Part shown: positions 1 to 64,000 of the stretch, in pieces
Numbering within the stretch: the stretch's first letter is position 1
Layout of the letters: every line of letters starts with the position of its first letter
NCBI GenBank assembly: GCA_965368975.1
Contig: CBDUPA010000001.1
Location: forward strand, 416,001 to 480,000
Direction of reading: 5' to 3'
Origin: an uncultured bacterium
GTDB lineage: Bacteria; Acidobacteriota; Thermoanaerobaculia; Multivoradales; JAHZIX01
DNA length: 64,000 bases
Notes under the pieces: generated by a model
The model's database searches: none
What the model was told of the DNA's origin: nothing
The model's input: only the letters and a program-made list of their open reading frames with translations
Translations under genes and position numbers: made by a program

Positions 1-3
1 TCG

Positions 4-7857
<7,854 letters not shown>

Positions 7858-8079
7858 TTCCTGCTCCCCGGAGAACTTTGGTCACCATCAAAAACAAGGC
7901 CTGCAAGAGGCCGATCAGGGGAAGCAGTCTACCGCGCTTTGGTTTGCCCTCTCCGCGAGCGCTTCGCTCAGACACTCTTGTTCCGCAGGATCTCCGAGAT
8001 GAGACGATCAGGTGTAACTTTCAGCGGCTGTCCAGCGTCGTACCGGTTGATGGGTTCAACACGCTCCCGGAGGGTTTCG

Positions 8080-9183
8080 ATGCGATCTGTACTGCTTGTC
8101 CTCAGTGTCACACTGCTCCCGGTCGTTGGTGCGATGCCGGCCCTGGCCAGCGAAGCCGACCTCGACTGGCAGGTCATTCCGTCTGAGTTGTGTCGTGGCC
8201 TGTGGATGGTCGAGCTGAGCAAGCAGGGGGAGCCTGATGCCTCCCTGCGTATGATTCTGGACACCGGAGCCTCGGTCACGGCTGTTGACCCAGACGCTAT
8301 TGAGCGCGTTTTTGGGCGCCGGGTTCGAGCCGGACGCAGGGCCCGTCTACGCAATCTCGAACTCGGGCCGTTGAAGGTTCGGCGCATTCGGGTGGAGAGT
8401 CATGAAATGGACCATTTGGCTCGAGCTCTCGGAACCGAGATGGATGGCATCCTGGGCTTTCCCGTCTTCGAGGACCTGCTGCTAGCTCTCGACTATCCAG
8501 AGGCACAGATCCGTGTCGCTGAAGGAGCGTTACCGCCGCTCGACGAGACCCGCGTCTTCAGGGACTACGGCAAGGTTCGACCCTACTTGGTTCTCGAACT
8601 GCAAGGAGAGCGGGTTCCGGTGCTGATCGATTCAGGTTCCGCGGGCGGTTTACAGTTGCAGCCCTCGGACCCGGTGAGCTGGCAGGTCGAGCCCCGCCCG
8701 TTGTCCGCGGCCGTCCGATACAGCGAGATCCGGGTCGAAGAGACGGGGCGATCAGCGGAGACCTACGATTTCGGGCCACTCGACGTCGAGCAGCCGGTGA
8801 TCGACCTGGCGGACGGCACGCGTCTGGCGGGCTTCAGGGTCCTGCGTCGGTTCGAGTGGGTCTTCGATACGCGCAGCCGGCGCATCCGCATGACACCGGA
8901 CCACGAGGGAGCGATCGAGTCGCCACCCTTCCTCGGTCTCGGCGCGGCGTGGAACCCCAAGGCAGAGGGCCTGCACGTCGTGCGGGTCTTCCCGAACACG
9001 CCTGCGGCCCACGCAGGTCTGCGGCAGGGCGACGTGGTGACCGCAGTCGATGGGCAGTCGATCTATGCTCGATCTTGCTGGTCGTTTCGGACGCTACCGG
9101 TGGGCACCGAGGTGACGCTGTCGGTCCGGCGTGGGGAAGAATTGCTGGCGCTGAAGGCAGAGGTCGAGATCCTGGTGCCTTGA
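8080..9183 (+). CDS. Secreted double retropepsin-like aspartyl protease with C-terminal PDZ domain
   Basis: Signal peptide; ILDTGAS and LIDSGS catalytic motifs; DGILG; PDZ motif VFPNTPAAHAGLRQGDVV; ATG at 8080 preceded by GGAGG. Confidence 0.88.
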   Translation: MRSVLLVLSVTLLPVVGAMPALASEADLDWQVIPSELCRGLWMVELSKQGEPDASLRMILDTGASVTAVDPDAIERVFGRRVRAGRRARLRNLELGPLKVRRIRVESHEMDHLARALGTEMDGILGFPVFEDLLLALDYPEAQIRVAEGALPPLDETRVFRDYGKVRPYLVLELQGERVPVLIDSGSAGGLQLQPSDPVSWQVEPRPLSAAVRYSEIRVEETGRSAETYDFGPLDVEQPVIDLADGTRLAGFRVLRRFEWVFDTRSRRIRMTPDHEGAIESPPFLGLGAAWNPKAEGLHVVRVFPNTPAAHAGLRQGDVVTAVDGQSIYARSCWSFRTLPVGTEVTLSVRRGEELLALKAEVEILVP

Positions 9184-9194
9184 GGCTGGCTACA

Positions 9195-9551
9195 TCACTC
9201 CGGGAGCTGCGACTGGAACGACATCTGCAGGCCGGATGGAGCCTGGAGGAAGTAAATTCTCTCGCCGTGGGCGTCGGTGGGACCCTGGGGCTCGAGGCCG
9301 TTGCTCCTGGCGTACTCCGCGAAGGCATCGGCGTCGTCGACCACAACCTGCAGCATGATGCCTTCCGGCATGCCTGGTCCGGCCGACCAGATCTCGACCC
9401 AGCTGTTTCCGGTGGGGAAGACGGCCCCTTGGAACCCGGCGTCTTCTGGTACGCCCATGTCTCGCTGGGGCAAGCCAACCTTGGCGAGAAAGGCTGCCAG
9501 GTCTTCGGCTTCCGGGGTTACCGAGCAGAATCTGATTCCGAGTACTTGCAT
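9195..9551 (-). CDS. VOC/glyoxalase family protein
   Basis: ~118 aa; VVDDADA..ARSNG and terminal FLQAPSGLQMSF pattern typical of VOC; start trimmed to MQVLG. Confidence 0.75.
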   Translation of the reverse strand: MQVLGIRFCSVTPEAEDLAAFLAKVGLPQRDMGVPEDAGFQGAVFPTGNSWVEIWSAGPGMPEGIMLQVVVDDADAFAEYARSNGLEPQGPTDAHGERIYFLQAPSGLQMSFQSQLPE

Positions 9552-9607
9552 TCGAATTCTCCGGGGTGTTGTTTCGGTTGGTGTCGAGGCTCTATTACCC
9601 GTCCGAA

Positions 9608-10096
9608 TTACCCGTCCGACTTCTCGTTGTGGCACACGAGGTCGATCACGACACAGGTAGCCAGGATGGCGACATCGTCTTCGCCGTCGACGATGTCGAT
9701 GCCGTAGGTGTCGCTCCAGGAGAAGTAGCGCTTCGAGACGTTGGCCACGCTACGGCCACCCCGTTGGAATTCGTATTCGTGCTCCCAGAACGACCCCTCG
9801 ATGGTGTAGTCATTGGGGCCTGGAACGTCCAGCGTGAAGCGGCTCTTGAACCACGAGAACTTCTTGACGACTTCCGCGAAGTGGTTGCCGTCGCGAGAGA
9901 TCTCGTAGCGCGGTCGCCAGGACAAGAGTTTCTGGGAGATATACGCAAGCTCGCGTCCGTGGAGGTCCTGGAAACTGAGCTTGTCGCCCCACGAGAAGAC
10001 CTTGCCCTGCACAAGGTAAACGTCGCGTTGCTGAGCGTCCTTGATGTGGAAGTTGTCGCCCCAGGACCAGAACTTCTGCTTCATGAGGTACTGCAT
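9608..10096 (-). CDS. LURP-one/scramblase-like (Tubby-C, YxjI-like) protein
   Basis: MQYLMKQKFWSWGDNFHI, VQGKVFSWG, SWSDTYGIDI motifs; AAGGAG RBS before ATG 10096. Confidence 0.85.
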   Translation of the reverse strand: MQYLMKQKFWSWGDNFHIKDAQQRDVYLVQGKVFSWGDKLSFQDLHGRELAYISQKLLSWRPRYEISRDGNHFAEVVKKFSWFKSRFTLDVPGPNDYTIEGSFWEHEYEFQRGGRSVANVSKRYFSWSDTYGIDIVDGEDDVAILATCVVIDLVCHNEKSDG

Positions 10097-10339
10097 GGTG
10101 TGGCTCCTTGGTCGGTCGTATGGGTAGGCGTTGCTGATCCCCGGAGGTTGCCGATCCCCGAAGAGAGTCTCGGGCGCGGCGCCAGCACGGCCGGCCGGTA
10201 CCGGGGCGGTGGCTGCTGGACCCACCCGTTCGTGTGTCGATCGCCGCGCCGGGATTCTCCATACTAGTAGCAGGAGCAGCAGTGCATACCGAAACTGGTT
10301 TGCTGCGCCATCAACGTCTGGAAGATAAGGAGCAGGATC

Positions 10340-10537
10340 ATGTCGAACACCAACAACAGCTCCGTCGGTCCCTCCGACATTACCGACGACACCGCCAAAC
10401 TCGACCGCGAGCTGACTCCCGAAGAGGAAGATGCGATCAAAGATCAGGTACTCGACGCGGTGGAAGAGTTCGGCAACGTGGTGGTGCAGCAGCACGCACC
10501 GCCGGGAACGCCAAAGGTGAAGCGACAGCGGCGGTGA
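10340..10537 (+). CDS. Small hypothetical protein (65 aa, acidic core, basic tail)
   Basis: AAGGAG/AGGA RBS; fills the intergenic gap; GC3-rich codons. Confidence 0.6.
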   Translation: MSNTNNSSVGPSDITDDTAKLDRELTPEEEDAIKDQVLDAVEEFGNVVVQQHAPPGTPKVKRQRR

Positions 10538-10627
10538 CAGGCCTTGCCCGTTGAGCGAAGTCGAAGTGACTCGCGATGGCAACGCTCTCGACACGGCGTC
10601 GACGACCGCATAGCCTTTGCAGACGTT

Positions 10628-11659
10628 ATGCAGACTTCGATCTCCCCCGTTCTCTTCGTCGGTGGCCTCGGTGCCGTCCAGGCACTGGTCATCGGACTGG
10701 CGCTGGCTACGCGAGATCGCCAGAGTCGATGGCTGGGAGCAATGCTGGTTCTGCTCGGGGTGGCGATGGGGCTCATTGTCTTGTCCCATTCACCCTGGGG
10801 TCGCGAAGGCGGCTGGATCTTGCTTGGGGAGGTGACGGTGTCGGTGCTGGTGGCACCGCTGTTCTACCTGTGGATCTTGATGGCCTGGCGCGACACCTGG
10901 AAACTGCGTGCCGTGGATTGGCTGCATTTTCTGCCGGCTGCCTTGTGGAGCCTGCACGCGATGCTCCTGGCGCTGGGGCTCGGGGACGCCAGTCTGCTGC
11001 GCGACCAACCGGTGATCCGTACCGCAGTGGCCTACCAGATGCTCTATACACTGCTGGCGGCGTGGCGTGTCTTCGTGCGTCCACGTGGACGGATCCTGAA
11101 TTCCGATCGGTTCATCATGCGCGGTGCGGTGGCCATGTTTGTGCTGATCCACCTGGCGCAGCTGCTGCGCATGAGTGTCGAGCATCCGCTGACGCGTGAG
11201 ATTGTACCGTTGACGGCGGCCTCGATCATTCTGGTCTTGACGGTGCTGGCGGTGCGCCACTCGCGCCTGTTCGAGAAGGCGCGCCGAGCGCCAGAGCTGG
11301 ACCCGGAGAGAGCGGGGCCGTTCCTGCGCCGGCTGCATCAGGCCCTGGACGACAAGCGGCTCTACCTGCAGCCAGACCTCACCCTCGACGCGCTGGCGCA
11401 GCACTTGGCGATGCCGCGCGGCCGCCTGTCGGCGCTGATCAATCAGCACTGCGGGGTCAGCTTCTTGCAGTTGGTCAATCAGCGCCGGGTCGCCGAGGCC
11501 GAGCGCCTGCTAGGGTCGCCGGAAGGGGAGCACCTGACCGTCGAGGCGATCGCCGGCCGAGCGGGATTCGGCTCCCGCTCAGCCTTCTACGACGCATTCA
11601 AGCGCCATACGGGGCAGACACCGGCCGCGTTTCGGGATCAGCTCGAGCCACCTGCTTGA
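10628..11659 (+). CDS. Membrane-anchored AraC-family transcriptional regulator
   Basis: Multiple N-terminal TM helices; LYLQPDLTL..LA and AGFGSRSAFYDAFKRHTGQTP HTH. Confidence 0.92.
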   Translation: MQTSISPVLFVGGLGAVQALVIGLALATRDRQSRWLGAMLVLLGVAMGLIVLSHSPWGREGGWILLGEVTVSVLVAPLFYLWILMAWRDTWKLRAVDWLHFLPAALWSLHAMLLALGLGDASLLRDQPVIRTAVAYQMLYTLLAAWRVFVRPRGRILNSDRFIMRGAVAMFVLIHLAQLLRMSVEHPLTREIVPLTAASIILVLTVLAVRHSRLFEKARRAPELDPERAGPFLRRLHQALDDKRLYLQPDLTLDALAQHLAMPRGRLSALINQHCGVSFLQLVNQRRVAEAERLLGSPEGEHLTVEAIAGRAGFGSRSAFYDAFKRHTGQTPAAFRDQLEPPA

Positions 11660-12873
11660 ACCTGGGGGTGGGCGGCGACGATGCGCCGGAGTAACTCGTC
11701 GATGGCACTGTCGTCGACCGAGGGCCGCCAGACGAAGCGGCGGAAGAGTTGACTCGCCAGGCCGACGCCGCCGGTAGGTAAGCGGTGGACGATCACCAGA
11801 TCGAGGTGCGGCACGATGTAGATGCGGTGACCTCGGCCGCCGCGCGCCAGCAGCATCGGGCCGCCGAAGATCTCGGAATCACGCACCACCCACCACATGA
11901 AGCCGTATTCTAGATCGTCCCAGCCAGTGGGCTGGGCGGTCTCGATGGTGCTCTGCTGGATCCAGCCCGGCGGCAGGATTTGCTGGCCGTCCCAGCGGCC
12001 GTCGGCCAGCACCAGCAGGCCGAAGCGCGCGAGGTCGCGGGCCGAGATCATGAAAACGTAGGCGGGATGGTCGGAGTCGTTGCCTTGCATGCGCTCGGTG
12101 AAGTCGTCTCGGTAGAGCCACTGGACGTCACGCGGACGATAGTCCTGCATGCCAGTCGGCGCGGCGATCTCGTCGGCGAAGGCTTGGTCGAGTGGCCGTC
12201 CGGCAGCCTGCTCGTAGATCGTGCCCAGGGCGTTGAAGTCCCAGTTGTTGTAGAACCACTGCTCGCCCGGTGCCGCGCTGCCGCGCTCGGGTTTGCGGCG
12301 CTTCCAGCCGGAGGCCTCGTAGATCGACGGGCGGTAGATGCCGGAGCGTGCCAGCAGGAGGTGCCGCAGCGTGGCCTGACGCTCGGCCGGGGTGAGCGGG
12401 GGGTGATCGTCGATGCCCAGCTCGGCGAGTGTCGCGTCGAGGTCGAGGCGGCCTTCGGTGACCTGCCGGCCATACAGGCTCGACAGCAGGCTCTTGCGGA
12501 TCGATTGACTATTCGTGCGGTGGCTGGTGGCACCCCAGGCGGCGACCAGGGCGCCACGGTGCACCACCATGACGGCCGAGGTGTCCAGGGCTTCGGCCCA
12601 TTGGCGGGCGTCATCGAGGTGGGCCGTCGACCAGCCCAGAGGCTCGGGATCGACCGGGTGCCACTGCGCATCCGGGAACTGCAAGGCACCGCGCGCGAAG
12701 GCGTCGAGGTCGAGGATCTCGGCTGGCGGCTGCGTCGGGTGGGCCGGCAGAGGAGTGCGTGAGACGGAGTAGACGTAGACCCCGGCGGCGGCGGCGAGCA
12801 CCAGCACGGCGAGGGCGAAACGGAGGAAGATGCGGCGCCAGGAGCGCCGGGAGGGGCGAGGTGTTTCGTTCAT
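11638..12873 (-). CDS. Serine hydrolase (beta-lactamase class C-like family)
   Basis: N-terminal TM/signal; SIRKS (SxxK), FYNNWDFN (YxN), ISARDLARFG, ARGGRG. Confidence 0.9.
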   Translation of the reverse strand: MNETPRPSRRSWRRIFLRFALAVLVLAAAAGVYVYSVSRTPLPAHPTQPPAEILDLDAFARGALQFPDAQWHPVDPEPLGWSTAHLDDARQWAEALDTSAVMVVHRGALVAAWGATSHRTNSQSIRKSLLSSLYGRQVTEGRLDLDATLAELGIDDHPPLTPAERQATLRHLLLARSGIYRPSIYEASGWKRRKPERGSAAPGEQWFYNNWDFNALGTIYEQAAGRPLDQAFADEIAAPTGMQDYRPRDVQWLYRDDFTERMQGNDSDHPAYVFMISARDLARFGLLVLADGRWDGQQILPPGWIQQSTIETAQPTGWDDLEYGFMWWVVRDSEIFGGPMLLARGGRGHRIYIVPHLDLVIVHRLPTGGVGLASQLFRRFVWRPSVDDSAIDELLRRIVAAHPQVQAGGSS

Positions 12874-12993
12874 GGCTTGCAACCCTACGGCGCGCCGCCG
12901 CTTGGGGTGTCCGGATGGATCGATCCGGACGTCCACGCACGCATCTGGACATGCCAGTTCTCAGCCATGGCGATGCTCAATCCGGGCAGTGTC

Positions 12994-14202
12994 TCAGCCC
13001 GAGCACCCCGTGTTCGCGCCCAGGCCGATGCGCCGGTTGGCGCGATCGAAGACGACGAGGTAGTTCTTCATGAAGGCCTGCCCCAAGATCAGCTGCTCGT
13101 CACGCTGGGTGAGGCGCAGCAGGTAGCCGACGGTGCTGACTTTCTCGAAGTAGGTCGTTGGCGCAATGTCGAGTGTGATCGACTGGCCGTCGACGTCGTT
13201 GATCAGCACTTGGAGGGTCGGGAACCGCGGGATGACGTCGTCCGGGATCGACAGCAGTTCACCGGACAGGCTGACGTCGTGGGCGTGCGCTACTTCGTTC
13301 AGGGCGTCCATGACGTTCCGGTACATGTCGGACGGGAGCTCCAGGTCGGTGGTGCCGCTGTCGACGACGGTCGGCACCGATGGGCGCCCGAGGCTCGTCG
13401 TGCTGCCCGTCGTGTGGGTACCTGGTGCGATCCTCAGCTCGTTGGGCGAGATCACGTACCAGCGTTCCTCGGTAATCGGCACCGCCTGCTCGACCGTGTT
13501 GCCGTCGTCACCCAGGGTGATGGTGCTGGTGCCCTCGGCGCACAGCAGGAGGGCGAAACGATTGGCGATGCCGGTGGTGGCGACCAGGGTCTCGAAGTAA
13601 GTTGCGGGTGGGTTGTCCTGTGGCTGGGCGACGCTACGGTAGGCGAGACCGAGAATACTGCCGATGTTCTGGTCGTGGGTCATGACGCCGAACTTGTAGT
13701 CGAGAGCCGGCAGGTTGCCGACCGCGACTTGATCCTCGACGTAGCGTGCGTGCAGCGCGCCGGAACCGTACTCGATCGAGAAGCCGGCTTCGGCGAGCTG
13801 TGCGCTGCTCGACTGGCTCGGATCGTAAGGCTTCTGGGTGATGTCCTGGTCGCAGTTGTCGCACAGCGACGGCGGGCCAAGCAGGATTAGGTTGGAGCTG
13901 CCGGTGTCGACCTCGATGTTGTAGGTCTTTGCCGGTGTGCCGATCTGAATCGGCATGGTGTATGCACCCTGGACGATGTTTGGGTCGAGGTTCAGCGTGA
14001 CGTAGCGCGCGCTCGCTGGTGGGGCGGTAGTACTGGCTTCGCTCCCGGCCGCTACTGTCGTGTCGCTGCTGGCTTCCTCGATATCCGTCTGCGTGGCCTC
14101 GTCCGGTGGTGTGTCGTTCGGTGTACAGGCCGTCGTGGCGGTGAGCAGCAAGATCGCAAGGATGTGGCAGAGCCACGCGTCAACCCGCGGGTGTCTGGTC
14201 AT
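12994..14202 (-). CDS. Pepsin-like (family A1) aspartic protease, probable lipoprotein
   Basis: Lipobox-like TTAC; VDTGSS and VDSGTT; flap IEYGSG; ILGLAY; ILGQAFM...VVFDRANRRIG; GGAGG RBS. Confidence 0.9.
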   Translation of the reverse strand: MTRHPRVDAWLCHILAILLLTATTACTPNDTPPDEATQTDIEEASSDTTVAAGSEASTTAPPASARYVTLNLDPNIVQGAYTMPIQIGTPAKTYNIEVDTGSSNLILLGPPSLCDNCDQDITQKPYDPSQSSSAQLAEAGFSIEYGSGALHARYVEDQVAVGNLPALDYKFGVMTHDQNIGSILGLAYRSVAQPQDNPPATYFETLVATTGIANRFALLLCAEGTSTITLGDDGNTVEQAVPITEERWYVISPNELRIAPGTHTTGSTTSLGRPSVPTVVDSGTTDLELPSDMYRNVMDALNEVAHAHDVSLSGELLSIPDDVIPRFPTLQVLINDVDGQSITLDIAPTTYFEKVSTVGYLLRLTQRDEQLILGQAFMKNYLVVFDRANRRIGLGANTGCSG

Positions 14203-14277
14203 GAGGGGGCCTCCTTGGCTGGTCTGGATGGCACGCTTGATCCTAAGGTCGAGAACTGGCCCGCCGACAGCGATGCG

Positions 14278-14862
14278 TCACGACCAGGTGCCTACATAGC
14301 GACAGCAGGCATCGCCACGGTGGACGCACTGGGATTGCCAGACCTTGGCGCCGTGCGCGCCGGCACCCTCGGCCATCGCCTCCCACCAGCCCTCCATGAG
14401 CACGCAGTGTTGGCGCGCGATGCTGGGAAAGCCTTCCAGAGTGATCGACGCGCCGCCGGTGTGCTGGTCGGTCAGACGCATCGACCCGGTGTCGCAGAAC
14501 CGTGACCAATAGGCTGGTCCCCAGACACCGAAGCCCCGCGCCACCACGGCGTCGGGCGAGGTAAAGGCGAGGACGACACGCAGAATGCCGCCAAGATCCC
14601 TCTTGCCCGTCCAGCGACCGACATCGCGCAGTGTCAGCAGGCGAGCCGACCGACCGATGGCGCGTTCCAGGTTCTGTAGCAGAGCTGTATAGGCGGAGTA
14701 AGGGTACCACTCGGAGCTGCGGACCGGACGGTCGAAGACCTGGGAGTGTGGCGCCGGCACCTCATCGACGATGCGCTGGCGCATCTCGGGTCCGAGATGT
14801 TCAACCGCCCAGGCGAGTATTCCGAGTAGCGCACTACCCTTAATGCGAGTGTTTTCTGACAC
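14278..14862 (-). CDS. Hypothetical protein, V4R/heme-NO-binding-like (DUF2378-like) fold
   Basis: N-terminal IKGS, WYP motif, C-terminal QCVHRGDACCRY resembling V4R; GTG start. Confidence 0.55.
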   Translation of the reverse strand: MSENTRIKGSALLGILAWAVEHLGPEMRQRIVDEVPAPHSQVFDRPVRSSEWYPYSAYTALLQNLERAIGRSARLLTLRDVGRWTGKRDLGGILRVVLAFTSPDAVVARGFGVWGPAYWSRFCDTGSMRLTDQHTGGASITLEGFPSIARQHCVLMEGWWEAMAEGAGAHGAKVWQSQCVHRGDACCRYVGTWS

Positions 14863-14936
14863 GTTTCGTAAATTCCAGTGGCGATACTACCACATTCCGA
14901 TCAACCACCAAGAGCTACTCTTCCGTATAGAATCGT

Positions 14937-16769
14937 ATGACAATGACCAACAAGCTGCTCGTCTTCCTCTCCGTCGGTTTTGGCCTCCTTCCGACCCTGG
15001 CCGCTGCTCCGCAGCATCTGGCCGGTCAAGACCCGGCTGACCAGAACCGCGATGCCGGTTTCACGGTGGATGCTGGTTTCACCGGAGATCTCGGCTTCAC
15101 CGTGCAGGCCGCCGAACGCTTCGGCCGCCTGGCGCTCGACTGCGTCCACCGCGAGTATCCGAACAAGATCGCGCACGTGCTCTCGGGAGATGAGGACGTG
15201 CAGCCACCTAGAGTGCTGACCCCGTCCTTCTATGGGTGTTACGACTGGCATTCCGCCGTCCATGGGCACTGGCTGCTGGCGCGCCTGGCTCGTACCTATC
15301 CGGACAGTCCGGTAGCCATCGAAGCCCGAGAATCGCTGGCCCGGTCCTTGACGCCGGAGAACGTCGCTGGCGAGGTGCGCTACTTCCACGGCCAGGGGCG
15401 CGTTTCGTTCGAGCGTCCTTACGGCCTGGCATGGCTGCTGCAGCTGGCCGCCGAATTGCGCGAGTGGGACGATCCCCAGGCCCAGGAGTGGGCGGCGGCG
15501 CTGGAGCCGCTGGAGGCCATCGTCGTTGAGCGACTGGAGGACTGGGTCCCCAAGCTGACGCACCCGATTCGCATCGGTGAGCACGCGCAGACCGCCTTCG
15601 CCTTTGGCCTGATCGCCGACTGGGCGCGCACCGCCGAGAACTACAAGGTCGAACGCCTGATGCGCAGTGCGACCATCCATTTCTATCTCCAAGATCGCGA
15701 CTGCCCCCTGGCCTACGAGCCGTCCGGTCACGATTTTCTCTCGCCGTGCCTGGCCGAGGCCGACCTGATGCGCCGCTTCCTGACGCCGATCGAGTTCGCC
15801 GCCTGGCTCGGGGCTTTCCTGCCGACCCTCCCGCACGACGATTTTGATGCCGTGTGGATCGAACCGGCGACGGTCAGCGATCCGGAAGATCCTAAGCTGG
15901 CCCATCTCGATGGCCTCAATCTGGCGCGTGCCTGGATGCTCGAAGGCATCGCCAGCGGTCTGCCCGACGGCGATCCGCGCATCCCGCCTTTGGTCGGCAC
16001 CGCCAGTGCCCACCGCCGCGCCGGCCTCGCTTCGGTCACCGGTGAGCACTACGAGGGCGGCCACTGGCTCGGCAGCTTCGCCATGTACCTGGTCAGCGGT
16101 CGTGGCGGCAGCCGGGTGCTAGCGTCCGACCCCTTCGACGTCATCTTCCACGGCACGGATCGCAGCGCCATCGAAGAGAAAGTGTTGCCGCGTGCCCACC
16201 AGGCCCTCTCCGACGTCACCAGCTACCTGGGCATTGACTACGACGGCAGGATCCTGATCGACGTCAGCCCTCGCCACGGGGTGCCAGCCCAGCACCGCAA
16301 CTCCATCCGGATCCCCGCCCAGCGTCTCGATCCCGAGCGCGACCCGGACGGCTTCGGCATCTCCGTCGTCCACGAGGTCACCCACGTCGTGGCCGTCAGC
16401 GCGTACCGTGGCGTCCCCAACCGCTTTTACGACGATGGTCTTGCCGTCTACCTGCAAACCAAGTTTGGCAGGGCGAGTTCGTACCCGGACTTCGGCGAAG
16501 ACCTGCACGAGGTGACCGTGCAGGTGGCCAACGAGCACGGCGGCTTCCTGCCCCTGGATATCACCGAGCGCACCCGCCGCTGGACCCGCTCCAGTCTCGA
16601 GCGGCGCTTGGCGTATTTGCAGGAAGGGTCGTTTACTCGCTTCCTGATCGAGCGGGACGGGGTGGAGAAGTACTGGCGGATCTACCGCGGGGCGGATCCC
16701 GTCGAGGTGGTGGGGAAGAGTCGGGAGGCGTTGTGGGCGGAGTGGTTGGAGTTCTTGGCGGGGTTGTGA
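14937..16769 (+). CDS. DUF2891-domain protein fused to a C-terminal HExxH metallopeptidase-like domain
   Basis: EYPNK, FYGCYDWHSAVHGHW, FERPYG, HLDGLNL, HYEGGHWL motifs, then VHEVTH...YDDGLAVYL. Confidence 0.8.
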   Translation: MTMTNKLLVFLSVGFGLLPTLAAAPQHLAGQDPADQNRDAGFTVDAGFTGDLGFTVQAAERFGRLALDCVHREYPNKIAHVLSGDEDVQPPRVLTPSFYGCYDWHSAVHGHWLLARLARTYPDSPVAIEARESLARSLTPENVAGEVRYFHGQGRVSFERPYGLAWLLQLAAELREWDDPQAQEWAAALEPLEAIVVERLEDWVPKLTHPIRIGEHAQTAFAFGLIADWARTAENYKVERLMRSATIHFYLQDRDCPLAYEPSGHDFLSPCLAEADLMRRFLTPIEFAAWLGAFLPTLPHDDFDAVWIEPATVSDPEDPKLAHLDGLNLARAWMLEGIASGLPDGDPRIPPLVGTASAHRRAGLASVTGEHYEGGHWLGSFAMYLVSGRGGSRVLASDPFDVIFHGTDRSAIEEKVLPRAHQALSDVTSYLGIDYDGRILIDVSPRHGVPAQHRNSIRIPAQRLDPERDPDGFGISVVHEVTHVVAVSAYRGVPNRFYDDGLAVYLQTKFGRASSYPDFGEDLHEVTVQVANEHGGFLPLDITERTRRWTRSSLERRLAYLQEGSFTRFLIERDGVEKYWRIYRGADPVEVVGKSREALWAEWLEFLAGL

Positions 16770-16887
16770 ACTGACGCAGACCACCGGCGGTTCGCCAATC
16801 AGGTCGAACTGCCGGTGCAGAGGAACAGGACGCGCGGTGACTTCCCGGCTGTGTTGGGTCGGACTACCCAGGTAGATGATGCCGTAG

Positions 16888-18363
16888 CTATGAACTCGGT
16901 GGGTAGACGCCTTTGAAGAAGGTGCCGGAGGCCTCCGAGCCGATCACTGTCTGCTGCGGAAGTCGCACCGGTTGACCCTCGGGCGCACCGAACAGGAATC
17001 GGACGTTGTCGTCGCCGTGGGAGCTGGCGGCCCAGCCTTGGAAAGACAGGGGTTGTTCGAAGGTCTGCTGGGTGATCCTGGTCCAGCTTCCTCCGTCGAG
17101 CGAGCCCCAGCCGGTCGCCTGGGTACCACCTTGCAACAGCTCCAGGCGTACCCAGATGAGCGACGTTTCCGCCACCGTGTCGGGCGCCACGATCGGTACC
17201 TCGACGGCCTGGGTTTCCTCGCCGGCCCTGTCGCGATACTGGACTCTCAGCACGTTGTGGGCCGGACGCACGACCGCGAAGTAAGGGGCGTCGGTGGCCA
17301 GCGACGCGCGTGCCATCAGCGCGGCCTTGGCCCAGCTACCGACGTGCGAGGCGGGGCTGGCCAGGAAGCTTTCCTGGCTGCCGTCGACTTCGCTACCGCT
17401 GCGTTGATCGTAGGCGAAGTAGCAACTGTCTTCGTCACCCCAGAGGTCGCCGGAGGTGACGCGGATACCGTAGATCGAGCCGGGTTCGGTGAGCGATGGG
17501 TCGAGGTCGACGTCGATGCCCTGGAAGGGGTAGCCGTGCGCGTTGTCCGTGCGCGCCCAGGGGGCGCTGCCGGTGTTGACTTTGTCGCTGGCCAGGTGGT
17601 GGATCTTGGCGTCGACGGCTTCGTTCCACGCGTCGGCGCTGTTCAGGCCCCAGGTGCGGCTGACGAAGCCGGCGTCGAAGACGTCCGGGCCGAGGTCGCG
17701 ATTCGAGCCGCTGAGGTTGAAGAAGACGACGTAGGACTTGTCGGTGATCTGGCTCGAGGTGCCGATCTCCGGGGCCACGAACGCCAGGCGCTGGTTGGCA
17801 CTGGAGCCGCCGTCGACGTACTGATTGAGCTTCGACTTCGAACTCTCGACGTCACCGCCGGTGAGGGCGAAGAGGAACTTACCGTGCAGGTCGGCGAGCA
17901 GCGGCCAGCCTCCTTGCTGAATCGCTGCTTGCAGGGTCGAAGCCCCGCTGGCGGCGATCAGGTCCGGTGGCCCCCAGATGGCGTCGCGGCCGAGCTTCGA
18001 GACCAGCAGGTCGTCGAGATCCTGGGGGGTGTGGGTCGCGTCGAAGCCGTCCTTGAGGTCCAGGAAGATGGTCATCGGCTCGTGCCGCGGCACCGCGCGC
18101 TGAAGAGCGAGTAGTGTGTCGAGACCGTCGGACAATGTCTCGATGCTGCTCTTCAGACCGCCGGGGCCGCAGTAGTGATAGACGTACCAGTTGCCGTCGA
18201 GCGTCGGGGCGCCGGTGCATCCCTTGCCGTTGTGGATGTCCATCTCGACGCCGCGCAGGCGCCAGTAGATCTCTTGGTCGTCGTAGCCCTCGGTGCGCTC
18301 GTAGGAGTTGTGCGAACCCTTCTGGCGCACCTGGTTGTAGCGGGTGTTGGTGTCGTTGTTCAT
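16888..18363 (-). CDS. Phosphoinositide-specific phospholipase C-like enzyme with C-terminal beta-sandwich (DUF1349/lectin-like) domain
   Basis: SHNSY, EMDIH, VYH, HEPMTIFLDLKD, WPLLADLHGKFLF, HHLASD; C-terminal WAKAALMAR...WGSLDGGSW; no signal peptide. Confidence 0.85.
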   Translation of the reverse strand: MNNDTNTRYNQVRQKGSHNSYERTEGYDDQEIYWRLRGVEMDIHNGKGCTGAPTLDGNWYVYHYCGPGGLKSSIETLSDGLDTLLALQRAVPRHEPMTIFLDLKDGFDATHTPQDLDDLLVSKLGRDAIWGPPDLIAASGASTLQAAIQQGGWPLLADLHGKFLFALTGGDVESSKSKLNQYVDGGSSANQRLAFVAPEIGTSSQITDKSYVVFFNLSGSNRDLGPDVFDAGFVSRTWGLNSADAWNEAVDAKIHHLASDKVNTGSAPWARTDNAHGYPFQGIDVDLDPSLTEPGSIYGIRVTSGDLWGDEDSCYFAYDQRSGSEVDGSQESFLASPASHVGSWAKAALMARASLATDAPYFAVVRPAHNVLRVQYRDRAGEETQAVEVPIVAPDTVAETSLIWVRLELLQGGTQATGWGSLDGGSWTRITQQTFEQPLSFQGWAASSHGDDNVRFLFGAPEGQPVRLPQQTVIGSEASGTFFKGVYPPSS

Positions 18364-18384
18364 GGTTGTGCTCCGGTTGCCAGT

Positions 18385-21300
18385 TCAAGCGAAGATGTCG
18401 TCGCCGATAGCCATCAAGGCCTGAATCGCCTCTTGTTCCGCCATCTGTCCCTCGAGGTTCTGAATCTGCGCCAGGAGGGCTTGGTTCTGATCGATGAGGA
18501 CATCTCTCTGCAGTGTCGTGATGGCGAGTCTTTCGACGAAATCGTCGTTGACCGCTTGCATGGTGTCTTGCAGTCCCAACTGAGCGCCGGTGCTCACGGC
18601 TCTGCCACCGATCAGTCCGCCGGAGACAAAGCCTGTCAAGAAGCCGCTGACTGTAGCTGTCAAGACACCGTCGTGCCACTTCTTCGGGTCGTCGATGAGG
18701 TTGCCGACGAGCTGTCCGCCGCCGCCGCCAACACCTTGGATGACACCCTGGACCAGACCAATCTTTCCAGCGGTCTTGAGTAGTTGGCTCGTTCCCGCGA
18801 CTCCGGCCTGGCGGACAGCATTCGCGGAGCTCGCGGCCATGCTGGCACCCGTGAAGCCGGAGACGGCTCCAACCGCGGCCTGGATGCCGACGGTGGCAGC
18901 CCAGCCGCCCCAGGTCTTGCCGGTCCAGTGTTCGTTGCGATGAGAAATCCCGTAGTTGACGCTGGCCATGCCACCCGCCAAGAGGGCGCCGCCCACAGTT
19001 GCTCCAGCGAGAGCCACCCAAGGTGTTGCTGCGCCGGCGGTGAGTACGATGGCAGCAGCCCCGAGTACAGCGAAGGCTGCACCGCCCAGGATCACTCCCA
19101 GCGCGGCCATGCTGAACTCGCCACTGGGGTCGGTGAACAGGAGTGGGTCGTTGCCGGCGTAGATGTAGGGGCTGGCGAATTGCCACTTGGGATCGACGCT
19201 CCAGAAGCGTCCCAGCACCGGGTCGTAGAGACGGGCGTTGAAGTTGTAGAGGCCGAGGTCGCGGTCGAGTTCCTGGCCCGTGTAGAGGATCGAGAAGACC
19301 TCGGCCTGCGGGCCGGCGGCGTCGAGCAGGCCGCCGAAGGGCAGGTAGCTCCAGCTGCCGTTGGCAGCACCATCGCTGGCGAGCAGCAGGCGAGTCGAGC
19401 CGAGACGGTCGCGCAGGACGGGCTGGAAGCTGCCGTCCTCGGAGATCACGCCAGCCAGCCCCTTGGGGCCGTAGATCGGACGCGTCAGGACGGGTTCGCT
19501 AGTGCCGTTATGTTCGAGGCTGAGCAGCGTGCGACCGTCCGGTCCGCGCAGGTAGAGCTTGTCGCCTTCCGCGGTCGACTTCTGCAGTCGTTTGCCGCGG
19601 CCGTCGTAGCCGAAGTGCACTTCACCGGCGGCCGTGGAGGCGCTGCGGGCACGACCGTTGACGCGGTTCCAGCTGAGTGCCGTGGTCTCGCGTCCGTTCG
19701 CCGAGACGACGTTGCCGTCGGCGTCGTAGAGATAGGCCTCGGCGGTGCCGCCGTCGGTGTTTTTCACCTCGTCGGTACCCGCATGGTACGCGAAGCTCAG
19801 GGGGGCGTTGCCCTGGGGCAACTCGAGGAAGTTGCCGTTTGGATCGTAGGTCACCTGCTGGCTACTGCTGCCCAGGCTCCACTCGGGGCGAGCCTGGCCA
19901 CCGGAGCTGGCAGCGGCCTCGGTCAGCTGGGTGAGCTGATCGTAGGTGTAGCGGTAGCTGTACTCACGCACCGCCTCCTGGGGCAGTCCGCCCGGGATGT
20001 CGTGGCCCAGCAGGAAGCTCTCTTCGGCCACCAGGCCGCTCCAATAGCCGGTCTGTCCGCCGTCTGGGGTGTAGCGGACCTGCTGCTCGAAGCCCGCACC
20101 TGTGATCGCGCTGAGCCAGCCCGGGGAAAGATAGCTGTAGGCGCGGTCGACGGCGGCGGCGCTGCCGGACGCCAGGCTCTCCTGGGCCATGAGGTTGTTG
20201 GCGTTGTAGCGGTAGCGCGCATAGGCGTCCGGTGCATCGTCGCCGCTGCCGACCGCGACCAGGCGGCCGACGCTGTCGTAGCTATTGCGAACTTCTGGGA
20301 CCTGGCCGCCCTGTGCAGCTGGAGGATAGACCGTGCGCACGACCTTGCCCAGGTTGTTGTACTCGTAGCTCAGGGAGTAGACGCTGCCCTTGGCCACCAA
20401 CTCGACGCGGGACTCGATGGTTTTGCCGGCGATGCTGTAGCTGTAGTGCTCGCGGGAGGCCGTTTCGCCCTCGGTACTGGCTTCGGTACTGGCGACGGCG
20501 ATGTCGGTGAGTCGTCCCAGGGCGAGGGCCTCGGAACCGTCGCCGTCATAGTCGGAGACGCGACTCCAGGTGTCCGGGGTCGGTGGGTAGTCGGGGTCGG
20601 TATCGGCCAGCTGCTGCAGCTGGGCCCGGTCCCAACCCTGGTCCAGCGAACCGGTCTCGACGGGGCGCGACTGGCTGTCGTAGCGCTGGTAGACGAACCA
20701 GCCCTGGCCGGCTCCTTCGGCGCTCTGGCGGAAACGAAGCTTGCCCAGTGGGTCGTAGACCATCTCGCTGACGCCGGTGTCCGGCGTTTGCTCGCGCACC
20801 GCGTTGCCCAGCGGATCGGTGAGCTGCACCTTGCGCCAATCGTCGGCGGTGGAGCCGCTGGGCGGCGCGTAAGAGTTGGGCAGGTGCGTGGTCTTGGTCG
20901 TGCCTTCGAGATCCCACGAGGTCTCGTAGGCGGTCGTGTTGTAGCGCTGTCCGTTGCCGCCTTCGAGCGCAGGGTCTTGCAGCACGCCCTGGCCGAGGGT
21001 GGTGTCAGCGGCGTCCTTGACTTCGAAGCGCTGGCGACCGTCGGGGTCGGTGGTCACGGTCTGGCGGTACTGGCCGGCGGGCAGCCAGGGCATGAAGCCG
21101 GTGTTCCCACCGGTGCTGCCTGCGTTGGCGCCATAGCTCAGGCGCGTGGTGTGACGATCCGCCTCGGGGATACGCAGATCGATGGCGAAGTCCTTGCCGG
21201 CTTTGCCCGTCTCGACCTTGCGTCCGAGCGGTGAGTCTTCGTAGCGCTCGCGGCTGTAGGGATAGCCTTGATCGTCCGAGAAGCCGCCGCCGCTGGCGCT

Positions 21301-24300
21301 GTAGTACGTGCTGACCTCACCGCTCATGACGCCGGTGGTCCAGTCGAGCCCGGTGACGAAGGCGTCGCGGTAGGCGAGGAGCGGGGCACTACTGGATGGG
21401 GTCAGGGTCGCGGGCTTGGTGGTGACGGCCTTGCGGCCCTCGGGATCGTAGATCACCTGGCTGATGATCGACGCCGGGCCGGTGATGCTGTGCCCGTCGC
21501 CCTCGGCCAGCAGCTGTTGTGTCTGGCGCTCCTTGCTGGCACCGTCCCGGAAGCTGGCGCTGACCTGGGCGCCGGCACTGACGGCGAAGACCGGGAAGGC
21601 GATCGGCGTGGCGGCGATCAGGGTCGGGGCGCCGCTCAGTGGACGACCGGCGAGGTAGGCGAACAGAGGCTCGCCGTCGGCCCAGAAGAGGACTGTCTCA
21701 CCCCGCACGGCCAGCAGCCATTGACGCTGCAAGCCGTCCGGCTCGGTGCTGGTGTTCGAGCTGCTCGAGGTCTGGGCGGCGGATTGTTGCGCCAGAGGCG
21801 CACGGTGGGATTGTTGCGCCAGAGGCGCACGGTGGGATTGCTGCACGAGGGGAGCACGGCGGCCGCGGTTGGGCGGCGTGCGGCGACTGCTGATTGCCCT
21901 ATTGCTGCCGTGGTCGGTCAGCGTCCAGTCTTTGGAAGCCGGATCCCACAGCAGGCTGATCTCGTCGCCGATGGCGATGCCGACGCTCCCGCTGGGCGTG
22001 CTTTGCGGACGCACGAGCACGGTTGCGCCCCAGTCGCCGAGGATCTCGGGCGACGCCAGCTGCAAGCGTCCTTCGGAGTTGCCTGTGTGAGCCAGGTTGC
22101 CGCCGGATACCGTCCACTGCCCTGGCGTGGCGGAACTGAAGTGCTGCTGCCAGTCGCCGTCACGCAGGAAGTCGGCATAGAAGCCGGCGTCGCTGCCTTG
22201 GACTTTGATCTCGCTGTTGGGAATCGCGGCCTCGAAGGCGTCGTTCCACTGACGCGACAGGTAAGCGGTGGTCAGACCGCTGACGTTTTCGCTCGGACCT
22301 GCAGCGGCGATCGGACGCTGGTAGTCGTCGTAGGCCTTGCGCGTGGTCTGTGGGCCGGCGCCCAGACTGGCGGTCTCCTGGTCCCACCGTGCGTCGTAGA
22401 CGTGGGCCTCGAAGCTGCCGTGCAGCGGTGAGAAGCGCAGGTCGTCGAGGCGCGCAGGCACGCTGCCGGTGTTGGCCGCGCGTAGGGTGATGGACAGGTC
22501 AGTTCCGGAGGAACCACTGTTCCAGCGGCTCAGGTCGATGCCCTGACTGACGAAGCGCCAGTCGCCCTCGGTGGCTTCGAACGGCAACTCGACGGTGTCG
22601 AGCACCTCGCTGCCGCGGCGCACGGTGACAGTCCAGCCCGCCGCGGCGCCGGTGGCCGGGCTGAAGCCGGCGTCGGTCTGGTACCAGCAGGTGAAGAGGT
22701 AGTGACCATCCTGGGTGGCCGGCGTGAAGGTGCGTTCGAGCCCCTGGCTGCCGGTGCTCGCCAGGCGCAGGCAGCGCTGGCCGGTATGGCCGCGCTCGTC
22801 CTCGACCCAGGTTTGCCAAGAACTACCGTTGCTACCGGAACCCGAGCTGGTCGCGGAGACCAGGCTCCAGCCGCCATCGCGCTCGTAGGCTTCGAAGCCC
22901 AAATAAGAGGCTTCGTCGCCGCTCAGACTGGCGCTGCCGAAGGAGGCCAGGGTCCAGCGGTCTTCGAGGTCGCGCAGCACGCTGGCGGGGCGTCCCAGCG
23001 CGTCGACGCTTTCGCTGATCTGGCCGCGGTCGTCGCGCTGGCTGGTGGTGCTTTGGAGCTGCCAGGCGTCGCTCGGCGAACTGGCGACGTTCCAAGCGCT
23101 GAAGTGGGAATCGGCTCCGCCGCGCCACTTCCAGCTGTCGACGGTATCCCACACCACCAGGTCGCCGGTAGAACCACTGCCGTCCGCGAGCGGACGCGTC
23201 CACGGACGGTAGCGCGTGGCGCTGACGCTGATCGGTACCGCGTCTCTACTGCTGGCACTAGCGCCGACCGAGACCTGCTGGCGGACTTGAGCCGGGGCGC
23301 TGAGCAGGTGGACGGCGAGCAGTTCGGGGTAGGGATCGTAGGCGAAGGTCGTCTCTTGGACGTGTGTCTCGGTCTGTCCCTGCGAGCCCATGAACTGGTG
23401 GGTCTCGCGCTGGCGTTCCCCGTTGGCCAGGTCGACTTCGATGATCTGCGTCGACGTCACGCCGTCGACCTGCTTGCGTTCCTGGCTCTGGTAGACCCAG
23501 TTGCCGCGCAAGGGGATCGGCTCGCCGCCGCCCGCTGGTTGGGCCGCGAACTCGACCTGCCAGTCCTTCTCGGTCCAGGCCACCAGCGAGCCCGCGGCGT
23601 CGTAGAGGTTCTGGCGCTGGAGGAAGCCGTCTAGTACGTCGAGCGTGGTCTCGGGATCAGTTGTGTCGACCGCCAGCCGGCGGGAGCCTTGGAAGGCCAG
23701 CTGCCGGCGCTGGAGAGAGGCTGGGCTACCGGAGACAGGGTGATCGGACGGCAGGCCGTTGAGGAAGACGGATTCGGTGGTGCCGTAGGGGCGCTCGCTG
23801 CTGCCGGCTGCTTCCTGGGCGTACTGCCCGGCCAGCAGGTACTTGACGACTTTGCCCGTGGGATCACAGACGGCCGAGTCCTGGTCATAGTCGTAGGCGA
23901 TGCGGTGCTGTTCGTAGCCGGTGTCGATCACCAAGTGCGACACGGTGGCGGCGCGCACGGTGCCATCGATACGGCCGTCGACGTGACGCCAGAGGGTAAT
24001 CGAAGCAGCGCGATCGAGACTCTCGGCGTCGAGCGGGAAGGTGACCATTGCCTGCAAGCCTTGCGGCCCCTGTCCGGACCGTGCTTGCGGCCGGCCGCTC
24101 AGGTCGTAGACCTTGAAGATCTGCTGGTCGATCTCTTCGATCTCGCCGACGCGGCCGTTCTCCAGGTTGAGCACCTTGATGCCCAGTGGCTTCAGGGTCG
24201 AGTCACGATCGTCGACGCGCTGGTAGGCCAGGAAGCTAGGGCTCTCGTTGACCATCGTCGTGCTGTCGATCGTCTCGCCCTCGGGCACGCGGTAGTCGGG

Positions 24301-27018
24301 CTCGCCCGCGGCCAGGCTGGCCCAGCTATTGGAGCTGCCACGGAAGTAGACGTCGCGGCCGAGGGTCACGTAGTCGGCCGCCGCGGTCGGGAACATGTGG
24401 GTCTTCTGGAACGGCAGCGGCTCGGTCAGGTTGAGCAACTGCTGGGCCTGCGCCTGCCAGGCCTCGCTGTCGCGATCCGGGTCGTAGGCGAGCATGGTGC
24501 TGACGATCTGGCCGGTGCCGTTCTCGGTCACCATCGCCAGGTCGCTGCCTTCGGCGTACCAGAAGGAACTCGAGCTGGTGGACGGCAGCGTCTGGCCGAG
24601 GTCGCCGTGCTGCCAGCGCTCACCGTTGAAGCGCAGCACTTGCGGGCCGGCGGTCACCAGGCTGTTGTCGAGCAGGCTAGCGGTCCAGGGTACGGGTGCC
24701 TTGCCGTTGAAGTCGTGGCGGTACTCGAGAGCGTCGAGGAACTGCCAGTCGCCGTCCCAGTGGAAGATCTGCAGCGCTGCGTCGTAGGCGCCGTCCTGGC
24801 TGCGGGTCAGGAAGCTGGCGGCGGCGAAGGTGGCGCCGGGGGCCCAGGCGAAGGTGGTCTGGTTCGGCACCTGCGCGATGACGATGTCGTTCGGCTGTGT
24901 CGTGCCGCCGTCGTGCCAGGCGCCCAGGGCGTCCAGGTAGGTGAGGCTGAGCTGGTTGTGCTTGTTGCCCGGGTCGGCGCCGCGGTCGTAGCACAGCACC
25001 AGGTAGTAGCTACCGCTGGCGGTGATGTACCACTGCCGCTCGGACGAGGCCGAGCCGGCGCAGAAGTCGCTGGACAGGTTGAAGCGCTGGCTCGTCCAGG
25101 AGCGCTCGGCCCAGTTCCAGGTCAGGCGATCGAGGGTCCGGCCGCCGTTGTCGACCGCCAGGGCGAATTGGTTGCCGGCCTGGAACTGCACCTGCAGCGA
25201 CGGGAAGCGCAACGGCTGGTTGTACTTGATCCACTGGCCGAGGGTATTGTCGAGCTTGTGGAAGAGGTGGGCCTCGGTGAGGTCGTCGCGGCTGCTCTGG
25301 TAGGAGAGCAGGAAGAAGTCCCCCTGCGGCACCACTGCCAGGCTGTCGAGTTTGAGCGGGGCCTTGAAGCTCAAGGCGTCCCCGCTCGTGCCACCAGACC
25401 AGCGATACCAGAAGCCGAGCCAGGTGTAGATCTCGAGCTGCAGGGTGGTGGAGTCGGTGTTGTACCAGGCCACGACGGCATAGTCGGTGCCGAACCAGAC
25501 GCGCGGGCGCCAGTTCTCGCGCGGCTGCGTCGCTGGTCGTTCGAGCCTCAGGCTGCGCGCGCACAGCGGCAGGTCGTGTTCCTCGTAGCTGTAGGTGGCG
25601 GTGCCGCCGCTCGGGTAGGTGATGGTGGTCAGGGCGCCGGGATGCGGTCCGTCGGGATCGAGATCGTAGGCGTAGACCAGTCCGGGCAGCGAGTCGCCAG
25701 CAGGGTGCGTCTGCGTGACCGCGGTGAGGAAGCGCTTGACGGTGTCGCCGTAGAGCGGGTCGGCCTCAGGCACGCCAGCGAGGCTGGCGGTCTCGAAGGC
25801 GAAGTCCATTTGGTAGAGCTCGCCACCGTCGCTGTCCTGGACCGTCAGGCGTTGTAGGTAGCGCGTCTCGTAGCGATCTTGGTAGGCATTGGGCGTGTCG
25901 TTCGCTACTGGCTTGTGCGGGTCGGCGTACTCGCGCGCGGCGGAAGCGGTCGCCGGATTGGCCGGGTCGTACGCGGTGTAGAGTTTGTCGCCGTAGGCGA
26001 ACGTCAGGGTGCGGCCGAAGGTGTCGACGATCTGCCGCGGGTAGCACGCCTTGGTGTAGGTCAGGCCGCCCGAGCCGACTGCCTGCTCGACGCACTCATA
26101 GGTGTAGGTGACGCGGTCGCCCCAGCGGTTCTCCTGGCGCACCAGGTTGAACGCCAGGGGGTAGCGTTCTTGGGGGATCTCGCTGCTGGCGAGGGCGCTG
26201 TTGCCGTACCAGTTACCCCGGCGCACGCCCCACTGGATATTGCCGCTGTTCGAGTCGCCGGGCGCTGCGCTGCTGCCGCCGAAGACGTTGACGCTGCCAT
26301 CCTTCTGGACGCTGCGCCAGCACGCGTACTCAGGGTAGTAGCAGATCCTGGTGAAGTCGTAGGTCTGGGCCTCGAAGGCAAGGCCGCCGTCCTCGACCGG
26401 CAGGTCGGCACCGCCGCCCGGGTTGCGGACCCGGAAGGTGCGCTCGAGCGTGGCATCGAGAATCCGCCAGCCGTCCTCGTCCTGTTCGACTGCCGAGCCG
26501 GTCGTCAGTGCAACGCCACGCTCGGCGAAGGCGCCGGCCAGCGCCACATCGACGTTGCCGCTGTCGAGTGTCGAGGTGGTGGAGGCGGGCAGGTCGAAGA
26601 GCGTCCAAACCTGCAGCGAGCGCAGCAGCGGCATGCGGCTGCCACCCTGGGTGAGGAAGTAGCTGTGCGCGTCGAGGGCGCGGGTGCCGCCGGTATTGAC
26701 CTCGATGCGTGCGAAGCCGAGGCTCCAGCCGAGTCCCAGGATGCCCGTGGGGGCGTCGAGGTTCCAGCGTTGTACCTCGTCTTGCACGTTGCTCTGGTAC
26801 AGCGCCTGGACGCTGACGTCGAGGTCGCCGCGGCCTGGCAGGGTGACCAGGTTGAGCGGGATGTTGACGTCGCCGCGGAAGAGGTTGACGCTGTTCTCGA
26901 TGTCGCCGATCGCGTCGCTGTCGAACTGGAAGCTACGAATGGCCGGGATCTGGTCGTTGCGGCTGTTCTGGGCATCGTTGCGGGATTGCGAGCTGCGGGT
27001 CTTCGTATCATCGGACAT
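18385..27018 (-). CDS. Giant SpvB/YD-RHS repeat protein (TcB-TcC fusion-like), 2877 aa, with hydrophobic C-terminal tip
   Basis: N-terminal SVNLFRG...LPGRG...LGLGWSL (SpvB-like); YD repeats; RHS core YTGQELD..GLYNFNARLYDP..GRF..DP..PY.YAGNDP...DPSG. Confidence 0.9.
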   Translation of the reverse strand: MSDDTKTRSSQSRNDAQNSRNDQIPAIRSFQFDSDAIGDIENSVNLFRGDVNIPLNLVTLPGRGDLDVSVQALYQSNVQDEVQRWNLDAPTGILGLGWSLGFARIEVNTGGTRALDAHSYFLTQGGSRMPLLRSLQVWTLFDLPASTTSTLDSGNVDVALAGAFAERGVALTTGSAVEQDEDGWRILDATLERTFRVRNPGGGADLPVEDGGLAFEAQTYDFTRICYYPEYACWRSVQKDGSVNVFGGSSAAPGDSNSGNIQWGVRRGNWYGNSALASSEIPQERYPLAFNLVRQENRWGDRVTYTYECVEQAVGSGGLTYTKACYPRQIVDTFGRTLTFAYGDKLYTAYDPANPATASAAREYADPHKPVANDTPNAYQDRYETRYLQRLTVQDSDGGELYQMDFAFETASLAGVPEADPLYGDTVKRFLTAVTQTHPAGDSLPGLVYAYDLDPDGPHPGALTTITYPSGGTATYSYEEHDLPLCARSLRLERPATQPRENWRPRVWFGTDYAVVAWYNTDSTTLQLEIYTWLGFWYRWSGGTSGDALSFKAPLKLDSLAVVPQGDFFLLSYQSSRDDLTEAHLFHKLDNTLGQWIKYNQPLRFPSLQVQFQAGNQFALAVDNGGRTLDRLTWNWAERSWTSQRFNLSSDFCAGSASSERQWYITASGSYYLVLCYDRGADPGNKHNQLSLTYLDALGAWHDGGTTQPNDIVIAQVPNQTTFAWAPGATFAAASFLTRSQDGAYDAALQIFHWDGDWQFLDALEYRHDFNGKAPVPWTASLLDNSLVTAGPQVLRFNGERWQHGDLGQTLPSTSSSSFWYAEGSDLAMVTENGTGQIVSTMLAYDPDRDSEAWQAQAQQLLNLTEPLPFQKTHMFPTAAADYVTLGRDVYFRGSSNSWASLAAGEPDYRVPEGETIDSTTMVNESPSFLAYQRVDDRDSTLKPLGIKVLNLENGRVGEIEEIDQQIFKVYDLSGRPQARSGQGPQGLQAMVTFPLDAESLDRAASITLWRHVDGRIDGTVRAATVSHLVIDTGYEQHRIAYDYDQDSAVCDPTGKVVKYLLAGQYAQEAAGSSERPYGTTESVFLNGLPSDHPVSGSPASLQRRQLAFQGSRRLAVDTTDPETTLDVLDGFLQRQNLYDAAGSLVAWTEKDWQVEFAAQPAGGGEPIPLRGNWVYQSQERKQVDGVTSTQIIEVDLANGERQRETHQFMGSQGQTETHVQETTFAYDPYPELLAVHLLSAPAQVRQQVSVGASASSRDAVPISVSATRYRPWTRPLADGSGSTGDLVVWDTVDSWKWRGGADSHFSAWNVASSPSDAWQLQSTTSQRDDRGQISESVDALGRPASVLRDLEDRWTLASFGSASLSGDEASYLGFEAYERDGGWSLVSATSSGSGSNGSSWQTWVEDERGHTGQRCLRLASTGSQGLERTFTPATQDGHYLFTCWYQTDAGFSPATGAAAGWTVTVRRGSEVLDTVELPFEATEGDWRFVSQGIDLSRWNSGSSGTDLSITLRAANTGSVPARLDDLRFSPLHGSFEAHVYDARWDQETASLGAGPQTTRKAYDDYQRPIAAAGPSENVSGLTTAYLSRQWNDAFEAAIPNSEIKVQGSDAGFYADFLRDGDWQQHFSSATPGQWTVSGGNLAHTGNSEGRLQLASPEILGDWGATVLVRPQSTPSGSVGIAIGDEISLLWDPASKDWTLTDHGSNRAISSRRTPPNRGRRAPLVQQSHRAPLAQQSHRAPLAQQSAAQTSSSSNTSTEPDGLQRQWLLAVRGETVLFWADGEPLFAYLAGRPLSGAPTLIAATPIAFPVFAVSAGAQVSASFRDGASKERQTQQLLAEGDGHSITGPASIISQVIYDPEGRKAVTTKPATLTPSSSAPLLAYRDAFVTGLDWTTGVMSGEVSTYYSASGGGFSDDQGYPYSRERYEDSPLGRKVETGKAGKDFAIDLRIPEADRHTTRLSYGANAGSTGGNTGFMPWLPAGQYRQTVTTDPDGRQRFEVKDAADTTLGQGVLQDPALEGGNGQRYNTTAYETSWDLEGTTKTTHLPNSYAPPSGSTADDWRKVQLTDPLGNAVREQTPDTGVSEMVYDPLGKLRFRQSAEGAGQGWFVYQRYDSQSRPVETGSLDQGWDRAQLQQLADTDPDYPPTPDTWSRVSDYDGDGSEALALGRLTDIAVASTEASTEGETASREHYSYSIAGKTIESRVELVAKGSVYSLSYEYNNLGKVVRTVYPPAAQGGQVPEVRNSYDSVGRLVAVGSGDDAPDAYARYRYNANNLMAQESLASGSAAAVDRAYSYLSPGWLSAITGAGFEQQVRYTPDGGQTGYWSGLVAEESFLLGHDIPGGLPQEAVREYSYRYTYDQLTQLTEAAASSGGQARPEWSLGSSSQQVTYDPNGNFLELPQGNAPLSFAYHAGTDEVKNTDGGTAEAYLYDADGNVVSANGRETTALSWNRVNGRARSASTAAGEVHFGYDGRGKRLQKSTAEGDKLYLRGPDGRTLLSLEHNGTSEPVLTRPIYGPKGLAGVISEDGSFQPVLRDRLGSTRLLLASDGAANGSWSYLPFGGLLDAAGPQAEVFSILYTGQELDRDLGLYNFNARLYDPVLGRFWSVDPKWQFASPYIYAGNDPLLFTDPSGEFSMAALGVILGGAAFAVLGAAAIVLTAGAATPWVALAGATVGGALLAGGMASVNYGISHRNEHWTGKTWGGWAATVGIQAAVGAVSGFTGASMAASSANAVRQAGVAGTSQLLKTAGKIGLVQGVIQGVGGGGGQLVGNLIDDPKKWHDGVLTATVSGFLTGFVSGGLIGGRAVSTGAQLGLQDTMQAVNDDFVERLAITTLQRDVLIDQNQALLAQIQNLEGQMAEQEAIQALMAIGDDIFA
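21781..21861. repeat. 27-bp in-frame tandem repeat x3 (RAPL[A/V]QQS[H/A]) inside the RHS gene
   Basis: ggattgttgcgccagaggcgcacggtg twice exactly, plus one degenerate copy. Confidence 0.9.
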
Positions 27019-27174
27019 GGTGAAACCTCTCCAGGGTGCTGGAACGAAACGCGATGTTGCGGGGGGTAGAGAAAGCGGAACGCGGGAGAGAGCCGCCGGC
27101 CGCGGATCGTGGTGGTGGAAGCCACGACCCGCGGCGAAGCCGCCTAACGGCGAAGCCGGCGAGCAGAGGCGAGA

Positions 27175-27468
27175 TCAGGCCGATTCGACGTCGGCGGTGA
27201 TCAGCACGTTGACCTCGGAGCGGCCCTTGCGGTCGCCGTCGTCACGCATGTCGAAGGTGACGTCGAAGCTGACGCCGGTGCCCTGCGGCGTGACGTTGGA
27301 GACCTCGAACTGGATGTTCTTCAGGTGGTGGTCCGAAGAGCCGTAGGTGGAGCTGAAGCCCTGGATGGCGCCGCCGGCGGTGCGCACGGTGTTGCCGAAC
27401 TCGGCGAAACTGCTCTGGGTACCGGGCTTGTCGAAGGTGAAGTGCTTGGGGGAGAAGCGGATGGCCAT
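27175..27468 (-). CDS. Small beta-rich hypothetical protein (97 aa), possibly H-type-lectin-like
   Basis: AAGGAGG RBS before ATG 27468; alternating beta-strand pattern, GFSSTYGSSDHHL motif. Confidence 0.75.
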   Translation of the reverse strand: MAIRFSPKHFTFDKPGTQSSFAEFGNTVRTAGGAIQGFSSTYGSSDHHLKNIQFEVSNVTPQGTGVSFDVTFDMRDDGDRKGRSEVNVLITADVESA

Positions 27469-27740
27469 TGGGGGATCCTCCTTGGATCGATGTGGGTGGT
27501 CTGCGGCAGTGTTGCCGCGGCCGGTTGTTGTTGCGTCTCGGCGAATTGCCGTGTGGCGTCTTGCCGCGAACAACCGGGTAGTGGGATGACCAGCGCGGCT
27601 ATCGCACCAGGGAGGAAACTTTCTTGGCTGGGGCTAGGGATCGGAGCGGTCGCAGGGGGGGTGAAGCCCTCGGGCGAGGGCCTCGGCACGGCTCAGGTGG
27701 GACTCGGGAAGAGGCCGGGGATTCGAGAAGAGGCGGGGGT

Positions 27741-28544
27741 TCAGGAAGGCGTCTGCAGACGGAAGGGATAGCTGCCGACGTCGACCGTACCGCCGTCGGG
27801 AAGGTTGCCGGTGACGGTCAGGCGGTAGTCGCCGGTGGGCAGGAAGCCCGAGGGAAAGGTGAGCTGGATGACTTCCAGCACGTTCGGCTGCAAGTCATCC
27901 AGCTCGAAGCGAGCTGTACCCTCGGCGTCGAGGATACGCACGCGGTAAGACTGGATGCGTAGATCGCTTCCGGCGTCGATGGCCAAGGACCAGGGGGTAC
28001 CTGCGTCGACGATTGGTTCACCGGCGGCAGCTTCGTCGCCGCGCATCACTCCCAGCAGTGTGGTCGGGATCTGGACGAGGGGTGCTTGTAGCAAGCCGGA
28101 CGGCGGCGATTCTGAGCCAGGCGGCGTGGTGGCCAGCTGCTGGCGCAGGCTCTGGTTGACGCTCCAGGAGAAGAGTAGGGCGAGACCGAGTACGAGCACA
28201 GCGGCGGTGCTCAGCCACGGGCGGTAGCGGCCCAGCCAGCCGAGCAAGCCGGCGCGCAGCACGCTGGCTTGCACCACGGCGCGTGCGGCCTCTTGCGCCG
28301 CGACAGTGTGCAGGCCGCGCTCGAAACTGCGCTGCACTTCCAGCTCTTCCTGGCAGCGAGCGCAGTCCAGGAAGTGTGCCTCGAAGCGGGCCTCCTCCGC
28401 GGCAGACAGGGCGCCGCGGTGGTAGCGCTCGATCACGTTCGCTGCCTCGATCTCGTCATGATCCAGGGGTGCGTCGAACTGGTTCGGTGCTGGGGGCTCG
28501 GTAGGTTCTAGTGGATAATCGGGGTCCGTGTCAGGGTTTTCCAT
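27741..28544 (-). CDS. zf-HC2 anti-sigma factor with TM helix and extracytoplasmic domain
   Basis: FEAHFLDCARC (HxxxCxxC); TM WLSTAAVLVLGLALLFSW; directly downstream of ECF sigma. Confidence 0.88.
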   Translation of the reverse strand: MENPDTDPDYPLEPTEPPAPNQFDAPLDHDEIEAANVIERYHRGALSAAEEARFEAHFLDCARCQEELEVQRSFERGLHTVAAQEAARAVVQASVLRAGLLGWLGRYRPWLSTAAVLVLGLALLFSWSVNQSLRQQLATTPPGSESPPSGLLQAPLVQIPTTLLGVMRGDEAAAGEPIVDAGTPWSLAIDAGSDLRIQSYRVRILDAEGTARFELDDLQPNVLEVIQLTFPSGFLPTGDYRLTVTGNLPDGGTVDVGSYPFRLQTPS

Positions 28545-28580
28545 TGTTTCGCTTCCAAAGTCAATCAGATCATTAAGCCT

Positions 28581-29285
28581 TTAGTGATGCGAGACGGCCA
28601 CGGATCGCATCCAGAGCGAAAAAAGGTGCCACCAGGCGCTGGCGAAGAGCAGCAGGAAGAGAACGTGAGCCTGAGACGATCCAGGTCGCAAGTCTCTCAT
28701 CCGCTCCATGTAGAGTTCTTTGTAGCGCTGGCGAGCTCGATGCAAGACGCGATTGAATTGCAGACTGCTCAGATCGTGATCGGCAGCGATGGTGTCCTTG
28801 TCTTCGTCGGCCAGGTAGAAGCGAAACAGAATCTCGCGATCGCGCTCGGTCGGTAGATCTTCGAGGGTGCGTCGCACCAGCTGCGCCTCTTCGTTGCGCA
28901 GCAGGTCGCGCAGCGGGCTGCCCTGAGCTTGCTCGCCGTCACCAGAGTCGCTCTCGGTCTCCACTGCTTCGCTGTCCGCTTCGGTCTTGCGGCGGATGGC
29001 CTTGCGGTAGTGCTCGGTCGCCAGGTTGCGCGCCAGGCTCGAGAGAAAACTGGATAGCTTGGCACTATCGCGCAGCTCACCGGCCCGCAGCTTGACCACC
29101 GCCAGGCGGAAGGTGTCTTGGAACAAGTCTTCCGCTTCGACCCGCGTGCGCGTGTGGCGTTGCAGGACGATGCGCACGCCACGGGCGTAGCGCTCGACCA
29201 GCGCTGCCTCGGCTTCTGGCTGCCCTCGGCGGATCTGCTCGGCGAGCTGTGCAGGACTCTGGGCTGGCCGACTGGAAGCGTTCAT
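28581..29285 (-). CDS. ECF sigma-70 factor with hydrophobic C-terminal extension
   Basis: AEDLFQDTF, LARNLA (region 2); LHRARQR (region 4); tail HVLFLLLFASAWWHLFSLW. Confidence 0.88.
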   Translation of the reverse strand: MNASSRPAQSPAQLAEQIRRGQPEAEAALVERYARGVRIVLQRHTRTRVEAEDLFQDTFRLAVVKLRAGELRDSAKLSSFLSSLARNLATEHYRKAIRRKTEADSEAVETESDSGDGEQAQGSPLRDLLRNEEAQLVRRTLEDLPTERDREILFRFYLADEDKDTIAADHDLSSLQFNRVLHRARQRYKELYMERMRDLRPGSSQAHVLFLLLFASAWWHLFSLWMRSVAVSHH

Positions 29286-29324
29286 TTGGCGGCGAATGCT
29301 AGCACGCCGCACCGGCGGGGTCCG

Positions 29325-29756
29325 TCAGCCGTTGCCCGAGTCCTCGGCGCCCCACACACCGGCGTTGCGCGGATCACCGATGGTGAGGTTCATGGTGGCG
29401 GAACGGTAGGCTGGTTGGTTGGCATCTTGGTAGAGAGTCATCAGGGAAATCTGGTACGACATCAGCTCGGGCATCAGCTGATCGACTAGCCAGTAGGTAG
29501 ATCCGTTGAGCGTGCCGTCCACCAAGTAGGCGAAGGCCGGCGGATGGCCTTCGGCTGGCAACGTGCGTTCGCCGGTCTTCGGGTCGATCACCGACAGACC
29601 AATTCGAACGCCGTCGGGTGGCGGATCGTGGTGCTTCCCGGTACCGAGGCAGAGCTGGAAACCGGGACGAATGAGGGGTTCACCGGGTGATCTGAGCGAG
29701 CTGTCGCCGTGACGGAAGGTGAAGGTGCCGACGAATTCACTGAGCAGTCTGGCCAT
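29325..29756 (-). CDS. Hypothetical protein (143 aa) between CHAT protease and ECF sigma
   Basis: GGAG RBS; tightly packed and co-oriented in the run; no signal peptide. Confidence 0.7.
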   Translation of the reverse strand: MARLLSEFVGTFTFRHGDSSLRSPGEPLIRPGFQLCLGTGKHHDPPPDGVRIGLSVIDPKTGERTLPAEGHPPAFAYLVDGTLNGSTYWLVDQLMPELMSYQISLMTLYQDANQPAYRSATMNLTIGDPRNAGVWGAEDSGNG

Positions 29757-29798
29757 TCTTGAACTCCATTCAAGGAAGGGGAGGGCCGGCAGCGCGGG

Positions 29799-32700
29799 TC
29801 AACGCCAGTCTCCGATCAGCACGAAGCCGGCCCAGTGGTAAGGATCGCGAAAGCGCAAGGTCGTTGACACCTGGCGCTGGGCCTCGGCGAGAGCCTCGGC
29901 GGGCGGTCGTGCTTGTAGGAACAGGCCACGGTAGAAGCGAGTCATGAGGTCGGCAGTGGTGCGGTCCTCGACCGGCCATAGGCTGGCGACGACCCGGCGG
30001 GACCCCGCGTACATGAAGGCCCGCGCCAGGCTGATCGGACCTTCACCGCGCACCACCGGACCGAGCGCGGTGCGGCAGCCGGAGAGGACGATCAGCTCGG
30101 CGTCCAGGTGCAGGTCGTAGATGTCGTGCAGGCTCAGGAAGCCGGAAGTCGAGGCCATGGATGTGGAGGACCGTGATGCCGACAGCACTAGGCCGGAGAG
30201 GGCGGGATCAGTGGTGTCGATGACGCCATGGGTGGCGAAGTGCAGCACTTCGAAATCCCGCAGACGGCCACCAGTAGCCAGAGCGCGGTTCGCCTCGGGA
30301 CCCAGAGCGACCAGGGTCTTGGCCCCGGGCGCCGCTTGCACGATCGCTCCGGCTTCGCCTCGGCTGGCTGGCAGAGGTGGGTAGTCGGCGGCGAAGGCCG
30401 GGTCGGCGAAGATGGCCAGCGAGGCGGGGGGCTTGGGCTGTTGGGCACCAGAGGCCGGGTGCAGGCGGCGGTCGAGGGCCAGCACCGAGGCGGACGGCAG
30501 GTAGACGACCTCCGTGCGCGCGATCAGGCGATCACCCGCGAGCGGCAGCGCGGCGAAGGGCAGCAAGTGGAGACTGCCGTCGGCGATCACGGCCAGGCGC
30601 TGCGGCGCGTCTCGTCCATCTAGCGACGCGTCCAACAGGGCGTCCAGTCGCAGCCATGCGGCCACGTCGGTCGCTGCCGCGAAGTCTTGCCGGCGGCTGG
30701 CGGTGTCGAGATGGTTCCAGCCCTCGACCAGGCGCAGGACGGCGGTGTCGAGGCGGTCGCGCGCCGGTAGCTCGAAGGCGGTGATGTCGTGGTCGGTGAC
30801 GCGCCACAGGGTGCTGGAGTTCTCGCCCAGGTGGTAAACGGCGAGCACCGTGCCGGGGTCGAGCAGCGCCTGGATCTCGTCGGCCGACAGCGGTTGCGGG
30901 CGCACGATCTCGGCGTAGGCGGGGCTATGGCGGCGTAGCTCCGCGTCGAGCACGTCCAGACGCTGCAGCAGTTCGAGCTGCTCGGCGGCGAGGGTGTCGC
31001 GGCTGGCGGCGTCGAGGTTCGCGTCACGCAAGCGTTCGGTCTTGGCGCGCAGGCGTCGCAGCACGGTGGCGCGCTGCCGCTGCAGTTCCGGCGCCATCTC
31101 GACGGAGGGTTCGACGCGCGCCTCCTGCAGCATTTCGAGCAGCGCGCGCGCCCGGCCACGTTCGCTGATCTCCAGTGCTCGTCGCTGATGACCGGCGGTG
31201 GGGGCGGCGCGATGTGCCGCCATGTGCAACTCGACTGCTAGACCGTAGGCGTCGCGCAGCAGGTTGGAGTACGAGGTGCGTAGCTCCGGACCTTCGACGT
31301 GCGCGCGCAAGTCTTCGAGCCGATCGAGGGCCGCGCTGCTGTGGGCAAAAGCGTGGTCGAGCCGACCGGCAGCTTGCTCGACGCGGGCGAGCCGCAGCAG
31401 GATGTCCGCGGCGTAGGTGTCGAGCCTCCCGGCCTGCGCCAGCTCCAGTGCTACCTGTAGCTGTTGGCGGGCGTCTGCATACCGGCCTTGCCGTAAGTCG
31501 AGGATGCTGAGCCCGTGGCGTGCTTGGCTCTCGGTGCCACGGTCACCGATCTCGGCAGCCAGCTCGACCGCGCGCTGCAGCTCGGCGCGAGCTTGCTCGA
31601 GATTCTGGGGCTGCGGACCCTCGACTTGCAGGTAGGCATCGCCCAGCCGGCGCCGGGTTAGCGCCTCGCCGCGACGGTCACCGGCGTCCAGGCGTAGGGC
31701 CAGGGCCTGCCGGTGCAGCTCGATCGCCACTGTCGCTGGCTCGTCCGAGCCAGCCTCGATGCCGAGTTCGCGATGGCGCTCCGTGTCGATCTGCAGCTGC
31801 GCCAGGTTGTCGAGCGCGTTGGCCTCGCCTCGGCGGTCCTCGACCTGCTCGAACAGGCGCCGCGCGTGCTCGAAGCTCACCCGCGCTCGGTGCAACTCGC
31901 CCAGCGTCTTGTAAGCGTAGCCGGTGTTGCTGAGCACGCGCGCCTGCCAGCGACGTTCGCCGAGCTGGGCGAAGATGTCCGCTGCCTCGGTGTAGTTGGT
32001 CATCGCCGCTTCCAACTCGCCACGGCCGCGTCGCAGGACGCCCAGGTTGTTGAGCGTCTGTGCCTGGCCGAGGCGGTCGCCTTGGGTCGCCAGCAGGTCG
32101 AGAGCCCGCTGGTAGTGCGCCAGCGCTTGGTCGGGCTCGCCGAGATGTTCGGCGAGCCGGCCGAGATTGGTGCGCGCGGCGCTCTCGCTCTGCACTGCCC
32201 GCGCTGCTTCGATGCTGGGTAGGGCTTGTTCGTAGCAGGTGCGTCCCATGACCAGTTCGCCCTGGGCCAAGTCCATCAGGCAGAGGTTGCTCAGCGCGGC
32301 GGCGATCAGGTAGGTGTCCTCCTGGTTCTCGCCACCTATTCGAGCTTGTTGGAAAGCACCTCGCGCGGCGTCGAGCTCGCTCAGGCTCCACAGGTTCAGG
32401 CCCAGTTCATTGTGCGCGTAGGCCGCGAGCGACGCCTCGCCGACACGACTTGCCAGCTCGCGTGCCAAGCGAGCTGCTTCATAGGCTTTGCGCGGTGCGT
32501 CGAGCAGACGGTGCAGGACGGCCTTCACGTAGAGCATGCGAGCCGCTTCGATCCGGTCATGACCCGCCAGCCAGAAGTCGTACGCTGCCTCGAGGTGAAG
32601 GAGTGCCTGGCGCCAGGCCTCGGGGGTTTCTCGCGGGTACAGCCGAGCCGCGGCGGTCCAAGCTGAGGCGGCTTGCCGGTGCCGGGTGTCGAGGATCGAC

Positions 32701-33227
32701 TCGGCACGTAGACGGTAGGTGCCGGCTGGCGCACCGACCTCGCGACCTCGGAGAGCGATGCGGTAGCTGCTGGTTGCGGCTTCGGTGTTGGCGTCCAGTA
32801 TGACGGATTCGAAGCCTTGGCGATCGAACGGCCCGTCGACCAAGAAGCTGGTGTCGATGATCGCGGCCCGCTCCAAACGAGCCTGGCCGGTCTCGCTCTG
32901 CACCTCGACTTGGATCTCCAGGTCGATGCCGTGCTGCTGGGCAATCACGTACGTCGCCTGCCCAGCGTCGAGATCCAGGCGGTAGGAATGGGTCTCGCCA
33001 GCTTCGAGAGTGCGGACCACCGTCACATCGAGCCGAAGCGGAGTCGCCCCCTGTTGTGTCTCGGACGGCAAGGCTCCAGCCCAGGTTGGAAGTGTACAGG
33101 CCACGAACACGACCGCGACAACCTTCCGGAACCGGGCCTTGTAGCTGGTGGTCGGGGAGGGGGTCGTGGTGTTCACCTCGGAGCTAGGTCTGGGGGGTGG
33201 TGGAAGGCCCAGTCTACCCGACCTCAT
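29799..33227 (-). CDS. TPR-CHAT (caspase-like, CD clan) protease with N-terminal signal-like segment and PPC-like domain
   Basis: Catalytic His VLHFATHG and Cys VLSGCRT; ASLWPVED, PYHWAGF; many TPRs (LNNLG); start may be the downstream GTG. Confidence 0.93.
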   Translation of the reverse strand: MRSGRLGLPPPPRPSSEVNTTTPSPTTSYKARFRKVVAVVFVACTLPTWAGALPSETQQGATPLRLDVTVVRTLEAGETHSYRLDLDAGQATYVIAQQHGIDLEIQVEVQSETGQARLERAAIIDTSFLVDGPFDRQGFESVILDANTEAATSSYRIALRGREVGAPAGTYRLRAESILDTRHRQAASAWTAAARLYPRETPEAWRQALLHLEAAYDFWLAGHDRIEAARMLYVKAVLHRLLDAPRKAYEAARLARELASRVGEASLAAYAHNELGLNLWSLSELDAARGAFQQARIGGENQEDTYLIAAALSNLCLMDLAQGELVMGRTCYEQALPSIEAARAVQSESAARTNLGRLAEHLGEPDQALAHYQRALDLLATQGDRLGQAQTLNNLGVLRRGRGELEAAMTNYTEAADIFAQLGERRWQARVLSNTGYAYKTLGELHRARVSFEHARRLFEQVEDRRGEANALDNLAQLQIDTERHRELGIEAGSDEPATVAIELHRQALALRLDAGDRRGEALTRRRLGDAYLQVEGPQPQNLEQARAELQRAVELAAEIGDRGTESQARHGLSILDLRQGRYADARQQLQVALELAQAGRLDTYAADILLRLARVEQAAGRLDHAFAHSSAALDRLEDLRAHVEGPELRTSYSNLLRDAYGLAVELHMAAHRAAPTAGHQRRALEISERGRARALLEMLQEARVEPSVEMAPELQRQRATVLRRLRAKTERLRDANLDAASRDTLAAEQLELLQRLDVLDAELRRHSPAYAEIVRPQPLSADEIQALLDPGTVLAVYHLGENSSTLWRVTDHDITAFELPARDRLDTAVLRLVEGWNHLDTASRRQDFAAATDVAAWLRLDALLDASLDGRDAPQRLAVIADGSLHLLPFAALPLAGDRLIARTEVVYLPSASVLALDRRLHPASGAQQPKPPASLAIFADPAFAADYPPLPASRGEAGAIVQAAPGAKTLVALGPEANRALATGGRLRDFEVLHFATHGVIDTTDPALSGLVLSASRSSTSMASTSGFLSLHDIYDLHLDAELIVLSGCRTALGPVVRGEGPISLARAFMYAGSRRVVASLWPVEDRTTADLMTRFYRGLFLQARPPAEALAEAQRQVSTTLRFRDPYHWAGFVLIGDWR

Positions 33228-33367
33228 GGTGAGCGTCGAGCCGATGGGGTGGTACGCCTTCGTCTCGCCGCGCGGACTGTCCGTGTTCCGGTTGAATTGC
33301 TCTACTTCTCACCGTTGCTGGTCTACGGGCTGTGACCACGCCGCGCTGCGCGCGCATAGATCAGAGA

Positions 33368-34537
33368 CTACTCAGGCGCCTCCTCTTCACTTGGGGGCAG
33401 GGGGCTCGGCATTTCCTTGATGTAGACGTCCTGCTTGGCGTACGGGATCTCGATGCCGGCGGCGTTGAAGGCCTTGTAGACCTCCATGAACAGCTCGTGA
33501 CGCAGACGCCCGCGCAGCACCGGCTCGTCGATCCAGCACAGCAACTCGAAGTCGAGGCTGGACGCACCGAAGGCCCGCATGCGTACGCGCGGCTCGGGGT
33601 CTGGGCAGATGTGCTCGTGGCCGACGGCGATCTGCTGGAGCAGGTCGCATACCTGGTCGACGTCTGAGCCGTAGGCGACTCCCACCGGAATGCGGATGCG
33701 TTCCTTTTCCCACGGGCCACCGCTCTCGTTGATGATCTTGGCGTTGGCGATGATCGCGTTGGGTAGCGTGATCTCGATGTCGTCGCGGGTGAGCAGACGC
33801 GTCGAGCGGATGCCGACGTGCGTCACTCTCCCACGTTCGCCGCTGTCGAGAACCACCCAATCACCGATCTTGTAGGGCGTATCGGCCAGAATGAAGAAGC
33901 CGGAGAAGAGGTTGGCCAGCGTGTCCTTGGCGGCGAAGCCAACGGCGATACCGATGACGCCTGCCGAGGCCAACCAGGCAGTCGGGTCGATGCCCCAGAT
34001 CAGCAGCAGCGCATAGGCACCGGCACCCAACGTGACCAGTTTGGCCACCATGTCGAAGAGCGGCATGGTGCGCTCCTCGATCAGCGGGAATCGTTCCCGG
34101 TACCGCGAGAGCAAGTCGAGCACCAGCCGGCACATCGGCATCGCGGCTCTCAGCCAGATCAACACCAGGATGGTGAACAGCAGACGCAGCGTGATGTCAG
34201 TGATGAAAGGAGAGATCTTCAGGCTGACGATCGCCAGTGCCAGGCCTACGAAGAGGACGGTATTGAAGACTGGTCGGTCGAGCAGCAGGATGATTGCGTC
34301 GTCGAGGTCTGTAGAGGTCTTGGCTGTCAGGCGCCGCAGGCCACGGCGGAAGATGATTTCGACGATCTTGGCGACCAGCATCGACAAGAGGATGATCACG
34401 ACGAAGCCGAGGATCGGCACGCTGTCGATCCAGGTCCAGACATCGACGACCTCTTGCGGTATCCAGTCGGGTACCTCCAGGGTCAAGGTTTCCGGGGTTT
34501 CCGCGGCTGTAGAGGGGGGCGTTGGGGCCTGCTGCAT
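33368..34537 (-). CDS. Mechanosensitive ion channel MscS family protein
   Basis: GIAVGFAAKDTLANLFSG, PYKIGDWV, IGIRST, FGASSLDF, GIEIPY; AGGAGG RBS. Confidence 0.95.
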   Translation of the reverse strand: MQQAPTPPSTAAETPETLTLEVPDWIPQEVVDVWTWIDSVPILGFVVIILLSMLVAKIVEIIFRRGLRRLTAKTSTDLDDAIILLLDRPVFNTVLFVGLALAIVSLKISPFITDITLRLLFTILVLIWLRAAMPMCRLVLDLLSRYRERFPLIEERTMPLFDMVAKLVTLGAGAYALLLIWGIDPTAWLASAGVIGIAVGFAAKDTLANLFSGFFILADTPYKIGDWVVLDSGERGRVTHVGIRSTRLLTRDDIEITLPNAIIANAKIINESGGPWEKERIRIPVGVAYGSDVDQVCDLLQQIAVGHEHICPDPEPRVRMRAFGASSLDFELLCWIDEPVLRGRLRHELFMEVYKAFNAAGIEIPYAKQDVYIKEMPSPLPPSEEEAPE

Positions 34538-34587
34538 GATGTGAAGTCCTCCTGGATCAAGCGTGCGCTGAGTGTACGCGATTCCGC

Positions 34588-37110
34588 TCAGTCGTTCGCG
34601 CCGGCCTCGACGGCTGCGAGCTGACGGCGCAGGTCGTGCACTACCGGATGGTCGGCGCCGCGGATGCGCTCGGTGTCGGTGAGGAGCTGGCGCAGCAGTT
34701 CCGCGGCTTCGGTGCCGCGTGCCGGATCCAGGGCGACGATGTCGGCGATGTTGGCACGGTCGTCGAGCACGCGGGGATGGTCCGCGTCGAAGATCTGCAG
34801 GCGCCGGTCCAGGACCTCGCGGTAGAGGTCTTCGGCGGCGCGCAGATCTCCGCGATCCTGCTGCAGCCCGGCCAGGTTGCTCAGTGTCGTGAGGGTGGCG
34901 GAGTGGTCGTCGCCGAGCACGCGGCGGCGACTTTCGAGGGTCGCGCGCAGCAAGGGCTCGGCCTCGTCGAGGCGGCCAAGCTGGATCCAGACACTTCCCA
35001 GGTTGCTGGCCGCGTTCAGGCTGCGGGGGTGATCGGAACCCTGTTGCTGGCACGATGTCTCGTACACCTGACGGTAGAGGTCTTCGGCCTCTTCCAGCTG
35101 TCCCCGGCTGAACAGCACCGACGCCAGGTTGACACTGGCGGCCAGGGTGTCGGGGTGCTCGGCTCCCTGCACGCGGCGCCGGATCTCGAGGGCTTGGCGC
35201 AGCAAGGGTTCGGCTTCCTCGGCGCGCCCCTGGAAAAACAGCAGACTGGCCAGGTTGCCGGTGACGCCCAAGGTCTCCACATGGTCGTCACCGAGCTGCT
35301 GGCGGTGTTCGTCGAGCGCTTGGTGGAGCAGGGCCCCGGCATCGTCGTAGTGACCGCGTAACATCTGGAGGCGGGCCAGGCCGGCACGGGCGCGGGCTAC
35401 CTCGGCGAGCGCTGACGGGGCCGCCATGGTATCCAGGGCAGCGGCAGTGTCGAGGGCGGCCTGGTAGAGCGGCAGCGCGGCCTCGTACAGGCCCAGATTA
35501 CTGTACACACGTGCCATGGTGCGTTGCAGCCGTGCCTTGATCGCGGACGGCTCGGACAAGCGCTGGTCGATGTCGGCGCTGCCGCGGTCGAGAATCTCGC
35601 GGGCGGTGATGCTGTTGCCGCGCGCCTCGCTGGGGTCGGAGATGCGGAACAGGCCGCTCAGGAAGTCCGAGACCTCCAGCGCCACCGCCGCCTCGTGGTT
35701 GGCGCGGTCGCGCTCGGCGGCTAGGTGGGCCGACTGTGCGGCCAGGCGCCGGGACTGCACCGCGGTGACGGCGCTGAAGGTCACCAGGGCCAGCAGCAGT
35801 CCCGCAGCCAGGCCGACGGCGACGCGGTGCCGGCGCACGAAGGTGCGGGCGCGGTAACCCAGCGAGTCGGGACGCGCCGCGACGGTGCGACCAGCTCGGT
35901 AGCGCTGGAGGTCGTCGAGCAACTGTTCGACCGAGCCGTAACGCCGCTCGGGTTCCTTGCGCAGCGTCTTGAGCACGATGGCGCCCAGGTCGCCGCGCAG
36001 CTGCCGCGTCAGCCGTGACAGTGTGGTGCGGCGCTGGCGGGCGGTGTCGTCGTCCTGCACCGCGCGGTGAGGCCGGGTCGGCGGTTTCTCGCTGATCCTG
36101 CGCGCCCATTCCAGCGGAGAAGCCGCTTGTGGCGACGCGGATCCGCCCTGATCGTAGGGCGAGCGGCCAGTGAGTAGCAAGTAGAGCAGCAGACCGAGTT
36201 GGTAGACATCGGAGAGGGTGGTCACCGGTTCGCCCTGGAGCTGCTCGGGACTGGCGTAGGCCGGTGTCAGTGGCTGCGCGCCTCGGGTGAGTGCCTCGCC
36301 ACCGCCGTTGGCACCCCCGCCGCCCGTGCCGTCGTCGAGCAGGCGGGCGATGCCAAAGTCGAGCAGCTTGGGGTGACCGTCCGCGGTGACCAGGATGTTG
36401 GAGGGCTTGATGTCGCGGTGCACCACCAGGTTGCGGTGGGCGTACTGCACCACACGGGCGATGCGCTGGAACAAGTCGAGACGCTGGACGATGGTGAGCC
36501 GTTCACGGTCGCAGTACTGGTCGACCGGCACGCCGTCGACCAGCTCCATCACCAGGTATGGCCGGCCGTTACTCGGTTGGCCACTAGCCCGGGGGTCGTG
36601 GTCGATGCCACCGTCGAGCAGCCGCGCCATGTCCGGGTGACTGGCGCGCGCCAGGATCTGCCGCTCCTGCTCGAAGCGCCGCACCTGTTCCTGGCTGAGT
36701 GGGCCGAACAGCTGCTTGATCGCCACCTGCTGCTCGAAGTCGCCGTCGACGCGCTCGGCGCGGTAGACCACCGCCATGCCGCCGCGACCGACCTCTTCGA
36801 GCAAGCGGTAGCGGTCGATCACGCTGCCCGGCTGCCAGATCGCGGCCTGCGATTCGCTACCGGTCATCGTGTCGCTATCGCGTCCGCCCCGATCGAGCCC
36901 CCAGTCGAGTCCGCGCGCCGCATCGGCGCCCATGCCCGGGAGCAGCTCGCCGCCGCTGTCGCTGGCGTGACGGAGCAGACGTTGCACCAGCGACAGCAGA
37001 TCCGCGTCCTCACCGGCCGTGTGCCGCACGAAGGCGTCGCGCTCGGCCGCCGGCATGTCCAATGCCTGGACGAAAATCTCGTCCGCCCGCCGCCACTGCC
37101 GGTCATCCAC
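34588..37110 (-). CDS. Serine/threonine protein kinase with TM helix and TPR repeats
   Basis: GRGGMAVVY, VAIK, HRDIKPSN, DFG, YASPE; TM; kinesin-light-chain-like TPRs (LGDDH, HPDT); start overlaps sigma stop. Confidence 0.95.
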   Translation of the reverse strand: MDDRQWRRADEIFVQALDMPAAERDAFVRHTAGEDADLLSLVQRLLRHASDSGGELLPGMGADAARGLDWGLDRGGRDSDTMTGSESQAAIWQPGSVIDRYRLLEEVGRGGMAVVYRAERVDGDFEQQVAIKQLFGPLSQEQVRRFEQERQILARASHPDMARLLDGGIDHDPRASGQPSNGRPYLVMELVDGVPVDQYCDRERLTIVQRLDLFQRIARVVQYAHRNLVVHRDIKPSNILVTADGHPKLLDFGIARLLDDGTGGGGANGGGEALTRGAQPLTPAYASPEQLQGEPVTTLSDVYQLGLLLYLLLTGRSPYDQGGSASPQAASPLEWARRISEKPPTRPHRAVQDDDTARQRRTTLSRLTRQLRGDLGAIVLKTLRKEPERRYGSVEQLLDDLQRYRAGRTVAARPDSLGYRARTFVRRHRVAVGLAAGLLLALVTFSAVTAVQSRRLAAQSAHLAAERDRANHEAAVALEVSDFLSGLFRISDPSEARGNSITAREILDRGSADIDQRLSEPSAIKARLQRTMARVYSNLGLYEAALPLYQAALDTAAALDTMAAPSALAEVARARAGLARLQMLRGHYDDAGALLHQALDEHRQQLGDDHVETLGVTGNLASLLFFQGRAEEAEPLLRQALEIRRRVQGAEHPDTLAASVNLASVLFSRGQLEEAEDLYRQVYETSCQQQGSDHPRSLNAASNLGSVWIQLGRLDEAEPLLRATLESRRRVLGDDHSATLTTLSNLAGLQQDRGDLRAAEDLYREVLDRRLQIFDADHPRVLDDRANIADIVALDPARGTEAAELLRQLLTDTERIRGADHPVVHDLRRQLAAVEAGAND

Positions 37111-37720
37111 GCCGAGCGTCCCCCGCAGTTGCCGACATCTCCTCGCGCAGCCAGGCGCGGGCGCGGGCCCAGTCGCGCTGTACCGTGCGTTCGGACACGC
37201 CCAATGCCTCGGCCGTCTCGGGCTCGCTCAGGCCGGCGAAGTAGCGGCACTCGACGATGCGCACCAGGCGCGCGTCGCGTTTGCCCAGGCGTAGCAGAGC
37301 CTGTTCCAGGTCGAGCAGGTTTTCTGCTTGCTGATCGATGGCGATGTGGGCCGCTTCGTCCAGCGTCACTGGCCTCTGTTCGCCGCCGCGCTTGGCCGCC
37401 GAACCGCGGCGGGCGTAAGCGATGATGACCTGCCGCATGGCGCGCGCGGCAACGGCGAGGAAATGGCCACGATCTTGCCACTCAGCCCCCGCCTGGCCAG
37501 CCAGCTTGAAGTACGCCTCGTGGACGATGCCGGTGGCGCCGAGCGTGCGCCCCGACGGACCACGTCGCAAGTGCGAGCGCGCAATGCGGCGCAGGTCGTC
37601 ATAGACCAGCGGCACCAGCCGGTCGAAGGCGGCAGCGTCACCGGCGGCAAAGTCGTGCAAGAGCTGGGTGATGTCCTTGTCGTCGTGAGTGCGTGTGCGG
37701 TTGCTTTGATTTCTGGCCAT
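37103..37720 (-). CDS. ECF-type sigma factor (STK-associated, TIGR02999-like)
   Basis: ITQLL, LVYDDLRRIA, VHEAY, RHF-like GHFLAVAARAMR, AAKRGG, RDWARARAWL. Confidence 0.92.
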   Translation of the reverse strand: MARNQSNRTRTHDDKDITQLLHDFAAGDAAAFDRLVPLVYDDLRRIARSHLRRGPSGRTLGATGIVHEAYFKLAGQAGAEWQDRGHFLAVAARAMRQVIIAYARRGSAAKRGGEQRPVTLDEAAHIAIDQQAENLLDLEQALLRLGKRDARLVRIVECRYFAGLSEPETAEALGVSERTVQRDWARARAWLREEMSATAGDARRG

Positions 37721-37956
37721 TTGCGCATTGTTCCACGGTTGAGGAGGTCGCACAGCCGAGGCCGCACGCCGCGTGAGCCTCTGCCCGGGGCGGAACGGAA
37801 GAATGTCGAAGGAAGTTGAAGAAAGGTTGGCGGGATTCGCCGTCGCTTTGCATAGGACCAGGTGAGGGCGCACTGAGGCGCCCAGGAAGGCACCCATCCG
37901 GAACCCCGTGACGCTTTCCGCTGACCGCCGGCCACGAGCCGGCAAGGAGTCCCAAA

Positions 37957-39363
37957 ATGAACACCCGACTGCAACTTCTCTTCCTGAGCTTGTTTCTCAT
38001 ACTGACCTCTCTGGCCGTCCCGGCCGCCATCCCGGCTGGTGCGCAAACCTGCGGTGTCAGCACCGACTCGGTCGAGGTGCGCTTGCGCTCCGCGCCCAGT
38101 TCGATCTCGGACACCACCCGCCGCGAACATCTCCGTGTCTCGCAGGGCTTGCTCGATGCGCTGTGCATCAGCAATTCCAACATCGCCTCCAACGGTGACG
38201 ACAGCCCGCAGGTGCGGGTGGTGATCACCAGCGACAGCAACACCAACGCTCCGAGCAGTCTGCCAAGCAGCGGCCTGTTCACTCTCACCTCTGTGGATAC
38301 AGGTAGCTCGGCCAAGTGGATCGAGATCTACGGCATCGATCCCTTGGATTCGGGCGATAAGAACAACGGCCTGGTGAAGCTGTTTCCTTACACGCGTACG
38401 TCGAGCTTCGACGTCGACAACGCCAGTGCCAGAGTCTACAGCGTGGCCCCGCACGCCACGGTGCAGGTGACTTACAGCCTGTGGTGGGGGACGTCGATCG
38501 GTACCGTCGACACCCACTATGCCAACCCCACCGGCGAGGTGGGTCAGCAGTTCGAAGAGTACGTGCAGATCGAAAGCGAGAAGGACATGGTGTTGTTGGT
38601 GCCGCACGGTGGTGCCATCGAGACCGAGGTGAGCGACGTGATTCCTCGTCTCTTGAACAGTGCGGGAAGCTACAACCTCGACCCGAGTGTCTGGGAGGCT
38701 CGTGGCCACTGGGGGAGCGGGCAGACCCATCGCCGGTGGCATATTACTGCTGGTGATGTCCACGCACCGTCCTTCCCGGGCCTGCAGGATCTCCTCGACG
38801 AGCCGGACTACGACACGGGACAGCCTTTCCGCTGGGCTCTCGCCCTGCACGGCTACACCGGCCGCGTCCTGACGCTGGATCCGGCGACGCCCTCCCTGCA
38901 GAACGACACCAGCGGTGCTTTCTACGGCATCATCATTGGTGGTCAAGCCCATGCTGACACCAAGTGCTACCTGGCACTGGCCATCCGCGACCGCCTGCTG
39001 AGCCGCCGCAACGACGTCGCCATCACGGTCTACTACGGCAGTTCGAGTAACCCGAGCAAGTACGAGGTGCCAGGGCTCGGCGGCGTGATCAAGACTGGTG
39101 GTTTTACCGGCTTGGCAAGCAGCAACATCGTCAACCGCCTGGCTCCCGGTGGCAGCCTCCAGCACGGCGGTATTCAGGTCGAGCTGTCCCAGTCACTGCG
39201 CAACGATGCGACCTGGAGTGATCCTCACATTGCCGACGACGCTGAAGAACTGCTGCGCCGGACCGCCAACGGCCTCGGGCGGGGCATGGGGCAACTCAAC
39301 GGCTACGCCGACGGAGCCCAGGGAGCCTGCGCTGAGCTGCAGGCGGTGATCAACTCTCTGTGA
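37957..39363 (+). CDS. Secreted poly-gamma-glutamate hydrolase (PghP-like) family protein with N-terminal extra domain
   Basis: Signal peptide; PHGGAIE, WHIT, ALHG, NIVNRL, GIQVEL..LR motifs; AAGGAG RBS. Confidence 0.8.
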   Translation: MNTRLQLLFLSLFLILTSLAVPAAIPAGAQTCGVSTDSVEVRLRSAPSSISDTTRREHLRVSQGLLDALCISNSNIASNGDDSPQVRVVITSDSNTNAPSSLPSSGLFTLTSVDTGSSAKWIEIYGIDPLDSGDKNNGLVKLFPYTRTSSFDVDNASARVYSVAPHATVQVTYSLWWGTSIGTVDTHYANPTGEVGQQFEEYVQIESEKDMVLLVPHGGAIETEVSDVIPRLLNSAGSYNLDPSVWEARGHWGSGQTHRRWHITAGDVHAPSFPGLQDLLDEPDYDTGQPFRWALALHGYTGRVLTLDPATPSLQNDTSGAFYGIIIGGQAHADTKCYLALAIRDRLLSRRNDVAITVYYGSSSNPSKYEVPGLGGVIKTGGFTGLASSNIVNRLAPGGSLQHGGIQVELSQSLRNDATWSDPHIADDAEELLRRTANGLGRGMGQLNGYADGAQGACAELQAVINSL

Positions 39364-39485
39364 TGGCGGCTGGCCGCATTCTCTGACGTGTCTCTTCGCC
39401 GGCGGGCGGATCTCTGGATCCGCCCCCCGCCGCTTCTTTGAGTCCAGCCGGATGCTAGTATGGCCACCCTTCGAAGGAGTTCATC

Positions 39486-40253
39486 ATGACGCAGAAACCC
39501 GCCACAGTGCTGTGCAGCTTGGGCTTGCTGACTTTCGGCTGGCTGGCAACCTCCGCCTGCCGAACGGTGCAGGAACCTGCTGCGACACCGGCCCGAGTAC
39601 AGGGTGTTGCCTTGTCCGAGCCGCAATACGAACTCCGCTTGCACTGCGCCCCTGCGGCCTTGGTGCTGGGCGAGAAGGTGCGGTGCACTTTGACCATCGC
39701 CGAAGCTGGCACCGAACCGGTGAATCCGGGATTCGAAGATGCCGCGTTGTTGCTGGGCCGGCCGGTTGCCAGCAAGGGTATCGACGGGAACAGCCAGGCG
39801 GGCTTTCAGCGCTCGTTTCACCGCCAGCCGGAAGCCGTAGGGCCGTATGTGATCGAGCCCTTCGAGCTGAGCTTCGAAGGGCAGCAGCTGGTGTCCAACT
39901 CTGCCGAGGTCGCGGTCTTGGCGTCACCGCCCGCGGATTTGCCCGTCTCGCTGGTGGTGTCCAAGCCGCCCTTGCGAGCGGGAGTTCCCTTTGAGCTGTT
40001 CTTGTCTCAGACCTCAGACATCGTGCAGAGGTTGACGCTGGAAGGCAATGACGAGCTGGAGTTGCGGTCGGTGTCGACCCGGACGCAGGCAGTTAACGGG
40101 GTGACGAGCTATTCCGCGATCTACCGGGCTGTTGCGCATCGCCCCGGGCGGTTGATTCTGGATCGCTCGTTTTATCGAGGGCTACCGGAAGATGTCGACG
40201 TTCCGGCCTTGGTCTTGGAGATTGTGCCGCCACGGACCGTCGAGCCTTACTGA
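39486..40253 (+). CDS. Hypothetical lipoprotein, BatD-like Ig domains
   Basis: Lipobox-like TSAC; GPYVIEPF...SNSAEVAV and STRTQAVNG patterns; AAGGAG RBS. Confidence 0.6.
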   Translation: MTQKPATVLCSLGLLTFGWLATSACRTVQEPAATPARVQGVALSEPQYELRLHCAPAALVLGEKVRCTLTIAEAGTEPVNPGFEDAALLLGRPVASKGIDGNSQAGFQRSFHRQPEAVGPYVIEPFELSFEGQQLVSNSAEVAVLASPPADLPVSLVVSKPPLRAGVPFELFLSQTSDIVQRLTLEGNDELELRSVSTRTQAVNGVTSYSAIYRAVAHRPGRLILDRSFYRGLPEDVDVPALVLEIVPPRTVEPY

Positions 40254-40259
40254 GCTGTT

Positions 40260-40724
40260 TCATTGGCGCCAGGGTAGTTGCATCTCCTCGCCCTCCGGAT
40301 TCCAGATCTTCGACCCGATTCCAACGATCACGATGGCGTCTGTCGGTGTGTCGCCGACGTTCCAGTACTGGTGTGGCACCCCTGCCGGGGCGACCAGCGT
40401 GCAGGGAGCTTCGAACTCGATCTCCTCGTCACCGATCACTGCTCTGCCCTTGCCTTCGAGGAAGACGAAGACCTCTTCTGACTCGTGCGTGTGCTTGGGC
40501 GTCGAGGACCCTGGTGCAACGCTCGAACGCCACACCTCGAACTCCTGGGCGCCGGTGCCGAGTGTCGCGATGCCACGCAGCTGGTTGCCGTTGTTTTCGA
40601 ACACCTGTACTTCGTCGTGCTCGATCACCGTCGCATGGGGATGACCTTCGTGGCCGTTGGCCAACCAGGCGGCGGCAAGGGTCGCGAGCAGCAGGCATAT
40701 CCCTAGGATTCTGGAAAGACTCAT
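40260..40724 (-). CDS. Secreted cupin-domain protein
   Basis: PKHTHESEEVFVFLEG and PAGVPHQYWN cupin motifs; signal peptide. Confidence 0.88.
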   Translation of the reverse strand: MSLSRILGICLLLATLAAAWLANGHEGHPHATVIEHDEVQVFENNGNQLRGIATLGTGAQEFEVWRSSVAPGSSTPKHTHESEEVFVFLEGKGRAVIGDEEIEFEAPCTLVAPAGVPHQYWNVGDTPTDAIVIVGIGSKIWNPEGEEMQLPWRQ

Positions 40725-40888
40725 GGCGTTTCTCCGTCTCGGATTCTTGGATCGTTTCGTCTGACCGGGCATTCTGCCACGAGTGCTAGGATGGCGAGAA
40801 TTCTCCGAGACCCACACGTCGTCTACCCAGGACACGGCGCTGTCCGCCCATAGAGCGCCGCGGCATCGTTGTACTGAGGAGTTTCGCC

Positions 40889-42631
40889 ATGAAGAAGGCC
40901 AGGGTTCCAGTCGTGATCGCAATCGTCGTCTGCTTGTTCGTCGTACTGCGGTTCTTCCAGAAGCCAGCAGATGGACCGGACGGCGCGGGCTATGGAGGCG
41001 CTGGCCAGAGCACTGACGCCACTTGCGTCTCGCAGCTCCCGCCGGACCAGCGCACCGCCGCGATCTCCTCCTGGATCGGGGGCAGCTTGCCGACCGAAGT
41101 CGGTGGCACGCAGGAGTGCGACTTCTACGACTTCGCCTGGCAGAGCTTCCTGGCCCTGACCGCGCCGGTCGCGCCGGCCGAGGGCTACGTGTTTGCCGGT
41201 TGGGGCAGTTCGAGCGCCCTGTTTCCCCCGCCGGGCGCCGTGCCGCCGCCCTTTCCCAGGGGGCCCGCCGAGCGCCTGGTGGCCTCGCCCGTGCTCGGCA
41301 AGACCGGTGCGTCGCTGAGCGCGTTCAAGGATCCAGACCTGGTCGGCGATCTGCTCACGGTCCGCCAAGCGTCGTCGGACACTTCCGAGATCTCCGCTGG
41401 TGACTTCGAGCAGGCTGCTTCACTCGTGCCGTACACTGACGCCAACGGCCGCTGGGTGCACTACAGCGTGCTGAGCAACCAGACCGAGTACGATTTCGTC
41501 GCTGACCAGGGACTCTACGCCTCCGACTGCTACAACGCCTGGGGAGGCTCGTCGGAGGGCACAGTCGCTTACGACCCGACGACCGGTGACGTCACCGTCA
41601 CCTGTGCCGGTACTGGCAACGGCAGTGGCAGCTCGACGGCCACGCACCTGTGCCAGGCTGCGGCCGCGCCCGACCCGATGCCGCAGATGCCCACCGGTGC
41701 CGTTGAGCTCAAGATCGCCTGGCGAGTGCTCGAAACCTGCGACCTGCCCGACTCGCCATCGCCGTGCACGCCGGAAGATCCCAGCCCCTACCTGACCGCT
41801 CCCGGCGTCGTCGACCCCTACAGCCCGACCGTCGCCAAGCTGGACGTGACGTTGGCCCTGGTCGGCTTCCACGTCGTCACGCGCAGTGCCCAGTATCCCG
41901 ATGGCATCTGGGCCACGTTCGAGTACAACGGCAATGCCTCGGACTGCCCCGCGAGCGGACCCACCGGCCAGGACAACATGTTCTGCACGCCCTGTCCGTT
42001 CGACTTCGGCCAGTGGAGCCCGGAGCTGCAGAAGGTGGTGCAGGACCAGGTTGCCGCCGGAAGCGCTACCCTCGACGACAGCGGCACCCGACTCGTGTGC
42101 AGCAGAAATCCGGGCGCCTTCAACCTCGCGATCCCCAAGTTCTACGACCCCGGCACCGGCGACGGTCAGTGCCCGGGCGCACCGATTCCCACCGACGTTT
42201 GCCGGATCGACCCAATCCCGGACGCGGTGGCGCAGCTCAACACCTGGGTCGACGAAGTTCTGGCCCAGGACATGCCAGTTCTGGCCAACTACGAGTTGGT
42301 CGGCGTCATGTGGCTGAACGAGGACTGCCGGAGCCATGGCGACTGCGCCGAGCAGGGCACCCTGAAGCTGACCAACACCACCATGGAGACCTTCGAGCAG
42401 GCGCTCGACCTGAGCAAGGAAAACGCCGGCACCGGTTGCTTGGTGTGTCACGCGACCAATCAGTTCAACCCCACACCTTTTGCCAGCAAGCCCTTCGCCC
42501 GCGGCCTGGCGGACCGCAGCCTGCTCTTCTACCGCATCCGGCAGCAGGAAGGCCAGGAGTGCAGCGCGCCCCCGGCGAGCTATGATTGCCCGCCCTGTAG
42601 CCCGGATCTGGCTTCTCTCGATGGCCGCTGA
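40889..42631 (+). CDS. Cys-rich extracytoplasmic monoheme cytochrome c family protein
   Basis: N-terminal anchor; WQSFLAL, ELKIAW, LVGFHVV, WATFE, TNTTMET, C-terminal CLVCH. Confidence 0.7.
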   Translation: MKKARVPVVIAIVVCLFVVLRFFQKPADGPDGAGYGGAGQSTDATCVSQLPPDQRTAAISSWIGGSLPTEVGGTQECDFYDFAWQSFLALTAPVAPAEGYVFAGWGSSSALFPPPGAVPPPFPRGPAERLVASPVLGKTGASLSAFKDPDLVGDLLTVRQASSDTSEISAGDFEQAASLVPYTDANGRWVHYSVLSNQTEYDFVADQGLYASDCYNAWGGSSEGTVAYDPTTGDVTVTCAGTGNGSGSSTATHLCQAAAAPDPMPQMPTGAVELKIAWRVLETCDLPDSPSPCTPEDPSPYLTAPGVVDPYSPTVAKLDVTLALVGFHVVTRSAQYPDGIWATFEYNGNASDCPASGPTGQDNMFCTPCPFDFGQWSPELQKVVQDQVAAGSATLDDSGTRLVCSRNPGAFNLAIPKFYDPGTGDGQCPGAPIPTDVCRIDPIPDAVAQLNTWVDEVLAQDMPVLANYELVGVMWLNEDCRSHGDCAEQGTLKLTNTTMETFEQALDLSKENAGTGCLVCHATNQFNPTPFASKPFARGLADRSLLFYRIRQQEGQECSAPPASYDCPPCSPDLASLDGR

Positions 42632-43122
42632 GACCTAGTCCACCGCCGCTTTCCGGCCCGCATCAGCGCCGGGTACACGATGCGATGCCGAAAGGGAGCG
42701 ATCGCCCTCATGTACCAGCGCCCGAGCCGACCCCGAGGCAGCACGAAGACGGCCATCTGTGCGGTCCACGTGTGGTTCGGTTTCTGCACCCAACCCAAAT
42801 GCATCAGCGCCGTCACCGTCTTGTTCTCGATGCGCAGCACCTGTTCTCGGGGGTCGCGGAAGACCTCGTAGAAGCCGATGCCTTGGTCGTTGTCCCAGCC
42901 AAAGATCTTGCCGAGCGCCAAGCGCAGGCCGAAGAGGGCGCGCACCAAGATCGAGGTTTCCGCGACCATTGCTTTCATGTCATGCAGCTCGTGGAAGGTC
43001 TCGAAGTCCTCTGCCCTTTCTGCTTCGATCGGATACTGCCAAAGATCGAGCAGTTCGAAGTCGCGGGCATAGTCGTGCACCCACCAATTCTGCTGCTGGT
43101 GGACGGTGTTGTCGAGTCTCAT
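42580..43122 (-). CDS. DUF2867-like protein
   Basis: LFGLR..LG.IFGW, GRWYM.AIAPFRHRIVYP motif. Confidence 0.7.
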   Translation of the reverse strand: MRLDNTVHQQQNWWVHDYARDFELLDLWQYPIEAERAEDFETFHELHDMKAMVAETSILVRALFGLRLALGKIFGWDNDQGIGFYEVFRDPREQVLRIENKTVTALMHLGWVQKPNHTWTAQMAVFVLPRGRLGRWYMRAIAPFRHRIVYPALMRAGKRRWTRSQRPSREARSGLQGGQS

Positions 43123-43143
43123 GACAGGTTGTCCTCAACAGTT

Positions 43144-44046
43144 CTACCTGTGGCTGTGCGGCAGCCGCTGCGGATCGATCGGTGCCGCAGGGTGCTCCAG
43201 CGCGTAGAGGTAGGTCTTCTCGCAGCTGTGGTTGGCGAGAAGGCTACCGTATTGGGCGGTGAAGCAGACCGGGATACCGACGTGCTGGTAGACGGTATCG
43301 GCGAGTTCCGCCGGCGGCACTTCCGGTACCACGTCGGAGGTGTTGACCACCCGGTAGGTGACCGCGTTCTTCCAAGCCTGGTTCGCCGCCATGGCGTTGT
43401 AGTTGGCGGCGAAGGTCGGGTCGCCGGTGCGCGGTGAAGCCAGGTTGATCTGGATCGCTTGCCACTCGGGCACCTGATAGCCACTGTTGACCAGGATGTC
43501 CGGGAAGGCCAGCGTGGCCAGCGACGAGCCCAGACTGTGACCGGAGACGATCAGCTGTCCGGGGTTCGAAGGCGGCGTACCCAGAGCCTCGAGCAGGGCG
43601 TCGCGCATCGTCAGGTAGATCTGCAGGAAGCCCTCGTGGACGCGGCCGAAGGAACTGCCGCCGGGGCCCAGGAGGCCGGGAATGTCGCACGGTACCTGGT
43701 GGATCTTCAGGTCTTCGATGTCGTCGTCCTTGGTAGCCGTGCCGCGGACGATGACGAACGTCTGCGCTCCACGGCGGGCGACGAAGGCGAAGGGTTCCCA
43801 GCGCTCGAAAAAGGCGAACATCTTCGATTCGCCCCAGATCGGCGTGCTGTAGTCAAAACCGTTGGTGGGCGGTTTCCACGCGAAATCCTTCTCTCCGGGC
43901 TTGCCCTGGGCACGCCACTGACTCTCCATGGCGTAACCGATGTCGACCAGCTTGGCGCAGGTCACGGCCAGGTCGAGGTCGAACGGGGCAGGCGGCCAGT
44001 GCATCGGCACGCCGGACAGGGCTTCGGGAGGGAGTGTGGGTGCCAT
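43144..44046 (-). CDS. Lipase class 3 family protein
   Basis: VRGT, VHEGF, GHSLG, ASPRTG, DVVP.VPP, YQHVG; AGGAG RBS. Confidence 0.92.
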   Translation of the reverse strand: MAPTLPPEALSGVPMHWPPAPFDLDLAVTCAKLVDIGYAMESQWRAQGKPGEKDFAWKPPTNGFDYSTPIWGESKMFAFFERWEPFAFVARRGAQTFVIVRGTATKDDDIEDLKIHQVPCDIPGLLGPGGSSFGRVHEGFLQIYLTMRDALLEALGTPPSNPGQLIVSGHSLGSSLATLAFPDILVNSGYQVPEWQAIQINLASPRTGDPTFAANYNAMAANQAWKNAVTYRVVNTSDVVPEVPPAELADTVYQHVGIPVCFTAQYGSLLANHSCEKTYLYALEHPAAPIDPQRLPHSHR

Positions 44047-44236
44047 GACGGTTCTCCTACGAGCGGGTTTGGCAACGAGTATAGAGGAGAACCGAGACAG
44101 ATCCGCTGACACCGACGAGGCCGAGCGGCACTCGTCAGTCCGTGCGTCACGTTTCTCGAAGCTGTCTCGTCTTCCTGTTCGAGGCTCGCCGTAGCGGTGA
44201 GTGTGTTCAACAACGGTCAGCAAAGAGGAGTCGACC

Positions 44237-44581
44237 ATGAAGGAACAAGCCAAGAGGGTCTTCGTCGCGGGAGCCAGTGGAGTGATCGGCCGGTCGCTGA
44301 TCCCTCGACTCATCGAGCAGGGGCATACAGTGACTGCGATGACTCGCAGCACGCAGAGTGCCGAGAGGCTGGCGGCCACAGGTGCCCGGCCGGTGGTGTG
44401 CGATGTCTACGACACGTCGTCGCTAGAAAAGGTGATGCGGCAGGCGGCGCCGGAAGTGATCCTCCACCAACTGACTGCTTTGCCGCCGGCGATCGATCCA
44501 CGCAAGCTGGACGGCCTGGCCGTGGGGAAACCTCACTCACCGCGGGTAGCAACGACTCGATCACCGTCTCCTGGCTGGTGA
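44237..44581 (+). pseudogene. Truncated NAD-dependent epimerase/dehydratase (N-terminal third only)
   Basis: VFVAGASGVIG Rossmann motif and PEVILHQLT; family similarity ends near 44510; no YxxxK region; good GAGGAG RBS. Confidence 0.7.
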
Positions 44582-44732
44582 TGTCAGCGCTGCCACCGTG
44601 GGCTGCCATTGTTCACTGCCGAGCTGCTCCGGTCCTGCTAGCTCACAATGGTATGCTGCTGGGCATACGGACTTTCGTTGACTTTCGTTGTTTCGAGAGA
44701 CGTTCAACCCTGTTCTGAGGAGGAGTACGACA

Positions 44733-44978
44733 ATGAAGAAAGATCGGCGTAAGCTGAAGCTGCATCGCGAGACGCTACGGTATCTGAACCGCGGGGATCT
44801 GCCGGGAGTCGTCGGCGCTGCCATCCTGCCGTCGGATCCGCAGGTGTGTACCTACCCGTCTTGCATCGACGGTTGTCTCAGCACTCCGAGACCCTGTGGC
44901 GAGTCGCTGATGGTGGAGCAGTGCCAGAGCTATCTGTGCGATACACAGCCGGAGTTCTGCACGCAGACCATTCCCTGA
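44733..44978 (+). CDS. RiPP (lanthipeptide-type) precursor-like peptide, 81 aa
   Basis: GAGGAGGAG RBS; leader MKKDRRKLKLHRETLRYL...VVGA; core with 7 Cys and many Ser/Thr. Confidence 0.75.
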   Translation: MKKDRRKLKLHRETLRYLNRGDLPGVVGAAILPSDPQVCTYPSCIDGCLSTPRPCGESLMVEQCQSYLCDTQPEFCTQTIP

Positions 44979-45188
44979 GCGAGCCTCTCCTTGAGGTGCT
45001 GCGTGAAGCGCAGGCGTCCAGGCTGATCGGGATGCACCAGGTGGTCTTGGTTTGCCAGGGCGAAAGGGAGCTTCCAGTCGACATGATCTCCTGCAATAGC
45101 ATCGGAGAATGCTCGGGGGGGGCTCTTTTTAATTTGCGTCTGTACTATGCCACAAGAGAGTCCTGCAGTGGCCCGTGACCGCGGCAGA

Positions 45189-45554
45189 TCACTTGGGTAG
45201 AGCCAGCCACAAGACCAGAAAGGCGAAGGCTGCCAGCACGACGACGATCGCCAGCCCTATCCAGGCTCGGCCAATGCGTGGCATCTCCCACGCACCACCG
45301 CGCAGTTGCTGCCGGTTCATTTCGAGAGGGGCCATCTCGACGGCCAGGAACTTGCCCAGTCGCCGGGCTTCGCCGCAGTTCTCGCACTGCTGCGCGTGCT
45401 TGTTCAGGCGCAGTGTGGTCAGCGGGTCGAGCTCGCCACGCGCCGCGGCCCAGAGGTCCGTCGCGGGTGGGCACGGTTCGCTGTCTGCAGTGTGCTGAGA
45501 GCTCTTGGGGTTCATCGACGTCAAGCTTAGCGGATCTGGCGTTGTGAAACTCAC
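45189..45554 (-). CDS. Short zf-HC2-like membrane protein, possibly an anti-sigma remnant
   Basis: HAQQCENC (HxxxCxxC) plus C-terminal TM helix; start uncertain. Confidence 0.45.
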   Translation of the reverse strand: MSFTTPDPLSLTSMNPKSSQHTADSEPCPPATDLWAAARGELDPLTTLRLNKHAQQCENCGEARRLGKFLAVEMAPLEMNRQQLRGGAWEMPRIGRAWIGLAIVVVLAAFAFLVLWLALPK

Positions 45555-45941
45555 CGGCCCCTTCGAGCCTGGCTCATCCCGGATCGCCGACCAGCACGAA
45601 CGACGCTCAGTGGAACAGGTGCTCAGGCCGGGAAGACCTTCGCCGGCGGCCGAGAATCCTCCTTCGGTCCCGTTTCGTAAGCTCTGCGAGGTACCCGAAA
45701 CTACAACTTTCTACGCCGCGCCGTCTTCGTGCCTGAACCTTGGCCCTTCTGGCCGTTGCTCTCGCCGCCTACCCTGGGGCGGGCCCGGACGGAAGCTTCG
45801 GCAGGGCGGACGACGCAATGTCGACTTCGGCGCCGATAGCTACGCCTATCCTGAGCGCTTCGCCGCAGCATCCACCCGCCAGGCAACGTCGAAGGGTAGT
45901 GCAGGTGGCGAATTCCTCGCTGCCGAACTCTGGAGGCCAAG

Positions 45942-46127
45942 ATGTTCAAGTGGTTTCGCCGCGACCCAGTCCAGACGCTCAGGAAGTCGTACGAAAAGAA
46001 GTTGGAGCAGGCGCTTGCTGCACAGCGGGGTGGTGACATGCCGCGCTTTGCTGAACTGACCGCGGAGGCGGATCAGATCGCTGCCGAGATCGAGTACCTC
46101 GAACGGTCCCTGGCGGGTGCAGCATGA
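45942..46127 (+). CDS. Small helical protein, DUF6435-like
   Basis: MFKWFRRDP..LRKSYEKKLEQAL.AQR.GD pattern; GGAGG RBS; ATGA overlap with the SDR gene. Confidence 0.75.
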   Translation: MFKWFRRDPVQTLRKSYEKKLEQALAAQRGGDMPRFAELTAEADQIAAEIEYLERSLAGAA

Positions 46128-46879
46128 ACGATGCACACGCGTATCTGGTCGTTGGCGCTACCGGAGGTATCGGTAGCGCTCTGTGCCAGCGTCTGGCCAC
46201 GACCGGTGCGCGGTTGATGCTGGTCGCACGCGGCGAAGAGCGCTTGCAGGAACTCGCGGCGCAGTTGCGGGAGGCTGGTTCTCCGGACGTGCAGCTGCAT
46301 GCCCTGGATGCGCGCCAGCCGCAGGCGGTCGAGTCTTGCGTCAAGGCGATGATCGACCACTTCGGCCAGCTCGACGGTGCCGCTCACCTCGTCGGTTCCA
46401 TCCTACTCAAGCCCGCGCACCTCACCTCCGACGAAGAGTGGGCCGAGACGCTGGACGTCAATCTGACCTCGGCCTTCTACGTGCTGCGACATGCCGCCAA
46501 AGCCATGCTGCGCACCGGTGGCTCGATTGTCCTGGTCTCGACGTCCGCCGCTCGCGTCGGCTTGCCCAACCACGAAGCGATCGCTGCCGCCAAGGCTGGC
46601 TTGCAGGGCCTCACCCGCTCAGCTGCCGCCAGCTATGCAGCGCGCGGCATTCGCGTCAACTGCGTGGCCCCCGGTCTTGTCGATACCCCACTGGCATCGC
46701 GCATCACCGGCAACGAGCGCGCGCTCGAAGCGTCGCGCGCCATGCATCCGCTGGGTCGAATCGGGCAGGCGGAGGACGTGGCGTCTTCGATCGCTTACTT
46801 GCTTGGGCCGGAGTCGAGTTGGGTGACAGGGCAGGTACTTGGCGTCGATGGCGGATTGGCGGATCTGAAGCAGCGCTGA
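46124..46879 (+). CDS. SDR family oxidoreductase
   Basis: VGATGGIG, VNL, IAAAK in place of YxxxK, RVNCVAPG, VTGQ..VDGG. Confidence 0.93.
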   Translation: MNDAHAYLVVGATGGIGSALCQRLATTGARLMLVARGEERLQELAAQLREAGSPDVQLHALDARQPQAVESCVKAMIDHFGQLDGAAHLVGSILLKPAHLTSDEEWAETLDVNLTSAFYVLRHAAKAMLRTGGSIVLVSTSAARVGLPNHEAIAAAKAGLQGLTRSAAASYAARGIRVNCVAPGLVDTPLASRITGNERALEASRAMHPLGRIGQAEDVASSIAYLLGPESSWVTGQVLGVDGGLADLKQR

Positions 46880-46942
46880 CGACCAGGTTCGTAGCGGTGA
46901 AGAGAGGAGCCATGAGTTCTAGTTTCTGGGGCACTCGCAGTC

Positions 46943-49099
46943 TCAGCTATCAGATTCATTTTCCTGGGGAGTAACGGCAGGGAACCTGTCGATCAGGGCT
47001 TGATATGCTTCTGCTGACTTCCTGCTAGTCCGAACATGCTCCAGCGTCGGGTCGCTATTGAGGCTGCGAGCTACCTCTTCTGACAGGCTCAAGGCCCTAC
47101 CGAGATGCTCCAGAGCTTGGCCTAGGAGGTATTGCTCCATTTGACATGCCTCATCACGTGAGCACTTCTCAGCGACGAGAGAGTAGGAGCAGGCGAAACT
47201 GTACTGAACGTAGGCGGATGAACTTGCCGCCGGGAGCGCACTGAGGAGCTTGTGGGCTTCCTCCAGAGTTCCCGGACTGTTCAACAAGAGCAGTGTGCTG
47301 TGGACGAGCCGCGCGCTAGGCTCGATATGCCGCAGGTAAGTCACGAGGTTGCGCTGCGTCAGAAGCCTTGGGTTACCAGCAGACTCAAGGGCTGATCTTG
47401 CAGCGTCGAGTTCGGCGTTGAGGGCCTTTGCAGTGCGCAGTGCCTGTATCAGTTCTTCAGTTTCATGCTGCAGAACTACCAACAGGTAGAGAGCCGTCAG
47501 GTAGGTGGGGTCGTGTACTGTTGCGAAGATAGGTCGAGAGGCTCCGGTTCCGTCAGTCCGTTCTTGGTTCACGGTGACCTCTTGAACTACGGACTGCAGC
47601 AGGCCGATGGCAAAGGTGCGCAGATCTATGGAGGAACTCGTCGACCTTTGCTGCTGCACTAGATTTGAAGCTAAGTTGACTTTCGCCATGCGGAAGTCAG
47701 GATCTCGGTCCAGGGCCTGCAGGAATAGCTTGCGCTTGTGCTTAGGGTCGGACGCGTGCAGAGCGGCTCGGCACAAGGCATAGCTTCGCCAGTCCTGGGT
47801 TCCCAGCAACTCCAGCTGCTGTCCGCTGACGAAGTGGCAGAGCTCGAACAGTAGCCAGATGGAAGCGTACTCAGCTAGGCGAAAGGCGACTTCACCGTTG
47901 GGCTGAGCGACGAGCTTTCCGCACCGAAAGTCCTGCTGCCAAAGCGTCTGGCTGGTCAAGATCTTCTTGGCCCGGAGCAGCTGCAGGGTGATACCTACAC
48001 CCCGCGTTTCCGACGTGTGGGCTTGTATCGACAGGTGTAGGAGCCGTCTTGGGCGCACGTGCTTCAGGAGTGCTCCGATAGCCTTCAACCAAGCAGCACT
48101 GCCCGGCACGACGGTCTCGATCTCTGTTGGAATGGCCGTAGGTTCGACGGGACCCGTGACCTGCTGGACGTTGGATCCGCCAGTTCCGCGACTTAAGTGC
48201 AGCAGGTGATCCCTGAGCATCGTCGAGAAGCTTTGACCTGTGCTACTCAGTGCGTCCCCTTCGGGGTCTTCGATCTTCAGCAATGGACTGCGCAGTTGCC
48301 GTACGCAAAGAAGTAGGAAGAGCGCGATGAGCAGAGGGACCTCGGGAGCGGTTGAGAGCCAGGAGTCCAGCCAACGGCGGGCTGCACGCCACCAAGGGCC
48401 GGGCCCTCCTGATAGATACTCCAGGTTTGGAGGTACTTCGGCCCAGGGGTAGAGTCCTACGGCTGCCTTGAGTTCTGTCAGAGCGGCTGAGTGGAGACCA
48501 AGCTCGGCCAGTTCGAGGGCCTTGGCGAAGATGGCATCACGAAGCGCGTCTTGAGCCCGGCGGACGGCTTCTGGTCCTTCGTTCTTGGCGGGTGTGCCTG
48601 GCCCCGGCTTCGCCTCAGGTAGCGGCTCCTGTTGCTCGGTATTCGCAGTGGTGGCGGAGATGGTGGCTGGTGAATGTGTTGCCTGGTCGAGGAACCAAGC
48701 CTGTGCGCTCGTACCGGTACTGAGCTCGTGTGCCAGTCGAAACCACTCCTTGGCCTTGTCGATCTCCGCCAGGTACGCGAACGACTCTGCGCGGCTTAGG
48801 GCGGTGACAATCACCTCGGGTAATTTCGTGCAGGTCTTCTGCGGGTCAGCCTTGAGAGCCGCTTCGTAGGAACTCGAGAATCTGGCAAGAGAGTCTTGGA
48901 CTACTGCGGTTTGCCAAGTATCGCAGGCTGAGCTGTCCTCGCTGGCTTCCTGGCCCCATGCCGGTGTCTGAGACAGTGTGAAGAGGAGAAGAGCTATGAG
49001 CCATCTACTCACCTTCGCTGGTCGAAGATGGTCCCCTCTCGCGGAAAGATGATGTGCAGAGAGGTGGGAATTCGATATCGAGGTCGTTTCGCTGTGCAT
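46943..49099 (-). CDS. Hypothetical membrane protein with TPR-like repeats and C-terminal TPR-end-type motif
   Basis: Long ORF; signal-like segment, internal TM, YSFACSYSL...ALEHL..AL...DPTL; visibly less GC-biased codons. Confidence 0.65.
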   Translation of the reverse strand: MHSETTSISNSHLSAHHLSARGDHLRPAKVSRWLIALLLFTLSQTPAWGQEASEDSSACDTWQTAVVQDSLARFSSSYEAALKADPQKTCTKLPEVIVTALSRAESFAYLAEIDKAKEWFRLAHELSTGTSAQAWFLDQATHSPATISATTANTEQQEPLPEAKPGPGTPAKNEGPEAVRRAQDALRDAIFAKALELAELGLHSAALTELKAAVGLYPWAEVPPNLEYLSGGPGPWWRAARRWLDSWLSTAPEVPLLIALFLLLCVRQLRSPLLKIEDPEGDALSSTGQSFSTMLRDHLLHLSRGTGGSNVQQVTGPVEPTAIPTEIETVVPGSAAWLKAIGALLKHVRPRRLLHLSIQAHTSETRGVGITLQLLRAKKILTSQTLWQQDFRCGKLVAQPNGEVAFRLAEYASIWLLFELCHFVSGQQLELLGTQDWRSYALCRAALHASDPKHKRKLFLQALDRDPDFRMAKVNLASNLVQQQRSTSSSIDLRTFAIGLLQSVVQEVTVNQERTDGTGASRPIFATVHDPTYLTALYLLVVLQHETEELIQALRTAKALNAELDAARSALESAGNPRLLTQRNLVTYLRHIEPSARLVHSTLLLLNSPGTLEEAHKLLSALPAASSSAYVQYSFACSYSLVAEKCSRDEACQMEQYLLGQALEHLGRALSLSEEVARSLNSDPTLEHVRTSRKSAEAYQALIDRFPAVTPQENESDS

Positions 49100-49218
49100 C
49101 TCAGCAGTCCCTTCGGCTTGATTCCAAGAACAGGAGACTGCAGTGGCGCTCGAGCCTCCCTGGGATACGTGACCATCTAGATGGACTTGAATCCGGGATT
49201 CCCAGCCGGCTGAGAAGA

Positions 49219-49255
49219 CAAGAACTCCGCCGGATCTGATCCGGCGGAGTTCTTG
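49219..49255. terminator. Perfect 18-bp inverted repeat, likely terminator of the haloperoxidase gene
   Basis: caagaactccgccggatc-t-gatccggcggagttcttg, 25 nt downstream of the 49281 stop; T-rich continuation on the minus strand. Confidence 0.75.
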
Positions 49256-49280
49256 GAAGGCGAAAAACCTCGTGTAGCGG

Positions 49281-51545
49281 CTACGGACAGGTCGCGAACG
49301 CCCGTGCGTCCGTGATCGCCGCCGCGGACGTACCCAGCGGGTTGAAGTACGTCATCTTCTCGCCGGTTTCCGTATCTGTGACCTCGATCACGTACTCGAC
49401 GTTCGTGGTCGCGCCAGCGAAGACCCAGTAGTGACCATTGTTGCCGCAGCCGTTGATGACTTTGACCAGCATCTCCCAGTTGGTCGACTGGAAGAACCAG
49501 AAGAGTCCCGAGTCACTGGTGCCTTCGGCGGCTACCTTGCCTTCGCCGATACGGTTGCCGAAGTCGCGCCAAGTGATCTTGACGCGGAAGCGGTCGTTGT
49601 TCAGGCACATCGTCGTGGCATCGGGCGTGCACAGCTCGGCTTCCGCCGGCGGTGCGCCGCCGAGCTCACCGCTGAAGTAGCGGTTGGCATGCTCGAACGC
49701 TTCGGGCCCGATCACTGCGCCCATCAGGCGGCCGGGGATGTCGTCGGCCGTCGGGTGGATGCCGCCGTAGATGCGCGAGATGCTGGTTTCGTCGGAGGCA
49801 TCCCGGTAGGTCGCCCACTGCAGCGTCACATCGACGCTCGGGCCTTCCTCGAACACCAGGAACTCGTTCTGCGGCGCCAGAAACTCACCTACACCACCCG
49901 GGAAGTAGGCGTCGCCGGTGAACAGGGTCATGACCTCGGCGGCAGCGCGCGAGTAGGTCGAGTGACCGGAGACGTAGCCGGCGAAGGGCGGCGTGACGAA
50001 GCTCGGGCGCTGGTAGGGCCACCAGTTCTCCGCCAGGATCCAATCGACGCCGGCGGTGTCGGTCTCGGGGTCGACGATGAAATCTGGGCCGCGCCAAGCG
50101 TAGATGGCGATCTTGCCGACGTTGCTGTTGGCGAAGCCGGCCAGGTGCTCGTGACGTTCTCCCGGCTGGACGCTCTGCTCGGTCACCAGCTCGATGACTC
50201 CGGGCTTGAGGGTGATGCCGTGCGGATCGTAGGAGGGAAGGCCGGGGTCAGAACTCTGGCCCTTGCCGGCCATGTAGCGGATGGCCGAGATGGGACGGAT
50301 GTAGTCGTACCAGCCCTTGGCGCCCCAAGCCGCGATCGCCACGTCGTGCATGGTGCCACCGAGCGTCAGGTACAGCTTGACGTCCCACTCCAGATCCGGC
50401 AACACCGGGCCGACACCTCCCAACTGCTTGACCACCTGCGGGTGATCCGAAACGTAGTTGGCGATGGTGAACCAGTGGCCGGGTGGAGTCTCGGAGTCCG
50501 GGCCGTCGGCCCAGAACTCGGCCAGCACGCGGTAGTAGTCACCGGCGGGGACAATCTGTGGCGTGTACGGTTGGCCGGTCGCCGGGTTGACGTCGTGGCC
50601 GTCGCCGTTGTTGGTGCCCAGATCGCTGTCACCGCGCGACGCTGGGCTGATGTCGATCATCACACCATCGGCGGGGTCGAGAAAGCCGCTCCACTCGACG
50701 ACTTGCTCGAAGCCAGTCTTGTACAGGGCGTCATCCTCGGTGCCGATGTACGGTGGTGGGCCTGGATCGTGGTAGACCCAGTATTCGAAGCCGTCGCGCT
50801 CGTAGATGGTGAGATCGTCCGAGCCGAGGGAGAAGGGGGTGACCTGGCCCCATTCCGGGCTCAGGAACTCCGGTGAGCCACCGGGGATGATGTTGCCACC
50901 CTGGTCGACGAAGAACTCGAGCGCTAGCGGCTGCCAGCGGTTGGGGTTGACGATGTCGCCGACGCCCGGCACTGCCGGTACGAGCGGCGGATTGATCGGT
51001 TCGTAGTACTGGTTTGCGAACTCCCCCCGCTCATTGGCGCCGTCGGAGAGGCCGAAGACGATGTAGGTCAGAGCGATGCGGTTGCCCAGCGCGGCCGCGG
51101 TGTTGCCCTGCGTCGAGGTGAACGACTTGTCGTACCCCAGCGCTGCCATGCGCGCGTCGAACGACGCCAGGGCCGTATCGTTTCCCGGCGAGCTGGCGAA
51201 GCGCCAGCGCAGCAGACGGTAGGCCGCGAAACTGATCGCTTCGTCCCGGTCCGCCGGGATGTTGGCCGAGGTCGCCTTCTCGTGGTGGAGGAACGTGCCG
51301 GCAGTCGCATCGTAGGCGGCCCAGGCGTCGTACATGGCGGCCGAGACGTGGAAGAGGTTGCGCGCGTGCGTCGTTGGTCGAGCCAGGTCGGTGCGGATGG
51401 CGTCGAGCAACTCGTCGTTCCACTGTCGCGCCACGGAGTGTTGAGCCTCGGCGGGCTGTGCGCCGATGGTCAGCGGTGCCAGCAGCAGCGCGAGTGCCAA
51501 CCATCCCGCGAGGCAGTTGAAGTTTTGACGGACGATTCTCTGCAT
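49281..51545 (-). CDS. Secreted vanadium-dependent haloperoxidase-like (PAP2 superfamily) protein with C-terminal accessory domain
   Basis: KGWYDYIRP, PPFAGYVSGHS, SRIYGGIH; signal peptide; AAGGAGG RBS. Confidence 0.9.
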   Translation of the reverse strand: MQRIVRQNFNCLAGWLALALLLAPLTIGAQPAEAQHSVARQWNDELLDAIRTDLARPTTHARNLFHVSAAMYDAWAAYDATAGTFLHHEKATSANIPADRDEAISFAAYRLLRWRFASSPGNDTALASFDARMAALGYDKSFTSTQGNTAAALGNRIALTYIVFGLSDGANERGEFANQYYEPINPPLVPAVPGVGDIVNPNRWQPLALEFFVDQGGNIIPGGSPEFLSPEWGQVTPFSLGSDDLTIYERDGFEYWVYHDPGPPPYIGTEDDALYKTGFEQVVEWSGFLDPADGVMIDISPASRGDSDLGTNNGDGHDVNPATGQPYTPQIVPAGDYYRVLAEFWADGPDSETPPGHWFTIANYVSDHPQVVKQLGGVGPVLPDLEWDVKLYLTLGGTMHDVAIAAWGAKGWYDYIRPISAIRYMAGKGQSSDPGLPSYDPHGITLKPGVIELVTEQSVQPGERHEHLAGFANSNVGKIAIYAWRGPDFIVDPETDTAGVDWILAENWWPYQRPSFVTPPFAGYVSGHSTYSRAAAEVMTLFTGDAYFPGGVGEFLAPQNEFLVFEEGPSVDVTLQWATYRDASDETSISRIYGGIHPTADDIPGRLMGAVIGPEAFEHANRYFSGELGGAPPAEAELCTPDATTMCLNNDRFRVKITWRDFGNRIGEGKVAAEGTSDSGLFWFFQSTNWEMLVKVINGCGNNGHYWVFAGATTNVEYVIEVTDTETGEKMTYFNPLGTSAAAITDARAFATCP

Positions 51546-51699
51546 CTCGATATCCTCCTTGGGAGACCTCGGGCTGATCCGTTTCCAGCTTAGATTCAGT
51601 TCAAGTCAACCCTGCCATTCTAGACCAACGCCTCTTGAGCCACACAGCGAGGGCAAGGGGCCCGGGCGTGGATTTGGGAAGGTGCGCTAGCATCGGCGC

Positions 51700-52866
51700 A
51701 TGTTCCTCCTCGACGACCCCTATGTCTCCGATTTCCTGCGCGATACCGCTCTCACCTCTGGCGCTCCGGTGCTCGAGACCGACATGGCTCGCCGGCTCTT
51801 CGGTACGGCGGCGTCCTGTCTGCTCGACGCTGCCGCCTTCGCCGAACAAGCCCATCGTCCTGGGGCGCGGCTGTACTCGAATTCCGAGAATGCCCTCGAG
51901 TGGGTGTTCCAGCATCTCGACGACACCGACCTGCCGCGCCACATTCGTCTCTTCAAGGACAAGGTCGCCTTCCGGCGCCTCGTCGAGCCGTTGTTTCCCG
52001 ACTACGTCTACCGCGAAGTCCTGCTCGCTGACTTGGACTCACTCGACCCGAGCACGCTGCCCAAGCCCTTCGTCATCAAGCCCGCTGTCGGCTTCTTCAG
52101 CCTCGGCGTCCACGTCGTCGAGAGCGACGAGGCCTGGCCGGTGGTCAAGGACAAGCTGCTGCGTCAGGTCGAGCGCTCCAAGGACATCTACCCTGGACAG
52201 GTCCTGGGGTTGGAGCGCTTCGTCGTCGAGCAGGGGATCGAGGGCGAGGAGTTCGCCGTCGACGCTTACTTCGACGCGGACGGGGAGCCGGTGATCGTCG
52301 GTGCTCTTGCACACATGTTCGCCGACGCGCACGACGTCAGCGACCGCGTGTACACCAGCTCTCCAGCCCTGGTTGAAAGGCTGCATGGGCCAGTGAAGGA
52401 GTTTCTGCGCCAGGTAGCTGAGCTGGCGCAGCTACGAGATTTTCCCGTCCACGTCGAGGTGCGCATCGACGATACCGGGAAACTGCTGCCGATCGAGATC
52501 AATGCCCTGCGCTTCGGCGGCTGGTGTGCCACCGACATGGCCTGGCACGCCTTTGGTGTGAATCCCTATCTCGCTTACTTGCGCGACGAGCGTCCGGACT
52601 GGGATCGGATCGCTGAAGAACGAGCGGGGCGCGAATTTGCGCTGGTGGTGGCTGATCTGAGCGTCGAGGTGGACCGCGAGCGGATCGCGTCGGTCGACTA
52701 TGAAGCTTTCGTGTCGCGGTTCCGGAAGCCGCTCGAGCTGCGCCGCGTCGACTATCGGAAGTACCCGGTGTTCGCCTTTCTCTTCGTCGAGGTGGTGGAT
52801 GGGGACTTTTCGGAGCTGCGGGCGGTGTTGGGGGAGGATCTGAGCGGGTACTTGCGGCTGGCGTGA
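51700..52866 (+). CDS. ATP-grasp domain protein
   Basis: DK..FR, PFVIKP..GFFSLGV, VEQGIEGEEFAVD, HVEVR, IEINALRFGG. Confidence 0.88.
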   Translation: MFLLDDPYVSDFLRDTALTSGAPVLETDMARRLFGTAASCLLDAAAFAEQAHRPGARLYSNSENALEWVFQHLDDTDLPRHIRLFKDKVAFRRLVEPLFPDYVYREVLLADLDSLDPSTLPKPFVIKPAVGFFSLGVHVVESDEAWPVVKDKLLRQVERSKDIYPGQVLGLERFVVEQGIEGEEFAVDAYFDADGEPVIVGALAHMFADAHDVSDRVYTSSPALVERLHGPVKEFLRQVAELAQLRDFPVHVEVRIDDTGKLLPIEINALRFGGWCATDMAWHAFGVNPYLAYLRDERPDWDRIAEERAGREFALVVADLSVEVDRERIASVDYEAFVSRFRKPLELRRVDYRKYPVFAFLFVEVVDGDFSELRAVLGEDLSGYLRLA

Positions 52867-52911
52867 CGAGCGGCCCGGACGATCATCGTGACCGTCCAGG
52901 CCGGCCTAGGA

Positions 52912-55413
52912 TCAGTAAGTAATCTCGAGGCTGGGGACGTAGGAAGACTCACGGCTGTAGTACCAGAGCCCGACCGTGTCCGCCGCCGTCAGGCCGATCG
53001 TGTAGGTGCCGTTGCCCGTGACGATGCTACTGACGTCGAACTCCACCCACGTGCTGGCCGGCAAGGCGCCGGTAGCGTACTGGGTGTAGAAGTACAGCGG
53101 TGCGTTGTTCCAGGTGATCGTGTTCTCGCTCCAGCTCGTGTCCACGATCCAGTAGAGGCGTGAGCTGGGGAACGCCTTGGTGCCCGTACGGATACGCACC
53201 TTGGCTGACTGCACGGGCCGAGTGACACCGGAAACCGTGAACTTCAGGTAGCCGGAAGCGCCCAGACCGGACGACGCGCTGCGCACGGTGATGCTCGTGC
53301 TGGCGCCGTAGTTGCGGGTCGGTAGCGGCTGATAGACCCAGGCGTCGGAGATGACCGGGAAGCTCGCGCTTGTGATGTTGTTGATGTAGAACCGGCGGCT
53401 GAATACCTTGCTGGACCCGTGCACGTCCGTTGCGGTGGCGTAGAAGTAGTGCCAGCCGTTGGTGAACGCGTTGGTGTTGAGCGTGCCGCTCCAGCCGACG
53501 TAGGGGCAATTGGGGTCGTTCAGGTCACTGTGCGCGTTGCACACATCGGCCCTATGCGTGCCGTAGACGAAGCCACCGAGTGTCACCGGCGTGGTGTCGA
53601 CCTTGAAGGTCATCGAAGCGACTCCCGAGGCGTCCGTCGCCCAGCCGTGGGCGAAGAAGTTCCCAGAGACGACTTGCTGGTGCGTCGGACGATCGACGAA
53701 CAGCCGCGGCGGGTCGTTCTCGACCACGGTCACCCGGATCGTGTGCTGCGCCTTCTTGCCGCCGCTGTCCTGGACGGTGGCGGTCAGGAGGTGATCGCCT
53801 AGCGTCGTCAGTTGGACCGAGATCGGAGTGCCCGTGCCCAGAGTATTCTGCACGTCAGAGCGCCACTGCACAGAGGCGCCGAGGTTGCCGTTCTCTGGGT
53901 CACTGGCGCTGGCGGCCAGGGTGAAGGGGGTGTTGATCCGCACCGTCGCGTTGGCCGTCGGACTGGTGATCTGGACGCTCGGCACGGCGTTGCCGTTGCC
54001 CGTGCGCAGCCCGGCGTAGGTCGAGGCACGCCCGTTGGCGACACATGCGTTGAAGGAACCGCCGTTGGCGGCATTCGTGTCCTCGCCGATCGCCACGTTG
54101 TACGGGGACGGGCTCAGGTCGGGATTGGAGAAGTAGGGAATGCGGCTGCAGACGCCGCCGACCGTACCATTGCTGGTGCAACCCATGACACTTGCGCCCC
54201 GGTGCAAGACCTGGCCGGAAGTACCCAGACGTTCGAACACATAACCGTAGGCATACGGCTTGACCGGCGTCGAGGAGGCGAAGGGATCGCCACGGTCGTG
54301 CTGCAGGCCGAGGGTATGCCCGAACTCGTGAGCATACGTGTGATCCGCGAAGCCACAGCCCTGTTCGTAGGCCATGTAGGTCTGGTCGGTGAACAGCGTC
54401 GCCGTGCCCTGCAGAACCTCCTGGCCGCTACCGTTGAGGTGCGGCAGGAAGGCGATTCCACAGTTGTTGTTGGGGTTCGGCGGAATCATCAACGACACCA
54501 TGTCGGCACCATGGTCGGCACGCAGTCGCTCCACTTCGGGGCGACGGTTGTTGAGGTTCCACATCCAGTTGCGTGCTTGGCTAGCGGTCAACTGCCCGCT
54601 GGATGTCGGGTGTTCTTCGGTCAGAGGCCCGGCGTAGACCAGGTTGTAGGTGATCTTGACCTGGCTGTTGGCGAAGATCGTGTTGGCCATCGCGATGTCC
54701 AGGTTGATGGAATCGAGAGCCGCCTGCTCCTGAGGACCGACGAAGTCGGGCATGTAGAGCGCCAGCACGTCGAGCCGGTAGTTGGTGGCCGGGACATTGC
54801 AGGCATCTGCCTTCTCGGCGGCGATCAGCGGTGCCGTCTGCTGTTGCACAGCTTCGACGCCACAGCCGTCGTGCTGCGCGCCCTCCGTGCGCACCAGGCG
54901 ATGAATTCCGCCTGCCGCCGGCGTGATGTGGTAGTGCACACCTTCCGGTGTTTGCAGCGTCCCCATCACGCGCCCCTCGGTGTAGCTGAGCAAGACATAG
55001 CCGTTGCGCAGCGTAGCCTCGGCCTCGTTACGGCTGGATCTGGAATCGGCCTCTGCGTCCAGAATGCCGTACCAGCTGAAGTGATCTTCATCGACCTGGG
55101 TCCAGCGTGAGCGCAGGGCTTCCAGCGATGTTCCGCCCGGCACGTCGAGCGCGAGGCGCTCCGGGTTGAGGGCGAGCAGTTCGGAGTCCAGGTAGATGGC
55201 GAACTGCTCGGCGATATTCTGAACGGTGTAGCCAGCATCGTCCAGGTCCGCCTTGGCTGGGTTGAGGGTGTACAGCGGGGTGCTCGCTTGGGCCAGCAGA
55301 GCCGGGCCCGTGGACAGCGACGCGAAGAGGATGAAGGTGAGTCCGAGCGTCAGACGGAAAGTCCGGGCGCTGCGTGGTGGAGGTGGATACTTCGAGAAGG
55401 ATTTTGATTCCAT
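52912..55413 (-). CDS. Secreted reprolysin-like (M12) zinc metalloprotease with Ig-like and DNRLRE/CBM96-like C-terminal domains
   Basis: HEFGHTLGLQH, Met-turn SVMG, FSNP; PSVQITSP Ig domain; DAWV..NYG..YLKF C-terminal domain. Confidence 0.9.
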   Translation of the reverse strand: MESKSFSKYPPPPRSARTFRLTLGLTFILFASLSTGPALLAQASTPLYTLNPAKADLDDAGYTVQNIAEQFAIYLDSELLALNPERLALDVPGGTSLEALRSRWTQVDEDHFSWYGILDAEADSRSSRNEAEATLRNGYVLLSYTEGRVMGTLQTPEGVHYHITPAAGGIHRLVRTEGAQHDGCGVEAVQQQTAPLIAAEKADACNVPATNYRLDVLALYMPDFVGPQEQAALDSINLDIAMANTIFANSQVKITYNLVYAGPLTEEHPTSSGQLTASQARNWMWNLNNRRPEVERLRADHGADMVSLMIPPNPNNNCGIAFLPHLNGSGQEVLQGTATLFTDQTYMAYEQGCGFADHTYAHEFGHTLGLQHDRGDPFASSTPVKPYAYGYVFERLGTSGQVLHRGASVMGCTSNGTVGGVCSRIPYFSNPDLSPSPYNVAIGEDTNAANGGSFNACVANGRASTYAGLRTGNGNAVPSVQITSPTANATVRINTPFTLAASASDPENGNLGASVQWRSDVQNTLGTGTPISVQLTTLGDHLLTATVQDSGGKKAQHTIRVTVVENDPPRLFVDRPTHQQVVSGNFFAHGWATDASGVASMTFKVDTTPVTLGGFVYGTHRADVCNAHSDLNDPNCPYVGWSGTLNTNAFTNGWHYFYATATDVHGSSKVFSRRFYINNITSASFPVISDAWVYQPLPTRNYGASTSITVRSASSGLGASGYLKFTVSGVTRPVQSAKVRIRTGTKAFPSSRLYWIVDTSWSENTITWNNAPLYFYTQYATGALPASTWVEFDVSSIVTGNGTYTIGLTAADTVGLWYYSRESSYVPSLEITY

Positions 55414-55505
55414 GACATCTTCCTTTCCAGGCTCTGTTCAGAGCACTTGGGTAGACTTGATGTCAGTGGATACGAAGACTTCGCGAGCGAGTGTTGTGAG
55501 AATTT

Positions 55506-55525
55506 GTAAAAAGAAATGTTTTTAC
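55506..55525. promoter_or_regulatory. AT-rich inverted repeat upstream of the metalloprotease gene, candidate operator
   Basis: gtaaaaa-gaaatg-tttttac in an otherwise GC-rich genome. Confidence 0.35.
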
Positions 55526-55560
55526 TTGTTTTCACAGGAAGGCCGTGAGATGTACGCGGT

Positions 55561-55604
55561 TGTGACGTGGACTGGTGGCTTGTGTGACCTGGACTGGTGG
55601 CTTG
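55561..55604. repeat. 22-bp tandem direct repeat x2
   Basis: tgtgacgtggactggtggcttg / tgtgacctggactggtggcttg (1 mismatch). Confidence 0.85.
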
Positions 55605-55649
55605 CCTGGCTGAGTTGGGTCGAGGGCGGACTCGCGCTCGATCGACCTC

Positions 55650-55815
55650 TCTCACGCCTCGACTCCGAGCACCTGGAAGTTCGCTGCTTGCCCCGTTAGG
55701 ACGACCTTCAGTGGCGCTCTGAGTTTGGCCTTCAACTCAGCAATGCCGACGAGTGCCGGTGGGCGAGGTACGGTGCTCATGACTGGACGCTAGTCATTTA
55801 TGGCCAGGCTGGCAA
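55650..55815 (-). pseudogene. Internally deleted remnant of the Phd/VapC operon (promoter-operator + antitoxin 5' end joined to toxin 3' end)
   Basis: 55652-55694 matches 57239-57281; ~55722-55806 matches ~57878-57961. Confidence 0.85.
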
Positions 55816-55956
55816 AGCCGGGTGGGAGTCGAGCAGGCCAAACGTAAGGCCCCTTACTTGGCGAAAGCCCGCGTTTAAGAATGAAGAGATCGTTCGCAAC
55901 CAGAAGGTGGGCACGTGGGCATGGGTGTGTTGCCGTGCATGTATAGGAGACTTGAG

Positions 55957-57183
55957 ATGAAGAGACTGTTGATGTTTCGATTTTCGCCAGAAAGCTTCAC
56001 GGTGGCCCTGTGCTGGCTCTTGTGCCTTGCTACTCCGATGCCGATGTCTGCGACGGGTGCCAGTGACCTGTTTGTCACGACGGTGCCAGTGAGGCTGCAC
56101 CATCCGCCGAATCTCGGCTTCTCGATCGAGCGAGTGGCTTTTGCCTCGGCAACAGGCGACTGTTCCGCCGAGTTCGTCAACGCTCTGATCGAAGACTTCG
56201 TTCGCAACGACGTAGCCGTCATCGAGCGCACGAGCATAGAGCGCATTCTCGAAGAGCTCGACTTCTCAGCTTCGGACTATGTGCAAGCGTCTGCTGACCA
56301 GTCGTTGGGAAGCCTGTTGGGAGCGAGTGCCTTGGTCTTTGTCGATGTCCTGAGGTGTGCCGACGAGCAGAGCAAAACGTACAAGAGGACACGCACCAGG
56401 GACGGGTCCTATACGACCTTCTACTCGACGACGAAGTTCTACTTCAAGAGTTCTCTGCGCATCGTGGACACCTTGACAGGCCGCGTCTTTTCCTCCAACG
56501 TCGTCGAGAGTTTCCGCGAGGACACCAATAGTTCGAGAGACGGCTACCCTGAGTTTCCGTCTGCCTACGAACTCCATGATGCTGCAGTCGAGGAGGCGGC
56601 ATTCAAGGTTCACCAGATGTTCTTTCCCTGGACGCAGATCGAACGCCTGCGTTTCTACAAGGACAGGCGGTGCGGTCTCAAAGATGCGTACCGGTTGGTC
56701 GAGATCTCCGATATCGAGGGCGCCAAGGAGAAGTCCTTGGCGAATCTCGAAGAATGCCGAGCTCAGGGACGAGAGAAGTCCATCTCCCGGGCGCTCTACA
56801 ACGTTGGTATGACGCACTTTCTGCTGACGGAGTACGAGAACGCCTTGGCCTACTTCGAGGAAGCACACCGCGTACGGCCGAACTCTCGGACGACTGAGGC
56901 GGTGAATACCTGCAAACGTGCCATGCAGTTGGCGGAGGACATGGCGTCCTACGAGGCGTTGGTAGCGGAACGTGCAGCTGAAGGAGGGCAGTGGCAGCCT
57001 TCGGCCCTCGCAGCCGTAGTGGCTCAGGGGCGAGATACTGACGAGGGCTCCACGACTGAAGCTGCCTCGGAAGGCAACTCAGCAGCCGAGCGGCTGCAGA
57101 AGCTGAAAGCTCTCTTTGACCAGGGGTTGATTACTGAAGGGGAATATGACGCCAAGAGGGCAGACATCCTGTCTGATCTCTAG
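55957..57183 (+). CDS. CsgG/HfaB-like protein with TPR and C-terminal SHOCT domain
   Basis: VIERTSIERILEE, LGASALV, LRIVDT.TGRV; LYNVG TPR; ERLQKLKALFDQGLITEGEY..KRADIL SHOCT; AGGAG RBS. Confidence 0.8.
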   Translation: MKRLLMFRFSPESFTVALCWLLCLATPMPMSATGASDLFVTTVPVRLHHPPNLGFSIERVAFASATGDCSAEFVNALIEDFVRNDVAVIERTSIERILEELDFSASDYVQASADQSLGSLLGASALVFVDVLRCADEQSKTYKRTRTRDGSYTTFYSTTKFYFKSSLRIVDTLTGRVFSSNVVESFREDTNSSRDGYPEFPSAYELHDAAVEEAAFKVHQMFFPWTQIERLRFYKDRRCGLKDAYRLVEISDIEGAKEKSLANLEECRAQGREKSISRALYNVGMTHFLLTEYENALAYFEEAHRVRPNSRTTEAVNTCKRAMQLAEDMASYEALVAERAAEGGQWQPSALAAVVAQGRDTDEGSTTEAASEGNSAAERLQKLKALFDQGLITEGEYDAKRADILSDL

Positions 57184-57237
57184 CTTTGGCGGAGCTGGCC
57201 CGAGCTGCGGACTCACGACCCGCTCGACTGACCTCTT

Positions 57238-57660
57238 TCACGCCTTGACTCCGAGCACCTGGAAGTTCGTTGCTTGCCCCGCGAGGGCCAGTTCTGCATC
57301 GTGCGTGGCCAGAATCAGTTCCGTGTTCGTCCGTTCCTGCCAAACCAGCGCACTCGCCAGGTGGATGGCATCGAGGGTGGCCAGGGTCGTGGGGAAAGGG
57401 AGAGAAGCACGGTCCAAGATTGCTGGTGTTGGTTCGACGACTTCGACGGTCTTCATCAATTGATAGACCAAGGCCCTCTTGCTCGCTAGGATCTTCTCGT
57501 CGAGCCGCGTGCGCTTCGACAGGCGATCCAGCGTTCGCAAGCACTCGACTTCGGTCAAGGCGCTGGTGACACCCTGAACCGTTCTGAAGTCGACGACCAG
57601 GGGATCAGCTTGCCCCAGGAGCCAGCGCAGGATGACCGAAGAATCCACGTAGAGGATCAT
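57238..57660 (-). CDS. vapC: PIN-domain (VapC family) toxin
   Basis: YVDSS, TEVE, TLDAIHLASA, THD acidic PIN motifs; ATGA overlap with antitoxin. Confidence 0.92.
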   Translation of the reverse strand: MILYVDSSVILRWLLGQADPLVVDFRTVQGVTSALTEVECLRTLDRLSKRTRLDEKILASKRALVYQLMKTVEVVEPTPAILDRASLPFPTTLATLDAIHLASALVWQERTNTELILATHDAELALAGQATNFQVLGVKA

Positions 57661-57935
57661 CGATGCTTCTGGCGCTCTTCGAGCAAGAGTTCGACGATGT
57701 CGATCTCGGTCTCGACAGGAGGTCCGAAGTCGAGATCGGCTAGAGAACTGCCCGGCAACGGTTTCCGGACGCGCAGCGGTTCTTCGCTCCGGTAGGGGGC
57801 CAATGTTGCGACAGGCTTGTCCCGGTCGGTGACCGTGATCCTCTCGCCAGCTCTGACGGCGTAAAGATAATGGCTTAGTTTGGCCTTCAGCTCGGCGATT
57901 CCGACAAGTGCCGGTGGACGAGGTACGATGCTCAT
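57657..57935 (-). CDS. Phd/YefM family antitoxin
   Basis: VGIAELKAKLSHYL..VRAGE.ITVTDR.KPVA.L.P. Confidence 0.92.
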   Translation of the reverse strand: MSIVPRPPALVGIAELKAKLSHYLYAVRAGERITVTDRDKPVATLAPYRSEEPLRVRKPLPGSSLADLDFGPPVETEIDIVELLLEERQKHR

Positions 57936-57970
57936 GACTAGATGCTAGTCATCTGTGGTCAGATTGTCAA
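57934..57970 (-). promoter_or_regulatory. Sigma-70 promoter (TTGACA-N17-TAGCAT) with overlapping palindromic operator; leaderless TA transcript
   Basis: -35 at 57965-57970, -10 at 57942-57947, ATG 6 nt later; ATGACTAG-N3-CTAGTCAT at 57934-57952. Confidence 0.8.
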
Positions 57971-58029
57971 AGAGACCTTTCGGCCGAGGGTATCACCTTC
58001 CAGCGAAAGGCCGTTTCGAGTCTTGATCC

Positions 58030-60360
58030 TCACAAGATCTCGACCTCCACAGGTCCCTTGATGCGCGCCATGCAGGCCAGGCGGCAGTCTTTGCCTTCCA
58101 GGCCGCACAGATCCTCCAGCGTCTCGACTTCGCCCGCCGCGGCTGGGGTCTCGACGTTCTCGAGGCCGGCGACGATGCGGATCGGGTCGCTGCCGCAGAT
58201 GCCGGAGTGGCACTCGGCGTTGATGCGGATGCCGTGCGCTTCGGCGACGTCGCACAGGGTTTGGCCGGGGAGCACCGGTAGCGGGCCGCCGTGACCGCGG
58301 AAGGTGACGCTGGGGCCATCCGGGGCTGGACTGCCAGCCGCGGGGGTGGCTGCGGGCTTGACTTCACTGACCGGTCTCGGTGGTGCCGGGCCGGAGGCGT
58401 CGAGGACGGCGTCGGGGTCCTGGCTGAAGGCCAGGTTTTGCTGGCCGAGCTGGAACTGGTCGCCGTGTTCGAGCTTGACGGCGCTGCGCACTCGGAGGTA
58501 AGTGCCATTGGCGCTCTTCAGGTCCTTGACCAGAACCCGCGCCTTCTGATCTGCCCCTCGCTCGACGGTCAGGGCGAGGTGGCGACGGGAGAGGGTGCCA
58601 TCCGGGCCGAGGGTGATGTCGGGGGCGCGGCGGCCGAGGACGAGGGTGCCGTTGGGGAGAGGGTGCTGGCCGATCTCTCTGCCTTCGGCGTCGAAGTGAC
58701 GCAGAACCAGGTCTCCGTGCAGGTTGCCGGTGGCATCGGCGTCGGCGAGGAGCAGGAACTGGCGGCCGGCGCGCAGCAGGTCGCCGGCTTCGAGGGGCAG
58801 CTTGCGGCGGGCCGGGACGCGCAGGAAGACGCCGGTGTTGGAGCCGTCGTCGCGCAGGAAGGTACCTTCGTCGGTGGCGGCGATGGAGGCGTGGCGATTG
58901 CTGAGCAAGGGGTCGGCGGGGAAGTTGAGGTCGCAGTCCTGACGGCCGAAGGTGACGACACTACCGGGGGCGATCGGGTGTTCTTCGCCCTGGACGTTGC
59001 CGGGCAAGAGTTGCACGATGGCGGCGTAGCTGTCGGCCGGGTGCTCTCCGGCCGGTTCGGTGGCGCCGGCCGCTTCCAGGGCTTCGGCGAGGTCCTCGCG
59101 CTCGAGCCGGGAGGTGGAGGTCGCGACGCTGGTGCGGCCGAGGTGGGCGACGGGAGACTCGGCGGCGCCTTCGAGGTCGTCGGCGTCAGCGACGGTGAGG
59201 TCGATGTCGCTCTTACCCTCGAGGCGTTGGCGCACCACCTGGGCGATCAGGACGCCGTCGCGCAGCGCACTCTTGATGTTGCCACGGTGGCGGATCTCGC
59301 GGAAGCCGGCGGGGTCGGCGTCGAAGTCGTCGGTCTCGAAGTAGGCCTGGCTGAGGATGTCGCCGGCCAGGTAGACGTGGGGCAGGGCCGTCTCGAGGTA
59401 GCGGTTGGTGACCATGCGCTTGCGGTTCTTGGGGCCGCCGGTGACCATGGCGATGCCGAACGAGGCGAGCAGGCTCTCGGGGATGTCCTCGCCGATGCAG
59501 GCGATGCAGCTGTCCTTGGGGAATTCGAGGTGCGACGTCTCGGCGGGGCGTCCTTCCATCTTGCGGCGATCGACCCGCACGGCGAGGTACTCCTGGCGAT
59601 CGTCGCCGACCAGCACGGCGGCGGGCTCGCTGTTCGGGTAGTAGCGGATGTTGCCGTTCCCGACGTAGGCCTCGAAGAAGACTTCGGCCAGGGCCTTGGA
59701 TACCCGGGGCATCTTGTCGCCGCGGTAGGACCAGTAGATGGCGCTGGGGTCGCTGGCCTGGGCCTTGGCGTGTGAGATGGCGATGACGGCTTCGGCGGCC
59801 GAGGTGCCGCCGCCGAGGATGCAGGTGGGGCGGCCGACGTAGGTGGCGGGGTCGTCGAGACGGTGCGGGATGCCCTCGGTGTTGCCGGGGATGTCGAAGC
59901 GGCGCGGCACGCCGCGGCCAATGGCGAGCACGACGTGGCGGGCCAGCAGGCAGCCGTCGCAGCGCTGGCCGTGGTCCCAGATCGACGCCTCGTAGATGTC
60001 GTGGCCGCGGGCATCCGGGCGGCGGCTCAGACCGGTCAGCTCGATGCCCAGCCGGCGCGGCACGGCGCCGCGGCCGTAGTGCCCCTTCCAGGTGGCGCAC
60101 ATGTCGTCTTTGTCGATCGGTGAGAAGCGTAGCGCGTCGATCAGCTCGCCGCCACGGGGGAAGCGCATGCGGTCGCCGCCGCCGAAGCTGGGCAGGATGA
60201 GCTTGTCCTTGGAGTAGTCGCGGATGCGCTTCATCAGGTCGTCGTATTCGATCACCAGCGCATCCAGCCCCAACTCGCGAGCACGAAAGGCAGCGGCGGT
60301 GCCGGCGGGGCCACCACCGACGATCAGCAGGTCCAGGACGTGTTCGGTCGGCGCACTCAT
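58030..60360 (-). CDS. Thioredoxin-reductase-like FAD/NAD(P) oxidoreductase fused to two FHA domains and a 2Fe-2S ferredoxin
   Basis: IVGGGPAG, ILGGGTSA, YLAGD; FHA motifs FGR..SNRHA..SNTG and LGR..SRRH..SANGT; CHSGICGSD...CRLAC. Confidence 0.88.
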   Translation of the reverse strand: MSAPTEHVLDLLIVGGGPAGTAAAFRARELGLDALVIEYDDLMKRIRDYSKDKLILPSFGGGDRMRFPRGGELIDALRFSPIDKDDMCATWKGHYGRGAVPRRLGIELTGLSRRPDARGHDIYEASIWDHGQRCDGCLLARHVVLAIGRGVPRRFDIPGNTEGIPHRLDDPATYVGRPTCILGGGTSAAEAVIAISHAKAQASDPSAIYWSYRGDKMPRVSKALAEVFFEAYVGNGNIRYYPNSEPAAVLVGDDRQEYLAVRVDRRKMEGRPAETSHLEFPKDSCIACIGEDIPESLLASFGIAMVTGGPKNRKRMVTNRYLETALPHVYLAGDILSQAYFETDDFDADPAGFREIRHRGNIKSALRDGVLIAQVVRQRLEGKSDIDLTVADADDLEGAAESPVAHLGRTSVATSTSRLEREDLAEALEAAGATEPAGEHPADSYAAIVQLLPGNVQGEEHPIAPGSVVTFGRQDCDLNFPADPLLSNRHASIAATDEGTFLRDDGSNTGVFLRVPARRKLPLEAGDLLRAGRQFLLLADADATGNLHGDLVLRHFDAEGREIGQHPLPNGTLVLGRRAPDITLGPDGTLSRRHLALTVERGADQKARVLVKDLKSANGTYLRVRSAVKLEHGDQFQLGQQNLAFSQDPDAVLDASGPAPPRPVSEVKPAATPAAGSPAPDGPSVTFRGHGGPLPVLPGQTLCDVAEAHGIRINAECHSGICGSDPIRIVAGLENVETPAAAGEVETLEDLCGLEGKDCRLACMARIKGPVEVEIL

Positions 60361-60382
60361 GGTCGTCTCCGTACTCTCGTGC

Positions 60383-61327
60383 TCAGGTCGACGGCTCAGC
60401 GATGGGCAGCAGCCAGCCTTCGACGGCGCCGAAGCGCAGGCGGCTGCTGAGGGGGATCTCGACGGTGTCTTCGATCTGCACGTCGTTGACGTAGGTGTGG
60501 TTGCGGCTGCCCTCGTCGCGCACGTGCAGGACGCCGTCGCCGACGGTCAGGGTGGCGTGGCGGCGCGACAGGTTGAGGCTCTCCAGCTGGATGCCGGCTT
60601 CGTTGCCGCGGCCGATCAGGTTGTCGCCGAAGTGCAAGCGGAAGCGCCGGCTCGGCTGGTCGCTGTCGGTGAGCACCAGGTAGAAGGGGGCCGGGACGAG
60701 GTCTTGCACAGCGTCCGCCGCGGTGGCCTCTTGCACGGGGGCTGCTGCGCCGGGTTCTTGCGCTGAGTCCTCTGCCGCGATGGGGGGAGCCTTGTCCACC
60801 ACGAAGGCACTCGGAAGCGCCATCGGCAGGGCTTCGTACTCGGTCTTCTCATGTGCCTCGACGTCGGCCTCGTCAGCGGGCTTGGTGGCACCGGGCAGGC
60901 TGGGCGGCAGGATCAGCGGGCTGGACTCGAAGACGGTGCGCTCGGCCTCCGGGATGTCGGCCTCGGGTTGGCGGGTCGAGGGTTGCGGCGCTGCGGAGGC
61001 CACCGGCTGGCGGCCTTGACGCAAGGCGGTGAGCTGGAAGTCCTGGAAGATGAAGTCCGCGTCCGCGAAGGTGATGACGTGCAGGTGGCCGAGGGCTTCG
61101 GCGCCCTGGATGCGCTCGCCGTCGAGGCGGGTGCCGTTGCGGCTGCCAAGATCTTCGAGCAGGTAGCAGCCGCGTACGGGGTCGAAGCGGATGCGCGCGT
61201 GCTTGCCGGAGACGGCGTCGCGGCCGAGGGGGATGGTGTTGTCCGGGTGACGGCCGATCGTGGTCTCGCCGGTGATCGGGTACTCTCCCTGGTCGGTTCC
61301 GGTCTTGCGCAGCAGGCGGGCGGGCAT
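60383..61327 (-). CDS. Double-FHA domain protein
   Basis: IGR..SGKHA..DLGSRNGT and IGR..SRRHA..SRNHT joined by an acidic Pro/Ala linker. Confidence 0.9.
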   Translation of the reverse strand: MPARLLRKTGTDQGEYPITGETTIGRHPDNTIPLGRDAVSGKHARIRFDPVRGCYLLEDLGSRNGTRLDGERIQGAEALGHLHVITFADADFIFQDFQLTALRQGRQPVASAAPQPSTRQPEADIPEAERTVFESSPLILPPSLPGATKPADEADVEAHEKTEYEALPMALPSAFVVDKAPPIAAEDSAQEPGAAAPVQEATAADAVQDLVPAPFYLVLTDSDQPSRRFRLHFGDNLIGRGNEAGIQLESLNLSRRHATLTVGDGVLHVRDEGSRNHTYVNDVQIEDTVEIPLSSRLRFGAVEGWLLPIAEPST

Positions 61328-61360
61328 GGTGTTACCTCTCGAGGAGCGGCGATCCGGTCG

Positions 61361-62983
61361 TCAGTTCAGGTACAGCAGCAGGTTGGACTGCCGGCTCTTG
61401 TCCGGGTGGAAGAGGTGGCAGGTGGTGCAGCTGGAGGCGACGGTACTCGGTCGGTGGCACTCGCGGCAGGTCTCGATGTGCGGCAGGTTGGTGATCTGGG
61501 CACCGTCGCGGCTGGCGAACTCTTCGGGCACGGTCTCGGCGGTCGGCGGGATCTGTTCCAGGGCTTCGAGAATCGGGATTTCGGTATGGCAGTCCAGGCA
61601 GCGACGCTGCACGATGTGGGCGCGGTGGTTGAATTCAGCGCGGCGCAGGCGGCGCTGGTCTTTCTGTACGCGCGCGATGGTGGCGCGGTCGAGCTGGTGG
61701 CAATTGCGGCAGGGCTGTGTCAGGTCTGCAGCTACCTGGTTCAGCTCGGCGGTGCGCTCGGCGCTGAGCGCTGGATTGGGCTCGGCCAGGGCGAGCAGGA
61801 ACTCGGTTTCGTCGAGCGGCGTGAAGGGATCGCGCAGGGCCCGACGCAGGTTGCGCAGCAGCACGTCGACGCGAGCCAGCTCTGTCTGGATCTCGGGTTC
61901 CGGCCGGTCGCGCAGGCCGGCGGCCTGGGCTTCGAGCGCGTCGATGGCTTCTTCGTAGAGCACGTGCTGATCCCCGTCGGGTGTCGCGGTCGACGCCTTG
62001 AGCAGGTCGGCGAGGCCGCCGTCGACGTAGAGCTGACGGCGCAGCTGGCGCAGGTTGTACAGGATCCACGGGTCCTCGTGGTGCAGCGTGGTCTTGGTGA
62101 CGCGGCTGCCAGCCTGGCGGAACTCGCTTTCGCTGGCGTAGCGCAGCCACTCGGCGTCCGGACCACCGCGGGCGCGGATGGTGGCCAGGGTTTCGACGCC
62201 CGGTGGATCGTCGCCCGCGAGGGCGGCTGTGCCCACGGGCAGCCTCGGCGTCGCCACGCCGGTGTCGAGGTGGCAGGCGTCGCAGTGACGGTCGAAGTCG
62301 ATGGACTGGAAGTTGCGACCATCGGGCTGCGGGTTGTGGCAGTAGAGGCAGGAGACCTCGACGTCGACCAGTTGTTGCTCTTTCATCACCTCGCGCACGT
62401 GGCGAATGTGCGGGAAGCTGAGGTTGGTGTCGTCGGGGCGGTTCTCGACAGCGAAGTCGAACTGCGGATGGCCACCACCGCCCGCGTTGTTGGCGAAGCG
62501 GCCGGCGTCGTGGCAGACGATGCACTGGGCGTCGCGCACCTGGGTGAGCTGGGCGTCGCGGCCGCCGTGTTCAGTATGGCAGCTGGCGCAGGGCATCTCG
62601 TGCTCGTGGGGCACCAGGCGTTGGAAGTCGTCGCTGCGGTAGAGGTAGTGCGAGGCGAAGCTGAAGGTACCGAGGTCGTCGCCGACTTTCTCGTGGCAGC
62701 TGGCGCAGTTCTGGTCGGCGACGGCGTCGAAGCCGCTGTGGCAGGCGGCGCAGTCCTGGCTCAGCGTCGCGTGCGCGGACGACAACGGACCTCGCGTCAC
62801 GAGACTGGGACCTCGCAGCCACGCCACGAGGCTGAACAACACGACCAGCACGACGGCAGCCAGCAGGCCGTAGGCGAGCAGCCGGTCGCGCTTGTCGGCG
62901 GGGTGCTTGCCGGGGTAGAGGTAGCCCTGGCTGATCGGTAGCCTGACCTTGCCGAAGATGCCTTTGTGGGTGTCGTTTTTCAT
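61361..62983 (-). CDS. Membrane-anchored multiheme c-type cytochrome (10 CxxCH, c3-like)
   Basis: CAACH, CASCH x2, CIVCH, CLYCH, CDACH, CRNCH, CLDCH, CRECH, CTTCH; FxHxxH motifs; N-terminal TM. Confidence 0.92.
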   Translation of the reverse strand: MKNDTHKGIFGKVRLPISQGYLYPGKHPADKRDRLLAYGLLAAVVLVVLFSLVAWLRGPSLVTRGPLSSAHATLSQDCAACHSGFDAVADQNCASCHEKVGDDLGTFSFASHYLYRSDDFQRLVPHEHEMPCASCHTEHGGRDAQLTQVRDAQCIVCHDAGRFANNAGGGGHPQFDFAVENRPDDTNLSFPHIRHVREVMKEQQLVDVEVSCLYCHNPQPDGRNFQSIDFDRHCDACHLDTGVATPRLPVGTAALAGDDPPGVETLATIRARGGPDAEWLRYASESEFRQAGSRVTKTTLHHEDPWILYNLRQLRRQLYVDGGLADLLKASTATPDGDQHVLYEEAIDALEAQAAGLRDRPEPEIQTELARVDVLLRNLRRALRDPFTPLDETEFLLALAEPNPALSAERTAELNQVAADLTQPCRNCHQLDRATIARVQKDQRRLRRAEFNHRAHIVQRRCLDCHTEIPILEALEQIPPTAETVPEEFASRDGAQITNLPHIETCRECHRPSTVASSCTTCHLFHPDKSRQSNLLLYLN

Positions 62984-62984
62984 G

Positions 62985-63716
62985 TCAGTAGTAGAGGACC
63001 GCGGCGATGTGGATCAGCACCAGGACCATCAGCACGACGGTCGGCGGCACGTGCAGCAGCAACCAGCCGCGCAGGGCCCACTGCAACGTGTAGTGTGCGT
63101 CGAGAGCCAGCTTGGCGCGGTAGATGCGTTCGAGCTCGCTCAGCCGGGCGCGGTCGTCGTCGCTCAGCAGTTCGTTCAGGTAGTCGGCCTCACGCAGGCG
63201 CGCGGCGCTGCCGCCGCTGATGTCGAGGAAGAAGGAAGCGTTGCGGTTCGGCGCTTCGAGGGCCGGCGCGACGCGGCGGCTGTACAGCGCCTGCACCGGG
63301 CCGCCGCAGCGCGACGCCAGGCGCGCGGCGCGCCGACGCAGATCTTCGACCAGTTCGGGAATGCGCTCGTAGGGGGCTTCCACCGGCAGACCGGCCAGGG
63401 TCACCGGCAGCCAGCGCTGCAAGGCGAGGCCGACGATGCCGCTGAGCACCGTCCAGACGGCGAGTAGCCACAGCGCCCACGACAGGCCGCCGCTGGGCAA
63501 GGAGAAGTCGCTGTGCCAGAGCAGCAGGAGCAGGAAGAGCGAACCGGCCGCCAGATGCAGCCAGAGCCAGGTGCGAGCGCTGCCCAGCTTGCGCCGGGTC
63601 GCCCAGCCCATGGCACGACGGCGGGCACTGTAAAGGCCGGCGAGCACCAGCAGCGCGGTGGCCAGGATGCCGGTGAACACGGGCAGGCTGATGCCGAGCG
63701 AGTCGAGCACGTTCAT
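62985..63716 (-). CDS. Integral membrane protein with His in TM helices (cytochrome b/ferric-reductase-like)
   Basis: YSARRR, WLWLH..G, LLWH, SGIVG, WLLLHVP, LIHI; ATGA overlap with the upstream gene. Confidence 0.78.
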   Translation of the reverse strand: MNVLDSLGISLPVFTGILATALLVLAGLYSARRRAMGWATRRKLGSARTWLWLHLAAGSLFLLLLLWHSDFSLPSGGLSWALWLLAVWTVLSGIVGLALQRWLPVTLAGLPVEAPYERIPELVEDLRRRAARLASRCGGPVQALYSRRVAPALEAPNRNASFFLDISGGSAARLREADYLNELLSDDDRARLSELERIYRAKLALDAHYTLQWALRGWLLLHVPPTVVLMVLVLIHIAAVLYY

Positions 63717-64000
63717 GTCATCAGTTTCCGGATGTCGTCCACCGAGCCGAGGCGGAAGGCACAGCCCTGAGGACAGTTGGAGACGCAGGCCGGGTCGTGG
63801 CCAGTCTCGTGACTGGTGTCGTGGCAGAGGTCGCACTTGCTGGCTACCAGGCGGCGCTCGCCGCGCAGCGCGACGGGGACCATGTCGTCGGGCCACTGCT
63901 CGCCGGTGTCGTGCATGACGATGGCATCGTAGGGGCAGTTGTTGGCGCAGGTGCTGCAGCCGATGCAGATCTCGTCCTCGACGTCGACTACCTGGCCGAT
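63713..64000 (-). CDS. 4Fe-4S dicluster protein, C-terminal part (runs off the window)
   Basis: Open frame to the edge: CIGCSTCANNCPYDAI...KCDLC...PACVSNCPQG. Confidence 0.88.
   Translation of the reverse strand: MGQVVDVEDEICIGCSTCANNCPYDAIVMHDTGEQWPDDMVPVALRGERRLVASKCDLCHDTSHETGHDPACVSNCPQGCAFRLGSVDDIRKLMT

Follow-up and report, generated by a model that had tools for sequence, protein, structure and literature searches.

A PCC4/Ptd-type redox operon linked to FHA genes: a proposed NADPH-fed conduit under threonine-phosphorylation control

Porin-cytochrome clusters of the PCC4 and Ptd types are widespread, and their functions are predicted only. In the text of He et al. (2017, PMC5566968) drawn on here, the PCC4 IMP has five helices, an SGxxG motif and two Wx3Hx13H motifs discussed as quinone-active cytochrome b-like, and electrons are proposed to pass from an outside donor to the quinone pool. 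The same text describes a subgroup I without an Fe-S gene and a subgroup II that has a decaheme gene and, immediately before the IMP gene and at times fused to it, a PF13247 Fe-S gene. In the ptdABCDEFG cluster, as described in the sections used of Elbon et al. (bioRxiv 10.1101/2023.11.21.568154), E (cNMP and Fe-S), F (ferric-reductase-like membrane protein) and G (decaheme) follow one another. A Ferrigenium nonaheme cluster (bioRxiv 10.64898/2026.01.22.701106) also combines, by description, an Fe-S protein, a five-helix membrane protein and an anchored multiheme cytochrome with a cytoplasmic FHA domain. In the part of PMC9900912 consulted, a 'Forkhead-associated protein' with 10 CxxCH motifs is listed for 27 of 87 Gallionellaceae genomes.

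The stretch of DNA analysed here (the window, 64,000 nt) contained five ORFs, A to E, all on the minus strand. The earlier note had described a tightly packed minus-strand operon; its gene order was confirmed, and the intergenic gaps (−4, 1, 33 and 22 bp) bear out the packing. The features were as follows.

63713..64000, minus strand, gene running past the window edge: A, C-terminal 95 aa of a cNMP-cNMP-4x[4Fe-4S] protein, PtdE-like/PCC4 Fe-S subunit, with Fer4 matches.
62985..63716, minus strand: B, 243 aa inner-membrane protein, predicted di-heme b, PtdF/PCC4 IMP.
61361..62983, minus strand: C, membrane-anchored periplasmic decaheme cytochrome c, PtdG-like, CxxCH motifs arranged 6+4.
60383..61327, minus strand: D, FHA-linker-FHA adaptor, two Pfam FHA matches.
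58030..60360, minus strand: E, whole gene, with Pyr_redox_2, two FHA and Fer2 domains.
59206..60360, minus strand: E flavin domain, thioredoxin-reductase (TrxR) fold without the CxxC pair, Bdr/YpdA or TrxR-type FNR class, NADPH-type motif.
58741..58998, minus strand: E FHA1, degenerate (Arg in 104/120 homologs, Ser in 70/120, Asn in 6/120).
58420..58683, minus strand: E FHA2, phospho-Thr pocket residues intact (R577, S591, R592 and R593 in 120/120, N618 in 119/120).
58030..58308, minus strand: E C-terminal [2Fe-2S] domain, predicted 3Cys-1Asp ligation (C717, C722, D725, C763).

The redox core A-B-C is not new. It has the IMP motifs, an Fe-S gene directly upstream and a decaheme gene downstream, and in published motifs, gene order and descriptions it matches the published, uncharacterised PCC4 (He 2017) and ptdEFG (Elbon 2024) clusters. 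The cluster had been taken for undescribed, which does not hold for this core, nor for FHA-multiheme fusions, noted in Gallionellaceae. The Fe-S gene lies upstream of the IMP gene as in PCC4 subgroup II and a decaheme is common to both, while relatives of the present locus also carry a pentaheme, a porin and a C554-type cytochrome. Compared with PCC4 as given in the text of PMC5566968, the tetraheme is replaced in relatives by a form doubled to 7–8 hemes or with 3 CxxCH, the redox gene lies downstream and FHA-fused instead of upstream, and the taxa differ. Related loci were found in Acidobacteriota, Bacteroidota, KSB1 and others. The words FHA, forkhead and cyclic nucleotide are absent from the main text of PMC5566968, and the running text of its supplements has no FHA or Pfam ids; its tables and Supplementary Fig. 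4 (redox-gene domain architecture), where FHA may appear, lie outside that count. FHA and forkhead do not occur in the text used of bioRxiv 10.1101/2023.11.21.568154. In the Ferrigenium cluster the FHA sits on the cytochrome, unlike here, and section 6.3.2 finds no redox motif in the membrane protein and describes neither a flavin-FHA enzyme nor a kinase nor a phospho-site (bioRxiv 10.64898/2026.01.22.701106). The regulatory layer (FHA genes, kinase/PP2C linkage and Thr motifs) is the part for which no earlier description was found. On balance, we favour the hypothesis that these genes encode the inner half (cytoplasm and inner membrane) of a PCC4/Ptd-type conduit across the envelope, whose electron input would be controlled by Thr phosphorylation.

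ABCDE was the commonest order among relatives (34 of 80 loci, automatic gene calls), which argues against a chance arrangement; the other loci were mostly contig-truncated or A-B fusions. A synteny survey, which the earlier note had called for, found the FHA genes conserved with the redox genes: of 54 informative loci, drawn from about 10 phyla, 48 had D and/or E on the 3' side of the core. The other six had the core without D or E and represent only three independent losses in the tree. The full-length operon was also present in a cultured host, Sulfidibacter corallicola (locus L008). Neither a TA pair nor a CsgG-TPR gene downstream was conserved beside E, and both were rejected as members of the system. 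Searches of a plasmid collection with B and with E gave no match for either.

B had four hydrophobic helices and the motifs W50-x3-H54-x13-H68, SGxxG at 92 and W218-x3-H222-x13-H236. It had been described as a His-bearing membrane protein, and His54, 68, 222 and 236 were indeed invariant in a 45-row alignment; the two Wx3Hx13H motifs recurred in 110 of 115 homologs and a strict SGxxG in 87 of 115. B is without the first of the usual five helices, as is a homolog of equal length with 94% identity; most homologs were ~30 residues longer at the N-terminus, and a crude hydropathy count gave five helices in 47 of 102. Pfam and NCBIfam yielded no match to B, including none to PF01794. With the structure model (pLDDT 94.6), Foldseek returned nothing from the PDB at E≤0.001, the similarities to Dcytb (Z 8.0, rmsd 3.8, 137 aligned) and SpNOX (Z 7.2) were both within the helical-bundle background, and the top VIA-align rows were chemoreceptor bundles (rmsd 8–9). 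The His spacing fits the membrane domain of ferric reductases (FRD) and NOX, fold matches being not decisive for a helical bundle. From this spacing we infer that B binds two hemes b; a role as a mere scaffold was rejected on account of the four invariant His at cytochrome-b spacing.

A constitutive respiratory or electron-uptake conduit, running from an outside donor through porin, cytochromes and B to the quinone pool, with D and E as co-regulated neighbours and E a Bdr- or FNR-like enzyme that works independently, would draw on the quinone-active cytochrome b-like motifs of B and on the Fe-S-free PCC4 subgroup I (both from the text used of PMC5566968). The six loci with a core alone and the soluble substrates of E's nearest solved relatives also speak for it. 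We nevertheless consider it clearly unlikely, given the retention of D and E in the operon over ~10 phyla, the fusion of FHA domains to A or C elsewhere and the enrichment of Thr motifs in A.

C had a single helix, at the N-terminus, and its CxxCH motifs numbered exactly 10, in agreement with the 10-heme cytochrome of the earlier note; among the full-length proteins of its 74-member cluster, 66 had ten hemes. A set of 22 loci combined pentaheme, porin, 7–8-heme cytochrome, A and C, and D or E was present in 21 of these. The porin gene product had a porin-like structure (TM 0.85), and the PDB homolog of the pentaheme was T. tepidum cytochrome c552 (5ZE8, E 1.8e-11), which belongs to a broad family and is also given as the homolog of PtdA in the text used of bioRxiv 10.1101/2023.11.21.568154. 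The C554-type module of relatives was doubled (7–8 CxxCH) or single (3 CxxCH), and no conserved gene lay between porin and tetraheme in related loci, the place of the PtdC-type FAD/NAD(P) oxidoreductase. In 18 other related loci a different porin-like gene and a large decaheme took the place of these genes. A pentaheme match in Nitratiruptor was discarded, as it sits in an iron-uptake context and not in a PCC4 locus. The chain had been described as reaching the periplasm; it probably continues to an outer-membrane porin.

The A fragment was 72–77% identical to the C-terminus of ~550-aa full-length homologs, from which the features of the cNMP domains, located with the 5' end beyond the window, were read. 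Its designation as a 4Fe-4S dicluster protein stood as to the Fe-S identity (Fer4) and fell as to the dicluster: four Cys motifs in 64 of 65 full-length homologs point to four [4Fe-4S] clusters, compared with two credited to PtdE in the text used of bioRxiv 10.1101/2023.11.21.568154. The Fe-S region had 4,940 matches at E≤1e-25, not all of which need be cluster members. The cyclic-nucleotide-binding-type domain mentioned in the earlier note for such Fe-S proteins proved real, with two cNMP-fold domains in A homologs. An Arg in the phosphate-binding cassette marks canonical cNMP receptors (in the text used of bioRxiv 10.1101/2024.04.23.590730). In domain 1, Gln replaced it in 60 of 62 loci proteins and in 13 of 13 clade representatives, and the Arg motif was found in domain 2 of 0 of 8; judged by these residues, A of this clade has lost the cNMP-binding Arg and with it the mark of a canonical cNMP receptor. 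The Arg was kept in 113 of 126 distant relatives, and the cNMP sites were intact in a Sphingobium A fusion. Across the A family, replacement of cNMP by FHA does not appear to be a clean swap, since the Arg was also lost in a sister group and retained in FHA-fused A relatives.

The two retained cNMP-fold sensor domains with an altered pocket would suit a conduit of the same build in which the FHA proteins signal outward: the wire, with a small flux, would report the redox state of periplasm or medium to A, and a shape change of the cNMP fold would be relayed by D and E to kinases. One upstream variant has an HbpS-like heme/redox protein, which such a sensor would accommodate, and kinases remain linked even without local FHA genes. 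Many hosts, among them Salinibacter, Rhodothermales and Sphingobium, are not known to respire metals. We regard this arrangement as unlikely: an entire NADPH-type flavoenzyme that includes a ferredoxin of its own has been conserved at 65–76% identity, and in relatives the N-terminus of A repeatedly bears a fused flavin or Fe-S input module, which suggests catalytic throughput.

That flavoenzyme, E, had been read as a flavoprotein-FHA-FHA-2Fe2S fusion. The domains were confirmed, with a degenerate FHA1 and an Asp ligand as refinements. The Fer2 match (E 0.0011) lay just under the curated cut-off; C717, C722, D725 and C763 were present in 43 of 43 aligned sequences and in 118 of 120 of a larger set (the other two being gaps), and this conservation suggests Asp (D725) as the third [2Fe-2S] ligand. 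In the flavin domain R213 was invariant in 120 homologs, and CxxC at the TrxR site was found in 0 of 120, so that a true thioredoxin reductase was rejected. The best Foldseek matches were Bdr 7A76 and the ferredoxin-NADP+ reductase 3AB1, which share the fold and the absence of CxxC at ~19–20% identity (60.6 bits for E vs a YpdA cut-off of 339.9); fusion to FHA-FHA-[2Fe-2S] sets E apart from them. PtdC, in contrast, is described as flavohemoprotein-like in the text used of bioRxiv 10.1101/2023.11.21.568154.

Fusions tied the parts together. A and B formed a single ORF in six loci without Ns and in 6 of 150 representatives, and FHA was fused straight to A in 8 of 150, with its motif intact in five of the eight. 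In Sphingobium, a TrxR-fold flavin domain homologous to that of E (hhalign 96.9%, E 1.5e-10, 24% identity) was fused to A; two representatives also had such a domain on A, and one an FNR-type module. FHA was fused to C in other lineages, degenerate in the Sphingobium example. A complex prediction of Sulfidibacter A (15–563) with E (440–787), run without phospho-Thr, scored 0.00 in both runs and is evidence neither way.

From the domains, cofactor motifs, gene linkage and fusions given by sequence and synteny, we infer cofactor binding, phosphorylation, binding partners, outward flow and the acceptor in the following model of the Thr-controlled conduit. E would oxidise NADPH at FAD and pass single electrons via its own [2Fe-2S] cluster to the four [4Fe-4S] clusters of A. 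With A docked on B, the two B hemes b would carry electrons across the membrane to decaheme C, and from there they would pass through the tetraheme-type and pentaheme cytochromes to the porin, all encoded upstream. Outward flow should be redox-downhill, with the membrane potential aiding it, and a tight gate would then be of use. E would be a separate protein, tethered to A only after a Hanks-type kinase phosphorylates Thr motifs of the A tail or the cNMP-domain insert; E-FHA2 would bind the phosphorylated Thr, PP2C would undo the phosphorylation, and D, with two FHAs and one to five Thr motifs of its own, may act as scaffold or competing buffer. More tentatively, this may be an NADPH-to-outside wire assembled on demand: in Alphaproteobacteria the flavoenzyme forms one chain with the Fe-S subunit and would be gated by cNMP, and here it would be split off and re-attached through FHA-phosphothreonine, with a membrane kinase and a PP2C as the switch of trans-envelope electron flow. 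The phagocyte NADPH oxidase and the T6SS, whose assembly is driven by phosphorylation, would parallel such a wire.

Asn is a further conserved FHA pocket residue beside Arg and Ser. The latter two are essential for pThr binding, according to the part used of PMC3953482. The pThr-binding residues (Arg, Ser, His, Asn) were intact in E-FHA2 and both D FHAs; E-FHA1 departs from the pattern at Asn (6/120). D, an FHA-FHA protein as the earlier note had it and as Pfam confirmed, keeps G-R, S-x-x-H and N in both domains, Arg being present in D-FHA1 in 25 of 48 and Lys in 18 of 48. Its linker contains two R/K-T-x-hydrophobic motifs at T131 and T162, candidate phospho-sites. D linkers held 84 K/R-T-x-hydrophobic motifs vs 11.1±3.2 in shuffles, with a regex picked after inspection of the linkers; the same regex gave 51 vs 7.1±2.6 in A inserts and no enrichment in E linkers. 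The motifs of D linker, A tail and A insert resemble a proven FHA ligand, E-K-pT-S-I-V of DgcB (PMC6733907). The A N-terminal tail Thr was present in 39 of 43 FHA-bearing loci vs 1 of 6 FHA-less loci, for which Fisher p 0.0004 overstates the case, since there were only three independent FHA losses (the Thr lost in two of them) and four FHA-bearing loci without it. The insert motif was kept in all three FHA-less loci with an insert extracted.

The combination of FHA domains and own Thr motifs in D would also be expected under GarA/OdhI logic, in which unphosphorylated D (or E-FHA) inhibits the chain, linker phosphorylation folds D on itself and frees the brake, and E-A contact is phosphorylation-independent. 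DgcB and OdhI have been proven to bind their own tails, and D does score against the OdhI model, though far below the cut-off (60.9 vs 200 bits). As the main mechanism this seems very improbable: it leaves the Thr motifs on A unexplained, and likewise the invariant E-FHA2 pocket, since E linkers have no motif. It is compatible with the gated conduit, and both may hold.

In 23 of 44 loci a Ser/Thr kinase gene adjoined the operon or lay within it, compared with 7 per 265 kb in the remaining flanks, and a PP2C gene lay 3' of E in 14 of 80, in line with the kinase link drawn earlier. Co-oriented kinase+PP2C loci came mostly from one Bacteroidota/Ignavibacteriota/Chlorobiota clade, and four of six FHA-less loci still had an adjacent kinase. 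In the window no kinase or phosphatase adjoined the five genes; the nearest kinase was ~21 kb off. A similar set of kinase, phosphatase and FHA protein is co-encoded with a trans-envelope machine in T6SS (PpkA/PppA/Fha-TssL), where FHA binds a subunit of the inner-membrane complex at a pThr of its N-terminal tail, analogous to our proposal; T6SS is a secretion machine with no redox parts and no other homology to the present cluster (from the part used of PMC3953482). The earlier note had offered a kinase-gated redox conduit or a redox-sensing signalosome. Because of the FHA-redox linkage, the intact pThr residues, the syntenic kinases and phosphatases and the cNMP domain, the gated conduit appears to be the best reading.

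The FHA variant supplies what PCC4/Ptd clusters had lacked in description: NADPH as the likely donor in the cytoplasm, a physical path for the electrons (Fe-S-membrane and flavin-Fe-S fusions) and a switch with named residues. If the proposal is true, Ser/Thr phosphorylation would directly gate trans-envelope electron transfer, and these clusters would be regulated, signal-linked oxidoreductases instead of plain metal-respiration wires, and conclusions on extracellular electron transfer drawn from metagenomes would be affected.

The five tightly packed minus-strand genes of the cluster, which ended at 58030, encode an Fe-S protein (A, its ORF cut by the window edge), a membrane protein of 243 aa (B), a 540-aa protein with 10 CxxCH motifs and a single N-terminal helix (C), an FHA-FHA protein (D) and a flavin-FHA-FHA-[2Fe-2S] protein (E). 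The ORFs, domains and heme motifs were re-found, and the anatomy described in the earlier note was correct. The nearest named homologs of the cluster proteins were mostly from Acidobacteriota, many of them Thermoanaerobaculia. The cluster end and the neighbouring genes comprised:

58030-58308, minus strand: [2Fe-2S] site of E (residues 717-763), Cys-x4-Cys-x2-Asp...Cys, invariant in the homolog alignment
57238-57935, minus strand: Phd/YefM and PIN toxin-antitoxin pair (profile matches), following E
55915-57183, plus strand: CsgG-TPR-SHOCT protein
52912-55413, minus strand: M12 metallopeptidase with CBM96
49281-51545, minus strand: vanadium-haloperoxidase-like protein (DUF6851, VCPO_2nd)

A second, internally deleted copy of the two ends of the toxin-antitoxin pair (99 nt at 84%, 66 nt at 89%) was located at 55635-55817, about 2 kb beyond the first, and the two copies flank the CsgG-TPR-SHOCT gene. 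The weak similarity of its product (E 1e-7) to TPR/CsgG proteins after the kinase in Bacteroidota-type operons probably reflects shared domains only.

An alignment of B served as the query in a genome scan for related loci; the best 80 of 162 relatives were kept, a sample of this clade and not of the whole family. The A proteins of these loci had approximately 550 aa, two cyclic nucleotide monophosphate (cNMP)-fold domains and four Cys motifs. According to the accessible text of He et al. 2017 (PMC5566968), PCC4 clusters comprise a porin, 4-, 5- and 10-heme cytochromes and an inner-membrane protein that bears SGxxG plus two Wx3Hx13H motifs, its gene being preceded in subgroup II by a PF13247 gene. 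The layout of ptdABCDEFG is apparently the same in the available part of Elbon et al. (bioRxiv 10.1101/2023.11.21.568154). Like the PCC4 inner-membrane protein, B of the window carried SGxxG and both His motifs, as did most homologs (both Wx3Hx13H motifs in 110/115). Among the best 80 of the 162 relatives, genes belonging to a pentaheme/porin/7-8-heme set were found upstream in 32 loci, genes belonging to an alternative one (HbpS-like, second porin-like, 1,240-aa decaheme-LVIVD, triheme) in 33, and neither in 15, mostly owing to contig truncation. The pentaheme of related loci matched PDB 5ZE8, the homolog named for PtdA in the available text of Elbon et al., and the porin was assigned by an ESM Atlas match and a barrel-type C-terminus. 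In contrast, the position and type of PtdC described there were not matched. Because of this difference, and because the likeness was judged by motifs, layout and published descriptions, the system is called a variant predicted to work like PCC4/Ptd. Its redox core is an already published kind of cluster, itself without a tested function.

The alternative outer module, with its ~1,240-aa decaheme bearing LVIVD repeats, stood beside the same core in many loci (for example L017, 1-8090; L052; L081, 17215-25179) and also adjoined the Sphingobium trio described below; a literature search found no description of it. In L060 (1-330), the end of a canonical [2Fe-2S] ferredoxin ORF was located upstream of the 7-heme gene, the position of PCC4's redox gene. 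A distant pentaheme homolog on a Nitratiruptor plasmid (L082, 5556-12288) was found beside porin, ferritin, imelysin and FTR1 genes, an iron-uptake context that is a possible hint to the role of the pentaheme family.

Fusion of A and B into a single ORF was seen in 6 loci lacking Ns, and again among the distant representatives (6 of 150). On Sphingobium herbicidovorans pMSHV, a homologous trio had a TrxR-fold flavin domain, distantly homologous to that of E (hhalign 96.9%, 24% identity), fused to the N-terminus of A. Since TrxR-fold (2), FNR-type (1) and [2Fe-2S]/[4Fe-4S] modules (at least 5) recurred there among the 54 longest of the 150 representatives, this N-terminus appears to behave as a socket for electron-input modules. 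The model of E (pLDDT 80.6, pTM 0.48, flexible linkers) best matched Bdr/YpdA and TrxR-type FNRs, and a CxxC pair was present in 0/120 homologs; the Asp ligand of its [2Fe-2S] site may tune the potential of the cluster. In L047 (13301-17540), E was split into two ORFs with an opposite-strand ORF between them. The confident model of B matched the designed di-heme protein 4D2 (Z 9.4, rmsd 2.5, 103 aligned), Dcytb (Z 8.0) and FdnI (Z 7.9), all within the helical-bundle background, and its predicted heme b binding therefore rests on motifs.

In 54 loci the sequence ran on for at least 3.6 kb past the downstream end of the core; D was present in 47 of these, E in 43, both in 42 and either in 48. 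FHA domains occurred in 119/120 best homologs of E's flavin domain, a set whose length filter leaves out stand-alone flavin domains. In 120 homologs of E, R577, S591, R592 and R593 of its second FHA domain were invariant and N618 was kept in 119, while the first was degenerate; the second FHA domain of D was intact in 46-47/48. The tie to the redox module recurs in several architectures, since FHA was fused to A in 8/150 representatives and to a cytochrome in Sphingobium; an FHA-multiheme cytochrome fusion is also described for Gallionellaceae in the accessible text of PMC9900912.

A Hanks-type kinase was the next gene or inside the operon in 23/44 loci, against 7 kinases in 265 kb of other flanking DNA. 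The gene after E in 14 of the best 80 of 162 relatives is presumably a PP2C phosphatase, judging by its motif. Against the kinase-gated conduit proposed in the earlier note, the co-oriented kinase and PP2C arrangement belonged largely to one clade, and no kinase or phosphatase gene was found near the operon within the window, where the sole Ser/Thr kinase match was at 34591-37227 (minus strand). Acidobacteriota had an adjacent kinase in 6/18 loci, mostly convergent. Convergent kinases at or near the operon in L001, L003, L007, L027 and L058 had HRD and no literal DFG.

Candidate phospho-acceptors were found in D and A. A K/R-T-x-hydrophobic regex, chosen after inspecting the D linkers, matched 84 times in these (42 of 48 extracted) versus 11.1 ± 3.2 in shuffles; applied afterwards to the insert in A's first cNMP domain, it matched 51 versus 7.1 ± 2.6 times (41 of 68 extracted), with no enrichment in E linkers. 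This pattern is similar to the DgcB ligand that has been crystallised (accessible text of PMC6733907). A Thr in the N-terminal tail of A, ten residues before a conserved D-R-W, was present in 39/43 FHA-bearing versus 1/6 FHA-less loci, leaving out 11 loci of unknown FHA status and 8 unanchored rows. In a 60-row tree built from A without its tail, the tail Thr was lost in two of the three independent losses of FHA genes. That there were only three, that four FHA-bearing loci lacked the Thr, and that FHA-less loci kept the insert motif (3/3 extracted) and often the kinase (4/6) all count against kinase gating.

The phosphate-cassette Arg of A was replaced by Gln in 60/62 homologs in the loci and kept in 113/126 distant relatives; cNMP domains without it are unresponsive to cAMP, as stated in the available text of bioRxiv 10.1101/2024.04.23.590730. 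Its loss in a sister group too, and its retention in FHA-fused relatives, likewise speak against kinase gating.

Most likely, electrons would pass from NADPH to the FAD and [2Fe-2S] cluster of E, through four [4Fe-4S] clusters of A to two hemes b of B, and on via decaheme C and periplasmic multihemes to the porin. The second FHA domain of E would recruit it to phosphorylated A, and D would serve as scaffold or buffer. Sequence and synteny show the domains, motifs, linkage and fusions; we infer cofactors, phosphorylation, partners, flow direction and terminal acceptor. In function, the nearest analogue is the T6SS PpkA/PppA/Fha-TssL switch (accessible text of PMC3953482). Rival readings are a redox-sensing signalosome, a respiratory flow directed inward to quinone in which the FHA genes are bystanders, and a GarA-like brake.

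A full-text search, with subscription papers and bioRxiv supplements outside its reach, found prior literature on the redox core (PMC5566968; bioRxiv 10.1101/2023.11.21.568154) and on the FHA-cytochrome fusion, each in its accessible text. In the text searched, the flavin-FHA-FHA-[2Fe-2S] enzyme was not described, nor were the kinase/PP2C linkage, Thr motifs and lost cNMP site, on which He et al. Supplementary Fig. 4 could bear. The regulatory layer appears to be new, and it accompanies a redox core of a known, uncharacterised kind of cluster.
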